Source: an uncultured virus (IMG/VR IMGVR_UViG_3300025071_000009) (taxonomy: Duplodnaviria > Heunggongvirae > Uroviricota > Caudoviricetes). Taken from it: DNA of 64,000 nucleotides. The position numbers were made by a program, and so were the translations under genes. Shown piece after piece: positions 1 through 64,000 of this stretch; positions within the stretch are counted from its first letter, which is position 1; each line of letters begins with the position of its first letter. The notes beneath the pieces were generated by a model that saw only the letters and a list, made by a program, of their open reading frames with translations, did no database searches and was not told where the DNA came from. The DNA lies in the IMG/VR virus record IMGVR_UViG_3300025071_000009, one strand, 5' to 3'.

Positions 1-2059
1 TTACGTCCGAACCCATTTTGGTCAGTTCCTGCATAGCTCCTCTAAACTTCGTTGCGATTCCTGAGAAGTCCGCATTTCCAATATCAGCCATTGCTTTGAT
101 TGTATCGGAGCCTTCACTGACCATTTTCGCATTTGATTCCGCCATTTTTGCCTTGCTATCCGCCATGCTAGCTAAGGTCATTGCGATTCCACCACCAGCT
201 AATACAAGAGCACCCAAGACGCCAGCGCCAATTCCAGTTGCAGCAACAGCAGTCACTGCGGCAGTCGCAGTAGCAATTCCTGCTCCAATACCTGCGATGG
301 CTGGGCCAATTGCTGCTAGACCAGCCATCAAACCTCCACCGACTGCGAAGAGTGGCGCAATCACCAAGATACCAGAGATAGCCAACGCTGCGGTCCCAAG
401 AGCTTCTTTTGTTTCTTTGCTCATATTTTGGAATGCGTCCGTTAGATAATCGGCGATCTCCCCAAGTTTCTCTAGGGCAGGTTGGACCATTATGATTAAT
501 TCTGTTGCGAGATTCTGGAACTTATCCATTGTCTTGACGGTTCCCTGAACTGCATCGTCAAATTTTTGTTGTGCTGCAGCGTTGTTTTCCATCTCGGCAG
601 CATTTGCTTCATAGTCAGCAAGGCTCATTGAAAAGATCCTATTTGCCTCGTTCATATCTGTGATACCTGCTGCGGCAGCAATTGATTTTTGAGTGAACCT
701 GTCCATTTCTCCAAATGCTATACCTTGTGCTTGAACTTGTTGCACAAGAGTCTTCATTCTCTCATCTTCCGTCATCATCAACATTTGAGTTGTAGACAAT
801 TGAGTACCAAGTAGTGCGTTGAAGTGTGCTGCGCCTTCTGCAGCTCCGGAGAATGTGTCAAACTTTTGAACGATCCCGAGCAAAGTTCCAACTTCAACCC
901 CTGCAGCCTTAGCTTGAGCAGCCAAGCCTTTGAATACTTTGATCGAACCCTTTCCATATACAGCAAGCGTCTTTGATGCTGCGTTGAAGTCTTTAACGAT
1001 CTTATCTGCACCAATACCCAGTTGAACACCAGCCATTGCTAGTTCTGTTTGAGTTTCGATTGCTTCAGTCGCACCCATGCCCATTATTTTAAATGCGTTC
1101 TCCATGAACTCTGCTGTATCTGAGGCACTAACTCCAAGTTTTTCCATTTGTGAAGTGGAAATTGCTAAGTCTGTCTGAGTCTGCTTTGATAGCTTGGCGA
1201 ATTGAGATGTCCCCGCATTTAAGGCAATGATCGCATTTGCTGCACCATCCATCGAAACGCCAAGCAGGTTTCCTGCTCTCTGTGTGTCGTAGAGTACATC
1301 GTTAAATTTACCGACAGTTCCAGTTTTTGCTGCTAATGTCGCAAGACCAGCGTCAAATGCGTTTAAAACTTTCATTGATTCGGAGAAGATTTTGCTTCCG
1401 ATGTTCATTGCGATATTTTGTAGTGAAAACATTGTCTTGAATTTAGCTTTAAAATCATCCAATGCAGCAAGTCCATCAGCCGAGGTGTCTTGAAACAATC
1501 TAAAAGTGCTTTCCATTTTTCCTACAAAGCTGTTGCTAAACTTGTCGGTAAGGCCAACAAGGCTGCCCATACCATCAACAAGATCTGATACACTCCTCTT
1601 GTGTTCTTCTGATAAATCATTAATCCTTGCTTGCTCCAAGGAGACTTCGTTATATTTTTCGATTAGAGTATCAAAATCAGCACCGAACCGACCAGTCAGA
1701 GAACCAATCTCTTCCCCTGCCTTTATTGCTTCTTTGAGGTTATGCAATGCTGACTTCTGGTTGGCCTCGGTTACTTCCTCCAAGCCCTGTTTTTGAGCCA
1801 ACAATAACAACTCAGCATTTATCATCTTTGCTTCTTGCTCTCTAGCAGCAGTATGGTCCTGCATTGCTTTGGCGGACTGCATTAGAAGTTTGGCTCTAGA
1901 CTTTTCTAGTTCAAGCGCCATCTCACTCGCCTCAGTATCGATACCTGACGATGCCCCGCCTTTGGAACCCCATGCTTTTTTGGCTTCTTTGGTGAGATCT
2001 TTATCATCGGAAATTCCTTTGATAATCGCCATCAGCTGTTCTTTTGTGTATGTCGCCAT
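1..2059 (-). CDS. Tape measure protein (runs off the window start; absent from the ORF track)
   Basis: Open frame from ATG at 2059 (MATYTKEQLMAIIKG...) to the window edge. Ala/Gly-rich helical sequence with a long hydrophobic segment (LAISGILVIAPLFAVGGGLMAGLAAIGPAIAGIGAGIA). Lies directly downstream of the tube and chaperone-like genes. Confidence 0.8.
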   Translation of the reverse strand, partial: MATYTKEQLMAIIKGISDDKDLTKEAKKAWGSKGGASSGIDTEASEMALELEKSRAKLLMQSAKAMQDHTAAREQEAKMINAELLLLAQKQGLEEVTEANQKSALHNLKEAIKAGEEIGSLTGRFGADFDTLIEKYNEVSLEQARINDLSEEHKRSVSDLVDGMGSLVGLTDKFSNSFVGKMESTFRLFQDTSADGLAALDDFKAKFKTMFSLQNIAMNIGSKIFSESMKVLNAFDAGLATLAAKTGTVGKFNDVLYDTQRAGNLLGVSMDGAANAIIALNAGTSQFAKLSKQTQTDLAISTSQMEKLGVSASDTAEFMENAFKIMGMGATEAIETQTELAMAGVQLGIGADKIVKDFNAASKTLAVYGKGSIKVFKGLAAQAKAAGVEVGTLLGIVQKFDTFSGAAEGAAHFNALLGTQLSTTQMLMMTEDERMKTLVQQVQAQGIAFGEMDRFTQKSIAAAAGITDMNEANRIFSMSLADYEANAAEMENNAAAQQKFDDAVQGTVKTMDKFQNLATELIIMVQPALEKLGEIADYLTDAFQNMSKETKEALGTAALAISGILVIAPLFAVGGGLMAGLAAIGPAIAGIGAGIATATAAVTAVAATGIGAGVLGALVLAGGGIAMTLASMADSKAKMAESNAKMVSEGSDTIKAMADIGNADFSGIATKFRGAMQELTKMGSDV

Positions 2060-2092
2060 GTGTTGTCCCTCGTTATTCCCTAATTAGCTTCG

Positions 2093-2131
2093 AAAAACAA
2101 AAACCCAAAGGACGTTACCGTCTCTTTTGGG
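2093..2131 (-). terminator. Intrinsic terminator
   Basis: Sense CCCAAAAGAGACG-GTAA-CGTCCTTTGGG followed by TTTTTGTTTTT, overlapping the stop of 2115..2282. Confidence 0.65.
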
Positions 2132-2282
2132 CTTTCTTTATTTCCTTGGCTTCTTCTTCGAACTGTTTTTTCATTCTTTCAACAAACCAACTCCTCAAAC
2201 CGATTGGAAGATTGTATGCTTCGGTCAATGACCAGCCTCCAAAGTGTTTCAAAATGAAGAACTGTTCATAGACTCCTTCCAT
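2115..2282 (-). CDS. Small gp51-like baseplate hub/tail assembly chaperone (possibly the C-terminal part of a frameshift product)
   Basis: MEGVYEQFFILKHFGGWSLTEAYNLPIGLRSWFVERM matches the pattern of small ORFs that follow gp26-like genes. No SD before the ATG at 2282, and the frame is open back through the T7 run. Confidence 0.6.
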   Translation of the reverse strand: MEGVYEQFFILKHFGGWSLTEAYNLPIGLRSWFVERMKKQFEEEAKEIKKAQKRR

Positions 2283-2286
2283 GAAC

Positions 2287-3120
2287 TTAGATGTTAGGCC
2301 AAAAAAAGTCCGTTCCAAAAGGAACGTCGACCTCCTGCTCGTTAGAGCAACTCTTGCAAGTAAGAGTCTGTGCGATTCTGACGCTTGTAGTACAACTTCT
2401 CAAGCATTTCTTAAAATGTGTAGCATCGGATACGATCATGTTGTCAACGTAAGAGTGGATCACTTCTTCTTCTATGAAGTTCTCAACTGACTTGATCATC
2501 TTCTTGTATTGTTCCACTGCGCCATATTCAACTGTTTTACCTTGAATGGCCATTTCCATGATTCTATTTTCGTCTTCGCCATTTGCGAGCCTAAACTTAA
2601 CCGTGAACTTTGTGCCCGGCATCTTTGTTTGGTATAGTCCATTTCCAAAGTACTGAACAATGTTCATTCCTTCTTCGTCAAGACCACCTTCGATCTTTGG
2701 CGACATCAGATCAAACGTCATCATGTTCTTGGTTGCGCACTTGGGACAGTTAACTATGGCGTCGTAATTCGCCCCGTAAGCCGTCGCACGAGCTTTGATG
2801 AGTATTGCGTTGCGATCACACACAAGAAGACTTAGAGGGTCAATCTCGGTGTCTACAATGATGTTTTGAAGTACTCTCTCTAGTGCGATCCCTTTTCTTA
2901 TAAGAGATTGGTTTGAAAGCGTGTCTTCATCTTTTGCGGTCATGAATTTAATCTCAACAAAGTCAATCCCGTTTAGAGGATGGTCTTCTGGATATCCCTG
3001 ACCTTTTGATGGAAGGTCAACGACCTCCGTTGGAGCCACAAAATTTAATGGACTCATTGGTGAAGCATCTGAGTGCTCTGGTTTATTGTCTGATCCCAGA
3101 CGGTTGGAATTTCTTCCCAT
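2287..3120 (-). CDS. T4 gp26-like baseplate hub assembly protein / tail chaperone
   Basis: LPSKG, MTAKDEDTL, DRNAILIKARATAYG, CPKC...CKSC zinc pairs and C-terminal FFWP. Located between tail tube and tape measure. Confidence 0.7.
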   Translation of the reverse strand: MGRNSNRLGSDNKPEHSDASPMSPLNFVAPTEVVDLPSKGQGYPEDHPLNGIDFVEIKFMTAKDEDTLSNQSLIRKGIALERVLQNIIVDTEIDPLSLLVCDRNAILIKARATAYGANYDAIVNCPKCATKNMMTFDLMSPKIEGGLDEEGMNIVQYFGNGLYQTKMPGTKFTVKFRLANGEDENRIMEMAIQGKTVEYGAVEQYKKMIKSVENFIEEEVIHSYVDNMIVSDATHFKKCLRSCTTSVRIAQTLTCKSCSNEQEVDVPFGTDFFWPNI

Positions 3121-3131
3121 TATACCTCCAA

Positions 3132-3617
3132 TTATTCAAAAGTGGCGTAGTCGTAGGCCACTTCTATTGTTATTTCTGTTATGTCATCACTTCCATAGTC
3201 AAGTCTCGAGAAAGACAGCGAAGTCATGAAAGCTCCTTTGACTGTCCATGATTCAACTGGTTCTCCATCGGCATCCAATTGTTGAATTGAGAGTCCTTCA
3301 ATGAATCCTTTGTTAGCTTTTGCCAAGCCTTCCATGGGATCCTCGCTACTAGGGTCTACATATCCTAATTCTCTCAACTCGTCCACTAGTAGGTTGATAA
3401 TATCTCCTACGTCTGCTACAATTAATGAGATGGGTTTCCATGTAGCAATACCGGGATATTTGAATTTGTGATTGATAAGTTGATATTCACTGTTAGAAAT
3501 CTCGAAAGATGGCTTATCAACCGACTTAGCCCACCACCAAGTTGTCTGATCGCCATCTAACAATTTAAATCTAAAGTTTCTTTTAGGTTCAAGACTTGCT
3601 TCCGTCCAAAAGGTCAT
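3132..3617 (-). CDS. Tail tube protein, gp19-like (paralog 2)
   Basis: EPKRNFRF, KYPGIATWKPI, ESWTVKGAF, LDYGSDD...VAYDYA are gp19-family motifs. Confidence 0.85.
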   Translation of the reverse strand: MTFWTEASLEPKRNFRFKLLDGDQTTWWWAKSVDKPSFEISNSEYQLINHKFKYPGIATWKPISLIVADVGDIINLLVDELRELGYVDPSSEDPMEGLAKANKGFIEGLSIQQLDADGEPVESWTVKGAFMTSLSFSRLDYGSDDITEITIEVAYDYATFE

Positions 3618-3629
3618 GTATAGCCTCTA

Positions 3630-4190
3630 TTAGTTGTTAGTCGTGAATTGTGAAGCGCTTCCGTCGCCGTGAGCACATTCAGCCCAGTCATATCGCCAAG
3701 TCATGTCGATTGTTCTCAAGTCATCGTTGTCATAAGATAAGTCAGAAAACGAAACTCCTTTCAACCAAGCATTCTGCAAGGTCCATTCTTCAATCATGTT
3801 ACCTTCTGAATTTAAAATTGTAACGATAACGGATTTGGTAGCAACATTTACAGAATTCTTTTTGGACATTGTAGTCAATGCTCCAGCTACATTAAGATCG
3901 TTAGCGGTCTTAATTTTGAAACCGGCCTTTAAGACGATATCATTGGTTAATTGAGCTGCATTTGGTGAAACTGGGTCCACTAGAGACATGCTGCAATCAG
4001 TCCAAGTCAAGCGACCAGGAAAGTAATACTTGTTGTCCATGAAGTCGTGAGTTGCTTCCGCGATATCGTAAGATGGGGTCTTGAAGTTCTTCGCCCACCA
4101 GATAACAGAGTTGTCCCCAAAACCAGTGATCTCCACTTTAAATCTAAAATTTCTTTTAGGCTCTATCGATGCTTCTGTCCAAAATGACAT
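3630..4190 (-). CDS. Tail tube protein, gp19-like (paralog 1)
   Basis: EPKRNFRF, YFPGRLTW, EEWTLQNAW, LSYDNDD...WRYDWA. Directly follows the sheath gene. Confidence 0.88.
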   Translation of the reverse strand: MSFWTEASIEPKRNFRFKVEITGFGDNSVIWWAKNFKTPSYDIAEATHDFMDNKYYFPGRLTWTDCSMSLVDPVSPNAAQLTNDIVLKAGFKIKTANDLNVAGALTTMSKKNSVNVATKSVIVTILNSEGNMIEEWTLQNAWLKGVSFSDLSYDNDDLRTIDMTWRYDWAECAHGDGSASQFTTNN

Positions 4191-4213
4191 AATGTAATTC
4201 TCCTATTTATTAA

Positions 4214-4221
4214 TAATTAGT
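4214..4221 (-). promoter_or_regulatory. Putative late-promoter motif ACTAATTA
   Basis: Variant of the recurrent ACTAWTTA motif, 24 nt upstream of the tube start. Confidence 0.5.
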
Positions 4222-4226
4222 GTTGA

Positions 4227-7200
4227 TTAAAATTCTACGCCACTTTGAGTGATAACAAAGTCAACAGCGATAAACTCGATCGCACGGGCAGGCTTAACGA
4301 AAACCTTTGCGTACAAAATGTTTCGATCTTGAAGATCTGGGGTTGTGGTGGTCTCATCAAGAACAAGCTTGTATTCAGTAACACCAAATTCAGCCTTAAC
4401 TCCGGAGAGAACGATGTCTGCTTGAGCCTTAAAACGATTCCAAGTTGCTTGGACGTTTTGATCAAACAAGATAGTATCAGCAATATCTCCGATTTCTTTC
4501 TTCAGATAGTTCATCAAACGACGAACGTTGATTCTATCTAATGCAGATGCTGATTGTTGAAGAGTTTTTTGTCCAAAGATCACGGTGTCACCTGTTGCAG
4601 GGAAACGTGCGATTGGATTGATGTTTACTTCGTATAAGCTATCGCGATCAGCTTTAGTTAAGTGTTCGATTGTTCCTAGTACTGCAGGACCTCCAGATCC
4701 ACCAAGAGGGTTTAGTCCACCTCTTTGGAATCCAGCAGGCGCAAACCATGGCTGAGAGTCAGCTTCTGATTTCGCAATCGCTCCAAGAGCAGCTACTGAT
4801 GGTGGAGCTACGATAATAGTTCCATTTCCATTTAAAGTATCAGACAATCGGACATTTGGATAATAAGTCGCAGCATAAGAACTATCTAATCCGGCAGCAT
4901 TTATTTCACCGACAATACCACTGATGGTTTGAGGAGTATCTGTAGTAAGACCATTATCAACTGCAGGTGAAAAAATACCTTCAACATCGATAATTGCTAA
5001 TGCATCACCACGAGCCTCAGTTTGTGAAATCAAGTCTTGATTTACTGAACGGTTTGTAACACCCGGTATAGAGATCAAGTCATAACGAATAACGTCTCTA
5101 TCTGCTACCATGTTAAGCGCAGATTCCATTGAGTATTGAGCGTATCCGCTTGCATCCAACTCAACTTTGTTGAATGGGTTTTGCAACTTAATGTTAAGTC
5201 CGTCAAATCCACCGAAGAATGGTGCGACAAATTGCTTAACACCATCTGTGTCAATAAGTGTAGCAAGTGTTATTACTGGGGTTGAACCAGATTCGAAGAA
5301 ATACTTGCCGCCAAGCTTCTTAACTTCGTCCAAAGTGAACGTGTATGATGCTTCAGACAGTGCATCACCTTCTGCTAAGTGTGGCTGAAATAGAGAGTCT
5401 GCTCTTAATTGACCTAGGTCTCCGAAGTTCTCGTCGCCTTTTTGAGCAGCGTAAGAGAGTCCAAGTAATGCAGTAGAACCATAGTCTCCGTTTCTTATAT
5501 TCGTACCTACTGTTGACAACCCATATTTCGGATAAGAAACAGTTACTGTATCGCCAACTTTGAGTTCGTCAATTAGTTTATTAGACTGACCGTCTGGTAA
5601 GGTATTTTTACCGAAGATCCAATCTTCAGATCTAGCAGCATTGAGTTGTGTAATTGCAACATCGCCAAGATAAGTTCTTGGTCCAACGAATCCAACTGGA
5701 AAGTCAGCTCCGATTGTCGCTGTAGCTGTAGGCATTTCAACTCTGACTAAGTTAGAATTGTTAGTGTATGTACCCGTGGTAATAACTTTTTTGCCATTCC
5801 ATTCTTGATTGATGTTCCCAATTTTCTTTTCGATATAATTCGCATCAGCAGGATTTAAAGTTAAGTTTACAAACTTTTCAATGTATTGAGAAGCCTTCAT
5901 TCCAACACCAGCGATCTCCAAAGAGAATGTAGCATTTGGACTAAGAGCAGTACCGCGACGAATATCTTTGATTCTCACGACGTGATTCTTGTGAAAGTCT
6001 GAGCCTTCTTCTAAAGCTACCAATCTAAACAATTTCTTTTGTGCAGGCTTCGCACCGATAAACCAACCAGACTTTGCTGCTGTGGCTTCGGATTGCCAAT
6101 CAGTGAATTCACCATTTGATCCAGAACGAATCGCTGCTGTGAAAGCAATGAGGTCATTGCTAGCATCTAGTCTATTAACTGCATGTTCAAAGGTCTCGCC
6201 TAAGAAGTAGTTCAAAGCATTAGTACCTGTTCCATCTGCGAACTCTGTAGCATCTGTGTTAAAAACATTTCTGATAAAGTTTGGTGATGCTGAGTCGAAG
6301 TTAAAGGTATATTCTTGTTCAGCGTTAACGCCACCAGATACATGAGCGGTCCAACCACTTGTCCCTTTAACAATAGCGGTTGCTCCATCTTTAGTGATGG
6401 CTGTTCCAAAACGTCCATTACCAGATAATGTGATGTTACTTGCGCTCATGTAAAGAACTGCAGCAAGTGTTCCGCTTAATGCAGCTGTCGTTGGAAGACC
6501 GCCTGTAAACGTTATGACTCCAGAGGCAACTGTGAAGAGCAATGTTCTGCTATACGATATAGTTCGAGTGTTACCAGTGGGGCCGGAAACTGCTTGTGTT
6601 ATGATGAAGAAATCATCTGCAGGATCTGCTTGCACTGCTTCGAAGTCCGCATGATTATTGATAACAGCAACCATCGCAGTTGCCATTTGTGCTCTAGTTC
6701 CACAAATAGTCGGAACAGGTCCTATATCAGTAGCGGCTACTACGGTTGTTTTGAAAGTAAATACAATCCCAACACCAGAAGCATTTTCAATAGTTAAAGT
6801 GTCTCCATCAACGGTTGTTGATCGACCGGTGTCGTCAATAGTTACCGTCACAGAAGCAGCTTGAGTAGCAGGGTTTGTGTTAGATGCGACAAAGATTCCA
6901 ACGGCAGATTGAACTGCGCCAACGGTAGTGATTGCGCCTCCAAGGTTATCCTGAGGAACACTCCAACCAGCTTCATAAGATGCACCAGCTTCTTTAATTC
7001 CAGCTAAGCGAAGGAATTTAACAGGGCCAACTCCAGCAGCCAAATAGGCTTGAGCAGCATAGCCAGCATATGAAGGAGCGCCAGTATTACCTTCTCGCCA
7101 TGGATCTTGGCTCTTAACCCCATCCATTGGTCTTCCAAAAACTTCGATAAAGTTTTCCAAACTGTTAACCTTAACAGGTTTCATTGAGGGCCCTTTTCTA

Positions 7201-7310
7201 GATCTACCGATGAGAAGCAATCCATCTTCCTCAGGTACTAGGGTTACTTGTGATTGGTCGATCTCTCTCAGCTCAATTCCGGGAGACGCAAAGTCAAACT
7301 TGGTAGGCAT
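4227..7310 (-). CDS. Contractile tail sheath protein, gp18-like, enlarged by insertions
   Basis: N-terminal FASPGIELREID. C-terminal PWFAPAG, INPIARFP, FGQKTLQ, DRINVRRL, VKPARAIEFIAVDF. Confidence 0.95.
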   Translation of the reverse strand: MPTKFDFASPGIELREIDQSQVTLVPEEDGLLLIGRSRKGPSMKPVKVNSLENFIEVFGRPMDGVKSQDPWREGNTGAPSYAGYAAQAYLAAGVGPVKFLRLAGIKEAGASYEAGWSVPQDNLGGAITTVGAVQSAVGIFVASNTNPATQAASVTVTIDDTGRSTTVDGDTLTIENASGVGIVFTFKTTVVAATDIGPVPTICGTRAQMATAMVAVINNHADFEAVQADPADDFFIITQAVSGPTGNTRTISYSRTLLFTVASGVITFTGGLPTTAALSGTLAAVLYMSASNITLSGNGRFGTAITKDGATAIVKGTSGWTAHVSGGVNAEQEYTFNFDSASPNFIRNVFNTDATEFADGTGTNALNYFLGETFEHAVNRLDASNDLIAFTAAIRSGSNGEFTDWQSEATAAKSGWFIGAKPAQKKLFRLVALEEGSDFHKNHVVRIKDIRRGTALSPNATFSLEIAGVGMKASQYIEKFVNLTLNPADANYIEKKIGNINQEWNGKKVITTGTYTNNSNLVRVEMPTATATIGADFPVGFVGPRTYLGDVAITQLNAARSEDWIFGKNTLPDGQSNKLIDELKVGDTVTVSYPKYGLSTVGTNIRNGDYGSTALLGLSYAAQKGDENFGDLGQLRADSLFQPHLAEGDALSEASYTFTLDEVKKLGGKYFFESGSTPVITLATLIDTDGVKQFVAPFFGGFDGLNIKLQNPFNKVELDASGYAQYSMESALNMVADRDVIRYDLISIPGVTNRSVNQDLISQTEARGDALAIIDVEGIFSPAVDNGLTTDTPQTISGIVGEINAAGLDSSYAATYYPNVRLSDTLNGNGTIIVAPPSVAALGAIAKSEADSQPWFAPAGFQRGGLNPLGGSGGPAVLGTIEHLTKADRDSLYEVNINPIARFPATGDTVIFGQKTLQQSASALDRINVRRLMNYLKKEIGDIADTILFDQNVQATWNRFKAQADIVLSGVKAEFGVTEYKLVLDETTTTPDLQDRNILYAKVFVKPARAIEFIAVDFVITQSGVEF

Positions 7311-7343
7311 TAATTTACTCCTAATAAAATATTATTTTCCTAG

Positions 7344-7351
7344 TAAATAGT
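7344..7351 (-). promoter_or_regulatory. Putative late-promoter motif ACTATTTA
   Basis: Intergenic, about 34 nt upstream of the sheath start. The same octamer precedes many structural genes. Confidence 0.6.
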
Positions 7352-7368
7352 TAAATAAAAGCCCAAAG

Positions 7369-8175
7369 TCATAAATCTCTAAATTTCTCACCCGACTTAT
7401 CCCAAGGTTTACTATCTCCAACAATCACACGCTCTCTTGAGATCTTGACCTCAACTACCGACTCCTTTCTCTGAATGAAAGGTTCGTCGTCATTATGGTC
7501 ATTGCCCGTTAGGTAGCCGAGGATCTTGATGGTCGCTTTCGCTGTGAATATTCTTTCTTCTTCTCCAAGGTTACCGGAGCTTGATGTACCAAAGTCTGAG
7601 TCGATAAACGCTTCATATTTGTATCCACCATTTTGAACGGTGAAGTTTCTTTTTCTCTCGGAAATAAGGAGAGGTAAGATCTGATTCATTTGTTGTTGAT
7701 ATTCTGTTCGGATAAATACTTCAAATGTGCAAGCCACATATACGGGCCTTGGGATTGATATTGTTTCGTAGACAACTTTCTTTGAAGTTGTTGGTCCGGT
7801 ATTGTCTCCGGTCTCTCTACGTCGGTCAGCGTTCTTAAAGTTTTGAGTCTTGTCTTGTTTAATGACTCTCTTTATCATAATCTTGTTATTGTCGAGCTCT
7901 TCCGATTGAACTGCGCCTTTAAAAGCATCATCTTTTGAGACACCAGTTCGTGCGACTGTGATGATTGGAAGCCTTAACTTGCCAACACTATCTCTCAAGT
8001 CTTTGTTGTTTTTTATCTGATAAGCTCTTTCTGAACCAAACCACAATACCTTAACCTTCTCGATGCCCTGATTTGTTCTTACGTGGGCATTAAGTGTCTC
8101 ATCTACAAACCTAAACACAGCAGTGTCTATATTCTCTAATGTTGATGGTACTTCTGGAACTTGACTATCCTGCAT
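7369..8175 (-). CDS. Tail terminator / sheath stabilizer, gp15-like
   Basis: Position between neck and sheath genes. Motifs LRLPIITVAR, PVYVACTFEVFIRTEYQQQMNQI and ILGYL. Confidence 0.65.
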   Translation of the reverse strand: MQDSQVPEVPSTLENIDTAVFRFVDETLNAHVRTNQGIEKVKVLWFGSERAYQIKNNKDLRDSVGKLRLPIITVARTGVSKDDAFKGAVQSEELDNNKIMIKRVIKQDKTQNFKNADRRRETGDNTGPTTSKKVVYETISIPRPVYVACTFEVFIRTEYQQQMNQILPLLISERKRNFTVQNGGYKYEAFIDSDFGTSSSGNLGEEERIFTAKATIKILGYLTGNDHNDDEPFIQRKESVVEVKISRERVIVGDSKPWDKSGEKFRDL

Positions 8176-8650
8176 TGAATACTCCGTCTCTTGCTCTTAT
8201 ACAGTCAGCTGATATCTCAAACCGGCTCTCTGGTTGTCCAAAGAGAAGCTTGGGCTCGTTTAGCTTGACTATCTCATAGTAGATAGATCCAAACCTTACA
8301 AAGTCACCCTCTCGGACAAATAGATTTTGATCTTCAGTCAATCTTCTCTTGTGGAAGTTGACGGTAATTTTTGTCGACTTGTCGAGTGCGATGTTTTCTA
8401 AGTCTGCTGTTTCAACACCATTGTAGGTAACCAAAGCATAAACTCTTATTGGATGCAGAAAGGTCTTTTCTATTGCCTCTCCATATAATGGATGGAATTC
8501 TGTGTTGTCAACGTCGATGGGAAAGTACAGGACTTGTTGACCAACAACTCTCTCGATGATCTCATCGTTGATCTGCTTTACGAGGTTCTTCTCTTTCTCA
8601 CCTAAGAATAAAGGCGCAGGTGGCTGTGCTGGTCTTTCCCATTTACCCAT
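8165..8650 (-). CDS. Neck / head closure protein, gp14-like
   Basis: VGQQVLYFPID, HPLYGEA, VREGDFV...YYEIV, plus synteny. Confidence 0.7.
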   Translation of the reverse strand: MGKWERPAQPPAPLFLGEKEKNLVKQINDEIIERVVGQQVLYFPIDVDNTEFHPLYGEAIEKTFLHPIRVYALVTYNGVETADLENIALDKSTKITVNFHKRRLTEDQNLFVREGDFVRFGSIYYEIVKLNEPKLLFGQPESRFEISADCIRARDGVFNAG

Positions 8651-8655
8651 CTAGA

Positions 8656-9894
8656 TTACCCCACAAAAATCTTTAGCGGAGTCTTTGAGACGATTGCGTC
8701 CATATTGTCCACCATTGCTTTATCTGTCTCGGCAATCTTAGCATAGAGCATTTCATCAAGTTGCTTGTTGAGCTCTTCTCTTAATGTCTGCTGTTCGCTA
8801 GAAGCTTGTCCTAGAAGGTCTGAGGCGTTCAAGGAGACCGTGTCTCCGGGAATAGGTATGCTACCCCCAAACTTACCTCTAACTTGTCCTAGGGTCTCTT
8901 TAGAGAGCGCTAAGGAGAACCTTCTGACCCACTGTTGGCCGATGGAGTTAATCTTATTAAAAGGAATGTTCTCCATAGGCATAGTGTTCATGTTGTTAAC
9001 TCCATCAACACCAGAGTCATATGAGCCAGTAGTGAATGCTTCGTTACCAGTTTCGACAGTAAATCTAAACCAGAACTTTTCTGGGGAAACAGCGTCTGGG
9101 GCTGGATATAGTACTAATCTATTGTCAATCAACTCATACGAATAATGAGATGTCCTTGTATACAAGTGATCTTCATATTGTATAGCTTGAAGCTTGTTTT
9201 GCCAAGGCGGTATTACTTGAAATGATGAATCATCGGCATACTGTCCGTAATTGTGCATATCACCAGTAACGTTTAGGCCACCGTAATATCCATAAAATCT
9301 CCACATTTGTCTCGGAGATATGTAGTATACTTGTCTTATTTTAATTCTCTTATTATCCATTCCAGCCCAAGGCGTTCCCTCCTGAGAGCTAGATACGATA
9401 TGTTGAAGGTCATAGTCTTGTTGTTTTATGACCCTATCAAAGGATGCTGAATAGATTGGTTGAGTACCACCAACCATTGCTTCTGTTGAAAACTTATCTG
9501 CGGCCCTGAAGGCATAGTCGAATTGAAACTTGGGATACTTAAGAGATACCGAGTCTGATCCAGATACTTCGCCCTTATGATCAAAAGACCCTGTAGGGCC
9601 TCCTAGGGCGCTCCCTAAGGCATTTCGTGCTTGATGTAGGTTCACGATATAGGAATACTCTAAACAGGCTTCCTCGTAGTGATTATAGACGTTTTTGTTT
9701 GTGATCTCGATATCAAGAACGTCTCCACCAAGTCTCTTGTATGTGAATGCTACCTGTGCTGCAGCACCTGATAAAAAAGCATCTGATGTGTAAAAACCAA
9801 TCGCTAATGACTCGACAACATCGGCTTCTGTTCCCTTTTCGGATAATACAATAGCTGATAATGTTGATGTTGGTGTAAGATCAGGAAATGACAT
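8656..9894 (-). CDS. Neck / head-tail adaptor protein, gp13-like
   Basis: RLGGDVLDIEI, WVRRFSLALSKETLGQVRGKF, IPGDTVSLNASDL. Located downstream of the major capsid gene. Confidence 0.8.
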   Translation of the reverse strand: MSFPDLTPTSTLSAIVLSEKGTEADVVESLAIGFYTSDAFLSGAAAQVAFTYKRLGGDVLDIEITNKNVYNHYEEACLEYSYIVNLHQARNALGSALGGPTGSFDHKGEVSGSDSVSLKYPKFQFDYAFRAADKFSTEAMVGGTQPIYSASFDRVIKQQDYDLQHIVSSSQEGTPWAGMDNKRIKIRQVYYISPRQMWRFYGYYGGLNVTGDMHNYGQYADDSSFQVIPPWQNKLQAIQYEDHLYTRTSHYSYELIDNRLVLYPAPDAVSPEKFWFRFTVETGNEAFTTGSYDSGVDGVNNMNTMPMENIPFNKINSIGQQWVRRFSLALSKETLGQVRGKFGGSIPIPGDTVSLNASDLLGQASSEQQTLREELNKQLDEMLYAKIAETDKAMVDNMDAIVSKTPLKIFVG

Positions 9895-9913
9895 ATAAAA
9901 CCCTCCGTCATTG

Positions 9914-9921
9914 TAAATAGT
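9914..9921 (-). promoter_or_regulatory. Putative late-promoter motif ACTATTTA
   Basis: Immediately downstream of a terminator and 20 nt upstream of the neck gene start. Confidence 0.6.
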
Positions 9922-9927
9922 TTAATT

Positions 9928-9962
9928 AAAAGTAAACCTCCGAACACCAAGGTATTCAGAGG
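9928..9962 (-). terminator. Intrinsic terminator
   Basis: Sense CCTCTGAATACC-TT-GGTGTTCGGAGG followed by TTTACTTTT. Confidence 0.6.
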
Positions 9963-9991
9963 AAAGGAGGTTAAAATGAAACTTAATTATT

Positions 9992-10285
9992 TTACTTTTT
10001 AGTAGATTTTCTAGAACGCTTACGAGTTGTCTTTTTTTCTTTGACTTCTTCAACAGCTTCTTTTGCTTCTTCAATAATGTCTTCGACTGTCTCTTTCGCC
10101 TCTTTCGCTGCGACTGCAATGGTCTCTGCTGCATCATCTAGTGTTTCCTTTACTTCTTCTACCACTTCTTTGGCCAAAGATGAGGCTCCTTCGGTCATAG
10201 CATCTAATGCGACTTTTGCGACTTCAGCTTCTAGTCTTGCCTTGTGGGCTAGTTTTCGTCTTTTCTTGATAAAACGTGAGGGCAT
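9992..10285 (-). CDS. Small charged low-complexity protein (basic ends, Glu/Ala-rich middle)
   Basis: Likely start MPSRFIKKRRK at 10285, with SD AGGAGA and the motif ACTACTTA upstream (10312-10319). Confidence 0.7.
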   Translation of the reverse strand: MPSRFIKKRRKLAHKARLEAEVAKVALDAMTEGASSLAKEVVEEVKETLDDAAETIAVAAKEAKETVEDIIEEAKEAVEEVKEKKTTRKRSRKSTKK

Positions 10286-10329
10286 GATAAATCTCCTTAA
10301 ATTGATATCTATAAGTAGTCTTTTAAAAC

Positions 10330-10357
10330 AAAAAAGCTCCAAGCCGAAACTTGGAGC
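10330..10357 (-). terminator. Intrinsic terminator after major capsid gene
   Basis: Sense GCTCCAAG-TTTCGG-CTTGGAGC-TTTTTT. Confidence 0.85.
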
Positions 10358-10381
10358 CAATTGAAGATTAATTAATTAATC

Positions 10382-12169
10382 TTACAACAAGTCACGACAA
10401 ATGACCAATCCGTACATATCCGGACGAACCATTTTCTTACCGTAACGAGTCATAACACCTTTGCGAGGAACGAAGTCTTCAGGTCCAAAGATGGTAGGAG
10501 TTGTTTGCAATGGTACATATGGAGCGTAAACATATCCACTTTCCAAGAAAGAAGCGCCTTTACGACCGACCAAGAGTGCGTTACGTGGGAAGTATGGATC
10601 AACGATAACGTCGAACTTACGGTTCAAAGAACCAACCTTAACAGCACCGATGTCGCCTTTGTCAGCGTCAGCAGTAACGTTCGCACGGAATCCAGCTGTG
10701 AATTCCAAGATGTTCGCAACTTCAGGAGAAACAACTACGAAGTTAGCACCACCACGCAAAGTCTTACGATGGATTTGTGCAGAGACGTCATTGACTGTTT
10801 CGATCAAAGTTTCATACCATTCAGAAACAGTACCCGTGAAGTCAGGACCTTGTACACCGCCAGCGGTAAGGTCAGCACCAGTCAATCTATTTACAAATAA
10901 ACCAGGTGAGCGAGACCAGTAGAAAGTCCCAGCAGTTGCGCCGTTAACCAAGTCAGACAAGATTTCACGGTCGATTTCAAGAGCGATTTGCTCAGAAAGG
11001 ATAGAAGTCAATTCTACTTCAGCATCCAAGTTATGGTAAGCGTTCAAGTCTTGACCCAATTCTGGAGTCCACTTTGCTTTCAACTTCTTGGTTACCGCTG
11101 TGATTGCGATTGATTCAACTTTGATGTCGATCTCTGGAATTTGCGTTTCACCTTCAAGTCCCCAACTAGCAGCACCAGCGATAGAACCAAGTCCACCACC
11201 TTCTTCAAAGGTATCTTTTGCAGGATAAGAACCAGCACCAAAGATAGAAGCGCGTCCACCACCAGTAATTACTCCGGCACCGGCGAGTGCTTTACCACCA
11301 GTTGCATCCATTTTGTAAGTCAAGGTCAAAGTAAGCTTGTCGCTAGAGATTGAAGTCAAACGACGGATTTGAACAGCGCTAGCTTGATCTTTTGCTGAAG
11401 CTCCATCATTAACTGTTTTCAAGGGAACGATGATTGCTCCTACTTGATCCAAGTTCATTGCAAAACCAGAAGCATCCAATGCTGCAACTGTTACGGTTAC
11501 TTGAAGAAGCTTGTCTGTTGCTGCATAAGTTGATGCGATATCTGGATCAAAGTCGATAGAGGCCTCATCAAAAGTCGAGTGTCCGATTGTTGCCGAGTTA
11601 GAGAATCCATCTAATGTAGTAGAGACGCTGGCGATTGCTACATCTGTAGCAATAGAGCCTGTCGGTGAAGAATAAGCTGATTGAAAACCGTAAGGTTGCT
11701 TGTCCAACTCAACAGAAGTCAAGTTAACACCACCAGTGATTTGAGAGCCAGTTACTCCTTGTCCATAGATAGAGTCACTATTTGTTTGTCCTAAGCGGTT
11801 ATAAGCTCCGTTAGGTGGATTGTTTGGATCTGTTCCGAAAGTGAAATCCAAGAAGAAGATTAATCCACTTGGAAGAGACATTGGTTGTACAGAAACCAAG
11901 TCGTTCGCAATCAATCCAGCGAATACACGACGAACGATTGGGAATGCAACAGCAGCGAAACCTTCGACAGATCCACCAGCCATTGTGTTAGACTCACGCA
12001 ATAATTCGCGAGCTTGATTCTCCAATAGACGAGCCATTGAAGCTTTTTTGTTTTCATCGGTCAAGCCTTCTAAAAGACCGGTTTGTGACCATTTGTTTAA
12101 AAGAGCGGCACCTTCTTGTTGCATATTGCGGTGTACCATCCCTTCTGTTAGAGTTTCGATAATAGACAT
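10382..12169 (-). CDS. gp23: Major capsid protein, T4 gp23-like
   Basis: LLENQ, FPIVRRV, VSVQPMSLPSGLIF, KLKAKWTPELGQDLNAYH, EIDREI, YAPYVPL, KGVMTRYG. Confidence 0.97.
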   Translation of the reverse strand: MSIIETLTEGMVHRNMQQEGAALLNKWSQTGLLEGLTDENKKASMARLLENQARELLRESNTMAGGSVEGFAAVAFPIVRRVFAGLIANDLVSVQPMSLPSGLIFFLDFTFGTDPNNPPNGAYNRLGQTNSDSIYGQGVTGSQITGGVNLTSVELDKQPYGFQSAYSSPTGSIATDVAIASVSTTLDGFSNSATIGHSTFDEASIDFDPDIASTYAATDKLLQVTVTVAALDASGFAMNLDQVGAIIVPLKTVNDGASAKDQASAVQIRRLTSISSDKLTLTLTYKMDATGGKALAGAGVITGGGRASIFGAGSYPAKDTFEEGGGLGSIAGAASWGLEGETQIPEIDIKVESIAITAVTKKLKAKWTPELGQDLNAYHNLDAEVELTSILSEQIALEIDREILSDLVNGATAGTFYWSRSPGLFVNRLTGADLTAGGVQGPDFTGTVSEWYETLIETVNDVSAQIHRKTLRGGANFVVVSPEVANILEFTAGFRANVTADADKGDIGAVKVGSLNRKFDVIVDPYFPRNALLVGRKGASFLESGYVYAPYVPLQTTPTIFGPEDFVPRKGVMTRYGKKMVRPDMYGLVICRDLL

Positions 12170-12186
12170 TGTAAAATCTCCTTAAA

Positions 12187-13359
12187 TTATTTTTTTATGC
12201 CTGCAAGCTTCTGCATCTTCTCTTTAAAAGAATCTTCAGATTGCTTGCTTTCTTTAATGTTTTGTCTCGAATTCAACATAGAACTTAAGTTCGATCTTCG
12301 GTTGACAGACTCGCTCAGTGATTGTGGGCCTCTTTTGCTATTAGGCGTCGACCCCACTGTTGCTTTGAGTGTCTCATGAAGTTTTTTAGCTTCTTTCGGA
12401 GACTCCGCATTTGAAATGGCTTCGACAATTTTTGACTTTTGTCGCTCATTCAGGGAGATGTCATTCAATGTACGGTTTTGATATAAAAGTTTTGCGTTGG
12501 ACAATAGTGTTTCCTCAAGATAGACTTCCATCTTGGATAGGACGCTTTCCATTTGATTGTTCTGGTTCGTCAGAAACTCTAATGTCTCGTTTAATTCGTT
12601 TACGACACCCATAGTGTCGTCTTCATCTTCAGAAGCTTCTTCAGCTTCGGCTTCTTCGGGATCTGGATATATAATGTTTGCCATTGATGCGATGAAATCT
12701 TCTTCGCTTTCATTATGTCTCCAAACTCCTTTGGCTGCAGTTCTAGGTTCAAAATCAATGGGGACCTGCTTCTCTTCGATAACTTCCTCTGATCCTTCAG
12801 ATAGCATATCTAAGACTTCTTGCAGTTGCAAATCCATGTCGTCTCCACCGTCGTCAAGGATGTCGTCTAAGCCACCTTCGGTATCACCAGAGGGTGTATC
12901 CATTCCAAGATCATCAAGACCCCCTAGAGAGTCATCCAGGCCACCATCAGCGGCATCTGCTTCATCTTGCTCTAGTGAAAAGTCTCCAAGGTCTAAATTA
13001 ATCATTCCATCGACAGGGTCAACTGGTAAGTCCTCCACAAGAGCTGAAATTCTTGTGTATAAATCTTCTGTTCCGGGTCGACTATCATATGCACCAAGTG
13101 CTTCGATTGGAGCAGTAGTTTCGGGAGCAGAAGCACCGACAGCCGCAGCAGCGGCTTCCTCTTCTTGCATTAATTCATTTTCAACTTCATTGATGATTTC
13201 ATCAACTTTGCTGGGAGGCTCTCCCATCTCTAACATTTGATCAACAGCTTCTTTGATTTGCTTTGAATATTTGTCGAGAACGGATTGTTCTGCGTTCTTG
13301 ATGGCCTGCTCTCTAAGAGCCGCAGCATCGGCAATTGCTTGTTCTAACATGCTAGACAT
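12187..13359 (-). CDS. Prohead scaffolding/core protein, gp22-like
   Basis: Very acidic, coiled-coil, immediately upstream of the major capsid gene. Many L/I-x-E sites and the C-terminal MQKLAGI motif. Confidence 0.8.
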   Translation of the reverse strand: MSSMLEQAIADAAALREQAIKNAEQSVLDKYSKQIKEAVDQMLEMGEPPSKVDEIINEVENELMQEEEAAAAAVGASAPETTAPIEALGAYDSRPGTEDLYTRISALVEDLPVDPVDGMINLDLGDFSLEQDEADAADGGLDDSLGGLDDLGMDTPSGDTEGGLDDILDDGGDDMDLQLQEVLDMLSEGSEEVIEEKQVPIDFEPRTAAKGVWRHNESEEDFIASMANIIYPDPEEAEAEEASEDEDDTMGVVNELNETLEFLTNQNNQMESVLSKMEVYLEETLLSNAKLLYQNRTLNDISLNERQKSKIVEAISNAESPKEAKKLHETLKATVGSTPNSKRGPQSLSESVNRRSNLSSMLNSRQNIKESKQSEDSFKEKMQKLAGIKK

Positions 13360-13391
13360 TAATTTATCTCCCGAATTTTGTTTTTCTCCAA

Positions 13392-13407
13392 TAAATAGTG
13401 TAAATAG
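13392..13407 (-). promoter_or_regulatory. Tandem putative late-promoter motifs (CTATTTA x2)
   Basis: Plus strand TAAATAGT at 13392 and TAAATAG at 13401, upstream of the scaffold-capsid operon. Confidence 0.6.
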
Positions 13408-13431
13408 AGTTTAAAGTCCAAAAGAGAGCTC

Positions 13432-13467
13432 AAAAAGAAAATGCCTCAGCGCTTTCACGCCGAGACA
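13432..13467 (-). terminator. Intrinsic terminator
   Basis: Sense TGTCTCGGCG-TGAAAG-CGCTGAGGCA-TTTTCTTTTT. Confidence 0.75.
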
Positions 13468-13493
13468 AGATATGTTTCAAAGCTTAATTGAAA

Positions 13494-15251
13494 TTAAGGA
13501 GTGTAGTTGTTAGCATCAGATACAGACCAACCTCGTGTCCCGCCATTATACATAGCTAAGATTTGAGCGTCAGATAGTGTAACGTCATCAACCCATTCCA
13601 CGAAGTCAAATTGGCCATTGCCTTTATAACTTACGGATCCATTATAGTTCTCAGCGCCTATGTAGTGCTTAGTTCCATTAGGGATTCCAGTGTAACCTCT
13701 GATTCTCTTGGTGGAAGAGTTTCCGGTTTTGGTGTAAACTTCTTCGCCGTCAATAAACAATTTTACAGTCATAGATTTAGAGCTAGTAGAAGTGTAAGCA
13801 ACATCCGTTTCAACAGTAACCAAGGCGTGATGCCATTCGTTAAGAGTCAAAGGTGTTGTCAAACTAACCCCATTGCTAGTTCCAATTGGTGTTGAAATGT
13901 GTAGAAGTCCAGTATTAAACATTCTTAATCCGAAAGTTACTTGCGATGGATAGTGTTGATCTGAATAAAGTCCCATTTGAGATTGCTCTGGATTGAACCA
14001 CATTGAGAATACTGCTGTCGTTGCAGTTGTACTCGGTACAGTCATCGCAGACTTCTTGTAATAAGAAGGAGTCGCAGCGGATGTTGAAAGAACTCCGTCG
14101 GTGACTGTTCCTCCACCAAACATTGTGAACTCTTCCAAGAAGGTTCCAACGCCAGAAGGTTGCCCTTCCCTTCCTGCAGAGTGCAAGCCGGAGATGTCAC
14201 TAGCTGATAAAGCTGTCTTCTGAATAGAGACTCCGTCAATGTATCCATCGAAGTATCCACTGTAAGATCCATTCTGCCATCCACCAATTCTAAGGTCGCC
14301 CGTAGTAGAAGTGTTTCTACCGGTTGGAACCCAAGAGTGAACCTCTTGCCCGTTGAAATACATCTTGTAATCCCCAGTCGAGGGCATTACATATGCAACG
14401 TGATGCCAAGTATCCAAAGAGATACCGCTTGGTGGTGCTGCACGATTGTTCGGATTTGGATTAGATCCCCCACCCCAAGATGTCGTCTGCATCCCACCAG
14501 AGGTCATGTTACCTCCAGCATCTGCTTGCATTGTTGAGATAGCTGTGATGTATCCATCCCAACCATTGCCCATTTTTGACACAAGACCGGCATTCCAATT
14601 GTTTGGTAATGAATTTGCCTTAATCCACATGTTTATGGTTAAGTCCCCAGACTCTCTATCGAAATCGCTAGAATGCGGTAGAGAAGCATATGTTCCCACT
14701 GTTCCATCTATAGATAGAACTCCGTCAACAAGTTGTGCGTTTCCATGCAGAGTTAGACCAGAATTTTCTTCCAATCCGACAACTCCACTAGATTCTCCAC
14801 CCTCGGATGGGATTATGAATGATTCATTTACCAACAACCAAGCTAATGAACCATCGGACATGACCGTAAGCATCGCACCATCTCGAGAACCATTGTAGAC
14901 TGGGATCTCTTCGATGTCATAGAATCTTGTATTTCCGGGTGTACCACCTGTTCTAATACCAGAATCCTCATCCTCAGAAGATAAGAATGAAACTCGAACA
15001 GTTTGCTCGGATCCTGTTTTAGATTCTAAATAATATTTTTGATGCTGGATATCAGCTATGTATGATGGTATTAAACCATCTGTGTTGTGTAATAAGGACC
15101 AACTTTGGCCATCAAAGCCGTAGATTTTGACATCTACTTCATGGAGACTGACTGAGATTTTGTAGTCAAAACCCACTGTTGGGACGAAACCATCCGCAAT
15201 TTGCGGAGGGACCAAGTATGCAGTCTCTCTTAAGTGTGTAGTTTTTTTCAT
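13494..15251 (-). CDS. Virion protein with two LamG/concanavalin-A-like domains
   Basis: TINMWIK, WHHVAYV, MYFNGQ, FDGYIDGV, and a second set FSMWFN, EWHHALVT, LFIDGE. Confidence 0.8.
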   Translation of the reverse strand: MKKTTHLRETAYLVPPQIADGFVPTVGFDYKISVSLHEVDVKIYGFDGQSWSLLHNTDGLIPSYIADIQHQKYYLESKTGSEQTVRVSFLSSEDEDSGIRTGGTPGNTRFYDIEEIPVYNGSRDGAMLTVMSDGSLAWLLVNESFIIPSEGGESSGVVGLEENSGLTLHGNAQLVDGVLSIDGTVGTYASLPHSSDFDRESGDLTINMWIKANSLPNNWNAGLVSKMGNGWDGYITAISTMQADAGGNMTSGGMQTTSWGGGSNPNPNNRAAPPSGISLDTWHHVAYVMPSTGDYKMYFNGQEVHSWVPTGRNTSTTGDLRIGGWQNGSYSGYFDGYIDGVSIQKTALSASDISGLHSAGREGQPSGVGTFLEEFTMFGGGTVTDGVLSTSAATPSYYKKSAMTVPSTTATTAVFSMWFNPEQSQMGLYSDQHYPSQVTFGLRMFNTGLLHISTPIGTSNGVSLTTPLTLNEWHHALVTVETDVAYTSTSSKSMTVKLFIDGEEVYTKTGNSSTKRIRGYTGIPNGTKHYIGAENYNGSVSYKGNGQFDFVEWVDDVTLSDAQILAMYNGGTRGWSVSDANNYTP

Positions 15252-15261
15252 GATGTTCTCC

Positions 15262-15711
15262 TTATCTGGTAACCCAGATTAAACTTCCTAGTGCATCAAC
15301 AGTTAGTACCTTTCCTGCATCAGCAACGGTAAATGCAGGCATATCAGAGATGTCTTCAAGCTTGTTGGCCTTCGAACCCTCTACGGTTGGTGCGACAACG
15401 CTATCTTCAACAAAGAAGTATCTCATCACTTCTTCTTTTCCAGATATAGATACGAAGTACACATCTTCATATTGCGATAAATCAACGGCGTATGTATCAT
15501 GTGCTGATTCGTCAATTAGCATGAAATCCGATTGCGGTCGTAGTTCATCAATCAAAGCCCATGCTCCGTTTTGTTTTCCGTAAATATCGATATTAGCAAA
15601 GCCAACGATGATTACAGATTGTGCTTGTCCATTCGCCTGAGCCAACATACCATCAGTTGTTGGGGTTGGCTGAGTTAGTGCAGCATTTGTTTTATTTAAT
15701 TTCATAGACAT
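15262..15711 (-). CDS. Virion-associated protein with fibre-type DAGKVLTV motif
   Basis: Start MSMKLNK at 15711 with SD GGAGG. The C-terminal DISDMPAFTVADAGKVLTVDALGSLIWV resembles a segment of 13494..15251. Confidence 0.6.
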   Translation of the reverse strand: MSMKLNKTNAALTQPTPTTDGMLAQANGQAQSVIIVGFANIDIYGKQNGAWALIDELRPQSDFMLIDESAHDTYAVDLSQYEDVYFVSISGKEEVMRYFFVEDSVVAPTVEGSKANKLEDISDMPAFTVADAGKVLTVDALGSLIWVTR

Positions 15712-15742
15712 TTTATTTCCTCCGATGAATGTTAAGTGTCTT

Positions 15743-15776
15743 AAAAAAATGGCCTCGAAGATTTCTCCCCGAGGCC
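15743..15776 (-). terminator. Intrinsic terminator
   Basis: Sense GGCCTCGGGGA-GAAA-TCTTCGAGGCC-ATTTTTTT. Confidence 0.8.
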
Positions 15777-15822
15777 AAAGAGCAATGCTCAATAGCATTG
15801 AGAATTGCGAACTAATTAGCTA

Positions 15823-18800
15823 TTATACCATGTAGTATACGCCAGCGTTCTCAAGGAAAGTAACAGAAGAGCCAGGGTAAAGAGTGATCTTAGCATCAGC
15901 TTCGCCATCAATAACCATTCCAGCAGGAGCATGGAATTCCATTGCTTCAGAACCAGCAGCAGCAGCCAAAGACAAAGTCATTTTGAAGTTTGCACCCAAA
16001 ACAGGCAATGTAGCTACAGCAGAAGCACCAGAGTTAGAAACAATCTGATGTGCGAAACCGTTAGGCATTGTGATAGAAGCCGAAGCAACCGCATTAGAAA
16101 TGAAGTTAACAGTGGTTTCACCATCATGCATATCAGTAATTTTGCTTTGCAATTGAGCCTCGACACCAGAAGCACGAGCAACTTCAGAATTCAAAGAAGC
16201 AGTCAATGCGTTATCACCAGCAATACGAGCAGACACTTCAGCAGAATCAGCAGCTTTATATGCAGCATCCAAAGCCGAGTCACCAGCAACACGTTCAGCG
16301 ATTTCATCAAAGATATCGCTTTCAAGACCAGTCTTCATAGCAAGATCAGCAGATTCGTAAGCAGCAGTTACAACTGCATCAGCAGCAGCAAATTCAGCTT
16401 GTAAAGTAGCTTTTTCAGAAGCCAACTCAGAACGGATCGCAGCACGGTCAGTTGTTGCAGCACCGAAAGAAACTACATTAGCAGCTTCGTGTGCAGACAA
16501 TGCAGCTTCAACAGCATCAACCTCTGCTTCAAGAGCAGCTTTAGCAGTAGCGATATCACCAGCAACAGTAGCAGCAAAGTTCTGATCGTCACCGATAGCA
16601 GCAGCCAATTCGTTCAAAGTATCCAACATCGCAGGTGCAGAATCTACAAGACCAGCAACAGCAGCGTCAGTGTGAGCGATAGCTTGAGACTTAGCAGTAG
16701 CGATATCAGCAGTCAACTGAGTGTTCATACCGATACGAGCTTGTTCAGCAGCCAAGAAGTCAGCATTAGTCGCAGCAATTTCAGCGTCCAAAGAAGCTTG
16801 CATTGTAGCAATTTCAGCGTCAGTGTAAGACTTAGCAGAAGCCAAAGTTGAAACATCACCAGCAGCACGGTCAAGAAGCTCTTGAGCCAAACCAGCAGCA
16901 ATTACACCACGACCTGCAGAAGCAGATGCGAAAGAACCAGAAGCAGAAGCTTCGTTAGCGTCAACGTCAGCTTGGATAGCATTACGAGCAGCCAAGTTGA
17001 AAGATGCAGCAGCTGTATCAGCAGCTCCACGATCAGCAACTTCAGCAGCCAAACCATTAGTCAAAACAAGTTCTGCAGCTTCAGCGCGTTGTTGTTCAGC
17101 AGACAAACCATTAGACAATGAAAGTTCAGCAGCTTCAGCACGAACTTTTTCACCGTCAACTTTTCCGTCAACTGTGTTGATTTGACCTTGAAGACCTGCA
17201 TCACCAGCAGCACGAGCGATAAGCTCAGCAGCTAATCCAGCAGTTAAAACACCCTCAGCAGCTTCGGCACGTGCTTGTTCAGCAGACAAACCAGCAGTTA
17301 AAGTTGCATCAGCAGCTTCAAAATCAGATTTGTTAGTACCGATTGCTTGATCGAGACCTTGCATAGAACCAGCGAAACCACCACGAATAGCAGAGTCACC
17401 AGCAAGTCTTCCAGCTTCTTCAGCAGAAATTGCAGAAGCATTTGCAGCTTCAGCAGCACGGGCTGTAGTAGCTTCGCTTGCACGAGCAGTTGCTGCAGCA
17501 GCGAATGATGCGTCAGCATCAGCTTCATTTTGATCTACATCAGCCTGAATAGCTTGACGTCCAGCTAAAGCAGCTGCTTCGTTAGCATCTACATCAGCTT
17601 GGATAGCATTACGACCCGCAAGAGCGACTCCAGCTTCGAATGCATCAGCAGACATTCTGTTTTGTGTCTCAAGAGCAAGTGCAGCATCATTAGATACTTC
17701 ATATGCAGCTTCTTTAGCAACTTGTGCAGACAAACCAGCAGTCAACACACCTTCAGCAGCTTCAGCACGTGTTTGCTCAGCAGACAATCCAGCAGTCAAA
17801 GTTGCATCAGCAGCTTTGTATGCAGTGTCCATAGCGGCTCTTTCACTTTCTTGCTTAGCTTCTTGAGCGTCAAGAGCAGATTGAATTCCACCACGAGCAG
17901 TTGCAGCAGCAGCATCATCAGCACCATGTTGGGTGATAATTGCAGCACGTGCAGTCGCAGCAGCAGCGAATGATGCATCAGATGCAACTTCGTTAGCATC
18001 AACATCAGCTTGAATCGCACCACGAGCAGTTGCAGCTTCAGCGATATCACTGTTTGTAGATGCAATTTCTGCATTCAAACTAGAGATAACAGCAGCAACA
18101 TCTGCATCATTTTGTGTATCAACAGCGTTGATCAAAGTAACGATTTCAGCAAATGAATCTTTATCAGCATCAGATGCTAATAAGATTGCGTCAATACGAG
18201 CTTCTTCGATTTCAACTTTTGCATCAGCTTCAGCTTTCGCAGATACCAATAATGCATCAGCAGCAGCTTTTGCAGCAACAACAGCAGCTTCAGCAGCAGC
18301 TTTATCAGCAGCTTGCTTAGCAACTTGAGCAGCTAACGCAGCATCGTTAGATGTTTCATAAGCAGCTTCTTTAGCTACTTGAGCAGCAAGAGCAGAATCA
18401 TTAGATACTTCATAAGCAGCTTCTTTTGCAACCTGAGCAGCCAATGCAGCATCATTAGATACTTCATATGCAGCTTCCTTAGATACTTGAGCAGCAAGAC
18501 CAGAAGTCAAAGTTGCATCAGCAGCGATACGAGCAGCAGCTTCTGAAGCCATCGCAGCATCGTCAATAACTTTAGCAGCAGCAATTTCAGAACGAATTGC
18601 TCCACGGTCAGTCGCTGAAACTCCAGCTTCGAATGCATCAGCATTCATTCTGTTTTGTGTTTCAAGAGCAAGAGCAGCATCGTTAGATGTTTTATAAGCA
18701 GCTTGAAGAGCAACTTGAGAAGCCAAATCAGCTGTTAAAACACCTTCAGCAGCACGAGCTGTAGCAGCTTCAGTTGCCAAAGAAACAGTAACACCGTTAA

Positions 18801-19377
18801 CTGCAGCAGTACGATCTGTAACTTCTTGAGCCAAACCAGCAGTCAAAATTGCATCAGCAGCAACACGTTCAGTTTTGTGAGTGGTTACTTCCATTCCAAT
18901 GTCGCCATTGAAAGTTTCTTGAGCAGCTTTGAAAGTACTGTGAGCCAAAGCGTTTGCACCTTCAGCAGCAGTAGCTCTTGCAGCTTCAGCATTGATGTTA
19001 CCTTGAAGAACAACTTCGCGTCCATCAGTGTAAGCACCAGCAGAAGAGATAGCGTCAGCTTCAGCTTGATCAGCATAAGCTTCCATTTGTCCTTTTAAGC
19101 CAAGACGAGCTTGTTCAGCAGCAAGTGCTTCAGCAGCAGTGAAGTCCTTAGCAGCTTGGATGTGACCCATGCGAGACAATTTTTGCAAGTCGCCTTGACG
19201 GATTGTACCGATGTCAAAAGACGCATCAAATTCGTAGACTACGTCAGCAGCCAGATAGTTAAGGTCCTTGATAACATTGCTTGGAAAGTCAATGTTCTCA
19301 GAGGCCATGAGAGTCATATCGAATTTAGCAACTTGTGCGTCATATACGATAACTCCATTGTGAAAATTATTAGCCAT
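15823..19377 (-). CDS. Long Ala-rich coiled-coil fibre (whisker/head-fibre-like), 1184 aa
   Basis: AExxARxAAD-type repeats and the phage fibre motif LVDSAPAMLDTLNELAAAIGDDQNFAATV. Small beta-rich C-terminal domain. Confidence 0.75.
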   Translation of the reverse strand: MANNFHNGVIVYDAQVAKFDMTLMASENIDFPSNVIKDLNYLAADVVYEFDASFDIGTIRQGDLQKLSRMGHIQAAKDFTAAEALAAEQARLGLKGQMEAYADQAEADAISSAGAYTDGREVVLQGNINAEAARATAAEGANALAHSTFKAAQETFNGDIGMEVTTHKTERVAADAILTAGLAQEVTDRTAAVNGVTVSLATEAATARAAEGVLTADLASQVALQAAYKTSNDAALALETQNRMNADAFEAGVSATDRGAIRSEIAAAKVIDDAAMASEAAARIAADATLTSGLAAQVSKEAAYEVSNDAALAAQVAKEAAYEVSNDSALAAQVAKEAAYETSNDAALAAQVAKQAADKAAAEAAVVAAKAAADALLVSAKAEADAKVEIEEARIDAILLASDADKDSFAEIVTLINAVDTQNDADVAAVISSLNAEIASTNSDIAEAATARGAIQADVDANEVASDASFAAAATARAAIITQHGADDAAAATARGGIQSALDAQEAKQESERAAMDTAYKAADATLTAGLSAEQTRAEAAEGVLTAGLSAQVAKEAAYEVSNDAALALETQNRMSADAFEAGVALAGRNAIQADVDANEAAALAGRQAIQADVDQNEADADASFAAAATARASEATTARAAEAANASAISAEEAGRLAGDSAIRGGFAGSMQGLDQAIGTNKSDFEAADATLTAGLSAEQARAEAAEGVLTAGLAAELIARAAGDAGLQGQINTVDGKVDGEKVRAEAAELSLSNGLSAEQQRAEAAELVLTNGLAAEVADRGAADTAAASFNLAARNAIQADVDANEASASGSFASASAGRGVIAAGLAQELLDRAAGDVSTLASAKSYTDAEIATMQASLDAEIAATNADFLAAEQARIGMNTQLTADIATAKSQAIAHTDAAVAGLVDSAPAMLDTLNELAAAIGDDQNFAATVAGDIATAKAALEAEVDAVEAALSAHEAANVVSFGAATTDRAAIRSELASEKATLQAEFAAADAVVTAAYESADLAMKTGLESDIFDEIAERVAGDSALDAAYKAADSAEVSARIAGDNALTASLNSEVARASGVEAQLQSKITDMHDGETTVNFISNAVASASITMPNGFAHQIVSNSGASAVATLPVLGANFKMTLSLAAAAGSEAMEFHAPAGMVIDGEADAKITLYPGSSVTFLENAGVYYMV
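18310..18498 (-). repeat. 54-nt (18-aa) coding tandem repeat, about 3.5 copies
   Basis: LAAQV(S/A)KEAAYE(V/T)SND(A/S)A repeated inside the Ala-rich fibre. Confidence 0.85.
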
Positions 19378-19564
19378 TATTTATTCCTCCATTAAGAATA
19401 TAATGTGCTCAACGTCTCATCATAGGCGGACGAAGAGCTACACATAACTACACCTTAAAAAACTTAAAAGAATATAAATATTAAACAGTTTTTAATTAAG
19501 CTTTCGAAACATTGAAAAAAAAATTATCCTTCTATAATATCGCTACTACCGATGAAGTAGAAGA

Positions 19565-21886
19565 TTAGAACAAGAAGAAACTAGATTGTCCATCGGTATA
19601 CATGCTTATCGACGACCTAGGAGACACAATTGTAAGCTGTGATTGGCCATCGATAGTTTGATTATTAGTTGTTTGAATTACTAGATTGTGGACTTGTGCG
19701 TTCGCAAGCTCATCAGTTATGATAAATATTTGTCCATTGATAAGGTTGCTAGCATCAGGCAGTGTAATTATCAGGTTTTGTTGTGATTGGAGACCTACGA
19801 AGTAATCACTTGTTTGGACTTGGTAATCTTGAGTTGCTATGACTCTCGATCTAACCTCTATTCCATGTTGCAAGTTTGGAGATATGACTACGTTCCCATT
19901 TTGATCAAGAGATAGATGCTTGAATGAACTTCCTTCTGGAATGTTTGACAGGTTCAATTGAGGTATGATTACTTTGCCGGAGGATGGTAGGAGAGATAAA
20001 TCCCCAGTTGGTTGCACATGCAAATCTGCATATGTATGACTTGATAGTCCGAAAACAGCATCTGTGTTTGTCAATCTCATTTGAGGATTAGAATCTTTGA
20101 TCTCGACTTTTCTAGAAGCAGAGTTTGTACCCACAGCGATTGAAGACCCAACATTCAACCCTCCACCGATAGATGCTGCATTCGCAACATTAAGTGAAGT
20201 TAGTGTTCCTAAACTTGTTACGTTCGGTTGTGCTGCTGTACTAAGCGTACCTCCAAGGTTTGTGGAGTTTACTGTTGTTGCATCAAGAGTTGGAGTCACA
20301 ATGTTGTCGCTATTGACTGTAGTGTTTCCATTCGTTATGGTGTTCGATGTAATATTTGTAAAGTGACCCAAATGTGAGGACACAGAAACAGAGGAAGAAA
20401 CTTCTCCAATGTTATTAAGAACTATGTCGCCATTAGAGCCTACCACAAGCTCACCAAGAACGTTTGTTGAGTTTGCTATGTCTAGTGTCGTAGAGTTTGT
20501 TGAAAGTGTTGTAGAACTATTCTCGACGTTAATAGAGAGTGTCTTGGTTCCATCTCCAACAGAAAACTGATTTGCGGTTGCTGATACACCAAATTTGGAT
20601 GTTGCATAGTTTCCAACACCAACTGTTCCACTTTGCATGTAGAAGCTGTTGTCAATAACTAAACCATTGGGAGTTGAGATTGTGCTTGCGTTCATTATAA
20701 TTGTGTCGCTGGCTTCATCTCCGAATGTTAAAGTATCAGCTGAGACTACAAAGTCTGTAGTGTGTGCTGTGAGTGTGCCCGACACTATAAGGTTTCCAGT
20801 TATTCTTGCATCTCCGGAGACATCTAGTGCATGTTCTGGCGATGTGGTGTTGATACCTAACTTTTGTGCTGTAGGCATTATTGAGAACGCACCAGTGGAA
20901 TCAGTTGTTAAGTCTGTGTGGTGACGTGTTGGATTAAATAAGACTCCACCGTTTACAATTTGGTCTGCACCAACTGAAGATAGTCTCAACTGTGTACCAG
21001 TTGGGTCATATATTTCGACTTTCTTTTCGGGGTCGTTTGTTCCGAAACCAGATTTGCCGGCTGAGCCTACGAAAAATCTGTTTGTCGCAACAGCTAATCC
21101 TTCATTGATTACTGCGAAATCCATTCCGACTGCATTGGTGCTATTAACATTGCTAAAGTTATTGCTAGCAATTTGCGTTTGACCATTGCTGTTTGATGAG
21201 ATGTTGAATTCTGTTTGCGCAGTTGGAGTTCCCAATATAACATTTCCATTTACATCCACGATACGTCCTGTGAGAATGACGTCACCCAAGGTTGTGTTGG
21301 GGATTACTGCGGTATTAGATGTTAATGCGGATGAGGTTATTTCATTTGCAGACAATGTTTCCATGGCTACATCTTCAAAGAAACCCAATGTTCCGCTAAC
21401 CTCATCAGCTTTTACTTCCAATGCTTGGACATTTCCCGTGACTGAGAGTAATGTACCATCGAATAGAAGATTTGCTTCTGCATTGACGGTGTCTCCACTA
21501 ACTGATGTTACGATTCTATTGTCACCTTGATTAGTGTAATAATTGATCGGCACACCATCAAGGTCTCCACCCCAGCCATAAAAGGCTGATGCCGAAACGT
21601 TCCCTGTAATATTTAGAGAACCAGTAAATTGGTGCAAGTCATCTTCGGTGTCTCCAAAGATTGAAGATCCGGAAACTTCAAAATGAAATACTGTTTTGGT
21701 TTGGTTTTGAATCTCGAAGTTGTGGGCAATGATATTCCCAGACACCATCAAAGCGTTCTCTTCGTCTGACCATAGAAGGTTAGGGTCGTGCTCTAATGCA
21801 GTCGTGATACCAGCAAGTTGAACCGAACCTTTAGGTCCGGAAGCTTGCGTACCAGCAACGTATGCCCATCCAAATTCCTTCGCCAT
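19565..21886 (-). CDS. Fibre/spike-like structural protein
   Basis: FGDTEDDLHQFTGSL, repeated GxGT(N/T)xP...(L/V)(D/E)(I/V) trimeric beta motifs, C-terminal ITLPDA...IITDE...TIDGQ domain. Confidence 0.7.
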   Translation of the reverse strand: MAKEFGWAYVAGTQASGPKGSVQLAGITTALEHDPNLLWSDEENALMVSGNIIAHNFEIQNQTKTVFHFEVSGSSIFGDTEDDLHQFTGSLNITGNVSASAFYGWGGDLDGVPINYYTNQGDNRIVTSVSGDTVNAEANLLFDGTLLSVTGNVQALEVKADEVSGTLGFFEDVAMETLSANEITSSALTSNTAVIPNTTLGDVILTGRIVDVNGNVILGTPTAQTEFNISSNSNGQTQIASNNFSNVNSTNAVGMDFAVINEGLAVATNRFFVGSAGKSGFGTNDPEKKVEIYDPTGTQLRLSSVGADQIVNGGVLFNPTRHHTDLTTDSTGAFSIMPTAQKLGINTTSPEHALDVSGDARITGNLIVSGTLTAHTTDFVVSADTLTFGDEASDTIIMNASTISTPNGLVIDNSFYMQSGTVGVGNYATSKFGVSATANQFSVGDGTKTLSINVENSSTTLSTNSTTLDIANSTNVLGELVVGSNGDIVLNNIGEVSSSVSVSSHLGHFTNITSNTITNGNTTVNSDNIVTPTLDATTVNSTNLGGTLSTAAQPNVTSLGTLTSLNVANAASIGGGLNVGSSIAVGTNSASRKVEIKDSNPQMRLTNTDAVFGLSSHTYADLHVQPTGDLSLLPSSGKVIIPQLNLSNIPEGSSFKHLSLDQNGNVVISPNLQHGIEVRSRVIATQDYQVQTSDYFVGLQSQQNLIITLPDASNLINGQIFIITDELANAQVHNLVIQTTNNQTIDGQSQLTIVSPRSSISMYTDGQSSFFLF

Positions 21887-22932
21887 TACTCATCGATTCC
21901 CGGTCCAGTTAATTCATACATTCTTTCAGCTGGGATTGCAGTGAGTCCAGCGCAAATACTAACATCCGCATCGGCAGTAGATCTTAGAAAGATTTGCTTT
22001 GCTTTGCAGTTTAACGTTATTTCTTGTTGATCAACAAGAGTAATTTTGTGATGTGAAAGTGCGTTGTCTAATTGATAGCCGTCTTCAAAAAGTAAAGCCC
22101 CAGAGTTAAGCACAAGGTTGTTAGAGGATACTCTATCAAATATTGTTGTTGTAGTATCTGCCGTAGTGAAGAAAGTTTTATAATTATTGTCTTCGAAAGC
22201 CCACCAAGAAGTTAGATCCGGAATAATGCTTGAGTTGTCCGGTGATGTTTTGTATGATCCATTATACACTTTTGCAATTTCACTTTCGGTCAGTGCACGG
22301 TTAAACAAGTATATGTTTGAATATGAGCCATCGTTATTGGATGATGTCGATCCCAAAGATAGACTATCAAAGTCGCCACCAATCGTTTGAGTATTAACTG
22401 TTTCTGTTAGCAATTGTCCATTTAAATAAATTTTTGAATCGCCGCTTTTAACTACAAATATCATATTAAACCATTCATCTACAACAAGAGGACTTGTTGT
22501 TGTGGTTTGAGTTTGTGTTCCTCCGCTGGATACAACAGTTCTAATTTCATCTACAAGTCTAGTTTGCACCCTGATGTCCACGCCTGTTCCAGTAAAATTA
22601 GCGATTCTTACATCGCCAGGAGTTGGATTAGCCAGAACATCAAACTTCACCCACATGGACAAGGTTACTTCTCGCGTGGCTATTATTGATGTAGACAAGT
22701 ATTCATTTACATTGGGCATGTTCGCAGACCGTCTTGGCTCACAGAAAACGATATCTATGTTACCAGACTTAGTTCCATTAACGTCATTCATTACTTTGAT
22801 GTAATCAGTAACATTTGGAAATTCATAAAACTTACTCTCGACACCAGTAAACTCATGATTCTTCATCCATGGTCGACCAGATACTTGATATGACCCCATG
22901 TTGTTGAGACCTGTTGTGTAATTAAAACTCAT
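21886..22932 (-). CDS. Structural protein; paralog of 22932..23360 with an inserted LamG-like domain
   Basis: Shares GL..xGxYQVSGxP N-terminus and CKxxxIF...AxLTxIPxxRM C-terminus with its neighbour. The middle has TLSMWVK, EWFNM, IYLNGQ and FNRALT. Confidence 0.7.
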   Translation of the reverse strand: MSFNYTTGLNNMGSYQVSGRPWMKNHEFTGVESKFYEFPNVTDYIKVMNDVNGTKSGNIDIVFCEPRRSANMPNVNEYLSTSIIATREVTLSMWVKFDVLANPTPGDVRIANFTGTGVDIRVQTRLVDEIRTVVSSGGTQTQTTTTSPLVVDEWFNMIFVVKSGDSKIYLNGQLLTETVNTQTIGGDFDSLSLGSTSSNNDGSYSNIYLFNRALTESEIAKVYNGSYKTSPDNSSIIPDLTSWWAFEDNNYKTFFTTADTTTTIFDRVSSNNLVLNSGALLFEDGYQLDNALSHHKITLVDQQEITLNCKAKQIFLRSTADADVSICAGLTAIPAERMYELTGPGIDE

Positions 22933-23360
22933 TAGGTTGCCACCCCTTCTACATTGTCTAGACTAAACATTCTGTCATTGGGGATTGTAGTAAGTTCTGC
23001 GTATATTTGAACGTCTTGTACGGCTTGTGTCGCTGTAGCATTGTTTGTGCTTGAGATAAAAATCTCTTTACACTTCACGTCAAATGTTTGTGAGCCACTC
23101 GATGCGATTGTAACAAAATTATCTTTGTTATCAGCACCTTTGACGTAGTCATGTTGACCAGCAGTATAAGGTGCAAAATGAACACGAATAGAGTGCGCAT
23201 AGTTTGATTTAACCGTTATTGATTTAGAAACAGATGGAAATTGAAACCTTAATGAGGAAGTTTGGTCACCCGGCATATTAGAGCCGCTAAGATATGGGAC
23301 TCCACTTACTTGGTATGCACCGACGTGGCTTAATCCAGCTGTGTAAAAATTTGAACTCAT
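22932..23360 (-). CDS. Small structural (decoration-like) protein
   Basis: 142 aa, beta-rich. Preceded by SD GGAGAG and ACTATTTA (23384-23391). Confidence 0.6.
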   Translation of the reverse strand: MSSNFYTAGLSHVGAYQVSGVPYLSGSNMPGDQTSSLRFQFPSVSKSITVKSNYAHSIRVHFAPYTAGQHDYVKGADNKDNFVTIASSGSQTFDVKCKEIFISSTNNATATQAVQDVQIYAELTTIPNDRMFSLDNVEGVAT

Positions 23361-23390
23361 AAATCTCTCCTCTCTTTTAGGACTAAATAG

Positions 23391-23585
23391 TTAATCCTTG
23401 TTCTTCTTGATCCGTGATCTCCATTTTTTACGTGCGAGTCTCTTTTTCTCAGAGTCAGAAGTAAAATGTCTGTGATCTCGGACTTCTTGAATGATTCCAA
23501 GTTTCTTGCACTTTTTGGTAAATCGTTTGATGAATTTTTCCATCGTCTCGCCTTTGCGAGGTTTCATTTTGTAATTGGTAGCCAT
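23391..23585 (-). CDS. rpsU: Phage-encoded ribosomal protein bS21
   Basis: MATNYKMKPRKGETMEKFIKRFTKKCKKLGIIQEVRDHRHFTSDSEKKRLARKKW fits the bS21 pattern (E..E..L/IKRF.K.....G...E.R....F...SE.KR). TAATG overlap with the upstream gene. Confidence 0.85.
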   Translation of the reverse strand: MATNYKMKPRKGETMEKFIKRFTKKCKKLGIIQEVRDHRHFTSDSEKKRLARKKWRSRIKKNKD

Positions 23586-24010
23586 TATTTTCCCTTTGCT
23601 AATTTTGACCAAATAGCTGAAGACATTCCGAAAGCTGAGATATCAACGCCGGGATCATTTGGTGCAACACCCTCAAGGGCTTTTGAACCATGACCTCCGG
23701 AAGATTTGCCTGCTGCTTGTTGACTCAAAGGCTTTGTACCTTCAAACAAGTCCACACCATTGTATGCATCGGACCCGATTGAGTCAATCATTCTTCGTCG
23801 GTGTTCTTTCAGTTTTCTTTGCTGTGCTTCTTGATCTATTTGTGGTTTTTGATAAGTGGGTTGAGTTCGGGTTTCGACAATACGTTGACCACCTGTTCCC
23901 TTGACAACCTCTGAAATGATTCCAGAGAGAACTCCTTCTTCAAAAATTACCTCTTTGATACACTCTTTGATGAGTGGCTTTAAGGTTTTTCTTAATTGTT
24001 CTTTGTTCAT
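23585..24010 (-). CDS. Head-associated hypothetical protein
   Basis: Abuts the protease gene. Its N-terminus MNKEQLRKTLKPLIKECIKEVIFEE resembles the repeated leader motif. Confidence 0.6.
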   Translation of the reverse strand: MNKEQLRKTLKPLIKECIKEVIFEEGVLSGIISEVVKGTGGQRIVETRTQPTYQKPQIDQEAQQRKLKEHRRRMIDSIGSDAYNGVDLFEGTKPLSQQAAGKSSGGHGSKALEGVAPNDPGVDISAFGMSSAIWSKLAKGK

Positions 24011-24634
24011 TTAATCTCCAAGAATCTTTTTAAATAGATTGTCAATATTGTTTTCTTTTTGTTCTCGCAACTTTGTCGAGAATCTAGTTGGCTTTCTAGA
24101 GCTTTCGCCCGGATAAACATAGGCATCTGGGGTTGATGGTTCGGACACGATATCAAAGCAAATTAGTTGGAAGTCTTCTTCTACAACTGTTGTTCCCATA
24201 GATTCTCGAACAGATCCAAGTCCACGAGATGAAATCCCAAGCTTAACACCAGCATTGATGAGGTCCTTTAGGATTCTACCGCTAGGAGTGTCTAAGACCT
24301 TGATCTTGCCCATTACGTCCTTGCCTTCCCACCAACAGTCTGTGACCATGTGAGAAACGTTCTTAAGGTTAATTACGGAGTCATCAGGGTGATCTAATTC
24401 ACCACACGCTCTGTTGTCTTTAACGATAGCCATGTAATTATCCATCTCTCTCTTGAGAACTTTGTGTGGATACTTACGACCGTTTCCATTCTTTTTGTCC
24501 GCAGTCTGAATCCGACCAGTCAAGTAGACCGCGCCATCTTCAACAACTTCTCTCTTTTCTCTTTCAGTTAAGAGATCAAGGCACCTTCCATCCGGACAAA
24601 GCGCATGGAACTCTCTTAGTAATTGTTTAGACAT
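24011..24634 (-). CDS. gp21: Prohead core protease, T4 gp21-like
   Basis: NGNGRKYP, GELDHP (catalytic His), GISSRGLGS (catalytic Ser), FDIVSEPS. Start MSKQLLRE at 24634. Confidence 0.95.
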   Translation of the reverse strand: MSKQLLREFHALCPDGRCLDLLTEREKREVVEDGAVYLTGRIQTADKKNGNGRKYPHKVLKREMDNYMAIVKDNRACGELDHPDDSVINLKNVSHMVTDCWWEGKDVMGKIKVLDTPSGRILKDLINAGVKLGISSRGLGSVRESMGTTVVEEDFQLICFDIVSEPSTPDAYVYPGESSRKPTRFSTKLREQKENNIDNLFKKILGD

Positions 24635-24650
24635 TCTTCTCTCCATTAAT

Positions 24651-24706
24651 AAAAAAGGTGGGCAGAGCTTAGCTCCACCCTTAGCAGGCGTTACCTGCCC
24701 GAGCTA
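24651..24706 (-). promoter_or_regulatory. Attenuator-like alternative hairpins with U6 tract
   Basis: Terminator-like AAGGGTGG/CCACCTTT with inner GAGC/GCTC followed by T6. Competing pairings TAGCTC/GAGCTA and GGGCAG/CTGCCC, plus hairpin GCAGG-TAACG-CCTGC. Confidence 0.55.
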
Positions 24707-24763
24707 CGATCCGCTGCAACAGCGACGGACGGGTTGTAAAACCCAGCGCTTAATCATCGACAT
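24704..24763 (-). CDS. Unannotated 19-aa peptide MSMIKRWVLQPVRRCCSGS
   Basis: Near-perfect SD AGGAGGTGAT directly before the ATG at 24763. TAG at 24704-24706. Same frame as the downstream protease. Confidence 0.65.
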   Translation of the reverse strand: MSMIKRWVLQPVRRCCSGS

Positions 24764-25079
24764 AATCACCTCCTGATCTCGACGATAGCCTTAGTCCAAA
24801 ATCATCGACTAAGACCGAAATTAAATAAGATGTACCAGCTGAAACGCAGCCAAGAACAAATGCATTCCCGAAAGAATACTCGAAACTAAATAGTTCAGTA
24901 AATGGGGAAAGGAGCATTAAAAACCAACCTACATGAAAGCCTACACACAATGGACAGTTCCACAGAGTGTTCCACTTCTTTGTATAATCCTTCTTGGGGC
25001 GGATGTCTTCGAAGATTTTACCATGCACAATCATGAAAGTCATACCGTATGCTGCTAAAATAAAATTTAAAAGTTCCAA
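24750..25079 (-). CDS. Small membrane protein with CxxC (DUF1360-like pattern)
   Basis: Three hydrophobic segments and LWNCPLCVGFHVGW. Confidence 0.65.
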   Translation of the reverse strand: MELLNFILAAYGMTFMIVHGKIFEDIRPKKDYTKKWNTLWNCPLCVGFHVGWFLMLLSPFTELFSFEYSFGNAFVLGCVSAGTSYLISVLVDDFGLRLSSRSGGDYVDD

Positions 25080-25094
25080 GTGAGCCTCTTGTAG

Positions 25095-25829
25095 TCAATC
25101 GTCGTATTCATCTGTAAAGCTCTTGAAGGCGGCTTGGTCTAAAAACTTATTAAACTCTCTCTCGCTCATGAATCCAGAGTCAATTACTTCATCAAGGAAT
25201 TCCATATGGTTCCCTTCATACATCGCCATCGACTGCTCATAAACTTGTGGGTTCTTGTGATCGAAACTAAAGTCGGTAGCATTGTCCGCATCATCCACTA
25301 GCACATCACAGTCATCGGCTGGATCGGGTGTTGTATTATCATAGTCAAAAGTATCGTTACCAGCAGGAGTCGTTACCTTATCAAACGTTTGAGTATTCTT
25401 CTCGAATGAATCCCACTTGATAACGGCGTCTTTTTTTGATCCCGAGTCCTTGTCCGATGTAAGACCAGCGTTATCATTCTTCGCTACATAAAATGCAAAC
25501 CCATAAAGGAGGGTTCCGTAGCCAACGTTTCTGTACTTCTCCGCTGTGTGAATGGCTTCCACGTGCCAAGATGGATTCTTCCCATCTGCCGTCAGGCATG
25601 GTCCACTACTTTTAAGACTTGAAATGTTTACTTGTCCTATTATTTCCAACCCAGCAATCTTCTCTGCTGCCTCTGTTCCAGGTCCTGGAGTATAGAGTGT
25701 GAACTCTGCATCGCTTTTGGGGCTGATCTCTGCTCTCAAGCAGACAACTTCATCACTTAGGCGGATGCCTCTCTTCTTTTCTTCTTTGAGAAAGCGTCTC
25801 CAGTTTTCCATTATAAGCTTTTGATTCAT
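25095..25829 (-). CDS. GNAT-like acetyltransferase with helical N-terminal leader
   Basis: VEAIHTAEKYRNVGYGTLLY matches GNAT motif A (R/QxxGxG). Start MNQKLIMENWRRFLKEE via ATGA overlap. Confidence 0.6.
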   Translation of the reverse strand: MNQKLIMENWRRFLKEEKKRGIRLSDEVVCLRAEISPKSDAEFTLYTPGPGTEAAEKIAGLEIIGQVNISSLKSSGPCLTADGKNPSWHVEAIHTAEKYRNVGYGTLLYGFAFYVAKNDNAGLTSDKDSGSKKDAVIKWDSFEKNTQTFDKVTTPAGNDTFDYDNTTPDPADDCDVLVDDADNATDFSFDHKNPQVYEQSMAMYEGNHMEFLDEVIDSGFMSEREFNKFLDQAAFKSFTDEYDD

Positions 25830-26176
25830 AAATTCCACCAGCAGTATCGTTTTCTATTTTCAAGATAGTTTTCGTCTTCGTCATTTTGGTAAGCTTCTTT
25901 TTCAAATGGAATGTTGAAATAAGCTGCGTCTCCGGCTTGACCTTTTAACAAATTCCAAGCCCACCAACCAAGATAGAGTATTGGGAAACCGATGAATCCG
26001 AGTTCGATGTATTGTTGATAGTGAATTGTTTCGTGTCTTTTTGTCGTCTCGGACATTTCATCACGAGATATAACAATCGGGCCCAAGGTAATTGCACCGA
26101 TGTTGATTGGTGCTACGTAAGACAACCAGACGGGTATCTTGCTATTCTCAATAAATAAAGGCTTTAAGTGTTTCAT
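25826..26176 (-). CDS. Small HExxH (zincin-like) protein
   Basis: AITLGP...RHETIHYQQY...IPFEKEAY. Confidence 0.65.
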   Translation of the reverse strand: MKHLKPLFIENSKIPVWLSYVAPINIGAITLGPIVISRDEMSETTKRHETIHYQQYIELGFIGFPILYLGWWAWNLLKGQAGDAAYFNIPFEKEAYQNDEDENYLENRKRYCWWNL

Positions 26177-26754
26177 CAGTATGCATATCTACCATACATG
26201 TATGGCGCAAAAAGAGTTGATTGGTTAATTGAGCCTTTTTCTTCAGCTGCTGGTACTTCTCCAAGCTCTGTTGAATATTCTCCATCTGGTTCAAGCAGAT
26301 GGTCATCTTGCATGTCGTCATACCCAGTTCTTCCAGCAATCATTGGCTCTTCACCTTCCATCCACTCGGCTATCTTAAGTAGTGTGATCTCTATGACCTT
26401 ATTGCCTTCTTGTAGTTTACCCTCAAGTGAGCCATATATATTGCCGCCTTGTATTGAATCAATTTCGATCAACCCATTCTTCCTTAAGTATTCGAATAAC
26501 CTTGCTTCTGCGCCATAGACAAGGTCGGACAAAGTTTCTTTCGCAAAAGCTACAACTTTCTTATCAGATTGTTTGATTACAATATCGATATCTTTATGGT
26601 CCATGATCATCAAATCACCATTGATGGAGGATCGAAGTTTTAATTTTGCTTCAACTGTGTCTTTCTCGACGACCTTAATTGTAAGCCCATCATCCGGAGT
26701 ATCTATTGGAAGTGGTGTCTCTTCATTATCCACTACATTAATACTAACTGACAT
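26176..26754 (-). CDS. Hypothetical protein (head module)
   Basis: 192-aa acidic ORF coupled to its neighbours. Confidence 0.7.
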   Translation of the reverse strand: MSVSINVVDNEETPLPIDTPDDGLTIKVVEKDTVEAKLKLRSSINGDLMIMDHKDIDIVIKQSDKKVVAFAKETLSDLVYGAEARLFEYLRKNGLIEIDSIQGGNIYGSLEGKLQEGNKVIEITLLKIAEWMEGEEPMIAGRTGYDDMQDDHLLEPDGEYSTELGEVPAAEEKGSINQSTLFAPYMYGRYAY

Positions 26755-27559
26755 TGCGATCTACCTCCGCTAGAAGATCTTGAATATAAAATACTTCTTC
26801 AATAATCTTTGAACTTAAAGGGGTTTTCGAATAACTATCGAGCTTTGCTCTAACTTTCTTAAAATTTTCACTTATAGGAGATGTATTCTCCTCTACAATG
26901 TGGGCAGATACAGCTTCTTTGAGTCGTCCAATTTCATCATTCAAATAAGATTTTAAACCCAAGCCATTATCGGAAAATGATACAATGAAGTTGCTTAGCA
27001 GTTCTTTCTGCTCTTTTAAGAGGCTGTGTTGATATGTGTTGTTAAATCTCTTGACAAACATTTTGAATTCAAGTTGGTCAACCGGTTTCATTTCTGTCTG
27101 GTTTTCGTCCAATCTGGTAAGAAAGTTTACTACTTTGTCTTCAAGCATGATCCTCTTTTTCGCTCCAAGGTTTGAGTTCTGAAAGTATAATCCAATCGTT
27201 GCTATGTCTTTGTAGTTTGGAACAAAGTTTGAAAAAACTTTATTACCCAGAGCTTTGTTGATCTTGTTAATCAATGCCGTTTGCTCGTTGAAAATTTCTT
27301 TCCTATCTAAGTCACTAAAGTCTTTTTTGGTTTCAACCATAAGTCGCTTTGAAAAGTCTTGATTGAGTTCTCTACTCTCCAAGAGAGATTTGTATACACC
27401 AAGCTCTTTCGAAAGAAGCTTTCCTTTGGTATAGAACTCTCTTAAGAGACCTTTGACTTTTGATTGTCTTTGAATGTCTTCTTTTAAAATTGCTTTTGTT
27501 AATTCACGAATCAGGCATTCGTAAAGAAAAGCGGTATTTCTTTTCTTATTGTGTTTCAT
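26744..27559 (-). CDS. Helical protein downstream of portal (putative prohead core component)
   Basis: Start MKHNKKRNTAFLYECL at 27559 with SD AAGGA. All-helical with many L/I-x-E sites. Confidence 0.65.
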   Translation of the reverse strand: MKHNKKRNTAFLYECLIRELTKAILKEDIQRQSKVKGLLREFYTKGKLLSKELGVYKSLLESRELNQDFSKRLMVETKKDFSDLDRKEIFNEQTALINKINKALGNKVFSNFVPNYKDIATIGLYFQNSNLGAKKRIMLEDKVVNFLTRLDENQTEMKPVDQLEFKMFVKRFNNTYQHSLLKEQKELLSNFIVSFSDNGLGLKSYLNDEIGRLKEAVSAHIVEENTSPISENFKKVRAKLDSYSKTPLSSKIIEEVFYIQDLLAEVDRNVS

Positions 27560-27569
27560 GTTTATATCC

Positions 27570-28100
27570 TTATTTATCATATCTTGAAAGAACCGGTTGG
27601 TAATTTCCAAGTAATCTCATTATTGTTCTATCAATTCGGAGATAAGTCACACGTTTGCCTATTTTCGCAGTTACTGCTGTAGGGCTACCTGCTTTATCTA
27701 AGACTCTCTTAACAGCATTTATTTTCATCAATTCAGGAACCAACTCTATCACCCTAGAAAAGATCGAAGTCCCAGTAGAGTCTGGGTCGTAAAAATCGTT
27801 TAAGTTTGTTGAGTCTTGGAGTTTTTCCATCTCTTTAACAGCGGTCATAAGTTTGACTTCATCACTCATTGGCTTACTAGTAGGGTACTCACGACCAACC
27901 AAAGTTTGGCCCATCACTTCGACACCACCGGGCCCAAGTGCAGCGAATACATCGTCAGGATCTTTGCCCATGTCTCTAATGTATTGTTTAAATTCGTCTT
28001 CTTTATCTTTTGAAAATTGGCGTAACAATTTAGATTCGTCCAAAACAGCTTCGAGCTCTTCTTTGATAATTTGCTTAAGTGCTTCTTTGTTAAGTTTCAT
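27570..28100 (-). CDS. Leader-motif cassette protein 1 (MKLNKEALKQIIKEE)
   Basis: Shared 22-aa leader followed by a unique domain. Start overlaps the portal 3' end. Confidence 0.75.
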   Translation of the reverse strand: MKLNKEALKQIIKEELEAVLDESKLLRQFSKDKEDEFKQYIRDMGKDPDDVFAALGPGGVEVMGQTLVGREYPTSKPMSDEVKLMTAVKEMEKLQDSTNLNDFYDPDSTGTSIFSRVIELVPELMKINAVKRVLDKAGSPTAVTAKIGKRVTYLRIDRTIMRLLGNYQPVLSRYDK

Positions 28101-30015
28101 CTGTGTCTTCCTTTCTGCTTAGTGATTCAATCAGCGACTTCATTTCGCTGCTTGTGTTAAATAGTTTCTCTTCTTCATTTTCATTTTCTTCATAAATCCC
28201 TCTCGCTAATGAGTCAAGCCCACCAAAGCCAACCTTTCCGGGAAAGGTTGTTCTAGATGTTGACCCACGAACTTCTCCGCTAAATGCTTGGTTCTTCATT
28301 TGCTTCGCGAACCCGCCCTTACGATAAGAGATCTTGTGCTTCTTGTATGGACCTCTCTTATTTGGTTTTGAGTCATCATCACGCTTCGCTGGTGGCTCGG
28401 CTAGTAAATCTGGTTCATCTCCTGCAGCATCTGCAGCAGGTGCATCGCCTCCAAGATCATCTCCACCTAAGTCTCCTCCAAGATCATCTCCACCTAAATC
28501 TCCTCCAAGATCACCACCTAAGTCTCCACCTAGGTCCCCACCACCGGCGTCTCCACCTTCAGGTGCAGTGCCTGCTGCTTCAAGTCCAGCCATGAACTTT
28601 TTGTCTGAGAACATTTCTCTTTGCATTCTCAAATATTCGTCTTGAGATAATCCAAGTAGATTTTCAGAAACCCAACGACGTGAGAAATAGCCCTCTGTTG
28701 CTGCTCCAGCAATATCAAACTTAGTCTTCCAGTGTTCTAGCTCTTGCATCTCGGCAATCTTAGATGGATTGTTGAGACTTAGTTTAAAGTTTAATAAGTC
28801 ATCACCACGATACCCAAGAGTGTATAGGTGAACAATTCCGATCTTTTCAAGTTCAGTGATCAATACTCTTTGTAGCCTTTGGATTGTTCTGGCAAATCTA
28901 ATGTCTTTTTGTGCGAGAGTTGTCTTATCCTCAGTGGAACCTTCTCCCATGGAGAGATACGATTGAGGAACTTTTAATGCTGAGAACAATTTGTCGCGGA
29001 GATACTTCACGTCTTCGATCTGTGCTGTGAATGCTCCACCAGGTAGATTTTCGATGTTGGTAGAAGACTGCCCACCCTTAACTGGTATAAAATAATCTTC
29101 CTCAATCGATAGTGGATTGTAACGCAAATCCACACGACCAGATGTGGGATCTACAACTTGGTGGCGCTTCATTTGTGTCATGACTTTTTGCATGTACCCT
29201 TCGACATCTTGAGGTGCGATTCCACCGACGTCAATTTTAAACACACGCCGTTCTGGTGACCTTGTAATGCGGTAGGCCATCATTGCGTCCTCGAGGAGCG
29301 TAAGTTGTCTCCAGATGCGTCTAGAGGGTTCTAAAGCCGATGTTCCGTATGGAGCATGTTTGTCGTTTCCAAGAACTCTAAAGTGAGCCATTTGCCAATT
29401 CTCTAGAGTTAGTCCGGCTGAGTTCCACTGAAACTGGACGTAGTTTGGGTTTGTTGGGTCTTCACCTTCAAGCCTTTCAACTTCTTGAGGTGGGAGTCCA
29501 ATACAATTTTGTAATCCCTTCTCTTCATCCAGATCTAAGTATAAAAACATGTCTCCATACTTACACATAGTCCTAGCCCAACCAAAGAGATTGTGTTCGA
29601 TATTCATTACACTGTAATATAGTGAATGTAGAATATATTTAATTTCATCATTCGGACACTTAATGTGGAGCATTGGAGTCAATGCTGAGTGAGTGGTCAT
29701 CTCGTCTGCGTAGATGTCGAGAGATGATGCGATTTCAGGTGTGAATTCCATTTGGTCGAAGTCGACGTAACGCTCTGAACGGTTTCTGTTTGTAATCATG
29801 TTCAAAGCCATGACGTTCATCGGATTATATTCAGTCTTCTTGAACTGTTGGCCGGATGCGGTTCTAAATCTTTTTGCATACATATCTAAATGCCGGCGTC
29901 TTATTTGTCTGCCTGACTGGGTTCTTCTCTGTGTTAGAGGTCCCGAGAACATTCTTGTTAAAGATTTAAATAAGTCATTCTTATTATTATTAGGGTTTCT
30001 TTCGTTACGAGCCAT
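28090..30015 (-). CDS. gp20: Portal protein, T4 gp20-like
   Basis: LLEDAMMAYRITRSPERRVFKIDVG, EEDYFIPVKGG, IEDVKYLRDKLFSALKVP, FARTIQRLQ. Gly/Asp-rich tail. Confidence 0.95.
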   Translation of the reverse strand: MARNERNPNNNKNDLFKSLTRMFSGPLTQRRTQSGRQIRRRHLDMYAKRFRTASGQQFKKTEYNPMNVMALNMITNRNRSERYVDFDQMEFTPEIASSLDIYADEMTTHSALTPMLHIKCPNDEIKYILHSLYYSVMNIEHNLFGWARTMCKYGDMFLYLDLDEEKGLQNCIGLPPQEVERLEGEDPTNPNYVQFQWNSAGLTLENWQMAHFRVLGNDKHAPYGTSALEPSRRIWRQLTLLEDAMMAYRITRSPERRVFKIDVGGIAPQDVEGYMQKVMTQMKRHQVVDPTSGRVDLRYNPLSIEEDYFIPVKGGQSSTNIENLPGGAFTAQIEDVKYLRDKLFSALKVPQSYLSMGEGSTEDKTTLAQKDIRFARTIQRLQRVLITELEKIGIVHLYTLGYRGDDLLNFKLSLNNPSKIAEMQELEHWKTKFDIAGAATEGYFSRRWVSENLLGLSQDEYLRMQREMFSDKKFMAGLEAAGTAPEGGDAGGGDLGGDLGGDLGGDLGGDDLGGDLGGDDLGGDAPAADAAGDEPDLLAEPPAKRDDDSKPNKRGPYKKHKISYRKGGFAKQMKNQAFSGEVRGSTSRTTFPGKVGFGGLDSLARGIYEENENEEEKLFNTSSEMKSLIESLSRKEDTDET

Positions 30016-30018
30016 TTT

Positions 30019-31596
30019 TTATCCTTTGTATATCCACAAAAAGTTTTTTGTTTTTTCTATCTCCTCCTCGTATTTCTGCTCGAACGTTTCTTTATAGATC
30101 TTTTGGCCTTTGATTTGAGTATTCATCGTTGTTGTCGACTTCATCAAACCACCGATCATTGCCTTTTTGTAAGCCATGTCTCTTTCATTTTCTGATAGGG
30201 CCGTGTCTCTCACCCAGCATGCGATTGCTAGGGACATAACCAAATCATCATTGTAAGATCGCATTGCTTGAGGCTTGCCGTTGTGCCAAATAAAAGTTTT
30301 TAGTTCGTGAAAAACACGATTAGAGTGTATATTAATTAGTTTGTTTCTAACGTATTCTTCCAATTTGGCTACGATTAAGGGTCTTGTCTTGGTTGACGTT
30401 GTAAAGCCAAGCACGGCTCTGTCGTCATTCTCGGCCAAATAAGACTCGACATAATCATGAGTTGACTTGATTGAGTAATATATTTTTTTATACTCTAAGT
30501 CTTTTAATTTTTCCAAAACGGCTATGCCGATTCCATTATTTTCCACGACTAGAAGGCAAGTCCCATATTCACTTCCGGCTGAATAGAGTATATCTGCGTA
30601 CATGTCCAAGTCTGGTTTTCCTTGGTATTCGGCTACAACGGTCATAGTGTCCACTCTTAATATGTGGAAGCAAGAAAAATCAGTACCATCTCCACGGGCA
30701 ACATCAGCTACCAAAAGATATGGAACTCCTTCTTCATGCCTTTCCCAAATCCAATAGTTTCTGTCGTAACCGGTTTTATATTTTGGATCCGTAACTCCAG
30801 CATGTAATATCTGTAAGTCTTCTGGATTAATGACTGTCTCACCAGATGCATTGAACGAGCACTCAAGCTCCTGCGCGATTTGCCTCTTGGACATATTTCG
30901 CGTCTCTTTTGAGAACCACTCTTCGTCTCTCTCAGGGTGTACATCCCACATTAACTTTGTGGGAAAGAAATCATTCATTTCATTCTCAGCTTCAGTGTAA
31001 GACTTGTGGAACCAGTTTCCAACGCCGTTGGGGGTGCTCAGAGCGATACAGCGGCCCCCTGTAGACAAAGTAGGGTAAAGACCCGTCCAAAGCTCTTCAA
31101 GGCCGTCAACGAACGCTGCCTCGTCTATAATGAGAAGCGACAGTGCTTCTGAACGACCAGCATCGCCTGATGTGGTTCCGGCTTTAACTTGAGAACCGTT
31201 TGTCAACTCGAATGATTGCTTGTTGTCTGTTGCGATTTTCGCAATCATCATCCACGATGGAAGGTTCTTGAAGATCATCTTGACCTTCTTTACTAGATTC
31301 ACAGCTGTGGATAGTTTTGTTGCGATTACGAGAACATTCTTTTCTCGGTGGAATAACATGAACCAAGCGACATAAGCAGCCGAGATGGTTGATATCCCGA
31401 GCTGCCTTGCTTTTAAAATTACGTTAAAACGGTAATCGTTAAAGTTTTTGAGCATGTCCTTTTGATAGTCATACGTCTTAAAAGGGATTTGCCCGTGCAT
31501 TGGATGGGAGATCTTACAATAATTATCAATGAAGTATTGAGGATCTTTTCCGCATCTTACAAGTTCTTTAACAATTTCATTTTTGGTGAGTTTCAT
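30019..31596 (-). CDS. terL: Terminase large subunit, T4 gp17-like
   Basis: KARQLGIST (Walker A), LIIDEAAF (Walker B), STPNG, nuclease ADVARGDG...DDLVMS. Confidence 0.95.
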   Translation of the reverse strand: MKLTKNEIVKELVRCGKDPQYFIDNYCKISHPMHGQIPFKTYDYQKDMLKNFNDYRFNVILKARQLGISTISAAYVAWFMLFHREKNVLVIATKLSTAVNLVKKVKMIFKNLPSWMMIAKIATDNKQSFELTNGSQVKAGTTSGDAGRSEALSLLIIDEAAFVDGLEELWTGLYPTLSTGGRCIALSTPNGVGNWFHKSYTEAENEMNDFFPTKLMWDVHPERDEEWFSKETRNMSKRQIAQELECSFNASGETVINPEDLQILHAGVTDPKYKTGYDRNYWIWERHEEGVPYLLVADVARGDGTDFSCFHILRVDTMTVVAEYQGKPDLDMYADILYSAGSEYGTCLLVVENNGIGIAVLEKLKDLEYKKIYYSIKSTHDYVESYLAENDDRAVLGFTTSTKTRPLIVAKLEEYVRNKLINIHSNRVFHELKTFIWHNGKPQAMRSYNDDLVMSLAIACWVRDTALSENERDMAYKKAMIGGLMKSTTTMNTQIKGQKIYKETFEQKYEEEIEKTKNFLWIYKG

Positions 31597-31615
31597 CTAA
31601 CCTCGATACTATATC

Positions 31616-31954
31616 TTATGGAACAGCGGTAGTTGTGTAAATTTTTCCTTTGTATCCCATTATTTTCATTTGATCTTGCAATGCCATTGTTGGATAATTC
31701 TCTCCCTTAAAGGCAGGATGTCTATAAGCTAAATGTCTGAGAACTTTGGCTGACCAATCATAGTTCTTAGGACCCCTTTCTAGCTGGTCAATTCCCCATT
31801 TCAAAGCTTTTTTTTGCTCATCATTGAAGTCGTATGCGACCCCCATGGACGCCTTTGGCATTGGAAAATCACCACCCGCAGTGTATCCCTCATCAACAAC
31901 TTGCTCTAGTTCTTCTTTGATGATTTGCTTTAATGCTTCTTTTGTGAGTTTCAT
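31616..31954 (-). CDS. Leader-motif cassette protein 2 (MKLTKEALKQIIKEE)
   Basis: Shared leader. ATGA overlap with the upstream gene. Confidence 0.75.
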   Translation of the reverse strand: MKLTKEALKQIIKEELEQVVDEGYTAGGDFPMPKASMGVAYDFNDEQKKALKWGIDQLERGPKNYDWSAKVLRHLAYRHPAFKGENYPTMALQDQMKIMGYKGKIYTTTAVP

Positions 31955-32511
31955 TTCTGATTATCCTTTGGGCTGATCTTTTCATTTTGGGGACGTTTTG
32001 CTTTCGCGGTCTCCAAGAATTTCTTTGTAATATCTCGAGTGGTGGTTTCCGATGGTGCATTAATTTGATCCATCTTAAGTCCGCCAATCTTATAGTGTTG
32101 GTAAGCCTGCACAAAAGTACGTACTCGTGAAGTTGTTTGGACGATAATTTTTGGATCACCCTTGCTCGTCAAAGATACTGATTTACCAGTGATTGTCTTA
32201 TATTCTTTTTGTAAGAACTTCTTGACTTCGTTCAATGTTCTGGTAATTTCGTTTTCAAACCCATCGTCTTTCAAATCTCTCATCATAACATCGGATTGAT
32301 AGTTAATGATCATTGAGTCTCCATAAAACTTGACCTTGAAGCCGTCAATGACTCGTTTGTCAAGAAGAGGAATTCCTTCTTCTCGCATGAGACCAATCTT
32401 GCGAACTTGTCCGTCGTGTGAGTAGTTTTCCATGTGCTGGGCGCCATCGTATGAACCGTTGGCTGCTGCTTGGCTAAGTCCTCTAATAATTTCTAATGTT
32501 TCTTTGCTCAT
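31951..32511 (-). CDS. Hypothetical protein
   Basis: 186-aa ORF with SD AAGGAG. Confidence 0.7.
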   Translation of the reverse strand: MSKETLEIIRGLSQAAANGSYDGAQHMENYSHDGQVRKIGLMREEGIPLLDKRVIDGFKVKFYGDSMIINYQSDVMMRDLKDDGFENEITRTLNEVKKFLQKEYKTITGKSVSLTSKGDPKIIVQTTSRVRTFVQAYQHYKIGGLKMDQINAPSETTTRDITKKFLETAKAKRPQNEKISPKDNQK

Positions 32512-32536
32512 TGGCTATCTCCTTATTTTAAACAAA

Positions 32537-32887
32537 TTAAGCTTGTGGTTGCTCACCATCGATGGCGAAGGCGCCCTTTGCCATGAGATCGATGGTGATG
32601 GAAGTCTTTGATGGCTCAATCTGATCGTCCGGTTGACCTGTGTAGGTCTCGTAATCAAATCTGACGGAATCTTGATCGCCACTGGAACCAATAGCTTCTG
32701 CTGCTTTGTTTTCCAAGTCGTTTAGTGCATTCTGCTCAAACCTATCATCATTGTTAAGCAAATGGTCATACGCGTTTTGATAAGCGTCATTGAACTTTCC
32801 GAGATTAAGTTCTCCGTATTCCTCGCGCATTACTTTGCCCAATTCTTCTTTGATAATTCTTTTTAGTGTTTCTTTTGTAAGTTTCAT
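32537..32887 (-). CDS. Leader-motif cassette protein 3 (MKLTKETLKRIIKEE)
   Basis: Start re-assigned to the ATG at 32887 (SD GGAG). Acidic unique domain. Confidence 0.75.
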   Translation of the reverse strand: MKLTKETLKRIIKEELGKVMREEYGELNLGKFNDAYQNAYDHLLNNDDRFEQNALNDLENKAAEAIGSSGDQDSVRFDYETYTGQPDDQIEPSKTSITIDLMAKGAFAIDGEQPQA

Positions 32888-33279
32888 TTGTTTGGTCTCC
32901 AACCTGATTTTTGTTTTCTTTATCTCAAGTCTAGCAAGCCTTGCACCATTCCTGAAACAACTGATTCAATTGCGGTCGCATCATTTTGGCTAGAAATTGA
33001 TTCTGGGACTCTCTTCATAATGTCTGGTGTGAACTTTCCAGCAGCATCAGTCTTTGGGTCTACTTGAGCATCTCTCATGTAGTTGCTTACGACACCATAC
33101 AGGACATCTACTGATCCTTTCATCATGCCCGAGGCCCAATTTTTAATCTTTTCTTCCATTTGGGCGCTCTTAGAGGGTCCACTCATGCCGTATCCTTCAT
33201 CTAGAAATGCTTGCATTTCTTCTTTGATAATTCGTTTTAATGTTTCTTTTGTAAGTTTCATAATTTTGGTCTCCAACCT
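32843..33279 (-). repeat. Direct repeat of about 60 nt (period 374 nt) spanning gene end and leader
   Basis: AGGTTGGAGACCAAA is identical at 32891-32905 and 33265-33279. Each copy is followed after 3 nt by ATGAAACTTACAAAAGAAACA. Confidence 0.85.
32920..33261 (-). CDS. Leader-motif cassette protein 4 (MKLTKETLKRIIKEE)
   Basis: Start re-assigned to 33261 (ATGA overlap with the upstream stop). Confidence 0.75.
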   Translation of the reverse strand: MKLTKETLKRIIKEEMQAFLDEGYGMSGPSKSAQMEEKIKNWASGMMKGSVDVLYGVVSNYMRDAQVDPKTDAAGKFTPDIMKRVPESISSQNDATAIESVVSGMVQGLLDLR

Positions 33280-33629
33280 TTTTTCCATCTTTCTTCTCGG
33301 CCTTCTATCCACTGGATATAACACTTGTTGCAACAACCAAATTTCGTCATATATAAATCATCAACGGATTTGAATGAATAAGTGTTACAAGTTGGACATG
33401 AACGCTCGGATTCTTTATTAAGTAGTTCTTTTGATATTAAAACTCCACCAAGCTCCACTCTTTCGCTTTCCGATTTATCATTGCGATAGTTTGACTTCAG
33501 TTCAGCTAAATACTCTTTTTCTTTCTCATCATCCCATTCTGACTTGGGGTTCACTATGGCTTCTTTACCATATCTTTCTGCTATGGCTTTCTCAACCTTT
33601 ACAGCATAATTTGGATCTTTTTTACTCAC
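33258..33629 (-). CDS. Zinc-finger hypothetical protein
   Basis: GTG start at 33629 with SD GAGG. CPTC...CCNKC, ending WKKGWRPKL. Confidence 0.65.
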   Translation of the reverse strand: MSKKDPNYAVKVEKAIAERYGKEAIVNPKSEWDDEKEKEYLAELKSNYRNDKSESERVELGGVLISKELLNKESERSCPTCNTYSFKSVDDLYMTKFGCCNKCYIQWIEGREERWKKGWRPKL

Positions 33630-34050
33630 TTTCACCTCGTTTTTGCCAATCATAAGAAACCTTATCTTTTTCGATAGGTCCACCTTTTGCCCACGTATAG
33701 CAGCTACGAGCGGAGTGACACTTGAAATTATGCATCCAACAGTAGCCAAGTCGTCCATCATCATCAGATGTTGTGCCGGGCATGCACTCATCCATTCTGG
33801 GGCTTATATCGAAAGCAACGCAATTCCCACAAAGCGACTTCTTTGCTGCATCCACGTCTGTATCCCAATGTTCTGCGATGTCTTCCCAGTATTCTCCAGG
33901 CTCATCGACGTTCAAAGGTCCGTATTTGATATGCTTAGCTTTGATTGCTGAGTCTCTGTTTCGAGTATTCAACTCTAGATCTTGAGTCGGCTTTGGACAG
34001 ACCATTCCTATTATTTTTTGAATAGATTGTTTTATTTTAATTCGTATCAT
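33622..34050 (-). CDS. Cys-rich hypothetical protein (metal/Fe-S binding candidate)
   Basis: CGNCVAF...C...GYCWMHNFKCHSARSCYTW. Confidence 0.65.
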   Translation of the reverse strand: MIRIKIKQSIQKIIGMVCPKPTQDLELNTRNRDSAIKAKHIKYGPLNVDEPGEYWEDIAEHWDTDVDAAKKSLCGNCVAFDISPRMDECMPGTTSDDDGRLGYCWMHNFKCHSARSCYTWAKGGPIEKDKVSYDWQKRGESE

Positions 34051-34444
34051 TTATATTCACCACTGCGTAATATGTCGCAAGAGAAGACGCTGTTCCCAAC
34101 GTAAAGCCTCCAAAAAAGATCCACATGGATCTTTTAGGATTGACGTGCTTGCGCAAGGTTTGGATTTCCTGGTCTCGGATCTCCATTAGTGCATCGTGCT
34201 TCTTTTGCAAAGTTTCCTTTTCAATGCCTAAATAGTCAATTTCTAGTTGTTTCTCTGCTAATTGTAGAGAATAATCTAACGACATTTGGATCTCGCATTG
34301 CTCCTCAGCGAACTCTTTCCCTGCTATTATTGAAGCCACTGCTTCATCGTTGAATAGTCTGCCACCAAAAGGAGCCGCCTGACCTTTATCGAGAGAGGTC
34401 ATGAGCGGCTCGGCAGAGACTAATGAAATTACTAGTAAAATCAT
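34037..34444 (-). CDS. Signal-peptide + coiled-coil + C-terminal TM protein (spanin-like candidate)
   Basis: MILLVISLVSA/EP signal, heptad region, terminal WIFFGGFTLGTASSLATYYAVV. Confidence 0.45.
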   Translation of the reverse strand: MILLVISLVSAEPLMTSLDKGQAAPFGGRLFNDEAVASIIAGKEFAEEQCEIQMSLDYSLQLAEKQLEIDYLGIEKETLQKKHDALMEIRDQEIQTLRKHVNPKRSMWIFFGGFTLGTASSLATYYAVVNINDTN

Positions 34445-34812
34445 TTTAGTTTTGCGATGTTATATTCTTCCATCAAGATACGATCAATAGCATCAGGGTC
34501 TTCTTTTGCTAATTCAATCAGCTCAAGCTTTCTTTCAATATCGTGCTTTTCTAAGTCTGTCTGGGCGGTGTTTCTCTTCTTCATTAGAGCAAGTCGTGAT
34601 TCAGAATATTTTTTTCTTGCGAGAGATTTCTTTAGTATCTCATCAGAAGCTGTCTTGACGATAGTTTCTATCTCTTTCTCTTTTGCTGTTGCGGAGGCTT
34701 CAGCTACTTGGACCTGTTTTTCTTTAGTCTTCCTTCCAAGAACAAATACAAAAAGGACGACGAGTCCAGATGCAACAAGTTCCCACTTATCTTTAATCCA
34801 ATCCCACATCAT
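34441..34812 (-). CDS. N-terminal TM + coiled-coil protein (i-spanin-like candidate)
   Basis: WELVASGLVVLFVFVLG followed by a charged coiled coil. Confidence 0.45.
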   Translation of the reverse strand: MMWDWIKDKWELVASGLVVLFVFVLGRKTKEKQVQVAEASATAKEKEIETIVKTASDEILKKSLARKKYSESRLALMKKRNTAQTDLEKHDIERKLELIELAKEDPDAIDRILMEEYNIAKLK

Positions 34813-35003
34813 CCGTTTCTCCATGCTGTTGCGAAGTCAATCGCTGTTTGACCGCCAATATAAGTAACTGCGATCATCCCCCATGTTTCAGAGCTTAAGT
34901 CTGAAAAGTACATTAGAGCTGTTGCTACTGCGAATACTAAAAGCTTTCGAGAGATAACCTTCTCCTGAACAGCATCGAGCATCCCTTTGTCTTCGTTTTC
35001 CAT
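34809..35003 (-). CDS. Small two-TM holin-like protein
   Basis: SRKLLVFAVATALMYF...WGMIAVTYIGGQTAIDF. Start MENEDK at 35003, with ACTATTTA at 35029-35036. Confidence 0.5.
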   Translation of the reverse strand: MENEDKGMLDAVQEKVISRKLLVFAVATALMYFSDLSSETWGMIAVTYIGGQTAIDFATAWRNG

Positions 35004-35044
35004 AATAAAATCCTCCAAAAGAATGCTCTAAATAGTCGCTTTGA

Positions 35045-38000
35045 TTACAATTTTACTTGTGCATACCCATCGGTCTTATCTATATCTATCGACATGTCAA
35101 CGACATCCTTCAGACTTTCGAGGTGCGTAATTAAGAGAACTGTTTTAAACTGTGTCTTAATCATTTGTAACAGTCTAGCGAAGCCTTCCATGTGTTCTGC
35201 GTCTAGCGCAGTCGCTGGTTCGTCGAGGACAAATATGTTGGACTTTGGAAGAGAAGATACAGAGATCAAAGCAAGTCGAACAGCCATAGACGCGATTGTC
35301 TTTTCTGCACCAGAACCCATTGACAATGGCCGAGGATCGTACTTTGGATGCTTGAGGTATATCTCGAGCTTTCCTCCGTCTTCTGCGAAGAATACTTGAA
35401 AATCAACAATTGAAGAAAGCACCTTTTGTATCTCTTCATTGATAACTGGTAGCATGGACTTAATGACTTCATAAGAAATTCCATTTGGATGGGTTGCTTT
35501 CACAAAAATATCATAAGCAATGTAGTCCCGCTCAGCGTCTTTGATTTGTTGAATTCTCTCAGAAGCTTCATGAATCATCCTTTCAGCAGACCCCTTCTCA
35601 GACATAAATCCCAGAACTCTCTCTTCACAGCGTTGAATCTCGGCTGCTTTTATGCTTACAGTTTTGGTAATCGCACTCAAATCTCCTTGTAGAGATGTTA
35701 GATTCTCATATGCTTCGATGTTATCGCTATAGTAAGCAATGTCTGACTCACAGTCGTTGATTTTCCTCTCCATCAATGAAACCTTTCCTTCGCAGTTTTC
35801 CCGCTTTAAGGACATGTTGCGAACTTCAGATTGCTCCCTTGTTAATGTGTCGCGTTGGACTTCATAGTCTCGGACAATTGCTTCTGAATAAACTTCGTTA
35901 ATCAGCGATGCTTTCATTTTCAAGTCAAGCATTTCGGAATTAAGAGCCTCTATGTTCTGAATAACGTCCACAATCGTAACCTTTGCTTCTTCTGCTTTCT
36001 TAACAAACTCGTTGTTACTACAGAAGCTGCAATCTGGATCGTACTCATGGTCGTGCAACATGTCTATCTTGGATTGTAGCCTAGATCTTTCTCGTTTTGC
36101 TTTTTCAGCAGCCTTGTGGGTTTTGCTTATTTGTTCTTTGAGTAAAGACAGTGTTTGCAATTCTTCCTTTGCTTGAACTGACTCCTCGAGCAAACTAGGC
36201 AATCTAAGGCTTAAATCTTCAATTTGAGATCGTTTTGATGCTATCTCGGTAGATAGCCTAGCCATCTCTTTAGAGTTGCTTGAAAGCGATTTACGAGCTT
36301 TTAAAAGATTCTTTTCTACGCTTTCGATGTTTATTTCTTTTTGTGATGCAGCATCGACTTGATTCTTTATCAATTGCTGCTCTTCTTTCAAGGTCTCGAG
36401 TCTAGATACGTGCTTTGTACACAAGTCTCTTTGGGTTGCAATATCTTCCAAGATCTCTGACAACTCAGCATTTGCCCTAGACAGTTTCCTGCCCCAATCA
36501 GCGGACTGGAGGTGTTTAATTACTCCTCGCATTTCTGCTGAGTCTTGCTTTGCTAGTTTGTGCATTTGATCAAAGATTTGTAAATCTAAGAACTTAGCCA
36601 AGATTTCTTTACGCTTTGTCGAGCCTTCGTTGATAAATCCAAAGGAATCGTTCTGTGCTGCTAATGAGGTCATCATGAAATCCTCTAGAGATCCAAACGT
36701 ATTTCTTATGTTTTCATCAGTCTTATTTCGAGTGTCGCCATTTTTAGACTCGGCGATTGTACCAAAAGTATACTTTGTGAAGTCTAATTCTGTTTTGGCT
36801 GAGTGGCTTTCTTTGCCTTTAGAGCGGATGGTTGTTTTTTCGAGGCTTCGAGTAACTTTGTATAGATCATCACCGACAGCGATCTCGAGCTTACAAAGAG
36901 CTCTTTCTTGGTTTTGATTGATGATATGGACATTCTTTCTTTCTCCCTTTGATGTTGTATTAAATAATCCGAAGAGAGCAGCGTCGACAATTGAAGATTT
37001 GCCTGAATAATTCTTTCCGAAGATACCAACCAAACCATTGAGTTTGGAGAAGTCCAACGTGTTGCCCTTTCCGTAGTTAAATAGGTAGTTCCATTGCATT
37101 TTCTTAATATCCCAAACAACATTACGTGACGTTCCTGTTGAAGTGTCTACTTTCTTTAGGTACTCTCGAGATAATTCTACAACTTTCTCGCGGATAGAAT
37201 CATCAATTTGTTGATCCGACATAAATTCTCTTAAGAATTTTTCTTGATTCTTTGGGTCTCTCATGTTTAGTGCCCTACCATTCTTAGCGGAAGATACTGC
37301 GCCTGTTGCTGATGAATTATTAATAAAGCTAACGGAATGGGTTGACCATTTTACTTGTGCATAATCGCATGCTCTCTTTAGTTTGGCCATAGGCAAGTTG
37401 TGATTACAAACCAAACGCAATCGAGAATTCTTGGGAACATCTGCTTTGGGCAAAGTTCCGTCTTGATTTAGCTCTATTGTTACAAATGGTCGTGGCGAGC
37501 GAAATAATCTTTTTTGAATGGTGTGCTTTTCTTTAGAGTGAATGTTCCAAATTAAGTAACCTTTTAATTGAGATTCTCCAAAGTTCTGCTGAACAGTTGA
37601 ACCACAATACCACACTCTTCCTTCGACATCCAAGTGTTGGGTGCGATGGATATCTCCAAGCATCGCGTAATCAAAGTCAGAAAAAATTGATAAATCATCC
37701 TCACCGTGATCCAAAGAAAATCCGGATCCCACCTGAGATCCACGGACGGCGCCATGATACAATGCAATATTAATTGACTTTGAATTGGAAGGCGATCTCC
37801 AATTGTCTCTATCGAAGACAGAAAGGACATTGAATGTAACGCCTGGTTCAGGGGAATACTCTCCTGAGTTCTTAAGTAAAGTGAAGTTTGGATGTTGCAT
37901 TGCTTCTGCTATAGGAGTAACTGCATCTTGCCGGTCTCCATTCTTAAGGTTTCCGTCATGATTTCCAAGAATCATAATTGTTGGTGCAATGTCCGATAGA

Positions 38001-38200
38001 GACTTTAAAAAGTTCGAAGCCATCTCAAAGTATTCTGGTGATAACTGTGTCTTTGTATGAGCAAGATCGCCGGTGTGTACAATGTAGTCGGGTTGCTCTT
38101 GCTTTAGGGAGTCATATATTTGATTAAATACGTGTCGATATTCATCGTGATATTTAAGGTTTCTAATATGTGTGTCTGAAATGTGTGCGATGCGCTTCAT
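35045..38200 (-). CDS. Fused SbcD/Mre11 nuclease - SbcC/Rad50 ATPase (gp47-gp46-like fusion)
   Basis: Phosphoesterase motifs ISDTH, TGDL, GNHD, GDIH. Walker A GKNYSGKSS, zinc hook CSFC, signature SGAEK, Walker B FVLDEP, and ITH. Confidence 0.92.
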   Translation of the reverse strand: MKRIAHISDTHIRNLKYHDEYRHVFNQIYDSLKQEQPDYIVHTGDLAHTKTQLSPEYFEMASNFLKSLSDIAPTIMILGNHDGNLKNGDRQDAVTPIAEAMQHPNFTLLKNSGEYSPEPGVTFNVLSVFDRDNWRSPSNSKSINIALYHGAVRGSQVGSGFSLDHGEDDLSIFSDFDYAMLGDIHRTQHLDVEGRVWYCGSTVQQNFGESQLKGYLIWNIHSKEKHTIQKRLFRSPRPFVTIELNQDGTLPKADVPKNSRLRLVCNHNLPMAKLKRACDYAQVKWSTHSVSFINNSSATGAVSSAKNGRALNMRDPKNQEKFLREFMSDQQIDDSIREKVVELSREYLKKVDTSTGTSRNVVWDIKKMQWNYLFNYGKGNTLDFSKLNGLVGIFGKNYSGKSSIVDAALFGLFNTTSKGERKNVHIINQNQERALCKLEIAVGDDLYKVTRSLEKTTIRSKGKESHSAKTELDFTKYTFGTIAESKNGDTRNKTDENIRNTFGSLEDFMMTSLAAQNDSFGFINEGSTKRKEILAKFLDLQIFDQMHKLAKQDSAEMRGVIKHLQSADWGRKLSRANAELSEILEDIATQRDLCTKHVSRLETLKEEQQLIKNQVDAASQKEINIESVEKNLLKARKSLSSNSKEMARLSTEIASKRSQIEDLSLRLPSLLEESVQAKEELQTLSLLKEQISKTHKAAEKAKRERSRLQSKIDMLHDHEYDPDCSFCSNNEFVKKAEEAKVTIVDVIQNIEALNSEMLDLKMKASLINEVYSEAIVRDYEVQRDTLTREQSEVRNMSLKRENCEGKVSLMERKINDCESDIAYYSDNIEAYENLTSLQGDLSAITKTVSIKAAEIQRCEERVLGFMSEKGSAERMIHEASERIQQIKDAERDYIAYDIFVKATHPNGISYEVIKSMLPVINEEIQKVLSSIVDFQVFFAEDGGKLEIYLKHPKYDPRPLSMGSGAEKTIASMAVRLALISVSSLPKSNIFVLDEPATALDAEHMEGFARLLQMIKTQFKTVLLITHLESLKDVVDMSIDIDKTDGYAQVKL

Positions 38201-38517
38201 TTGTCCTCCAGGATTTTATTGCGTACTTTTAATGTAACACGTTCATCTTCTTGTGTCAAGTAAAATTGTTCATCTTCTTCAAAAAATAGCGGCCCTCCTT
38301 CCATATATGTGAGAGATAGAGTGTTATACTCAAACCACTCAATCGCAGTTGCGTACTCCCATTCGTAATATTTACGTGAGCAGTCCATTAACTGTTCTGT
38401 ATCATAAACTAATCTGCCTCTATCAAAAGCCACTATCGAATCATTGTAGCACTCTTGTGGTTCTATTACGATAAACTCATAGCCTTTTTTGACGGCATCG
38501 TCTATAAACTTGTTCAT
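38197..38517 (-). CDS. Hypothetical protein
   Basis: 106 aa with SD AGGAGG, AIEWFEYNT...GGPLF pattern, and ATGA overlap with the SbcCD gene. Confidence 0.7.
   Translation of the reverse strand: MNKFIDDAVKKGYEFIVIEPQECYNDSIVAFDRGRLVYDTEQLMDCSRKYYEWEYATAIEWFEYNTLSLTYMEGGPLFFEEDEQFYLTQEDERVTLKVRNKILEDK
38231..38259 (-). promoter_or_regulatory. sigma70-type promoter for SbcCD (intragenic)
   Basis: TTGACA-17 nt (ending CGTGT)-TACATT. Confidence 0.7.
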
Positions 38518-38541
38518 GTTATACCTCCTAATGTATAAGAT

Positions 38542-38570
38542 AATATAACATGTTGAGATTAATTTGTCAA
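38542..38570 (-). promoter_or_regulatory. sigma70-type promoter
   Basis: TTGACA-17 nt (ending ATGT)-TATATT. Confidence 0.75.
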
Positions 38571-38571
38571 G

Positions 38572-38778
38572 TTAACTAAGCAAGTTAATCATTTCAGATG
38601 AGACAACCATGTCGACTTCTCCAAACAAAACAGCGTACCAAACAACTTCCACGCCGTAAAAATCTCCGATCAGTTCGTCAAAAGCAATTACTTCCAAAAC
38701 AATGCCGACATTCGGAATGGTTTCGCTTTGAAAATCCTCAATAAAGATAACCAAACTTCCAACAACAATATCTTTCAC
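38572..38778 (-). CDS. Small SH3-like/beta-rich hypothetical protein
   Basis: VGSLV...VGIVLEV...WYAVLF. SD GGAGG, with ACTATTTA at 38796-38803. Confidence 0.55.
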   Translation of the reverse strand: MKDIVVGSLVIFIEDFQSETIPNVGIVLEVIAFDELIGDFYGVEVVWYAVLFGEVDMVVSSEMINLLS

Positions 38779-38820
38779 ACATAACCCTCCACTAGTAAAT
38801 AGTGTCGAGAGTAGCGGAAG

Positions 38821-39726
38821 TTATTCGATGTGGCCGGTTCCTACGACGGACCATTCGAGTTGTACGTCGACATAGCCATTGAGTCCTTCGTAAGGAACTC
38901 TTTGTTGGGAAAATCTTGTCATATGAATCGCAGTAAGTGACCAATAGGGATAGGTCTGAAAGTAAGATCCATCAAAGGACATGTAGCCACTATCTGGTCC
39001 CGAACATGATGCGACACCAAGAAGTTGACTTCCATCTGAGGAATAGGTTGCGATTGTGATATTGAACAGGTCCTGTCCTCCGGATGGTCCCCATGAGAAT
39101 TGTGTTCCAAACTTTGACACAACTGCTGCGAAGGCATAGGATGGGTCTACATAGCGCATCTCTAGAGGCTCAATAAAGTCAAAGCCGTGAATAGATCTGA
39201 ATTGGAACGATGTTCCATCTTGAGTTTGCACATTCATTTGAGTGTCTCGGTCATATTGTGATTCCGTCAAGAACCCACTATAGATGTTCGAATTGTTGTT
39301 AAACGCTGTGAATGAATTGGGATTACCAAATACATTGATTGATGAGCCGATGTTCTTTCCTTGCACGAAGATGGACACAGGATTCATTGAGTTTACGCAC
39401 TGTCCTGATGGTGGATACCATGTTGGATGTGTCTCGCCTATTTTGTCGTGGAACTTTGCTTCGAATTGAATAGTGATCTCTTGGGATACGCCCATGCATT
39501 GTAGACAAGCAATTTGCTCTAGATTGTAGTTTACAAGCCCAACAGTACCCTCTAGAGGCTCATCCGACGGTTCCGTTGATGGTTCGATAGCCGGTTCACC
39601 AGAAGGCTCTGTGGACGCTTCTGTTACGATGTCCGTATCTTCAACAGATGTATCTAAGACTTGGACCTTGTCCGTTGTTCTAATTCCGATGTCTCCACCG
39701 CAGGCCAAAAATAAGGCTAATAGCAT
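38821..39726 (-). CDS. Putative lipoprotein
   Basis: MLLALFLA-C lipobox, EPS(T/G/D)EP low-complexity linker, beta-rich globular domain. Confidence 0.7.
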   Translation of the reverse strand: MLLALFLACGGDIGIRTTDKVQVLDTSVEDTDIVTEASTEPSGEPAIEPSTEPSDEPLEGTVGLVNYNLEQIACLQCMGVSQEITIQFEAKFHDKIGETHPTWYPPSGQCVNSMNPVSIFVQGKNIGSSINVFGNPNSFTAFNNNSNIYSGFLTESQYDRDTQMNVQTQDGTSFQFRSIHGFDFIEPLEMRYVDPSYAFAAVVSKFGTQFSWGPSGGQDLFNITIATYSSDGSQLLGVASCSGPDSGYMSFDGSYFQTYPYWSLTAIHMTRFSQQRVPYEGLNGYVDVQLEWSVVGTGHIE

Positions 39727-39734
39727 GATAACTC

Positions 39735-39944
39735 CTAGTGCTCTATAACAATTATGTAACCGAGGAACTCGCCTCGCTCATATTCTAGATCGTAGTAGCT
39801 CAACAATGAACAAACAAGATCCTTCATGGCTTCTGAGTTTCCGGTAACAACCTTCATCCTGCTTCGCCAATTGCTATTAATAAATAGTTCGAGTTTGCGT
39901 TTAGCATCTTTATGCTTAGACCCGTGAAGGTCTAGTGTTTTCAG
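39735..39944 (-). pseudogene. Smr-domain ORF lacking a canonical start (CTG start or decapitated gene)
   Basis: Translates LKTLDLHGSKHKDAKRKLELFINSNWRSRMKVVTGNSEAMKDLV...GYIIVIEH*. LDLHG and VVTG are Smr hallmarks. No in-frame ATG/GTG/TTG upstream before a stop. Confidence 0.65.
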
Positions 39945-40285
39945 ATTTCGCCGTTCAAGAATGCAACAGCCTTTTCTATGGTCATCTCATTGCCGTCGAT
40001 ATTAACTTGCGGCTCTCCTTTTTCTGTAGAGGGTGATGCGATGATGCCACGTTCGTCTCCTCTAAACTGGCTATTGGGGTCGGTTGATTCATATTCAACA
40101 TCTAAAGTGTCACCATTTCTTTCAATTTTAAAGTTAGTGAAGTCACCGTTTATGGCCTCAAGCCGATGCTGTAGTTCTTTCAATGGCTCGGGCAAGTCGT
40201 TGGTTTGTTCAGAATCCATTTCATGCATAACTTGCATCATCTCTTCTTTGATGATTCTTTTTAATGTTTCTTTTGTAAGTTTCAT
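39941..40285 (-). CDS. Leader-motif cassette protein 5 (MKLTKETLKRIIKEE)
   Basis: Shared leader. SD AGGAG, with ACTATTTA at 40324-40331. Confidence 0.75.
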   Translation of the reverse strand: MKLTKETLKRIIKEEMMQVMHEMDSEQTNDLPEPLKELQHRLEAINGDFTNFKIERNGDTLDVEYESTDPNSQFRGDERGIIASPSTEKGEPQVNIDGNEMTIEKAVAFLNGEI

Positions 40286-40350
40286 TTGTGGACTCCTAAG
40301 TCTTTGGTTTGGTGATCTTCACTTAAATAGTCACTACGTGTGCATAGTGC

Positions 40351-40376
40351 AAAAAAAAACCTCTCCGAAGAGAGGT
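40351..40376 (-). terminator. Intrinsic terminator after tRNA
   Basis: ACCTCTC-TTCG-GAGAGGT followed by T8. Confidence 0.9.
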
Positions 40377-40422
40377 CTAGAGGAGGTGTGAGAGCTCCGA
40401 ATCGAACTTAAGTTCTAAAAAA

Positions 40423-40498
40423 TGGTGGAGAGTAGGAGATTTGAACTCCTGACCCCCTGCGTGCAAAGCAGATGCTCTCCCAACTGAGCTAACCCCCC
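40423..40498 (-). tRNA. tRNA-Ala(UGC)
   Basis: GGGGGGTTAGCTCAGTTGGGAGAGCATCTGCTTTGCACGCAGGGGGTCAGGAGTTCAAATCTCCTACTCTCCACCA: 76 nt, anticodon TGC, G3:U70, encoded CCA. Confidence 0.95.
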
Positions 40499-40508
40499 AC
40501 ATTCATTT

Positions 40509-41339
40509 CTAAATAGTATGACTGAGTGCATTTGGAATGTTTTCTTTTTGAACTTTCAAGATTTCTCTATAGCGAGAAATAACCTTGAAATAAGAGGTTG
40601 AATCTGATTTAAGCAGCCAAGAATGGAGCTGAGCGAATGTTTGAGTTTGGCTATGTTCTACCATTCCGTAGTGCTCTGAAAGAAGCTGTAGTGCATCCTC
40701 AGGCGACGTAATTGCCCATTCTGAGGTCTTTTTCTCTTTGATGCCGGAAAAGTGATTAAATGTGTATCCAATCTCTGAGAATAGTGCAACCAAGAACTGG
40801 GTTCTATGTAGTCCTTTGAGACCTTGTTCTCCATGAGAATAGTAAGACCACCTAAGCCAATCGATGTCTCCGACCATCCAATCGACTTGAACGAAGTCTC
40901 CAGTTGGGCCGGACTCGTCATGTTGTTCAAAACATGTAAAGATGTTACCAGCAGTAACTCTATCATTCACATCCATCTTCTCCGTAAGTTTTGCAGAGAT
41001 TAAGGTCAATAAAGCACGCATCTTAGACATTTGATAAGTTGCTGTGCGTGAGCGCTTATGTATCTTTGTGTAGAGATCATTCCAATCGTCCCACTCAATT
41101 CCCCACTTGCCTATTTCTGAACTTGTAAATGACCGAACTATGTGAGTCGCATCAATGGCTAGGTCAAGATCTCCGGAGATTGGTTTCTTTCCAGCAGAAC
41201 CTACTGGTTCGAAGAAGGAGAGAGAATGAGCTTTCATTGGAAAGATCTCTCCGAGTACCTTCGTGTAGGCTTCTATTGTTGGTTCAACTCTATCTCTAGG
41301 AATTGCCGATGCGATGTTTTTAAAGATGTTACCACCCAT
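40509..41339 (-). CDS. Pol-beta superfamily nucleotidyltransferase
   Basis: GSAGKKPISGDLDLAID (GS...DxD) and VQVDWM third aspartate. Start MGGNIFK at 41339. Confidence 0.75.
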   Translation of the reverse strand: MGGNIFKNIASAIPRDRVEPTIEAYTKVLGEIFPMKAHSLSFFEPVGSAGKKPISGDLDLAIDATHIVRSFTSSEIGKWGIEWDDWNDLYTKIHKRSRTATYQMSKMRALLTLISAKLTEKMDVNDRVTAGNIFTCFEQHDESGPTGDFVQVDWMVGDIDWLRWSYYSHGEQGLKGLHRTQFLVALFSEIGYTFNHFSGIKEKKTSEWAITSPEDALQLLSEHYGMVEHSQTQTFAQLHSWLLKSDSTSYFKVISRYREILKVQKENIPNALSHTI

Positions 41340-41361
41340 GTTGTCCTCCATTGTTCTATAT

Positions 41362-41390
41362 AAGATAACGTGTTTCAATTGACTTGTCAA
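41362..41390 (-). promoter_or_regulatory. sigma70-type promoter
   Basis: TTGACA-17 nt-TATCTT. Confidence 0.7.
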
Positions 41391-42322
41391 ATGTTTTCTA
41401 AAAGTTTTTCAAAGAAATACATTTCATTCTTGATTGGTGCTGCTGTTTGCATTCTTTCCTTAAACTCTTTCTCGCCCATTTCTCCAACATCTTCTTCGTC
41501 AATTGGAATCTTGAAAACTTCGAGGTCATACTTCAAAAGAGATTTGATAATCCATTCGGCTTTCTTTTCGGCGTCATAGTCAAGAGCCATGTAGACTGGA
41601 GTGTCGTGGATAGCTATAGCTTGGAACAAACGAGACTGCTCTCTAAGTGTCGAGCCGAGGATTGGGATGGCGTTCTCTCCTGCTGCGATTGCATCAAAGA
41701 CACCTTCGACGAGAACGATTGGTTCGTCCCAGTCGATCATCAGTTCATTAAATACGATATCACGATCCGCTGGAGGGTTGAGGTACCTATAAGAATGCCC
41801 AACGTAACTGCGAGCGATGAAGTAATTGCAATCTCCATCCATGTCAAACGACGGTATAATAATTCTTCCTGCATAACGACCCTCCTTACAATAGCCAATC
41901 TTCCATTTTAATATTTCTCTCCGACCAATGCCTCGGGACGATAGATAGCGGAATGCGTCCGTTGTCTCGATAGGCAAGTCTTTATTACACAATGAGATGA
42001 ACTCTTCGGGTAAATCGATGTGTTGCTTCTCTTCAATGCTGTTAAGTTCTCTGAATAAATTGTCGAACTCGTTGAGATCGAGTCGTCCTTGTAATTCAAG
42101 ATACTTTTGTCGTTGCTGGTAAGTGCCGAACTTTCTTACAATTCGGTAAATGTTCTTGCCTCTCGCATCACAAATCCAGCATTTCCAGTAGCCGTTTGCG
42201 AAGTTCACCGACATTTTCTTTTTGTGGTGATTGCAGTAAGGACAATGATACAAATGCTCATCACCCTTTTGATAGTAACTCCCAAGAACTTGGGTTACAA
42301 TTTGTCTTTTGTCCTCGATCAT
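41387..42322 (-). CDS. DNA primase (DnaG/gp61-like)
   Basis: Zinc finger CPYC...CWIC, YLSSRGI, RIIIP, TOPRIM VEGVFD and DYD. Confidence 0.9.
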   Translation of the reverse strand: MIEDKRQIVTQVLGSYYQKGDEHLYHCPYCNHHKKKMSVNFANGYWKCWICDARGKNIYRIVRKFGTYQQRQKYLELQGRLDLNEFDNLFRELNSIEEKQHIDLPEEFISLCNKDLPIETTDAFRYLSSRGIGRREILKWKIGYCKEGRYAGRIIIPSFDMDGDCNYFIARSYVGHSYRYLNPPADRDIVFNELMIDWDEPIVLVEGVFDAIAAGENAIPILGSTLREQSRLFQAIAIHDTPVYMALDYDAEKKAEWIIKSLLKYDLEVFKIPIDEEDVGEMGEKEFKERMQTAAPIKNEMYFFEKLLENI

Positions 42323-42339
42323 AATGTCCTCCTGTTTAT

Positions 42340-42368
42340 AATGTAACACGTCACAGAAGGTTTGTCAA
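42340..42368 (-). promoter_or_regulatory. sigma70-type promoter
   Basis: TTGACA-17 nt (ending CGTGT)-TACATT. Confidence 0.75.
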
Positions 42369-42877
42369 GTAAAAAGTGTCCTAACATCTTCATCACTAAC
42401 TCCATCGGGCAAAAACTTTGCGATTGATTCATTGTTTCTCAACGCTTCTCGGAAGTCTGTTGCGGAGATCTCATCAATCATCTCGAACTTAGGTGCGGAT
42501 ACATAGTTTTCGTTTCCGTAAAAGTAGTCACCGAACGATGTTTGATAGTGGCAGTCTTTACCAGAACAACCCAAACCGAACTTAACATCTTCATTTTCAT
42601 CACCCCAGTCAAAGCAGTCAGCCAAAGGGTTCGTGTAGGTCTTCTTCTTGCCTTCTCTAATCATCGCACGACGATAGTCTAACTTGGGGTGAGCCATTAG
42701 TCCATAGAGACTCAGAACGGCTTCTGTCTGCTCTAGCGTGACGCCGTCTCTTGACTTGTCTCCACAGAATAAGATGACCTTATCGACCTGTGGGTTGTCG
42801 AGATAGAACTTGATATAGTCGTAGTGACCTTTGTGTGGTGGCTTGAAACCGCCGGGAATTAAAATTGTGTATTGCAT
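42365..42877 (-). CDS. HxGH cytidylyl/adenylyltransferase-family protein
   Basis: PGGFKPPHKGH and ISATDFR (SxTxxR). Confidence 0.8.
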   Translation of the reverse strand: MQYTILIPGGFKPPHKGHYDYIKFYLDNPQVDKVILFCGDKSRDGVTLEQTEAVLSLYGLMAHPKLDYRRAMIREGKKKTYTNPLADCFDWGDENEDVKFGLGCSGKDCHYQTSFGDYFYGNENYVSAPKFEMIDEISATDFREALRNNESIAKFLPDGVSDEDVRTLFT

Positions 42878-42896
42878 ATGTCCTCCGTGTCTTATT

Positions 42897-42925
42897 AAGG
42901 TAACACGTTAGAAAATGTTTGTCAA
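42897..42925 (-). promoter_or_regulatory. sigma70-type promoter
   Basis: TTGACA-17 nt (ending CGTGT)-TACCTT. Confidence 0.7.
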
Positions 42926-42935
42926 GTTAAAATCT

Positions 42936-43454
42936 TTAATTTTCTCGCAGATCAAAGTGAGACATCGCAACAATGATTGCATCTGCTTCGTCATCAAGTC
43001 CCGGCTTTGGGTTTCCGTGTTTTGTGTAAACCATTTCAAACTGGTCAATGTTCTCATCGACCCACTGGAGGACAACAACCTTTGCCTTTGTTCCTCTTGG
43101 GACCTTAATGCCGCATCTGGAGCGCGCTGTTGTGGCTCCAACCATCGTTGGAGGTTTGCCTAAGTGTTGATAGGCCAAGAGACTTACCATGCCGTTAAAC
43201 CGCTGTAGGGAGCTCATAGTCTTTGCTGTGGTCTTTCCACCTGAGAACATTGAGAATGGTTCTTCAATTCTGACTTCGTTGATTATGTACTTTGCGAAGA
43301 GAGGCTCGAGCACCTGCTCCTCTAATAGAGTTGCTCGTTCTTCCAATGGCGTCTTTGGTTTCATCTTGAAGAAGTCTGAGTCGACATATTCGCCTTCGTC
43401 TGTGATAATTGCCCAACCGGTTCTTGAGGTTGAGACATCTAAGCCTAAAATCAT
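42936..43454 (-). CDS. ruvC: RuvC-like Holliday junction resolvase
   Basis: ILGLDVSTSRTGWAI, VRIEE, DDEADAIIVA. Confidence 0.85.
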   Translation of the reverse strand: MILGLDVSTSRTGWAIITDEGEYVDSDFFKMKPKTPLEERATLLEEQVLEPLFAKYIINEVRIEEPFSMFSGGKTTAKTMSSLQRFNGMVSLLAYQHLGKPPTMVGATTARSRCGIKVPRGTKAKVVVLQWVDENIDQFEMVYTKHGNPKPGLDDEADAIIVAMSHFDLREN

Positions 43455-43471
43455 AAATGCTCCTTTTATAT

Positions 43472-43500
43472 ATTATAGCACATACGCGAGGGTTTTACAA
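43472..43500 (-). promoter_or_regulatory. sigma70-type promoter
   Basis: TTGTAA-17 nt (ending TGTGC)-TATAAT. Confidence 0.7.
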
Positions 43501-44640
43501 GTCTAATTTCATTTTAAATAGATATTCGTTGACCTCAGTCTTTCTGATTGGCGTGGCTAGCTTGCAAATGCCAATGAGTCTTTTGTTCTTATCGTAGATG
43601 CAGATCTTAGAAATATAAGTTTCTTTCTGAAATGGTGGCTCGACATCGGTCTGTGCTGCTGGTACGACATTCTTAATCTCTCGATTGGTCTCGATAAACT
43701 GATAAGAGCTTGTGGAGTAGGTTGGCTCGTGACCTGTGTATTTCAAGTATGTTGGGTTGTTGGAGTGATTGAGTTCTCCATATGGAGCCTTTGCTAAAAT
43801 CGTCATGTTTTGCAATTGAGATACTGTGTCAAACTCTAGAGAGTAAGATCCTGAGAGTTGCTTCAGAGTCATGGTCTCTCCAGACTCAATTCCAAAACCG
43901 AATGAAGTCCACTTTTGATCTATCGGTGGGCCGCTGCCCATTGTGCCCAAAATGGAGGATCCAGTTAAAACTATGATTCCCTCGTCATACATAACTACGC
44001 CTTCAACACTACCGGTTGTTGGTCCGAATGTCTGGACTAGTTCGCCATTTTGACGTGAATCATTGAGCGTTCCAACTAAAGTTCCAGAAATATATGCATT
44101 TAGGGTGACCTCTCCTTTCTTTAGAGAGTTTCCATAAAAGATAGACGGAACGTTCAAAAGAACAACAGGATTACTTACAGTTGGAGTTTCAAAGTTGCTG
44201 AAGTTAAAACGTTGAGACCAAAATGAATAATGGTTAAAGCTAGACTTCAATGATCTCAAATACTTATAGTCCGTATCTGTGGTTGCGTCTATCGTAATCT
44301 TTGAGATTGACGAAGACATATTGTAACTTGAAGAGATTATTGAGCCATCGTATCCAAACTGAGTGTTGAAGTCTGTATCTGAAATTGTTTTAAACTTTTG
44401 CTTTTGACCACTCTTTGTCACAAATGGATATATTCTCTCGCCTACATCGCGGTTGACGTTGTATTCAAACAGGGATATGAAACCTTCTGGTACTCCAAGA
44501 ATATTATCCGAATAAGTTCCGGAAACAGCTTGTTGGTCGTTTATATAAATGGACCCGCTTTGAATATAGAACTTATAGTTAGGATACGCCTCTATGGTGT
44601 TAATGAAGACATCATTGTCCTTCAATTCATAATAAGACAT
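43495..44640 (-). CDS. Baseplate/fibre-attachment structural protein
   Basis: C-terminal NHSNNPTY...YISKICIYD...LIGICKLATPIRK, a tail-collar-fibre-like motif. Paralog of 44654..45742. Confidence 0.6.
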   Translation of the reverse strand: MSYYELKDNDVFINTIEAYPNYKFYIQSGSIYINDQQAVSGTYSDNILGVPEGFISLFEYNVNRDVGERIYPFVTKSGQKQKFKTISDTDFNTQFGYDGSIISSSYNMSSSISKITIDATTDTDYKYLRSLKSSFNHYSFWSQRFNFSNFETPTVSNPVVLLNVPSIFYGNSLKKGEVTLNAYISGTLVGTLNDSRQNGELVQTFGPTTGSVEGVVMYDEGIIVLTGSSILGTMGSGPPIDQKWTSFGFGIESGETMTLKQLSGSYSLEFDTVSQLQNMTILAKAPYGELNHSNNPTYLKYTGHEPTYSTSSYQFIETNREIKNVVPAAQTDVEPPFQKETYISKICIYDKNKRLIGICKLATPIRKTEVNEYLFKMKLDL

Positions 44641-44653
44641 ATAAGCCCTCCGA

Positions 44654-45742
44654 TTAGTAGTCCAATCGTGTGCGGATTGTAAATTCGTTACTTGATGATT
44701 TCTTCAATGGTTCTGAAAGTTTAGCGGTTGCTAGCAATTCATTGTTGTCGTTGTAGAGACCAACTGTGGTGATATATGCAACTGGTTCGTCAGTTGCTTG
44801 GTTTTTAACTTGAATTCTCGAGCCGCTCAAGTAAGTTGGGTTCGAAGAGTAGTTGAACTCATTGTGATTTACACGACAAAAGTAAACAGTTGAGTTTAGT
44901 TCGGTTGTGTTGTTGAATTGCATATTGTACACTCTGTGTCGAAATGCATCCGATATCTGATCAATCGTTGAACCAGTCATTAGTTCGTCAATGTGAGCCA
45001 GGTTTGTCGGATCCATATCAACCCCAGGGGTTTTCAATTGAGCTCCAAAGATGGAACCAGTCAAGACCACAATTCCGGCTTGGTAAAAAATCAATCCTGC
45101 ATTCCAATACTTAACGCCGCCGATTGATGATGTGTGCGTGTTCGTTGCTGCTAAGTTTAAGAAATCAGTACCAGCTGAAGCTGTAGCGTATAGGATACCA
45201 TAATCACCGGCGGGTGAATTTACTCTGTATTCATTTGAAGCGCTAACATCAGAAATTGTAATTAAACTATTCATTGCTGAGCCATAGCCAGAATTGATTC
45301 CAAGAGTCAACTCGAAAGTCTCTTTCTTAATCTCATCTTTCGTTAGTAATCTCGAGAAAGGCATAACAATTACTTCTTGCATCTTTGCGCCGCCCGCTAA
45401 GAGATCGCCGTCTTCATCAAACTTTTGAATAGATCCGGTTGCATCGTAACCCATTAGAACTTGGGCCATTTGATTGTAGATGTTGCGCTTCTTTGTAAAT
45501 TGCGTATCAGTGGAAGCTAAGGGCCCATCAGGATGCAATCCAGCTGTAAGATCAAAAATGTGATTCGCTGAGGAGCTAAGGTATGGATAATCATAGACAG
45601 ACTCGAACATTCCGTGTGAGTATGTTTTGATGTTGTTTGTACCATATGTCCCACTAACAATCGCGCCGGTTAAAGGGATTGCTTCATGAAGAAGTGTTCT
45701 AGTATTTACTGTATCATTTTCGTTTAATGGTTTGAAAGTCAT
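44654..45742 (-). CDS. Baseplate/fibre-attachment structural protein
   Basis: NEFNYSSNPTY...YITTVGLYNDNNELLATAKLSEPLKK. Confidence 0.65.
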   Translation of the reverse strand: MTFKPLNENDTVNTRTLLHEAIPLTGAIVSGTYGTNNIKTYSHGMFESVYDYPYLSSSANHIFDLTAGLHPDGPLASTDTQFTKKRNIYNQMAQVLMGYDATGSIQKFDEDGDLLAGGAKMQEVIVMPFSRLLTKDEIKKETFELTLGINSGYGSAMNSLITISDVSASNEYRVNSPAGDYGILYATASAGTDFLNLAATNTHTSSIGGVKYWNAGLIFYQAGIVVLTGSIFGAQLKTPGVDMDPTNLAHIDELMTGSTIDQISDAFRHRVYNMQFNNTTELNSTVYFCRVNHNEFNYSSNPTYLSGSRIQVKNQATDEPVAYITTVGLYNDNNELLATAKLSEPLKKSSSNEFTIRTRLDY

Positions 45743-45760
45743 TTGTTTTCCCTTGTTATT

Positions 45761-46699
45761 CTATAATCTCAAAAATCTTACTGGGATGTCCATCATGACT
45801 CCCGTTTTGACGCCAACGACTCTGATATTAGAATCAATAAATAGAGTAACAGCGGTTCCTGCTGGTGTCTGTTGTGTGGGCATTGTTACAGTTCCGCCCA
45901 ACTGTTCAAACAAATACGAACTTGTATTTAAGTCCATTGAGGATTGTAGTCTGAATTCTAATCGAGTTCCGCGTGGCCCTTGGATTACTTCAGAAGCACT
46001 CACTGTATCGTCAGTAATATCTGTTATAAAAGTGTCGCCAAGGTCAACGGTGTAGTATGCGATGTTATCATCGTCTAAATAATCAAATGCAGCAAGTGTT
46101 CCTTGGGAATCTACTAGCTTGCAAAGTCTATTGTCCATTTGTATTGAGTAACTTGTTTCTTTTAATTCATCATCTAGGCGTCGTTTGGGAGAAATTTCAG
46201 TTGTATCTAAACCCTCGTCGACTTTGATGATCGTACCAACTAAAGATTCACCAAATAAAAATCCTTCGCGGATTGATCCATCTGCGTTTCTTCCAATGCC
46301 GGTCAATGATGTACTCGAGCCTGAATTGTCTTCGGTTTCTGCATTGACTGGTATCATGTATGCTCCATTTGAAGCTCGTTTGTTAATGCTTACTCTCTCG
46401 TTCAACCTAAGCACAGGTAAGAATAGTAATTCCATGTTGGTGTAAGTTTGAAGACGAGTTTTCATAGTTGACCCGTTATTCGTGAAAGCTTCCAAAATGG
46501 GAGCTTGGAGAATTTCTAAGTCATAATATGCAGACCCACTTGGGTGGTTCTTGTCATATAAAGAATAATCGATCTCTTCGTCACAAAGTGCAAACTTTGT
46601 AATTTGAAAGGATCCATCTCCTTTCGCTAATAACATTCGACCGTGGTCCGTCAAAACTACATCAAGAATGATGTCTCCACTGTTGTCCAAAAAGCCCAT
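45761..46699 (-). CDS. Baseplate structural protein
   Basis: LTDHGRMLLAKG...ITKFALCDEEIDY N-terminal motif. CTATTTA at 46727-46733. Confidence 0.6.
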   Translation of the reverse strand: MGFLDNSGDIILDVVLTDHGRMLLAKGDGSFQITKFALCDEEIDYSLYDKNHPSGSAYYDLEILQAPILEAFTNNGSTMKTRLQTYTNMELLFLPVLRLNERVSINKRASNGAYMIPVNAETEDNSGSSTSLTGIGRNADGSIREGFLFGESLVGTIIKVDEGLDTTEISPKRRLDDELKETSYSIQMDNRLCKLVDSQGTLAAFDYLDDDNIAYYTVDLGDTFITDITDDTVSASEVIQGPRGTRLEFRLQSSMDLNTSSYLFEQLGGTVTMPTQQTPAGTAVTLFIDSNIRVVGVKTGVMMDIPVRFLRL

Positions 46700-46741
46700 T
46701 AAATTTTCTCCTACGATTCTAAACCCTAAATAGCTTATTTA

Positions 46742-48742
46742 TTAGAATTCTTCTTCTGTTTTGTTTTTTGTTAAGTCAACGTTCAAAATAATGTCTATCA
46801 TTTTGCCCGAGGTTTTCGATTTTATTCGAATTTTGAATTTTCTGCCCCATACTGCCTTGTCTCTAATTCCAAGTTTTAAATTGTCTAAGGTGCCCACAAG
46901 AGTTGTCTTTCCAAACAATGCATCTTGGGCGGCGTCAAATAGTATGTGCTCGACCGCTGGGGTTACTCTAAGTAGTTTCCTAAATCCAAGAGCTGATTCC
47001 ATATCTCTAGGTTTTGGAAAATGATACGTGTCTGTTATGATTTCCGAATCATCTGCATCAACCAACAGTGTCGCTTCATAGACAGATGTTGGATTCGATA
47101 CTAGACCTTTTTGATTGATCGATCTGAATAAATAATAATATTTTTTATTTGGAATAACAACATCTTCAAAGATAGCATCCATGGATTTGAATGGCATGCT
47201 TATCTCTCCAATCTTCGCATTGCTAAAGTCAGAAAAGGACTTAGGTGCATAATCTAGCCTGAAGACTTCGAACAATCCTTGGTCTCCATATGTCTTAAAT
47301 CTAAAATTACCATTGAGATCTCGAGCATTTGGTAGTCTATCCAGTTCTCGTAGTTGAATATCGTCGTCGCTAGTAATCCTTATGAAGGGAGATTTCATCT
47401 CGGCTTTTGTAGGGGAGAGGTACATCGATATCGATTTGCTTGAATTGTTCTTTGTTTTAAATGATACTTGCGGATACACTGGAGGCATCTGCACAATATT
47501 TATTTTTTGAGAAAAAATGTGAAACGGCATAATAACAACACTTGGTCTATTGACAACTTCGATAATCACGTGCTCGTCTTCAGGATCTTCTGAACGTGAA
47601 AGTTCCCTGTATTCATAGTTGTTTCCTACAACCATATAGTGACCAGTTATCTTGTAGGTGTAGTACTTTCCATACTTAACTTGGGTATCCACGATTGGTG
47701 TTGAATCATTAAGTGCGGGTGCATATAGTGTTTGAATTTTTGTACTATCAAGAACAGCGCCGTCATGCTTATCAATGGAATAGCAGAACACTTCTTTGTG
47801 AGCCTCGAGGTTGTTGTAAATATCTCTATAAGTTCGAAATCCGGTGCTGGAGGTATCCTTTATGAAACCCTTCATCAAGTGCTTACGTAAACCCAAAGAC
47901 ATCCTAGAGGAGCGTATGGACTCATTCAGTGTAAAGAAATTGTCTAAGTCCAACTCCCTATCTGTTGTTAAGAATGATTGCAAGTTATATATGGGAACCG
48001 TGGAGTCCTGAGATACACTTTGGCCTTGTTGGATATCGAACGATGTATCGGTTCGATCTCCAAATAAATAATCCTGCAATAGTTCATCGAAAATCCCAAG
48101 CTTTACTGCGAAATGTGAAATACCATTATCTAATCGCTGATTGATTCTAAGATAATTATAATATGGAGACTCTTCTGTTCCTTGTTGAACTTTCATAGTC
48201 GGCACTACAAAGTTCTTCATTCGACTTCCGCGTCCGAAGTTTATAGCTCCGGTGTTTCGGCGTTGGACCTCTAAGAAATCTCGCTTCGATGGCCTGTCAA
48301 ATGGTGCATATAGATTATATTCCGATATTCCTACTTGTAGTTTGTCGTATTCTTCTGAGATATAGTTAAATATTGTTTCGAAAGAGTATGAAGCTTGGGA
48401 TTTGGAAGTTGAATATTCCTCAGTATGTGTCGAAGCTAGGTCAACCATATCCGGCATTTTGAAATAGTGATTTGATCTTGGACCACTTGAGAAGTCTGAC
48501 CTGATGCTGGAGGCGAAATTGGACATTGTTATAATTGGCTTGACTTTAATCCTTGCAACTTCATAAGACAATTCTTCGTCGTGCTTGATTTCACTATTGA
48601 GGAATTGTACATTATACTTCTTTACACCACCGGGCGCTTCAATTTTCTGCGTAGACTGGCTTGCATCAGCGACGATGAGGCCTCTACCTGAAGCTAATAA
48701 GGCGGCGTCTTTTAAATTATCAGTAACGACTACTTTGGGCAT
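46742..48742 (-). CDS. Large hypothetical (baseplate-region) protein
   Basis: 666 aa with FN3-like segments (VDTQVKYGKYYTYKI; DVVIPNKKYYYLFRS). Confidence 0.65.
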   Translation of the reverse strand: MPKVVVTDNLKDAALLASGRGLIVADASQSTQKIEAPGGVKKYNVQFLNSEIKHDEELSYEVARIKVKPIITMSNFASSIRSDFSSGPRSNHYFKMPDMVDLASTHTEEYSTSKSQASYSFETIFNYISEEYDKLQVGISEYNLYAPFDRPSKRDFLEVQRRNTGAINFGRGSRMKNFVVPTMKVQQGTEESPYYNYLRINQRLDNGISHFAVKLGIFDELLQDYLFGDRTDTSFDIQQGQSVSQDSTVPIYNLQSFLTTDRELDLDNFFTLNESIRSSRMSLGLRKHLMKGFIKDTSSTGFRTYRDIYNNLEAHKEVFCYSIDKHDGAVLDSTKIQTLYAPALNDSTPIVDTQVKYGKYYTYKITGHYMVVGNNYEYRELSRSEDPEDEHVIIEVVNRPSVVIMPFHIFSQKINIVQMPPVYPQVSFKTKNNSSKSISMYLSPTKAEMKSPFIRITSDDDIQLRELDRLPNARDLNGNFRFKTYGDQGLFEVFRLDYAPKSFSDFSNAKIGEISMPFKSMDAIFEDVVIPNKKYYYLFRSINQKGLVSNPTSVYEATLLVDADDSEIITDTYHFPKPRDMESALGFRKLLRVTPAVEHILFDAAQDALFGKTTLVGTLDNLKLGIRDKAVWGRKFKIRIKSKTSGKMIDIILNVDLTKNKTEEEF

Positions 48743-51659
48743 TCGTTGTTCCTCCAGTTGATTGTCTTCGAGATCCGACTGCTTGTCTTCGAGATCCGAC
48801 TGTTCGTGCTTGAGAATCCACTAGTTGATTTTGTCTAGAATTATTTTGCTTAACGTAATTCGATGAAGCATAGACGATGTCTTTTATCTCTGGGAGTTCC
48901 TGCTCTAGACTCAAACTCTCTTCAGTATCTAAAATAGGAGTCAGTATGCTAGCGAGTGGTTCGTTAGATATAGCAAATATTTCATTTTGAGCAAGTAGTT
49001 TCAATTCCGACGCAGGTCCAATGCCTAGTTCTGGGATTTGTGTATATCTCATTCTGCAAAGTAAGCGACTGTTTCTCTCTAGAGAAATCGGAGTAATATC
49101 TTCCCACTTTGGCTGAGATATGTCTGGGAGGCCATTTGAGTCTACTTCAAATCCGGAAAAGTATTGAACCTTCTGGGTTGCATGAAAGATCATCTCTGTT
49201 GCGATTTTTGTCTCAGCATCTTTGAGAATGTCCGATTCGGACTCTAAAATATTATTCTTCGCGCCCGTTGAGCGTGAGTTAATCAGCGCTTTAATTGAGA
49301 TAGGCATCATGGTCAACTTCTTTCGATCAAACTTGGGGGAAGACTTGAATTTTTCGAAAACATTATTCTTAGTTTGTAAATCGAAAGTGGCCTTTTCTCT
49401 CTTTACACTTAGGCCATTAGTTGTAGCTAATTTAGTCATAACCTGTTCGGTTTGTGGGCTCAAGATGGCGTCATCCAAATTCGAATCAACATTGACCATT
49501 TCGGAGTTTTGGCCGAGATATCTCGACACTTCCAAATACTCTTCTGGTTTGAGATTGTTTATTTTGAATGGAGTTCTCTTAAAGTTAAATATAGATCTTC
49601 CTAATCTCCTCTTCTTCATGACTCTTCTGTTTTTTCTTTTTGATGGTTTGGTTTGGGACTTTTCTTCTTTTCGGATCGCTGCGGAAGAGAATTGAGGATT
49701 AGATTGTTTCTCGGACATATGAGTTATGAAATTTATTGATATTCCGTTTACGTCTAGATTTTGCAAAGATGTTAAATCTTTACTTTGAGACTTGTACTTA
49801 AAGCTAAGTGGGGAAAAGAATGAGACCTTGGAAGAGCTTAAATCTTTTATCGCCATCATATCTTGCTTGTCAAGGTCCGCTAGGTCTGTTGAGGTTGTGG
49901 AGCGGTTGGTGTCGAAGAATCTACTGACTTCCAAATCTGCTCTCTTAATATATTGATCTTTTGTTAAAGATACCAATGACTTGTTTGATTGGATACCAAG
50001 AAAATCATATGAAGCGACGACGTTGTCAAACTTAACAGTATTTGAAAATACGTGCTTGATTGTTATGAATCCAGGAGGTAGGGAATTGTTTGGTCGTGCT
50101 CTATTTGTTAATCTTTCTGTCTTCTTTTGGATATCAAACCTTCTTGTTAATCTACTCGCAAGGCTTGAGTAGTCAGATATGAACCTTTCCGCTTCTTTAT
50201 TCGTGTAATTATCTGAGGTCAAAGCCGCTCTCTTATCTTTAATTAATCTGGTCTTTGTCTCATCATCGATATCCATAAGAATAGATAAATTCTGATAGTA
50301 ATTCTCAATTGATGATGAGAATATGTTCGCTACAGAGACTCCAGGTTTTAAACTATCATTGACCCTGTCGTATCGGGATTGTCTAAATAGAAACTCTCTC
50401 TGTACCTTAAGGTCTGAGATATTCGATTCCATCTGCTTCAAAAGATTTCTTAAGAATATTTGAGACTTATCGATAAATGTAATGATTGCTTCGTAACGAT
50501 ACTCTCCCCTTGTTCTCTCGGACATTTCTTCGTCGATGTATTGATAAGTTTTAATAAGTGGATCGGGAACAATATATAATTGAGACAGCCTGTCTGTTCC
50601 AATTAAGGCATTGTTGGAATTGCTGCTGACTTCAATTGTTTTATATGAACCTACGAGTGTTTGATTGTATTTTCTAGTCCCTAGGCGATTTGTTTGAGCG
50701 GTGAGTTTGACTTGTTGTCTTCTAATCTCCAATGAGTCCAATTGAATGCTTCTTGAGAATGATTCAAACAACGACTTGGAAACATTGAACATTTTTCTTC
50801 CATACTTTGTCTTTGTTAGCACCAAATTTCTAATATCAATGGAGAACATACCAATTGCGTCTGCTGCATTGTTGTAAGATAGTGATAATTCAGACAGTGT
50901 TGCTTTCTGTGTAAGATTCATTTCTGACCGCAAACTGTATGAACCCTCTCTCTTGTCGACAATCTTTGTATTGAGAACGACTTCTCTTGTGAGTCTTGGG
51001 TGGGGTTTGGATGAATGAAATGATCCAGCCATCCATCGACCGTCAGTGTGTTGGTGGACTGGTCCTGACCATAGGTTTCCACCGGGTTCTTTGTAAATAT
51101 ATGTTGATGTCTCGATTTCATTCTCTACAATTACATTATCAGAGACGATTGGACCATGATAGCTATTTAAAGGGCCGGTAAGGCTTATCCTAAGTGCTTT
51201 GGACATTTCCTCGGCGTCTATGTAGGCAAAAGCAAACAAAGTCATTGTAGAGGTGTTTACGGGCTCTAAAAAGGATATCTTCTTTTGATACCTCTTTTCC
51301 AAACTGTTAAGTCGAAAACTACCTTTCATTTCTTTTGCTGGGGTTTCGACTATTGTCGTACCAGTCATTAGAGATCCAAGTCCAGGGACTCTAGAGCGTC
51401 TTATGTTAATGGGCATGGGGTTGATCAAACCTTCTGATATTTTAGAGATTAGTTGCTCGTTTGACGTAGCAATGACTGCGACCTTTAGATAGTCAAGTAT
51501 TAGATCGTCATCTGACCATGTGAAGGCTCCACCAGACTCGACGTCCAACATCAGCAGCGATACATCCACCTTAAATGTGCTATCGTCATTATTGTATAAT
51601 AATATCTTTTCGACATAAACATTTGGAAGGTTCTCGAGACCTACAAGACTATTAGACAT
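48720..51659 (-). CDS. Large hypothetical (baseplate-region) protein
   Basis: About 980 aa. TAATG overlap start and a His-rich motif WSGPVHQH...MAGSFHSSKPH. Confidence 0.65.
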   Translation of the reverse strand: MSNSLVGLENLPNVYVEKILLYNNDDSTFKVDVSLLMLDVESGGAFTWSDDDLILDYLKVAVIATSNEQLISKISEGLINPMPINIRRSRVPGLGSLMTGTTIVETPAKEMKGSFRLNSLEKRYQKKISFLEPVNTSTMTLFAFAYIDAEEMSKALRISLTGPLNSYHGPIVSDNVIVENEIETSTYIYKEPGGNLWSGPVHQHTDGRWMAGSFHSSKPHPRLTREVVLNTKIVDKREGSYSLRSEMNLTQKATLSELSLSYNNAADAIGMFSIDIRNLVLTKTKYGRKMFNVSKSLFESFSRSIQLDSLEIRRQQVKLTAQTNRLGTRKYNQTLVGSYKTIEVSSNSNNALIGTDRLSQLYIVPDPLIKTYQYIDEEMSERTRGEYRYEAIITFIDKSQIFLRNLLKQMESNISDLKVQREFLFRQSRYDRVNDSLKPGVSVANIFSSSIENYYQNLSILMDIDDETKTRLIKDKRAALTSDNYTNKEAERFISDYSSLASRLTRRFDIQKKTERLTNRARPNNSLPPGFITIKHVFSNTVKFDNVVASYDFLGIQSNKSLVSLTKDQYIKRADLEVSRFFDTNRSTTSTDLADLDKQDMMAIKDLSSSKVSFFSPLSFKYKSQSKDLTSLQNLDVNGISINFITHMSEKQSNPQFSSAAIRKEEKSQTKPSKRKNRRVMKKRRLGRSIFNFKRTPFKINNLKPEEYLEVSRYLGQNSEMVNVDSNLDDAILSPQTEQVMTKLATTNGLSVKREKATFDLQTKNNVFEKFKSSPKFDRKKLTMMPISIKALINSRSTGAKNNILESESDILKDAETKIATEMIFHATQKVQYFSGFEVDSNGLPDISQPKWEDITPISLERNSRLLCRMRYTQIPELGIGPASELKLLAQNEIFAISNEPLASILTPILDTEESLSLEQELPEIKDIVYASSNYVKQNNSRQNQLVDSQARTVGSRRQAVGSRRQSTGGTTNAQSSRY

Positions 51660-52603
51660 TAGCAATCCTCCACGTCTGTTATGTTTGTTCTATAGATGTC
51701 AAAATCTGTACCTTCGATGTCTGGACATACAACACTAACATCGACAAGGATATCTTGCGACTTAAGATGTTGGACACCTTTGCATATTTCAGAGTCAGGT
51801 ATTTGAGAATCTAGCTCAATATTTAACCAGTATTCGACATAATCTTCTGTTAGGGAGATTGAGGCAATGTCGTCATCCATGAGCATTCCATCAATAATGG
51901 TCTTTTGCCTAGGTGCGAACTTTAATTTCTTTGGAGTTTCTTCGTTTTCTTCGTAGAGAAACACTTCCATTTCTAGGCCGTCTTTCTGCATAAATCCTTT
52001 TTCTTCCAGAATTTTGCATATAATTTGTTCATCAATTAGACTAATATATGTTCCATCTGGTTGTACCGATGAGACGGGGACGTTGGGGGAAACTTCTTGA
52101 CCTCTGACGGGAGAGTCATTTCTAGTATTCCTAATTTCCATCGTGTATTCTAGAGTCGTATTGACCTGTGGGATTCGCTTAATACTGGTTGTGTCTTGTT
52201 CGATGATGGGATCTACATTTGAAATTTCTCCGAGAATAAACGCTACATTCCAACTCGGAGCATCAATAAATGTCCCGTCAGATGTTCCCAATGGTGTTGT
52301 GAGGTGATTCATCGCAACTTGACTGTAGGGTCTAGAGGAGTCCTCGGATCTCTCAGAAGTAAAAATGAGGGACTCTGGAGATATCAGATCTCGTTGTGGT
52401 CGCAACCTAGGCGTTTCCGCCAAGATTCTGTTTTTAATATTCACTTGGTTTTCAGTATCGCCACCGAATTCAAGATCATAAATGATATCATCATCGAAAA
52501 ACGTATAGAATTTAGGCATAAGCTTCCCATTAGAGAGAAGCGAACGTCCATATGGTGTTAATTCAATTTTAAGAACATCTTCTTTCTTATTAAAAAACGT
52601 CAT
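51659..52603 (-). CDS. Baseplate structural protein
   Basis: LTPYGRSLLSNG...FFDDDIIYD, related to the N-terminus of 45761..46699. Confidence 0.6.
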   Translation of the reverse strand: MTFFNKKEDVLKIELTPYGRSLLSNGKLMPKFYTFFDDDIIYDLEFGGDTENQVNIKNRILAETPRLRPQRDLISPESLIFTSERSEDSSRPYSQVAMNHLTTPLGTSDGTFIDAPSWNVAFILGEISNVDPIIEQDTTSIKRIPQVNTTLEYTMEIRNTRNDSPVRGQEVSPNVPVSSVQPDGTYISLIDEQIICKILEEKGFMQKDGLEMEVFLYEENEETPKKLKFAPRQKTIIDGMLMDDDIASISLTEDYVEYWLNIELDSQIPDSEICKGVQHLKSQDILVDVSVVCPDIEGTDFDIYRTNITDVEDC

Positions 52604-52607
52604 TCAT

Positions 52608-55600
52608 TTATCCCTTTCCTCTCGCCTTGTTAATTGATGAAGGCTTACGAGCTTTTTTGGACTCTACCTTCTTGATCGACTTCTGTCCTTTATCGTCGTT
52701 TTCAATATTTGCAAACGAGATCTCGGCGTCAATCTTAACTAGTTCTACGAGTGAAAAGAAATCATATGGCCAATTGTATGTAATATCTTTGTCTTTCTTA
52801 CCTGTAACGGCATTTGTAACACCTACAAGTTCCACACCAGAGGTATCATCCGTTGTTCCTTTCTTGGCTACAACCTTGTCAAAATAGTTTGTTTTTGCTC
52901 TCTTTTTGACTTTGAATATCATCCATTGAATGTTAGATGGAATACCTTTTCCCTCAGCGTTCTCATCGAGAGTGTTGTTTTTCACAACTGCCCCGTCACC
53001 TAAGAGCTCTGCAGACAATAGCTCATGCGATATTGATACCTCTGATTCTTCCATTTTTGTTCCAATTTCTGGTGATAGGTTTTGCCAAATATCCGCAAGG
53101 TCTTGTTTTGAGAGAGTGTGTTTGAATTCGAAAATATACATTGCGAATGGATCAATTTCCTCATATCTTACGAAATCCATTGAAGGCGGAAATACATATT
53201 TCTGCATCTTTTTGACCATTTGGTAGACTGTATCCCCAGCCTTTGGTGGACCACCAGCGGGGAATTGACCGCCGATCTCACGACGGGATGCGTCTATGCA
53301 CGAATCAATGTCTGCTCTAGGTATAGAAAAGAACTTTCGAGTTGCAGATTGTCCAACAAATGGAACAGCCACGACACATTCTGATATTTCTTTTTGAGAA
53401 GCAATCTCTCCAAGTCTTACTGGTTCTTTTGAAAAACCAACAAGATCTGCTAAGGATGCGATGTTTCTTTGTGTTGATTTGATCCCTAGTGCTCCCTTGA
53501 GCCATGTTCTGGGGATTTCACCAACCTGCAAGAATACTCCAATTTTTGGGTCTGCAGGTATTTCTCCATACTGATGCCACATACCGCGTGGTACAGACTC
53601 TGCTGCATATAGAGGTTTTTTCACACCTTCTCCATCCATGTCTTCATATTTTTTAAAGTTAAGTATTGGAGTCTCAAACTTGGATTGGATTATCCATCGT
53701 GTCTTTCCACGGATCGTATCTGCTGAGGCAACTTCGGATGTTTGACCAGTTTCTTTATTGAAAACTTCCCTAACAGTTCCTTTTCCGAAAAGGTTCACAC
53801 TTGAATTAAGCTGCATTGCGTTTTCGTTTACATAATATGGATGCTGGATTAAATATTTGGTTTCGAGGGCTTCAGTGGTGTTGGGTGGTCGCAACCATCT
53901 TAGGGTTGGAACGGCTGGGTTATTTTTTGTCCCATTTGCGAAGCTGTTAGTTCCGAGGTCGCTACCCCAACCAGCATAATTGTATTGGCCGTTTTGATAG
54001 ACCGGAGTGTACATTTCAATATCTCCACCATTCTCCTTGATTAAATTATGCCATGGGCCATTTGCATATTTACTATATGAACCAGTATATACTGGGCTGG
54101 TGGCGCCTGTGGCGGATCCAGAATAGCCAGTCAAATCTCTTACGGCATCGCCCGTTCCATTCCACCAATGTCTTGTGTAATATGGAAAATTAGAAGCAGA
54201 AATCATTATCTCATCTAATGTATATTTTCTTGTCTCTGTCGCTTCGAATATCAAATCGCACCAAGACTCTCCATGGTAGTAGGGTGGAGTATAAGGATAA
54301 TTTAATCCCCACCATGAACCACATTCACGAAATTCTATTCCTCTATATTCTCCCCATCCATTTCCACCATAAGTGGGTGGACCAAAGGCTGTGGGTCTAG
54401 AATACATAGTCAGAGATTCTTTTGTAGAAAATCTTGCCTTAATGTTGGTGGATGCTAATATATCGACATTCTTACCGGTTGCTGGAACAAGGTTCCTATC
54501 TTGGTATGTAACAATATCTTGAGGGGGATCAACCAACGTTCCATAAAATCCGCCGATGGAGACATTATCAGCGACCCTACTTCTCTTCATCTTTATTCTC
54601 ATGGTGTAATAGTTTCCGGAAACAGCGTTTCCAAAATTTGGATCTTGATCTTCTAAGGAAGTTATAGTTTTCATATTTTGATTAGAGATAAAGAATTCTG
54701 GTATTTCAGCCAAAATGTTATTAGCCATTTTCCCATAGAGAGTGTCGCCACCGCCGGTCCATTTAGATTTCAGCTCAAGTGGGTGGGGCATACTACCAGT
54801 ATAAGGAAGTCCGAATGGGTGTGGTTCCTGCAGGATCATTTCTAAATTAGCAATATAGGACTCAGGATCCGCCAAGGCCTCAAAAGGGATCCTCTTTGAA
54901 TATGCAGAATTAAGATCAAGAAGTGTGCCGGCTCTATCTGATCCTAACCAATAATAATTCTGAAATGGTCCGGACTCAACCATTTTAGGGTCTTGACCCG
55001 CGGCGTCCCATTGGCCGTTGTTATTATTGTTACTTGAAGATGCGACGAACGGAAAATCTTCAGGAGTAAAAATTGGAAAATCAACGGCGACACCAGATTT
55101 GATTGTATTAAACAGGATTCCTGGTGCGAATAATGGCTCTAGAATAGGCATTATCGACATTCCACCCGTCAGCGGATTAGATTCTTCACCCACCTGCACG
55201 GCTCTTATATAATCTTTGTAGCTAGAGGCAAATTGTTTGGCCATCTCTACTGTTCTTTCTGCTGGGAAGAAGCCTTCGTAAGGTAAGAATTTCTTAATTG
55301 CTTTACACTTGAGCGTCAATATTTTCTCATCTGCGAAACCTTTATGGTCCTTTTTTATTAAATCAAAATGCTTCAAAAAGTCAGAGTTCGATAATACTTT
55401 ATAGAAATCAGATTTATTCTCCGTTGTAGTGTTCTCACTTAGTCCACCAGACAATTCAAAAATAGACTTGAGCTCTTGGGTCACACCATTTTTTTCGAAT
55501 GCTGCAACATGATTGCTTATTTTAAATTCTGGTATGATAGAGTATCCTTTTCCAGAGTTCTTTACTTCTTGAGCAAAATCTAGATAAGAATCATAAAACG

Positions 55601-56852
55601 GAGCCTTACCAGATTGAGCGGGGGCATCCCAATTCGCAACACCTTCGAATAATGAAGACGTCATCATCATTGATGCAGAGCCATCTAGTGTCAGAGACGC
55701 TGCGGTTAAATGCCCATTGAATGCCGGTGCAGACTCATATGGGTTTGGCGTTCCAAGTGAAGGAAAGGAGGGGTTAAAGTTGGAAAATGTCGACTTGAGA
55801 GTGTGGCGCCTTGAATAGCAAATAGATGAAGACAGTATTTGTGCGAAGTCTAGGTTTGAAAATGCAATACTGGAAGATATTGGTGTACGACCCGAGAATG
55901 AGTATTCGCCCCTGAATACATGAGAATAGGAATTTTGAAGTATACCCTCTCCGCCGGCACTATCTTGCTTGATGTGACCACCGATACGGTGGTAGACAAT
56001 TGTTGACCCATCTCCAGTTGGAACTGTTCGTGTGGTAAAGTCCACTGCTGCATCTAATGGCCACATGGATTGCGATGGTATTATCTCTCCAAACCCATTA
56101 TCCACATTTAGTTGTGATCGGTCATCTCTCGCACTTCTCCAAAATGTGTTAACATAGAAGGTTCTAGATCTTGTCCTATTGAGGTATGCGAATTGCTGCT
56201 TTGGCCAAATCGTTTGGCGGTACGTCAAAAGAGAGAACGAGTCAAGCAATGACCCTTCGTCATCGAGGCCTCCGTCTAAATACATGTCCTTCAAGGTTTC
56301 ATAATTCTCATCAGTTTGCAATATTGTATTAAAGTATTCATTGGCTTGTTGGTTTGCAAAAAATGCTGTCTCATTATTGAATGCTGTTTTGATTTCAACT
56401 GGTTTCTTTTCAAATATTCCCAACTCTTCATTGTAGATCGCAACTTCACCTATAAGTGAAATCGGTAAGTTACTCGAAATTGTCGGTTCCTTTAAACTGA
56501 TGATGTTTCCATATTTTGCCTGCTTTGTACCCAACAAGGCACCCGGCTCTTGTACATATGTAAATGTGTTTTTCGCATTCAGGGCTCGAGTCAAGTGGTT
56601 CTGAGATGTTCTCATCTGTTTCCACATTGGATACCCATATGGTCCATTTCTGTGGAGGTTTAGTAACACTAGCGTCTTCGAGACGGGAGCCTTCGTAAGA
56701 GGCCCAACATTCCCAATGCCCACATTATCTGTATAGAAAAATGCACCTTCTGGATCATATCCAAGAGTATTTCCCCCTATAGCGCCGGAATCGTTGAGGG
56801 TTGGCTCATAAATACAAATATTTATTCCAACGAAATCTTTAAAATTAGACAT
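52608..56852 (-). CDS. Very large structural protein (baseplate region), 1414 aa
   Basis: Long ORF in the structural block, preceded by ACTATTTA at 56871-56878. Confidence 0.65.
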   Translation of the reverse strand: MSNFKDFVGINICIYEPTLNDSGAIGGNTLGYDPEGAFFYTDNVGIGNVGPLTKAPVSKTLVLLNLHRNGPYGYPMWKQMRTSQNHLTRALNAKNTFTYVQEPGALLGTKQAKYGNIISLKEPTISSNLPISLIGEVAIYNEELGIFEKKPVEIKTAFNNETAFFANQQANEYFNTILQTDENYETLKDMYLDGGLDDEGSLLDSFSLLTYRQTIWPKQQFAYLNRTRSRTFYVNTFWRSARDDRSQLNVDNGFGEIIPSQSMWPLDAAVDFTTRTVPTGDGSTIVYHRIGGHIKQDSAGGEGILQNSYSHVFRGEYSFSGRTPISSSIAFSNLDFAQILSSSICYSRRHTLKSTFSNFNPSFPSLGTPNPYESAPAFNGHLTAASLTLDGSASMMMTSSLFEGVANWDAPAQSGKAPFYDSYLDFAQEVKNSGKGYSIIPEFKISNHVAAFEKNGVTQELKSIFELSGGLSENTTTENKSDFYKVLSNSDFLKHFDLIKKDHKGFADEKILTLKCKAIKKFLPYEGFFPAERTVEMAKQFASSYKDYIRAVQVGEESNPLTGGMSIMPILEPLFAPGILFNTIKSGVAVDFPIFTPEDFPFVASSSNNNNNGQWDAAGQDPKMVESGPFQNYYWLGSDRAGTLLDLNSAYSKRIPFEALADPESYIANLEMILQEPHPFGLPYTGSMPHPLELKSKWTGGGDTLYGKMANNILAEIPEFFISNQNMKTITSLEDQDPNFGNAVSGNYYTMRIKMKRSRVADNVSIGGFYGTLVDPPQDIVTYQDRNLVPATGKNVDILASTNIKARFSTKESLTMYSRPTAFGPPTYGGNGWGEYRGIEFRECGSWWGLNYPYTPPYYHGESWCDLIFEATETRKYTLDEIMISASNFPYYTRHWWNGTGDAVRDLTGYSGSATGATSPVYTGSYSKYANGPWHNLIKENGGDIEMYTPVYQNGQYNYAGWGSDLGTNSFANGTKNNPAVPTLRWLRPPNTTEALETKYLIQHPYYVNENAMQLNSSVNLFGKGTVREVFNKETGQTSEVASADTIRGKTRWIIQSKFETPILNFKKYEDMDGEGVKKPLYAAESVPRGMWHQYGEIPADPKIGVFLQVGEIPRTWLKGALGIKSTQRNIASLADLVGFSKEPVRLGEIASQKEISECVVAVPFVGQSATRKFFSIPRADIDSCIDASRREIGGQFPAGGPPKAGDTVYQMVKKMQKYVFPPSMDFVRYEEIDPFAMYIFEFKHTLSKQDLADIWQNLSPEIGTKMEESEVSISHELLSAELLGDGAVVKNNTLDENAEGKGIPSNIQWMIFKVKKRAKTNYFDKVVAKKGTTDDTSGVELVGVTNAVTGKKDKDITYNWPYDFFSLVELVKIDAEISFANIENDDKGQKSIKKVESKKARKPSSINKARGKG

Positions 56853-56878
56853 TGCAGTTCCTTTTTAGACTAAATAGT

Positions 56879-59800
56879 TTATGTATTAAACTTTGCCTTT
56901 AGAAGTGTTACTACGATGGTTTTAACATTTCCATCGCAATCTTCAACATAGAAGGTGATGACGATTGATCCAGGGTTGTCTTCGCTATTATCCTTAACTA
57001 TATTGCTTGGTGGGTCTTGTTCCGAGGTTTGCCAACCGGTGTCTATAGTAACACCAGTGGATGGTACTGATACAATTCGATATTTCAAAGTGTCGTCCTC
57101 GCAACAACCAAGGTCTGTGATTTGGACATCCATATTCACTATATCATTTTCGTAGATTTGTCCATTTCCTGTAGTTCCGCTATCGGAGGAGCTAACAGTC
57201 AATGTTGTATCAGTTGTGATAGTGTTAGTTGCCCCGTCGAGTAAATCATACACTATTTTGAAGGCTAGTTCATCAAAACAACAAGAGATGTCCGAAATGG
57301 ACGGAAAGATAATTGCCTCAGTAAAGCCTACAGAGGAACTCATCATACCGTTCTTTGGTGCATAAGTTAAAACCTTTTGATCCGCTTCCCAGTTAGATCC
57401 ACTGATTGCTGCATTGATCCAAGAATATTGGAAGTCAGAAGCAGGAATCGGAGTGTTGAAGTGCATGTTGTCATACCTCACCGGCGTTGCATCAAGCCCA
57501 AGTGAGAAAAAATTCACTGGGTTTGAGGGGATAGTTGGTTGAAATGCAAACTTGATAGCTCCATTTGGAAAGGTAATTTCGGTGTTTCCAGATGCTCCGA
57601 CAGTGTTTTGGGTTATGAGAACATTATCACCATCTTCAGTCGCTGTGAAGCTAGGGGGATTCATTTTATTGATTTTGATTATAAGTTGATCTCGCATGGC
57701 TGCACGAGTATTGGTAATGGTCACTAGACCAAAATCAGTTTGAGTCCCAGCGGTGTATTGACTACTGTTTATGGAAATATTTAAGCCGGCAGTAATCCTA
57801 AATGTCGTAGTCACTCCATTTGCATCTGTCAATGTAAACCTATGATTGTCACTAGAACCAATCCCTGTTGGTGAAGTAAGATCTGACTCCTTTACTGTAA
57901 CAATAAGGATTGAAGCAGGGATTGCAAGTTTAGCAAAGTCAGTTCGGTTTTCAACTTTAGAACCGTTCCTATGTTGCTTATGGAATGAAGCCTCTGCTAC
58001 ATAATCTTCTGATCTGATTACTCCATGTTTGGAATCAATACCAAATTGACCTTGATGTCTTGCTCTTAAGATCCTCAAGCCTTCTCGACGGTTTGAGAAT
58101 GAATTCACTCTGATTGTATCAACTTCACCAGAACTATCTCCAACCACAGTCAGATTGCGGAAATTTATTGAGTTGTATGCAGAGAATTGTTGTGTTGCAA
58201 CGTCAAGATATGCAGGAGAGTTAACTTCGGGACCACCGGGTGCAGAGAATTGAGTTCTTATTACGTGGGCAGATCCTGTGGATCTATCTTGTGTTGGTTG
58301 GTCGTTGACTCCGAAAGATCCACCTTGGAATGTGTTAGTACCAGAGAAGGTGAAGGCAATAGCACCATCTAGAAAAGTAATTTCTGTATTTCCAGCGGTA
58401 CCAACAATATTTTGAGTCACAAGAACATCATCACCAGCAGCTGTGGCTGTAAAGCTAGGTGGATCCATTGCATTAATTTTAGTTATAAGTTCATCTCGCA
58501 TAGCTGCGCGAGTATTCGCAGCGATACCTAGTAGATCAAAATCAGTTTCCACACCTGGTGAATAGGCGAGGTGATTATCTGCAACATCTCCGCCATTTAT
58601 AATCTTGAATGTTGTTGTTACACCATTTGCATCTGTAAGTGTCCATCTTCGGCTACTGCCGCCTGAGGTGAGAACGGATTCTTTCACTGTGGTGATCGTC
58701 ATGGTTGCGAAAGTTCCGGAAGTGAACCTGTTACTTACCACGCCACCCGGTTCGTTTACAGCAATGTTACCTTGTGCACTGGCTTTCTGAGCCATCATTG
58801 TTGCATAGTTTGTAGTCTCAGGCAATGTGTTCGCAATAGATGTTGGCAAAAGATTACCAGCTCTTTTTAAGAAATACCCTTGATCTCCAAATGTTGAGAA
58901 CACTTCGTACTCATGTTGGTAGTTTCCGTGAGATACAGAAGATGTGGTTGTTTGAATATTCTTGATATTCAATGGGCGCTTTGCTCGTTCCTCTCGATAA
59001 AAGATTGAATATAATCGGTCGCTATCAGGCCATGTTCCAGTGGACGACAATCCATAGTCAGGTGCTGTGAATCCTAATGCTCCATCTTGGTCTCCTTCGA
59101 TATGCCCATGCGATCCGGAGTTGAGAATAGGATTTCTTCCAATCAAGAGTCGATACTCTTCTGGTCTTGAAAATTCAGAATCCAAATTGTTGGGCACGGC
59201 ACTGGTGAATGTTCTAGGTTTACCGACACTATTCAAGGCAGTATGTCTAGACTGTCTACCCCCAACCCAATTGCTAGTGAACGGGCCCTGTATTGGTATT
59301 TCATTTGTAACGTCTGTTGTATCAGAATGTAGATTCACTACATTTACGCCAACACGAAAACCTGAACCTGAGGTTGCGATATTAACTAAGGAATTATATC
59401 CACCACTCACACTACTAGAGACGATATTTCCAATAAACATATCTGATACTTTTCTTCTACTATAGTAATCTAAATCGGGACTTAGGGGAGAATAGCTTGA
59501 GCCCACAAAGTCAGTAAACTTACCAATAAGGCCAAATCCGTCATATTTAATTTTTTCATTAGGACCTCGAGTGTCGTTGTTCATGTTTTTCTCGAGGACA
59601 TTTAGTCCATCGCCTAACCCAGCGCCAAATGTTATAACGTTCTTTGGTGCACCTGAGGGGCCGATTGGGGAATGGAGTTCAATTCCGGACTTAAACAAAT
59701 CACGATCCTTAGACTCCTCATAATTAATTCCGCCATGGATAGAGGGACTGAAGTCTGTTTCGATAGAATATGGTCTTGAGAATCTTCGGGTTGCATATGC

Positions 59801-62800
59801 ACTCCCAGAGTAAATTCCAGTTGAGGTTGATCCAGAAAGCGTTATTGGATTTGTGAACTCTTGGTCTGTTTGTCGAATAATAACTTCGCGGATGATTTCA
59901 GCATCCGTTGTTGCTCTTTCTCTACGCTCACTTTGCCACAAAGAGTTTGAGTCTTGGTCTTCCGTTGGAAGAGGAGCGTGTCCGATTCTCCAATTGTAGT
60001 TCAACTCTTGCACTCCACGAGTGGATGCTTCGGTGGATGTAACAGTTGTTAATAAACCAATTTGCCGTTGATATTTGTCTCTTTCGAGAAGATGTGGTTC
60101 GATGATATCGGTTACTCCACCAGCAAAGTTAACAGAAGCCGGAATGAGTTGATTTATCATTTCAGAAATGGACTGGTCTATCCACTTGAAGTATGTGAAG
60201 AACTTGTCAAAGTCTAATCCAGTGTCTACTCTCTGATAAAACAGTTGCCTTGCTCTGTTCATGTCTTTGTATTCTATTCTATATCTATCAACATGACGCC
60301 CAAATAGATTAGAAAACTCTTGAGTTGTTGAGAACAACTTAAGCATCTCCTCCGAGACGGTTGCAGCGGGTGACTTTTCTAGAACAAATAAGTTGTCGCT
60401 CACATCTTCGTCTTCTCCGAAGAAGATTTGTCTATCGCCTTTGATGAAGATGTTATTAGAATTGAATGAGGTCTCCGGTAACTCCTTCTTGGTCGCATAG
60501 AGAAATTCATTTTCCAAAAATGCAGTTGAAGTTGTTGGGAAGTTATCTCCTTTACCATCGTACTCTCGGCGGATGATGTTGTCAACCCACCCATAGATTG
60601 TGTCGGAAGAGCCAGAAGTGGTATCTTCGATGACGAATTCTCCAGAAGAGTCGGAAGTCGTAACGGTATCAAAGTCCCAATTTAAAATGGATAAGTCCAT
60701 TGTTGGGATTTGGGTGTCGGTAATTGCGAAGGCATTTGAGCCATCTATGGATTTAAAGTTACCATAGTTTAAGACATCTTTGTTGTGTTCTTGAATAGAG
60801 CTGTTCGGTAAGTAGTCAAGCCATGCGGAGACTCTACCGAACTCCAAATCAGTCTTGTGAAGCACTGAGCCTGTGAAGTTTTCATAATGTGATGCTGCAT
60901 AGATCCTCTTTGGTGCTTGAAGATAGGCAGATCCCGTGGCATTATCTACAGTTGTTGTGACCAATACTTCTTCCTTAAGTTCGTCGAAGTTGTGAGATAC
61001 TGCATATAGTTCAATGTCGTAATCTGGTGTTATGTTTGTGACGTTACCGGCATACGGATAGGTTTGAGGCTTAATTCTTAAAGCGACGTTGAAGTGTTCT
61101 TCGTCGTAAACATCGTAGATATAGTCTGACTCTTGATAGATTGTCTCGGTTTGATTCTTTATAACGAACTTCGCATGCTTTGATTCGCTTGAGTCTCGAA
61201 CAAGATATACTTGGAGATCCCGAGCTTCTGCGAATGTGGATGTACCGCCGCTGAAGTTTGCAGACGACATTGTTGTTACAGGTGCAGAAAATGTTATTAC
61301 TGTGTTTCCTGTTTGGCCGCTGGTTGCTTGAGTGAGTGATAATACTTGATAAGTATACGATGCTGTTATTTTTCCGGTGTGAACACTGGAAAGATTTATT
61401 GTGTCCTTAAAATTTGGCCCCGTATCATACAGACCGCTACCAATGGCGACGGCTGTATTTCCATTCGGCAAGATGCTCCCATTTGATAATGTTTGAGAAA
61501 ATTCATAAGTAACAGAAGTATTGTCTGTTGATATTATCGTGACTGTCTGTCCATCGTAGTTTGCAATTGACCAACCTTCAGCGCCGGAAGTTGCAAGCAT
61601 TGCAATTGTTGCTGTTGCTGCGGCTGTACCCGCCTCTGTTGCCCACCATGTATAGTCTGCTGGAAAGTTAGGGGAAGCCTCGTGAAAGCCCATAACGGAT
61701 GCAGATAGGAATGGCGTTGCGAAGAATCCATTCTCTCCGATTTCTTTCTTGTTGGGCACTACTATATCAGCTTCCATCGTAAACGCAGCTACAGAGGCAT
61801 TGTTGGAGCCGGAAATGAATGTTCTAGAGCCGCTTTGATACATTGTCCCAGAAAACAGGTCTACACTATTAAGGTTGATGTATTTCTTCTTTACAGATGT
61901 TGTTCTATATTTGTCTCCGAGATATTGTGTTCCATTGTCTGTATACTGGTTTAGTTTGATTAGTTCATCATCAATACCGAAGCATCGGATGAGGTTTCTA
62001 ATTGACTTTTCAGTTCCCTTTGAGTTGTAGATGTTCTCGAGGTTGTTGTAAATGTTTGTGAAGATGAGATTCTTAATTTCATCAATATTGAGGTCGAATT
62101 GTCTAGCATCATAATCAACGTCTGAGAATGCCTCGAATACTTCCGATGAAAGAAACATTTCACTCGTTGTGAATCCTTTGCCTTTCAAGAGCTCCTCGGA
62201 GAATGGAGATGCTTTATAACTAGATGATAGATATTGCTTATCTTGCAAGCTGTTAAGTGAATCGATTTGGACCTTTAAGGTGTCCATATAGCTTGACATA
62301 ATGTGAGAGATTTTTCTTAAGTTCTGGTCGCCAATGGCTTGGTCGTCTTCAACGAGCCAATTTGGAAGGGAGCGATAGAATGCTTGACCTCTTCCAGAGT
62401 CATAGTCAGATCCACTAAGCGTCATCTCTGCCTCTAGAGAGACAACACTAGGGTGTGTTGAATAAACGATTGGAGTAGGCTTCTCTGTGTAACCAGCTAG
62501 CGTAAGAGCTGAGTCTGTTGATCTTGCACTCGTAGTGCTTGAGTAGCCAATCCAAGTTCCGTTTGCCAAGCGGCCTGAATAATCTAAAACATTAGAGTCA
62601 ATTGAGGTTGTTCCTGTAATTCCTTCATTGAACTTGAGATATACTCCCAAATCCGATGTGGCGTCGTCAGTGTTTGCTCCTCCACCAATGGTGCGGAACC
62701 AGTTGAGCTTGATTTGTCTCGAAGTTCTTCGAGTTTTCCAGAAGCGAAACTCATCAAGAGAGGCAGATAATTTACCGCCGTTAGTTGCACCTTGTCCTGA

Positions 62801-63697
62801 AGAAAATTCTGTTTGTAGTGCGCCGATAAAACCGTCCACTCTCCCAGTAAATGAATTGAAAAAAGTTCCCAATTCAGTTGTTCCAATCTCTTCTCCGTTT
62901 TTATACGTACGAATAACAGTTTTGGTTGAAGTATTTTGAACTGAGAAAGCATAGTGATTAAACGATGTTAAATCTGTGAAAGGAATAGATACGTTAGAAT
63001 CTAAGTTACCAGCCTCTTTGATGGTGAAAATAATGGTTGGATCTGGTGAAGTGTTCCCAGTTATCGAAACAACTATCCTACACTCACTAGTCCCAGTCAA
63101 TCCGTTCCAGAGGTCCAAAATCACTTCGACTGGTTGATTTACTGTGTCGAAAGATGTCTTTTTAAGCCAAAACTCTATCGTTGCTCCATTATCGAAGTCA
63201 CAATTGAAATTTTGAGTTCTATTTTTTGCTGCGTCATACTTGGCGGAGTGCTCAAAGTGCTCATCTAAATTAGTAGCAGTGGAATCAATGTGAAGTCCAC
63301 CATGAACCTCAATGTATTCCGACACAGTGGTGTTAGCAAAATTACCAGTCTTTCCACTAATGTTTGCAGAAGTTCCGAGTACTACATGCCCAGTTGTTTT
63401 TGGATATTTGTTGTCGAAGAGCCAGCGCTCCAAGTATGATGACCGCTCTTCAAAGTCAATCTGTTCTGCTTTTGATCCGTCATAAGGGTAGTCTTCATAG
63501 ATTCTCTTGATGGCTGCTTCATAGTAAAGCTCGGCAGAGCCATAGAATACAAAATTCTTAGGGTCAGCAAAATCGATTGGTGGTAAGTAAGTATCTCTTT
63601 TAGCGACAACTTCGTCGATAAAGTCAGTTGATTCTACATCTACTGCTACATCATTGTAGCTTGTTACGGTTTTTCCGAAAAGATTCTTAATACTCAT
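56879..63697 (-). CDS. Giant baseplate wedge-like protein with LamG-like domains, 2272 aa
   Basis: KGTEKSIRNLIRCFGI (gp7/P2-gpI-type wedge motif), LamG motifs TIEFWLK, NHYAFS, LDEFRFW, and three copies of an inserted beta domain. Confidence 0.7.
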   Translation of the reverse strand: MSIKNLFGKTVTSYNDVAVDVESTDFIDEVVAKRDTYLPPIDFADPKNFVFYGSAELYYEAAIKRIYEDYPYDGSKAEQIDFEERSSYLERWLFDNKYPKTTGHVVLGTSANISGKTGNFANTTVSEYIEVHGGLHIDSTATNLDEHFEHSAKYDAAKNRTQNFNCDFDNGATIEFWLKKTSFDTVNQPVEVILDLWNGLTGTSECRIVVSITGNTSPDPTIIFTIKEAGNLDSNVSIPFTDLTSFNHYAFSVQNTSTKTVIRTYKNGEEIGTTELGTFFNSFTGRVDGFIGALQTEFSSGQGATNGGKLSASLDEFRFWKTRRTSRQIKLNWFRTIGGGANTDDATSDLGVYLKFNEGITGTTSIDSNVLDYSGRLANGTWIGYSSTTSARSTDSALTLAGYTEKPTPIVYSTHPSVVSLEAEMTLSGSDYDSGRGQAFYRSLPNWLVEDDQAIGDQNLRKISHIMSSYMDTLKVQIDSLNSLQDKQYLSSSYKASPFSEELLKGKGFTTSEMFLSSEVFEAFSDVDYDARQFDLNIDEIKNLIFTNIYNNLENIYNSKGTEKSIRNLIRCFGIDDELIKLNQYTDNGTQYLGDKYRTTSVKKKYINLNSVDLFSGTMYQSGSRTFISGSNNASVAAFTMEADIVVPNKKEIGENGFFATPFLSASVMGFHEASPNFPADYTWWATEAGTAAATATIAMLATSGAEGWSIANYDGQTVTIISTDNTSVTYEFSQTLSNGSILPNGNTAVAIGSGLYDTGPNFKDTINLSSVHTGKITASYTYQVLSLTQATSGQTGNTVITFSAPVTTMSSANFSGGTSTFAEARDLQVYLVRDSSESKHAKFVIKNQTETIYQESDYIYDVYDEEHFNVALRIKPQTYPYAGNVTNITPDYDIELYAVSHNFDELKEEVLVTTTVDNATGSAYLQAPKRIYAASHYENFTGSVLHKTDLEFGRVSAWLDYLPNSSIQEHNKDVLNYGNFKSIDGSNAFAITDTQIPTMDLSILNWDFDTVTTSDSSGEFVIEDTTSGSSDTIYGWVDNIIRREYDGKGDNFPTTSTAFLENEFLYATKKELPETSFNSNNIFIKGDRQIFFGEDEDVSDNLFVLEKSPAATVSEEMLKLFSTTQEFSNLFGRHVDRYRIEYKDMNRARQLFYQRVDTGLDFDKFFTYFKWIDQSISEMINQLIPASVNFAGGVTDIIEPHLLERDKYQRQIGLLTTVTSTEASTRGVQELNYNWRIGHAPLPTEDQDSNSLWQSERRERATTDAEIIREVIIRQTDQEFTNPITLSGSTSTGIYSGSAYATRRFSRPYSIETDFSPSIHGGINYEESKDRDLFKSGIELHSPIGPSGAPKNVITFGAGLGDGLNVLEKNMNNDTRGPNEKIKYDGFGLIGKFTDFVGSSYSPLSPDLDYYSRRKVSDMFIGNIVSSSVSGGYNSLVNIATSGSGFRVGVNVVNLHSDTTDVTNEIPIQGPFTSNWVGGRQSRHTALNSVGKPRTFTSAVPNNLDSEFSRPEEYRLLIGRNPILNSGSHGHIEGDQDGALGFTAPDYGLSSTGTWPDSDRLYSIFYREERAKRPLNIKNIQTTTSSVSHGNYQHEYEVFSTFGDQGYFLKRAGNLLPTSIANTLPETTNYATMMAQKASAQGNIAVNEPGGVVSNRFTSGTFATMTITTVKESVLTSGGSSRRWTLTDANGVTTTFKIINGGDVADNHLAYSPGVETDFDLLGIAANTRAAMRDELITKINAMDPPSFTATAAGDDVLVTQNIVGTAGNTEITFLDGAIAFTFSGTNTFQGGSFGVNDQPTQDRSTGSAHVIRTQFSAPGGPEVNSPAYLDVATQQFSAYNSINFRNLTVVGDSSGEVDTIRVNSFSNRREGLRILRARHQGQFGIDSKHGVIRSEDYVAEASFHKQHRNGSKVENRTDFAKLAIPASILIVTVKESDLTSPTGIGSSDNHRFTLTDANGVTTTFRITAGLNISINSSQYTAGTQTDFGLVTITNTRAAMRDQLIIKINKMNPPSFTATEDGDNVLITQNTVGASGNTEITFPNGAIKFAFQPTIPSNPVNFFSLGLDATPVRYDNMHFNTPIPASDFQYSWINAAISGSNWEADQKVLTYAPKNGMMSSSVGFTEAIIFPSISDISCCFDELAFKIVYDLLDGATNTITTDTTLTVSSSDSGTTGNGQIYENDIVNMDVQITDLGCCEDDTLKYRIVSVPSTGVTIDTGWQTSEQDPPSNIVKDNSEDNPGSIVITFYVEDCDGNVKTIVVTLLKAKFNT

Positions 63698-64000
63698 TGT
63701 TCACCACTCTAAACTTGTGCTTGAAAGAAAGTTGTTCATACGACTTGGTCGCGACGTTATACAGGGATAGTTCAACTTGATAGGTGTAGTTGGGTTCCAA
63801 CATTCCTATGTCCAAATCAAAATAGTTCCCTCGAGAATCGTATGATAGCAAAGTCGAGTTGTTTGTTGTGTCGTAGTCAAAGATTGTTTCATCTGTGGCA
63901 ACTTTAATAATTTTATAATAAAGGCTCTCGAACACTTCAGTTTGAGGTACGGTTGTTGCTGTAGTATAAATGTTTGGGCTCCAATTCTTCTGCCTAATGT
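63687..64000 (-). CDS. Structural protein, 3' part only (starts beyond window end)
   Basis: Frame open to the window edge (IRQKNWSPNIYTTAT...LSYDSRGNYFDLDIGMLEPNYTY). Confidence 0.7.
   Translation of the reverse strand, partial: IRQKNWSPNIYTTATTVPQTEVFESLYYKIIKVATDETIFDYDTTNNSTLLSYDSRGNYFDLDIGMLEPNYTYQVELSLYNVATKSYEQLSFKHKFRVVNNEY

Follow-up and report, generated by a model that had tools for sequence, protein, structure and literature searches.

Attenuators of the trpL/hisL/pheL type, which belong to amino-acid operons, have a strongly translated short ORF close to the promoter, i.e. about 20 codons behind a strong ribosome-binding site, and a GC-rich hairpin with a U-run before the cargo. 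The same elements are found in the locus described here, which comes from an uncultured virus (IMG/VR record IMGVR_UViG_3300025071_000009; the window, i.e. the whole stretch of DNA that was analysed, is 64,000 nt long). The likeness does not extend further: here it is the peptide sequence which is conserved and not the identity of the codons, no antiterminator is conserved, a terminator is lacking in many family members, and the cargo consists of head-assembly and ribosomal-protein genes.

A different comparison is offered by the leader peptides which arrest the ribosome. TnaC of E. coli is encoded by a short ORF, its C-terminal dozen residues are fixed, and its K-W stands 13 and 12 residues ahead of the final one, all of which applies to the present micropeptide as well. 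A further point which the TnaC-type peptides have in common with our locus is that a ribosome at the stop covers regulatory RNA or the start of the next gene. There is, however, no sequence homology, the two-Cys motif found here relocates, and a third of the micropeptide family reads past the usual stop position. SecM and SpeFL are further arrest or sensor leader peptides acting in the ribosome tunnel.

The gene 60 cassette of T4 is similar in that it belongs to a T4-like phage and has a stop codon beside a stable hairpin. In our locus, by contrast, there is neither a matched pair of take-off and landing codons nor an ORF that resumes, the hairpin begins 5 nt beyond the stop and does not contain it, and the signal is C-terminal and not 17-32 residues back; the peptide similarity discussed below is statistically insecure. 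The intercistronic terminators and stabiliser hairpins of phage late operons should also be mentioned. Hairpin 2 with its T6, between two genes of one transcription unit, is canonical in this respect, whereas hairpin 1, which keeps a constant distance from the stop, is an addition specific to this locus.

In large DNA viruses such as poxviruses and ASFV a virus-encoded thiol-oxidation relay in the cytoplasm leads from a membrane-associated CxxC oxidase to a small Cys-pair protein and from there to structural proteins. Our locus likewise has a small CxxC membrane protein beside a tiny protein with CC or C-x3-C in a virion-morphogenesis module, and the adjoining structural enzyme has a conserved Cys pair. 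It differs in its bacterial host and in having a DUF1360-like membrane protein, and a scan of the 49 window proteins turned up neither an Erv/ALR flavin oxidase nor a glutaredoxin.

A micro-gene in front of the protease gene

The features of the locus, in the order in which they would be transcribed, are the following.

24750..25079, minus strand: gene for a CxxC (CPLC) membrane protein, DUF1360-like; likely start ATG at 25043 (97 aa), stop TAA at 24752-24750
24887..24894, minus strand: promoter-like motif ACTATTTA, within codons T-E-L-F of the membrane-protein gene
24753..24786, minus strand: 8-bp stem (24786-24779 with 24760-24753) enclosing the ribosome-binding site and AUG of the micro-ORF in the MFE fold
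24765..24774, minus strand: Shine-Dalgarno sequence AGGAGGTGAT of the micro-ORF, within the 3' end of the membrane-protein ORF
24704..24763, minus strand: micro-ORF, ATG at 24763-24761, product MSMIKRWVLQPVRRCCSGS, stop TAG at 24706-24704
24683..24699, minus strand: hairpin 1 (GGCAGG-UAACG-CCUGCU), beginning 5 nt after the stop
24651..24680, minus strand: hairpin 2 with T6, an intrinsic terminator (stem 24680-24660, 9 pairs; T6 at 24656-24651)
24011..24634, minus strand: prohead protease of the T4 gp21 type (Peptidase_S77, E 5.3e-33; phrog_207)
23391..24010, minus strand: 141-aa ORF in scaffold position and bS21 gene (Ribosomal_S21, E 2e-11)

The micro-ORF had no annotation. The initial annotation had proposed a hidden ORF at 24763-24704, with an unusually strong Shine-Dalgarno sequence in the end of the CxxC membrane gene, and both are found there, the latter at 24774-24765. 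The product has 19 residues, two of them cysteines. A purine-rich run and an in-frame ATG are present in 125 of 126 relatives, and the remaining one is cut by the contig end.

The main argument for a gene comes from relatives which were found via the protease alone. In 79 of these 80 the last 11 residues of the micropeptide are identical, and they are encoded by 47 distinct DNA versions. When the last 11 codons of the protease-anchored loci are compared pairwise there are 6472 synonymous and 0 non-synonymous differences, and codon identity in this set is 49% at the third position as against 90% at the first and second. The Arg and Cys codons switch freely among synonyms, CGN and AGA included, and Leu, Gln, Pro, Val, Ser and Gly are as fixed as Arg and Cys. 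By this pattern of substitutions the micro-ORF is a genuine micro-gene which is selected at the amino-acid level, and the peptide is conserved under extreme purifying selection. It is present as a single copy in three of three genomes of ~185 kb.

The stop codon stands in an atypical context. The base after it is C in 96 of 119 relatives (among the matches listed), compared to 6 of 50 window genes, and TAA is used as stop in 17 of 96 relatives, compared to 34 of 50 window genes. A stop context of this kind is weak in E. coli.

The micro-ORF is packed tightly between the gene for the CxxC membrane protein and, usually, the protease gene. The membrane protein has no Pfam or PHROG match, and the DUF1360 HMM (PF07098) does not match it even at E <= 10. 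In the ESM-Atlas feature search it falls with DUF1360 clusters (score 0.93, 225 of 256 features), and 14-50% of the members of these clusters bear DUF1360; the literature matches listed for DUF1360 were uninformative. The CxxC pair is invariant across 56 aligned relatives, and the protein is 44-77% identical to the first sequence of alignment A2. The protease scores 114.6 bits with the Peptidase_S77 Pfam model (cut-off 27) and is below 60% identity to proteins of cultured phages. Its true start is probably ATG 24634 (MSKQLL...), as placed from the N-termini of relatives, and its N-terminus has a C-x4-C motif.

Promoter-like motif, hairpins and terminator

The motif ACTATTTA, pointed out in the initial annotation as lying upstream at 24887-24894, is indeed there on the minus strand, and it is both strand-specific and commoner than chance. 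The window has 13 copies, all on the minus (coding) strand and 0 on the opposite strand; 2.40 +/- 1.56 copies are expected, and 13 was reached in 0 of 100 shuffles. Most copies are located 10-45 nt upstream of gene starts, one of them 11 nt upstream of tRNA-Ala, and across three relatives of ~185 kb the strand bias of AACTATTTA is 26:0. The copy belonging to the micro-ORF is fixed at synonymous sites of the membrane-protein gene and retained in 113 of 114 relatives, with the third position of the neighbouring Thr codon free. In 113 of 122 contexts the Trp codon of the micropeptide follows 131-171 nt downstream, and the micro-ORF is the first complete ORF after the motif. The next copy after that at 24887 is found at 23391, and a stretch of at least 639 nt downstream is free of the motif; as there is no ACTATTTA between 24887 and 23391, the 141-aa ORF and the bS21 gene are placed in the same transcription unit. 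From strand bias and position we infer that ACTATTTA is a promoter. The motif of T4 late promoters, TATAAATA, occurs once in the window, on the wrong strand, with 2.7 copies expected. Nothing relevant on ACTATTTA as a phage promoter was present among the literature matches listed. The layout of promoter, micro-ORF, terminator and protease is real.

The region is, as claimed initially, unusually rich in GC (0.58 in 24650-24749, compared to 0.36-0.48 in the adjoining 100-nt windows). A 151-nt region folds at -57.3 kcal/mol (z -2.9), and 1 of 200 shuffles is equally stable. The three serial hairpins of the initial annotation (GGGTT/AACCC, CGCTG/CAGCG and GCAGG/CCTGC) are all part of this MFE structure, but conservation is limited to the last of them, hairpin 1, which is the one stem of the leader region that covaries beyond shuffles. 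RNAalifold on 119 short regions and 113 full leaders recovers hairpin 1 only; the GGGTT/AACCC and CGCTG/CAGCG hairpins are not recovered and are at most lineage-specific. The 8-bp stem around the ribosome-binding site shows compensatory changes at positions 4, 5 and 7 among 19 distinct versions in the clade.

Hairpin 1 folds at -10.2 kcal/mol, and none of 200 shuffles is equally stable. Three core pairs covary with no unpaired cell in 119 sequences (among the matches listed), giving a covariation score of 0.242, compared to 0.107 in shuffles; the score was reached by 0 of 500 shuffles. Its register after the stop is fixed in 119 of 119 relatives (among the matches listed), with 28 different 5-nt spacers and no indel, and a ribosome terminating at this stop would have its P-site codon ~16 nt from the end of the 5' arm. 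In 37 relatives the hairpin is kept inside an extended reading frame. Hairpin 1 is a conserved RNA structure, and it could be a 3'-end stabiliser or a ribosome pause. The motif has 1-3 copies per genome of ~185 kb, and the extra copy examined sits within a coding region; with so few copies a generic repeated terminator was rejected.

The terminator-like stem followed by T6 was also correctly recognized from the start. Hairpin 2 folds at -14.9 kcal/mol, and this value is unchanged once the 5' arm of hairpin 1 is removed, which mimics a ribosome at the stop; a ribosome at that position does not reach hairpin 2. The MFE structure of the hairpin region is hairpin 1 plus hairpin 2 (-25.1 kcal/mol). 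Among the 119 listed matches of the window's clade, named the CCSGS clade, hairpin 2 is found with compensatory stem variants in 24 and is absent in 95. An intrinsic terminator between the micro-ORF and the genes is present in 74 of the 119, and in the 45 others among these matches there is a hairpin without a U-tract. Four public runs labelled as RNA contain contigs of relatives with 85-95% similarity, some of which bridge the terminator and some of which end at 24680. These ends coincide with the point where the sequence of hairpin 2 diverges, and they thus give no information on transcript 3' ends. Rfam at gathering thresholds gave a tRNA as its sole match and nothing at the micro-ORF locus; at E <= 10 two chance snoRNA matches appeared, with nothing useful at the locus.

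The cysteine pair in the wider family

A wider sample was anchored on the upstream membrane gene and not on the peptide, and the micro-ORF was found in 98 of its 107 contexts. The motif of the window's clade reads [K/R]-W-x-L-Q-P-V-R-R-C-C-S-G-S-stop; for the family as a whole W...V-R-x-C-[C/K]-x-G-[S/C] is what is left of it, with one Cys and one Gly as the only invariant residues. A Cys pair is nevertheless kept in all 97 classified contexts, as CC-x-G-S in 75, C-K-x-G-C in 15, CC-x-G-A in 4 and CC-x-G-K in 3; one of the last has a third Cys. In 15 of 15 cases in which position +1 no longer holds the second Cys, it is found again at +4. The size ranges from 16 to 36 aa, the C-terminal 11-13 residues being fixed and the N-terminus differing in both length and sequence.

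What follows the peptide is much more variable. Stop and hairpin are found in 23 family members, a stop without hairpin in 36, and an ORF extended through the hairpin in 37. Expressed out of the 97, 37 have a sense codon in place of the stop, the ORF running on for 2 to ~60 residues, and a hairpin is lacking altogether in 36. Where it is lacking, the next AUG is located 1-5 nt after the stop in 26 of 33 cases, and at one locus (L284) the micro-ORF overlaps both flanking genes. The end of the membrane gene is <=75 nt from the Trp codon of the micropeptide in 112 of 126 contexts, and it was near the micro-ORF in all five exceptions tested. Of 122 contexts, 74 continue with a gene whose product begins like the protease, and the rest with another gene. 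Across these contexts the micropeptide is retained independently of the RNA or gene that comes next.

The micropeptide was found on at least 119 and at least 120 viral contigs with two independent patterns, and it should be noted that the counts out of 119 given above refer to the matches listed, the real number of carriers being at least 119. The region is seen in many marine DNA sequencing runs, and the pattern has no match in 185,579 prokaryote species with one genome each. The carriers, which run into the hundreds, are a widespread lineage of uncultured marine T4-like phages with genomes of ~185 kb. Among cultured phages a DNA search found no relative, tblastn with the micropeptide gave only noise (E >= 2), and a search with the membrane protein gave no relative. 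A literature search for QPVRRCC found no paper, and the matches listed for CCSGS were unrelated. The micropeptide family is previously undescribed.

Possible roles of the micropeptide

The reading we prefer, with a probability of roughly 0.4, is that the micropeptide itself is the selected product and works via its two thiols, and that the terminator meters transcription into the protease gene, the ORF in scaffold position and the bS21 gene. The peptide would act in trans, by metal binding or thiol-disulfide exchange, and its partner would most likely be a further protein with a Cys pair from the head module. One candidate is encoded directly upstream, namely the CPxC membrane protein, and the protease N-terminus with its C-x4-C is another. 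Hairpin 2 with T6 would be a plain intrinsic terminator, probably leaky, with a job separate from that of the peptide. Because of it, fewer transcripts starting at the ACTATTTA promoter would reach the protease gene, the 141-aa ORF and the bS21 gene, and we propose that the peptide would thus be made in excess over the protease.

The initial annotation had offered, as its alternative, a thiol-bearing peptide partnering the adjacent CxxC protein. This idea fits the retention of two Cys throughout the family better than a switch does, while the pairing with the membrane protein may be regarded as a candidate. The micropeptide is invariant in the window's clade while the proposed membrane partner diverges, for which reason a highly conserved host target or the ribosome fits better than a co-evolving phage partner. 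A Cys4 site shared by protease and peptide was rejected as a universal feature, as at least one lineage keeps the CC of the peptide and has a protease without C-x4-C. The Pfam scan of the 49 window proteins, i.e. one part of the ~185 kb genome, found no thioredoxin, glutaredoxin or Erv-type oxidase. The size range, the combination of a fixed C-terminus with an N-terminus that varies, the location close to the promoter and the atypical stop context fit a cis-regulatory leader at least as well as a peptide acting in trans.

The strongest competitor, possible although on the unlikely side, is a nascent chain acting in cis. It postulates that ...W-x-LQPVRRCCSGS holds the ribosome near the end of the ORF and thereby gates protease synthesis, the trigger possibly being a thiol-reactive ligand, a metal or a ribosome state. 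The paused ribosome would either keep hairpin 1 melted, so that there is no termination where hairpin 1 has a U-tract, or cover the start site of the next gene. The constant register of hairpin 1, near enough for a ribosome at the stop to cover it, is in favour of this model, and so are the hairpin-less forms in which the next AUG follows closely. The position of the micro-ORF past the promoter-like motif, the fixed C-terminal residues behind a free N-terminus, the stop context and the TnaC-like K-W all point the same way. The real terminator of the window is, however, hairpin 2, which is out of ribosome reach and indifferent to the masking of hairpin 1, and the relatives whose hairpin has no U-tract, like those with a sense codon in place of the stop and an ORF that runs on, speak against arrest as well. 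The relocation of the second Cys with both thiols kept is unexpected for a motif that contacts the tunnel. Residues 14-29 of gp60 are the region contacting the exit tunnel according to a study of T4 gene 60 (PMC5462505), and this segment, KKYKLQNNVRRSIKSS, has 9 identities in 16 positions with KKWKLQPVRRCCSGS. The best of 26 variants of the micropeptide is equalled in this likeness by 71 of 20000 shuffles, but the window's own variant is equalled by 3343 of 20000, and the similarity was found by recall and carries a look-elsewhere cost. A more specific version, which we consider doubtful, holds that the two-thiol peptide in the exit tunnel senses redox, metal or ribosome state, pauses the ribosome and so times or doses the protease, with the tunnel-contact logic of T4 gene 60. 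The phage's own bS21 in the same transcription unit suggests ribosome state as an option for such a sensor.

The other models have much less in their favour. It is very improbable that the micropeptide, which is basic and contains Trp, attaches to hairpin 1 of the mRNA encoding it, in the manner of arginine-rich peptides on small hairpins, and autoregulates stability or read-through. The gene for a small basic peptide does adjoin a hairpin of 15 nt, with a pentaloop on a 5-bp GC stem, and the hairpin motif was counted as unique in the genomes, but the peptide is identical where the loop is wholly changed (e.g., AGAGAGA), and the family members without a hairpin speak against this model as well. 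The classical attenuator of the initial annotation, in which the position of the ribosome on the Arg-Arg-Cys-Cys codons, i.e. the supply of charged tRNA, selects antiterminator or terminator and so controls the protease-bS21 operon, is to be given even less weight. Promoter, short ORF, terminator and genes do come in the right order, and the pairings TAGCTC/GAGCTA and GGGCAG/CTGCCC exist in the window, but of the 24 relatives having hairpin 2 they are kept in 3 and 1, respectively. The absence of a second hairpin in most listed relatives, the recovery of hairpin 1 only by RNAalifold and an MFE structure with both hairpins formed leave no conserved antiterminator, and the terminator stays intact when hairpin 1 is masked. 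Codons which vary in a peptide fixed over its whole 11-residue tail are the opposite of the pattern of a starvation-sensing leader, and the downstream Peptidase_S77 and Ribosomal_S21 genes are unrelated to Cys or Arg supply. At the bottom of the scale we place a recoding signal, by which the stop is bypassed, read through or frameshifted and the peptide joined to the next protein or to the membrane protein. The frame of the micro-ORF is open into the protease ORF in the window, and stop, hairpin and gp60-like peptide resemble the gene 60 cassette. This is at variance with the frame of the next start, which, counted from the micro-ORF, is 0 in 48, 1 in 47 and 2 in 27 of 122 contexts, with the comparison of the take-off Ser codon family with Ser at codon 2 of the next gene (42 matches, 14 mismatches, 66 without Ser), and with the separate ribosome-binding site and ATG present in every micro-ORF copy. 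A fusion by frameshift to the membrane protein was rejected separately, as the frame offset to the membrane ORF differs between lineages.

Genes of the size of the micro-ORF are missed by gene callers, and this one is among the most strongly conserved coding sequences of its carriers, the widespread T4-like marine lineage with genomes of ~185 kb. The motif ACTATTTA is a candidate promoter motif for this uncultured lineage and helps to annotate its transcription units. Action of the micropeptide in trans, as in the reading we prefer, would point to a step, so far unrecognised, at which the assembly of the head or the control of the protease depends on thiols or a metal. Action in cis would make it a novel arrest or sensor peptide, the first to be tied to phage morphogenesis genes.

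Conservation and neighbourhood of the micro-ORF

The micro-ORF, an unannotated reading frame for a 19-residue peptide with two cysteines, is a real gene. It lies, as the initial annotation described, in a GC-rich region (0.58 across 24650-24749) behind a strong Shine-Dalgarno sequence. The features needed here are the following.

Features of the window around the micro-ORF
window, - strand: structural block members (large terminase, portal, Gp23-type capsid protein, sheath, gp19-type tube, baseplate protein)
24011-24646, - strand: prohead protease, Peptidase_S77 (T4 gp21-type)
downstream of protease, - strand: 141-aa ORF, then bS21 gene
24774-24765, - strand: AGGAGGTGAT, Shine-Dalgarno of the micro-ORF
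24763-24704, - strand: micro-ORF, ATG 24763 to TAG 24704, product MSMIKRWVLQPVRRCCSGS
24750-25079, - strand: CPLC membrane-protein ORF, 97-109 aa, upstream of protease
starts 7344, 9914, 13392, 23384, 24887, 28158, 34229, 35029, 38796, 39881, 40324, 40510, 56871, - strand: copies of ACTATTTA

A search anchored solely on the protease confirmed 237 relatives, and the best 80 of these (protease identity 76-100%) were kept. The initial annotation had made its proposal depend on a conserved peptide, and W-[M/V/T]-LQPVRRCCSGS-stop precedes the protease in 79 of the best 80 loci, the remaining one lacking upstream DNA. The 47 distinct DNA versions show 6472 synonymous and 0 non-synonymous pairwise codon differences over the last 11 codons. 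Third positions vary at all 11, codons switch between TCN and AGY for Ser and between CGN and AGA for Arg, and identity in the tail is 49% at third positions against 90% at first and second. An in-frame ATG preceded by a purine-rich run is found 2-13 codons upstream of the Trp in 125 of 126 distinct contexts; the exception is ended by a contig edge.

The back-translated peptide matched at least 119 viral contigs, with 0 matches across 185,579 prokaryote species, each represented by one genome, and none in the cultured phages searched; it is single-copy in each of three relatives of ~185 kb. Since this pattern fixes invariance in its own match set, only the protease-anchored set and a second one, anchored on the upstream membrane gene with its embedded motif (at least 120 stretches), were counted as independent. 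It should be noted that the relatives share ancestry, and sequence counts are not counts of independent events. Among the matches listed for the second anchor the micro-ORF is present in 98 of the 107 distinct contexts with enough downstream DNA, and a different gene comes next in the other 9.

When 56 diverse members are aligned, a single Cys and a single Gly are the sole invariant residues; W, V and one R occur in at least 90%. The Cys pair is never lost among the matches listed (CC-x-G-S 75, C-K-x-G-C 15, CC-x-G-A 4, CC-x-G-K 3); where the second Cys is missing at +1, all 15 cases have a Cys at +4. Three architectures occur among these matches: a stop followed by a hairpin, as in the window (23); a stop without hairpin (36), the next AUG being 1-5 nt off in 26 of 33 measurable cases; and loss of the usual stop (37), the ORF crossing the hairpin and ending at, or overlapping, the next start codon. 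At locus L229 the frame runs on past CCKGS into a hydrophobic stretch, MFSLVLIISQ..., possibly a naturally fused membrane segment.

The CPxC membrane gene adjoins the micro-ORF in 112 of 126 contexts and was close by in 5 of 5 exceptions tested. Searches of Pfam and PHROG with the window's copy gave no match, and ESM-Atlas features place its product beside DUF1360 clusters. Just upstream of it lie a 247-aa ORF (25095-25838, -) whose similarity to GNAT-type acetyltransferases is weak (E 0.009, below cut-off) and a 116-aa ORF (25826-26176, -) with an HExxH motif that matches phrog_15610 ('protease'). In 74 of 122 contexts the gene after the micro-ORF has a protease-like N-terminus; in the others its place is taken by a P-loop gene or a different one. 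About a third of the relatives have an extra gene between hairpin and protease, often for a 248-aa P-loop protein (GPPSVGKST; e.g. L064:1756-2502); in some a homologue of the 247-aa ORF occupies this slot, so the neighbours of the micro-ORF vary in their order. The protease itself has a conserved C-x4-C N-terminal to its Peptidase_S77 domain (24596-24613, -), LCPDGRC in the window and LCEGGVC or KCDDRGC in relatives, lost in at least one lineage.

The promoter-like motif

Every gene in the 64 kb window, which carries a T4-like phage structural block, is on the - strand. So are all 13 copies of ACTATTTA (0 opposite; 2.40 +/- 1.56 expected), the majority 10-45 nt upstream of gene starts, mainly of structural genes, and one 11 nt upstream of tRNA-Ala. 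AACTATTTA has 26 coding-strand and 0 opposite-strand copies in the three ~185 kb relatives. The T4 late promoter motif, TATAAATA, has no coding-strand copy in the window. For this phage lineage we regard ACTATTTA as a promoter-like motif confined to one strand, its role as a promoter being suggested by strand bias and position.

The copy at 24894-24887 (-), already noticed in the initial annotation, sits inside the T-E-L-F codons of the membrane gene. Of 114 relatives, 113 retain it and invariably spell it GAA-CTA-TTT, next to a Thr codon using all four bases at its third position. In 113 of 122 contexts it precedes the Trp codon by 131-171 nt. Relatives have no further copy for at least 639 nt downstream, usually for ~1300 nt; in the window the next one is at 23391. 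With none nearby, the protease, the 141-aa ORF and bS21 presumably lack a promoter of their own, and transcription would have to cross the hairpin-terminator region to reach them; the phage-encoded ribosomal protein bS21 (23391-23612, -) shares this block. The proposed order of putative promoter, micro-ORF, terminator and genes stands.

Hairpins after the stop codon

Hairpin 1 (24699-24683, -; -10.2 kcal/mol) begins 5 nt past the stop in all 119 relatives of the CCSGS clade among the matches listed. The spacer has 28 sequences and one length, to which we give little weight because absent indels at about five junction positions are just mildly surprising. Among the same 119 the core pairs are G-C 95, A-U 13, G-U 11 (first), C-G 114, G-C 3, U-A 2 (second) and G-C 104, C-G 13, A-U 2 (third), with zero unpaired cells; in slid controls at most 55% of cells pair. 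Covariation scores 0.242, compared with 0.107 for shuffled alignments (0 of 500 as high). Read-through forms translate the hairpin, frequently into R-V-A-P-A, and stem changes carry amino-acid changes along, so it is the RNA structure that is conserved. A generic genome element was considered, and the motif is not generic in the relatives' genomes.

All 119 relatives among the matches listed have C as the third base after the stop (24701, -; alignment A1 column 54), outside the stem, and so do the read-through forms inspected, in which this base falls at a third codon position.

Covariation of the leader, expected by the initial annotation, holds for hairpin 1; RNAalifold, run on 119 short regions and 113 complete leaders (from the promoter motif up to the next start), returned it as the sole structure and recovered none of the others proposed. 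An 8-bp stem that had escaped notice (24786-24779 with 24760-24753) surrounds the ribosome-binding site and AUG, with compensatory changes at three positions (19 versions). Among the matches listed, hairpin 1 is followed by a U-tract in 50 of 119, by a second hairpin and U-tract as in the window in 24 and by neither in 45. The window's terminator is where it had been placed (stem 24680-24660 plus T6).

Possible roles of the peptide

The initial annotation postulated a switch in which ribosomes on Arg and Cys codons would set terminator against antiterminator. Its antiterminator pairings occur in only 3 and 1 of the 24 relatives having hairpin 2 (among the matches listed), and hairpin 2 holds -14.9 kcal/mol after removal of the hairpin 1 5' arm, so by predicted folding a ribosome at the stop cannot block the window's terminator. 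With hairpin 1 alone conserved, the switch is not upheld, and codon sensing is unsupported as Arg synonyms interchange (CGN, AGA) in a fixed peptide. Recoding at the stop is unlikely. In the window the frame stays open for 19 more codons past TAG (24647-24703, -), reaching the protease ATG at 24646, and read-through would fuse peptide and protease; the frame relation to the next start is not conserved (frames 0, 1 and 2 in 48, 47 and 27 of 122 contexts).

A peptide acting in cis, by arrest or as a sensor, would suit the promoter-proximal position, a C-terminus that is fixed while the N-terminus is free, and a stop near hairpin 1 or the next AUG. The stop context is also unusual: C follows it in 96 of 119 relatives (among the matches listed) against 6 of 50 window genes, and TAA is used in 17 of 96 against 34 of 50. 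K-W occupies the same place as in TnaC, 13 and 12 residues from the end. A likeness to T4 gp60 residues 14-29 is statistically insecure (71 of 20000 shuffles as good as the best of 26 variants, 3343 of 20000 for the window's own). Within this region Tyr16, Arg24 and Ser28 contact the tunnel (PMC5462505). We find a cis role possible but somewhat less likely than the reading that follows.

By a small margin we favour a free peptide that would act in trans, at a probability of about 0.4. It is suggested by the relocating second Cys, which always preserves two thiols, by retention of the peptide irrespective of the RNA element or gene behind it, and by the tight linkage to the CPxC membrane gene. 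The two readings are not mutually exclusive.

Follow-up and report, generated by a model that had tools for sequence, protein, structure and literature searches.

The capsid-targeting sequence (CTS) of phage T4 is a short N-terminal peptide that is carried on the unrelated mature parts of the internal proteins (IPs) IPI, IPII and IPIII and of Alt, and is removed by the prohead protease gp21. As described in the sources cited, the IP propeptides comprise 10–19 residues and direct the proteins to the core, the IPs co-purify with gp22, and evolution may have used the CTS as a device to package varied proteins (PMC9026906; PMC3012670). The IPs are described there as basic and gp21 as cleaving after L/I-X-E (PMC9026906), and the CTS is reported to be conserved in IPII and IPIII (PMC9958956). 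For the giant phages phiKZ, 201phi2-1 and SPN3US, gp21-like proteases are described that cut after the Glu of a three-residue motif, with several head proteins processed, and the SPN3US proteins gp53 and gp54 are presented as paralogues with shared N-termini (PMC5694885). In phage P1, DarB's 30 N-terminal residues are reported to be sufficient to bring a foreign protein into the capsid (PMC9024508).

The window analyzed here, that is, the whole 64,000-nucleotide stretch of the IMG/VR entry IMGVR_UViG_3300025071_000009, is, as judged from its sequence, an uncultured marine T4-like myovirus; it codes for a gp20-type portal, a gp23-type capsid protein and a gp21-type (S77) protease. Five minus-strand ORFs located between positions 27,570 and 40,285 start with variants of the same peptide, MKL[TN]KE[AT]LK[QR]IIKEE...E22 (hereafter, the leader). 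On balance, and with some reserve, we favor the interpretation that the leader is a capsid-targeting propeptide analogous to the CTS carried by the internal proteins in T4, which would be longer and far more widely used. The CTS and the leader are alike in being short N-terminal peptides that precede unrelated mature parts and close with hydrophobic-x-Glu. Each is found in genomes that also encode an S77 protease, a gp20-type portal and a gp23-type capsid protein, and some of the genes concerned lie apart from the head cluster. The first residues, MKT[YF][QK]EF in T4 and MKL[TN]KE in the leader, are faintly alike, with only M1, K2 and E6 invariant when the leader is compared with the N-termini of T4 IPI, IPII and IPIII (NC_000866), a minimal similarity that counts against the interpretation. 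Unlike the T4 peptide, the leader is present in 5–7 or more genes per genome and in 5,888 metagenome clusters, with additional copies inside long multi-module ORFs, and its targeting and cleavage are predictions only. The lengths differ as well, the 10–19 residues given for the CTS (PMC9026906) comparing with 22 for the leader, or 14 if the cut is at I-K-E.

The other described signals differ from the leader in specific respects. In the giant phages, P3 of the motif is a small residue (S/A/G-X-E or A-X-E), and the propeptides are described as often exceeding 100 residues (PMC5694885; PMC9026906). The leader is short and almost the same from one unrelated protein to the next, with L, M, V or I at P3 in 89 of 97 unique leaders. 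The DarB signal has a length near that of the leader, but is described in its source for DarB, not as shared by unrelated proteins, and P1 is not T4-like, the likeness being one of description only (PMC9024508). The core peptides of the leader were not found in the literature searched, where the related papers returned were the work on T4, giant phages and P1. Encapsulin cargo-loading peptides, which send diverse cargo inside a shell of the HK97 fold, resemble the leader as short shared cargo addresses; they differ in that their usual position is the C-terminus, that they attach to the shell protein itself and that no maturation protease clips them off.

Five unrelated small proteins with a common N-terminus

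The five ORFs for which the preliminary description reported shared N-termini all exist, and all are encoded on the minus strand. Leader protein 1 (176 aa; 27570..28100, with leader codons 1–22 at 28035–28100; 48.3 bits against the leader HMM) occupies the slot directly after the portal gene (28090..30015, minus strand; PF07230, E = 8.9e-76), the 3' end of which bounds this slot. Leader protein 2 (112 aa; 31616..31954, leader at 31889–31954; 50.6 bits) and leader protein 4 (113 aa from the ATG at 33261; 32920..33261, leader at 33196–33261; 51.2 bits) are encoded directly after conserved genes for proteins of 186 and 177 aa, respectively. Leader protein 3 (116 aa from the ATG at 32887; 32537..32887, leader at 32822–32887; 48.6 bits) and leader protein 5 (114 aa; 39941..40285, leader at 40220–40285; 47.0 bits) have acidic tails, with pI of 4.1 and 4.2. 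The HMM scores of the five, 47–51 bits, compare with 5.6 bits for the next best ORF in the window. A degenerate DNA pattern of the first seven codons, with at most three mismatches, has exactly five sites in the window against 0.78 expected, a count reached in 0 of 100 shuffles, and a six-frame peptide scan of the window allowing up to six substitutions found no sixth copy. At a threshold of 11 or more shared residues among the 16 at the N-terminus, the window contains 11 pairs of ORF starts; 10 of these are among the five leader genes, and the eleventh is formed by two tail-tube paralogues.

Thirteen columns of the leader are invariant in the window (M1, K2, L3, K5, E6, L8, K9, I11, I12, K13, E14, E15 and E22), the last being the Glu that had been noted at position 22 of all five proteins. 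With 10–11 of the 22 residues charged and no hydrophobic run longer than two, the leader lacks the hydrophobic core of a Sec/Tat signal peptide (some 10 or more residues without charge). Past residue 22, the proteins are unrelated, as claimed earlier: the best pairwise blastp E value is 0.9 and the hhalign probability is at most 0.2%, with shallow hhalign alignments of 22, 9, 0, 3 and 0 homologues for the five proteins. Searches of the five proteins against Pfam and PHROGs produced nothing credible.

The five genes could instead be fast-diverging paralogues of one ancestral small protein in which only the N-terminal helix is under purifying selection, such that there would be no real modularity. 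The uniform size of the proteins is in keeping with this, given that four of the five comprise 112–116 aa and that 112 aa is also the median length of 51 complete leader proteins from IMG/VR, and small proteins may diverge past detection, especially where alignments are as shallow as those used for hhalign. Nevertheless, blastp and hhalign detect no tail homology of the kind expected of simple paralogues; the tails range in pI from 4.1 to 9.3; the proteins vary in length from 69 to 207 aa among the complete IMG/VR set and up to 724 aa among cluster representatives; and the boundary of conservation is sharp. Moreover, the family of leader protein 1 has two unrelated C-terminal halves behind the same 75 N-terminal residues, and a single genomic slot holds up to 21 tail clusters. 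We consider descent from one such ancestor quite improbable.

Spread of the leader in metagenomes and genomes

IMG/VR yielded 116 matches to the leader, every one of which directly follows a start codon (ATG in 113 and GTG in 3), and conservation drops sharply past position 22; blastp sorts the 94 unique tails into 53 clusters. These findings support the leader being, by sequence, a separate module on unrelated tails. A sister clade carries the variant KITK[ST]QLKQIIKEE, which has a start codon directly before it in 166 of 167 cases. Among 1.84 billion proteins, the leader profile matched 5,888 clusters (at 50% identity) in an exhaustive search; a word-index search with residues 1–40 returned only 38–39 candidates and is unsuited to so short a leader.

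The leader was found neither in 50,697 phage records nor in Mel-JY01, the nearest isolate. A search for a shared leader of Mel-JY01's own turned up only ordinary paralogues. Among 185,579 species genomes of cellular organisms, 11 leader stretches were detected on 7 contigs, all of them MAGs. This scarcity elsewhere speaks for the interpretation as a capsid-targeting propeptide, whereas the fact that none of the cultured relatives carry the leader counts against it. The carriers include one complete genome, G023, which encodes the protease and seven leader ORFs.

Structure and composition of the leader proteins

AlphaFold2 predicts a helix for the leader, in partial agreement with the amphipathic helix proposed in the preliminary description; its hydrophobic moment does not exceed that of shuffled sequences, 18–35% of which reach the leader value, and this weak amphipathicity counts against the capsid-targeting interpretation. 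Leader protein 1 is modeled (pLDDT 80) as an all-helical fold in which the leader lies within a single helix, residues 5–43, that spans the proposed cut site, an arrangement that counts against a cleaved propeptide. In the family of this protein, residues 1–75 are conserved and are followed by the two alternative C-terminal halves, and the protein resembles a conserved component of the core more than it does exchangeable cargo. In the family of leader protein 2, the leader and D21-E22-G23 are invariant and lead into an indel-rich linker, and the model shows a helix at residues 5–21, low confidence at 19–39 and a small helical domain at 45–98, an arrangement that speaks for the capsid-targeting interpretation. 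Foldseek produced no match at E <= 0.001 for the leader protein 1 model against PDB or for the leader protein 2 model against BFVD, and all ESM Atlas scores were below 0.8.

No credible Pfam domain was found in 143 leader proteins scanned of the 150 listed; the single match, S_100, sits on the leader itself. The tails are mostly acidic, with a pI below 6 in 34 of the 51 complete IMG/VR proteins and in three of the five window tails, which counts against the capsid-targeting interpretation because the T4 IPs are basic; the sequence and fold searches described above brought up no match to IPI–IPIII. That the tails are ejected effectors is a weaker proposition than capsid targeting by the leader, and one that we put forward with considerable doubt.

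In long ORFs, 83 internal copies of the leader were identified, 37 of which lack a starting Met. In the sister set, 22 of the 160 leaders with a determinable upstream stop are preceded by more than 30 open in-frame codons, a number that we judge not to be clearly above that of chance open frames, and therefore, the evidence of leader fusion rests on the long representative proteins.

A cleavage-type motif shared with capsid and scaffold-like proteins

The preliminary description also identified the end of the leader with the hydrophobic-x-Glu target of a gp21-type protease, and the wider sample bears this out for the IMG/VR matches: E22 is present in 98 of 116, another 15 leaders are one residue shorter and still end in hydrophobic-x-E at position 21, and three have neither form. 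Position 20 (P3) is occupied by L in 39, M in 37, V in 7 and I in 6 of the 97 unique leaders, that is, by L or M in 76. The invariant core includes a second such triplet, I12-K13-E14 (I-K-E). E22 is kept in the window and in most of the IMG/VR matches but is no general boundary. Of 134 unique leaders from the sister clade, only 74 have a hydrophobic-x-E that ends at position 21 or 22, and 44 have no such motif ending at positions 19–27, which counts against the propeptide interpretation.

The capsid protein and a scaffold-like protein of the window contain similar triplets. The capsid protein (ORF 10382–12169) has a predicted maturation site at L57-R58-E59 of its propeptide (11993..12001, minus strand). 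This LL[RK]E motif (L-[RK]-E) is unchanged in the window and in 22 of 22 relatives and falls between the blocks that align to residues 7–44 and 85–136 of T4 gp23, the mature chain of which starts at residue 66. In a scaffold-like acidic protein (ORF 12187–13359), M42-L43-E44 (13228..13236, minus strand) lies at the end of the conserved N-terminal block, which is closed by [LM]-L-E; across 22 sequences, E44 never varies and L43 hardly does, and a variable acidic stretch follows. At the sequence level, the leader end and the I-K-E core match both the L/I-x-E rule of T4 gp21 and the L-[RK]-E of the clade's own capsid propeptide. The family search returned no match for ORF 12187–13359, but from its position and composition only, we infer that it is a better scaffold candidate than 23585–24010 and 26744–27559, which were suggested previously and neither of which matches any family. 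The former of these two ORFs (23585..24010, minus strand) encodes a 141-aa protein directly after the protease gene, without a family match in Pfam or PHROGs; its N-terminus (...LKPLIKECIKEVIFEEG), which is kept in G023, is faintly leader-like, but its leader HMM score of 4.2 bits is not significant.

The mechanism we envisage starts with leader-tagged proteins that would be made along with the head genes. During prohead assembly, the N-terminal helix (MK[LI]TK..LK[QR]IIKEE) would dock on a component of the scaffolding core, and the gp21-type S77 protease would then cleave after Glu, at the hydrophobic-x-E of the leader end (E22 here), at I-K-E (E14), or at both, such that the variable C-terminal part would be set free inside the head, possibly to be ejected later.

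Alternatively, the leader could be an uncleaved N-terminal helix that docks diverse small proteins on one partner located outside the capsid, such as a hub protein of the host or the phage, with hydrophobic-x-E merely a feature of the helix end. The dispensability of E22 in a third of the sister-clade leaders, the helix that runs on through E22 in the model of leader protein 1, the mostly acidic tails and the leader copies inside long ORFs all favor this possibility. It does not readily account for the register of hydrophobic-x-E, which is held in the 15 of 116 leaders that are one residue shorter, or for the presence of the same motif in the capsid propeptide and the scaffold-like protein. 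Gene locations speak both ways: the scattered leader genes of G023 include some that are distant from the head genes (at 7.8, 52–54 and 67 kb), yet leader genes cluster beside the portal, terminase and protease genes, and the IP genes of T4 are scattered too. Overall, an uncleaved docking helix appears unlikely.

Association with the prohead protease

The gp21-type protease that had been reported for the window is encoded at 24011..24646 (minus strand; PF03420, E = 5.3e-33; phrog_207, E = 3.2e-59), and we propose it as the candidate enzyme for leader removal. Among the 42 IMG/VR leader contigs of at least 10 kb, 39 encode a T4 portal and 28 the S77 protease, a count over the carriers alone. 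In the 28 protease-positive contigs, the protease gene lies 2.9–7.1 kb beyond the portal gene, and the 11 contigs with a portal but no protease have at most 3.8 kb of room beyond the portal. No carrier contig was found that is long enough and yet lacks the protease, and no phage with the leader but without a gp21-type protease turned up. With the sister variant, S77 is encoded on 19 of the 23 contigs that reach 30 kb. The leader is confined to T4-like contigs, with S77 present wherever the contig reaches far enough, a link that supports the capsid-targeting interpretation but could be purely phylogenetic, the leader and the protease being traits of a single clade.

Different tails at fixed genomic slots

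Tails are exchanged at fixed genomic slots. The stop codon of the conserved 186-aa gene (31951..32511, minus strand) is followed at once, in related contigs, by leader genes with different tails, this slot accounting for 38 leader genes in 21 tail clusters among the IMG/VR leader loci. Likewise, 16 leader genes in 10 tail clusters directly follow the conserved gene for the 177-aa protein with Cys-rich motifs (33258..33791, minus strand).

These slots bear on another explanation, namely, that the conserved stretch acts chiefly as nucleic acid, whether as a favored region for translation initiation or as a handle for recombination by which cassettes are swapped, with the peptide as a by-product. 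Apart from the fixed slots with exchangeable tails, it draws on the observation that the large terminase also begins with MKLTK and on codon usage: codons 2–7, 13 and 14 show far less variety than the background (AAA 0.95–0.99, ACA 0.97, GAA 0.96–0.98), and therefore, some constraint, or recent exchange, acts on the DNA or RNA, which counts against a reading based on capsid targeting. Synonymous variation points the other way. The preliminary description held that DNA differences in the first 15 codons are largely synonymous; in the window, six of these codons vary synonymously (3, 8, 9, 10 with AGA/CGA, 11 and 15) and three alter the residue (4, 7 and 10, the last Q/R). Codons 3, 8–12, 15 and 16 vary synonymously while the residues remain fixed (L8 as TTA/CTA/CTT, R10 as AGA/CGA, I11 as ATC/ATT, E15 as GAG/GAA), the 37 of 83 internal copies without a starting Met cannot be initiation regions, and the MKLTK of the terminase is written with other codons, ATGAAACTCACCAAA. 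A predominantly nucleic-acid role is, in our estimate, highly improbable; a role in recombination could coexist with a function of the peptide.

The capsid-targeting interpretation can be extended to a broader and rather speculative proposal, in which the leader would be the universal packaging address of a large group of uncultured oceanic T4-like phages and would load into the head an ever-changing set of small proteins, 5,888 clusters or more, that enter the host together with the DNA. Some of these would be multi-module precursors cut by the prohead protease at internal leader copies, and the tails would be swapped into a few fixed slots via recombination of the leader DNA. Capsid-borne phage proteins that enter the host are known for only a handful of model phages. 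Were the proposal correct, the leader would be a sequence tag that marks ejected phage effectors directly in metagenomes: a tag of 16–22 residues would, from sequence alone, lead to candidate ejected proteins by the thousands in abundant ocean phages that are uncultured and so to a defined set to examine for anti-defence and host-takeover functions. The T4 CTS principle would then be ancient and usable on a far larger scale, and a second, longer targeting tag would be at hand for putting foreign proteins into T4-like capsids. Should the proposal fail, the conservation of one peptide on more than 5,800 unrelated clusters of proteins would still call for explanation.

A putative promoter motif

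The T4 late promoter TATAAATA was rejected as a candidate, with a single occurrence in the window, on the non-coding strand, against 2.7 expected. A different motif, CTATTTA, whose placement is among the arguments for capsid targeting, is present in 23 copies against 9.7 expected, a number reached by 0 of 100 shuffles, and 20 of the copies are on the coding strand. One copy (28158..28164, minus strand) lies 58 nt upstream of leader gene 1 within the 3' end of the portal ORF and may be conserved for the portal protein rather than as a promoter, because it is within coding sequence. Another (40324..40330, minus strand), a putative promoter motif common to structural genes, lies 39 nt upstream of leader gene 5, and CTATTTA is also found 20–48 nt ahead of the sheath, adaptor and scaffold-like genes.

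A common leader on five dissimilar genes of a T4-like phage

The window comes from an uncultured T4-like myovirus in which every large gene is on the minus strand; these genes encode, among others, a gp20-type portal (PF07230, E = 8.9e-76), a T4-type large terminase, a gp23-type capsid protein (PF07068, E = 2.4e-73), and sheath, tube, and baseplate proteins. The gp21-type prohead protease mentioned in the preliminary description is present as an S77 family member (PF03420, E = 5.3e-33). The closest cultured phages, Microcystis phage Mel-JY01 (45% identity in the portal and 44% in the protease) and Flavobacterium phage immuto (39% in the portal), are distant, and the nearest database record is a 62-kb IMG/VR fragment.

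Five small minus-strand ORFs, 28100–27570 (176 aa), 31954–31616 (112 aa), 32887–32537 (116 aa), 33261–32920 (113 aa), and 40285–39941 (114 aa), share a 22-residue N-terminal leader. This confirms the preliminary description, with which all five N-termini agree exactly, including Glu at position 22, one of 13 invariant leader positions. A leader HMM gives these ORFs 47–51 bits vs. 5.6 bits for the next ORF of the window. Allowing up to three mismatches, a degenerate pattern of codons 1–7 occurs in the window only at the five leader sites (0.78 expected; five or more in 0 of 100 shuffles), and a six-frame scan of the window allowing six substitutions detected no extra copies. The large terminase also starts with MKLTK (31582–31596, minus strand), as it does in G023, a complete leader-carrying genome record, with codons that differ from those of the leader (ATGAAACTCACCAAA); no likeness between terminase and leader was found beyond this start.

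The tails, that is, the regions after residue 22, had been described as dissimilar, and they are: the best pairwise blastp E value is 0.9 and the hhalign probability is at most 0.2%, with shallow tail-only alignments (22, 9, 0, 3, and 0 homologs). Simple paralogy, with homology continuing past the leader, was thus not detected by either method among the window tails. Across codons 1–15, the five leaders show purely synonymous differences at six codons and residue-changing differences at three. Synonymous variation at codons 3, 8–12, 15, and 16 clearly indicates the proposed selection on the peptide; codons 2–7, 13, and 14 are far more uniform than the background, and nucleic-acid constraint or recent exchange also acts on the leader DNA.

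The leader is a module attached to varied tails

Scanning IMG/VR with a degenerate DNA pattern for KL[TN]KE[AT]LK[QR]IIKEE yielded 95 stretches with 116 leader matches, every one directly preceded by a start codon (113 ATG and 3 GTG). Positions 16–22 are conserved although they lie outside the search pattern: among the 97 unique sequences, 82 have L16, 62 have V19, 76 have L or M at position 20, and 82 have E22; from position 23 on, the top residue never exceeds 22 of 97. Grouping the 94 unique tails that are long enough by blastp (E ≤ 1e-3) gives 53 clusters. The leader is a module, and differing tails recur in fixed slots: 17 leader genes with 5 tail clusters directly follow the portal gene, 16 with 10 clusters follow a 177-aa gene (33258..33791 in the window, minus strand), and 38 with 21 clusters follow a 186-aa gene (31951..32511, minus strand), the other 44 lying elsewhere. 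In the post-portal family, residues 1–75 are conserved and are followed by either of two unrelated C-terminal halves.

Exhaustive searching with a 30-column profile of 87 leaders, in a set of about 15 billion proteins reduced at 50% identity to 1.84 billion cluster representatives, gave 5,888 hits with E ≤ 0.001, 81 of them with E ≤ 1e-10. Among the best 150 of the 5,888, the leader is N-terminal in 145, and 68 contain two or three copies, a share that is not representative because ranking by summed score favors multi-copy proteins. Met starts 46 of 83 internal copies; the other 37 lack it, and therefore genuine multi-module ORFs exist. Seven long metagenomic ORFs (P0021, P0022, P0025, P0038, P0041, P0046, and P0052; 308–724 aa) contain two or three copies, some internal ones without Met, and could possibly encode polyprotein precursors. 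No credible Pfam domain was found in the 143 leader representatives scanned.

Association with the S77 protease

In the 42 IMG/VR carrier contigs searched, out of 44 of at least 10 kb, the T4 portal was identified in 39 and the S77 protease in 28, in which it is located 2.9–7.1 kb past the portal (median 4.4 kb). In the 11 contigs with a portal but no protease, no more than 3.8 kb of sequence is available on the protease side, so that none is a clear counterexample; the leader occurring in phages without a gp21-type protease, which would have argued against the proposal, was not clearly seen among these 42 contigs. The only complete record, G023 (183,930 bp), encodes the protease together with seven ORFs that begin with the leader; these are dispersed over the genome, one of them adjoining the protease. 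Two more G023 ORFs, with starts at 58236 and 59110 (minus strand), have a more diverged leader-like N-terminus, MKLTT..LKS.I.EVL, so that the number of leaders counted per genome is too low.

A sister variant, KITK[ST]QLKQIIKEE, occurs in at least 140 IMG/VR stretches; among the matches listed, 166 of 167 directly follow a start codon, and the contigs of at least 30 kb, all fragments, encode S77 in 19 of 23 cases and gp23 in 12 of 23. In 185,579 prokaryote species (one genome each), the pattern for both variants hit 11 stretches on 7 contigs, all in MAGs; an S77 protease is encoded somewhere in both MAGs that have a long carrier contig (305 kb and 101 kb). The association could simply mirror a single clade. 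With two leader proteins as tblastn queries and the low-complexity filter on, no leader was found in 50,697 phage records; with the profile, Mel-JY01 gave no match and immuto a single weak, internal one. Three adjacent Mel-JY01 ORFs (starts 60276, 60923, and 62056, plus strand) begin with MIKL[KM]SL..EIISDRVWH, sharing 6 of the first 13 residues with the leader in the same register; they resemble one another in the body as well, which gives them the look of ordinary paralogs.

Putative cleavage sites and leader structure

T4 gp21 is described as cleaving after the Glu of L/I-X-E, releasing propeptides of 10–19 residues from internal proteins (IPs) and of 65 residues from gp23 (PMC9026906, PMC9958956). 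In the window's clade, the leader ends with [LMVI]-x-E, and the hydrophobic-x-E register is retained in the 15 of 116 leaders that are one residue shorter; by analogy with T4, a protease site at this end is plausible. I12-K13-E14 lies within the invariant core. The capsid protein has an L-L-[RK]-E that is invariant in the window and all 22 relatives from both leader clades, between blocks aligning to T4 gp23 residues 7–44 and 85–136; the deposited mature T4 chain starts at residue 66. A scaffold-like protein (12187–13359) has a conserved 44-residue N-terminus closing with [LM]-L-E (E44 invariant), next to a variable acidic stretch. By this analogy, all of these motifs are putative cleavage sites. 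Among the sister-clade matches listed, hydrophobic-x-E ends at position 21 or 22 in 74 of 134 unique leaders, and 44 of 134 lack one ending at 19–27; E22 thus characterizes the window's clade and not the family at large. The I-K-E core persists in sister-clade leaders.

The leader had been proposed to form an amphipathic helix. AlphaFold2 predicts a helix, but the hydrophobic moment does not exceed that of shuffles, and amphipathicity is weak. For the 31954 family, the model comprises a helix (5–21), a low-confidence segment (19–39), and a compact helical domain (45–98; pLDDT 83–90 per block), with a mean pLDDT of 68; the family alignment has an indel-rich linker directly after an invariant D-E-G. 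For the 28100 family, the leader lies within a single helix (5–43; mean pLDDT 80), a model that does not suggest an exposed cleavage site.

Comparison with known capsid-targeting signals

In T4 and the T-even phages, a short N-terminal address clipped by gp21 is common to diverse internal proteins, and PMC3012670 describes this capsid-targeting sequence as their sole common part; analogous propeptides or signals are reported for giant phages and P1 (PMC5694885, PMC9024508). The leader resembles the T4 propeptides (NC_000866) only in M1, K2, and E6. Furthermore, T4 IPs are described as basic (PMC9026906), whereas most leader-protein tails are acidic (pI < 6 for 34 of the 51 complete proteins from IMG/VR and for 3 of the 5 window tails). 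In the literature searched, the leader strings were not found, and topical work was limited to T4, giant phages, and P1. The new features are a leader that differs from, and is longer than, the known ones, in a lineage known from metagenomes only; its presence on 5–7 or more genes per genome and in thousands of protein clusters; the fixed exchange slots; and the internal copies in multi-module ORFs. On balance, we slightly favor a capsid targeting-and-cleavage mechanism; that the tails are ejected effectors is a tentative and rather doubtful extension. Cleavage, packaging, and ejection of the leader proteins are all predictions from sequence.

A putative late promoter and other features of the window

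The motif CTATTTA is present in 23 copies in the window vs. 9.7 expected, a number reached in 0 of 100 shuffles; 20 copies are on the coding strand (minus-strand sites include 7344, 9914, 13392, 13401, 38796, 39881, 46727, and 56871), mostly 11–64 nt upstream of gene starts. It precedes the sheath, adaptor, and scaffold-like genes by 20–48 nt, leader gene 40285 by 39 nt, and leader gene 28100 by 58 nt; the last copy falls within the portal ORF and may owe its presence to protein coding. Among the 91 unique 100-nt stretches that precede leader genes in IMG/VR, 23 contain the motif, compared with 0 of 115 intragenic control windows. We interpret CTATTTA as a putative late promoter in this group of phages. 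The T4 late-promoter motif TATAAATA is not used in the window. In contrast to the CTATTTA sites, sigma-70-like promoters (TTGACA, spacer, and TATA-like hexamer, identified by eye) lie at 38518–38571 and 42878–42935 (minus strand), preceding the genes with starts at 38517 and 42877.

A 390-aa acidic ORF (12187–13359) directly upstream of the capsid gene is, by position and composition, the best scaffold candidate; no family match was found for it. Toward its C-terminus, the portal contains a run of GGDL/GGDD repeats (about 28400–28550, minus strand). Two very large ORFs, 52608–56852 (1414 aa) and 56879–63697 (2272 aa), both on the minus strand, have no Pfam match. Two proteins with concanavalin/LamG-type domains (PF13385; 21886–22932 and 13494–15251, minus strand) are encoded between the genes for the protease and the capsid protein. 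A tRNA-Ala gene (anticodon TGC; 40423–40498, minus strand), with CTATTTA 12 nt upstream, separates the primase-side genes from leader gene 40285. A 1051-aa ORF (35045–38200, minus strand) combines a calcineurin-like phosphoesterase domain with an SMC/Rad50-type ATPase and looks like a fused Mre11-Rad50 (T4 gp47+gp46) protein. Two genes after the protease, a homolog of ribosomal protein bS21 is encoded (23391–23612, minus strand; PF01165, E = 2e-11), and Mel-JY01 has an annotated RpsU at the same relative position.
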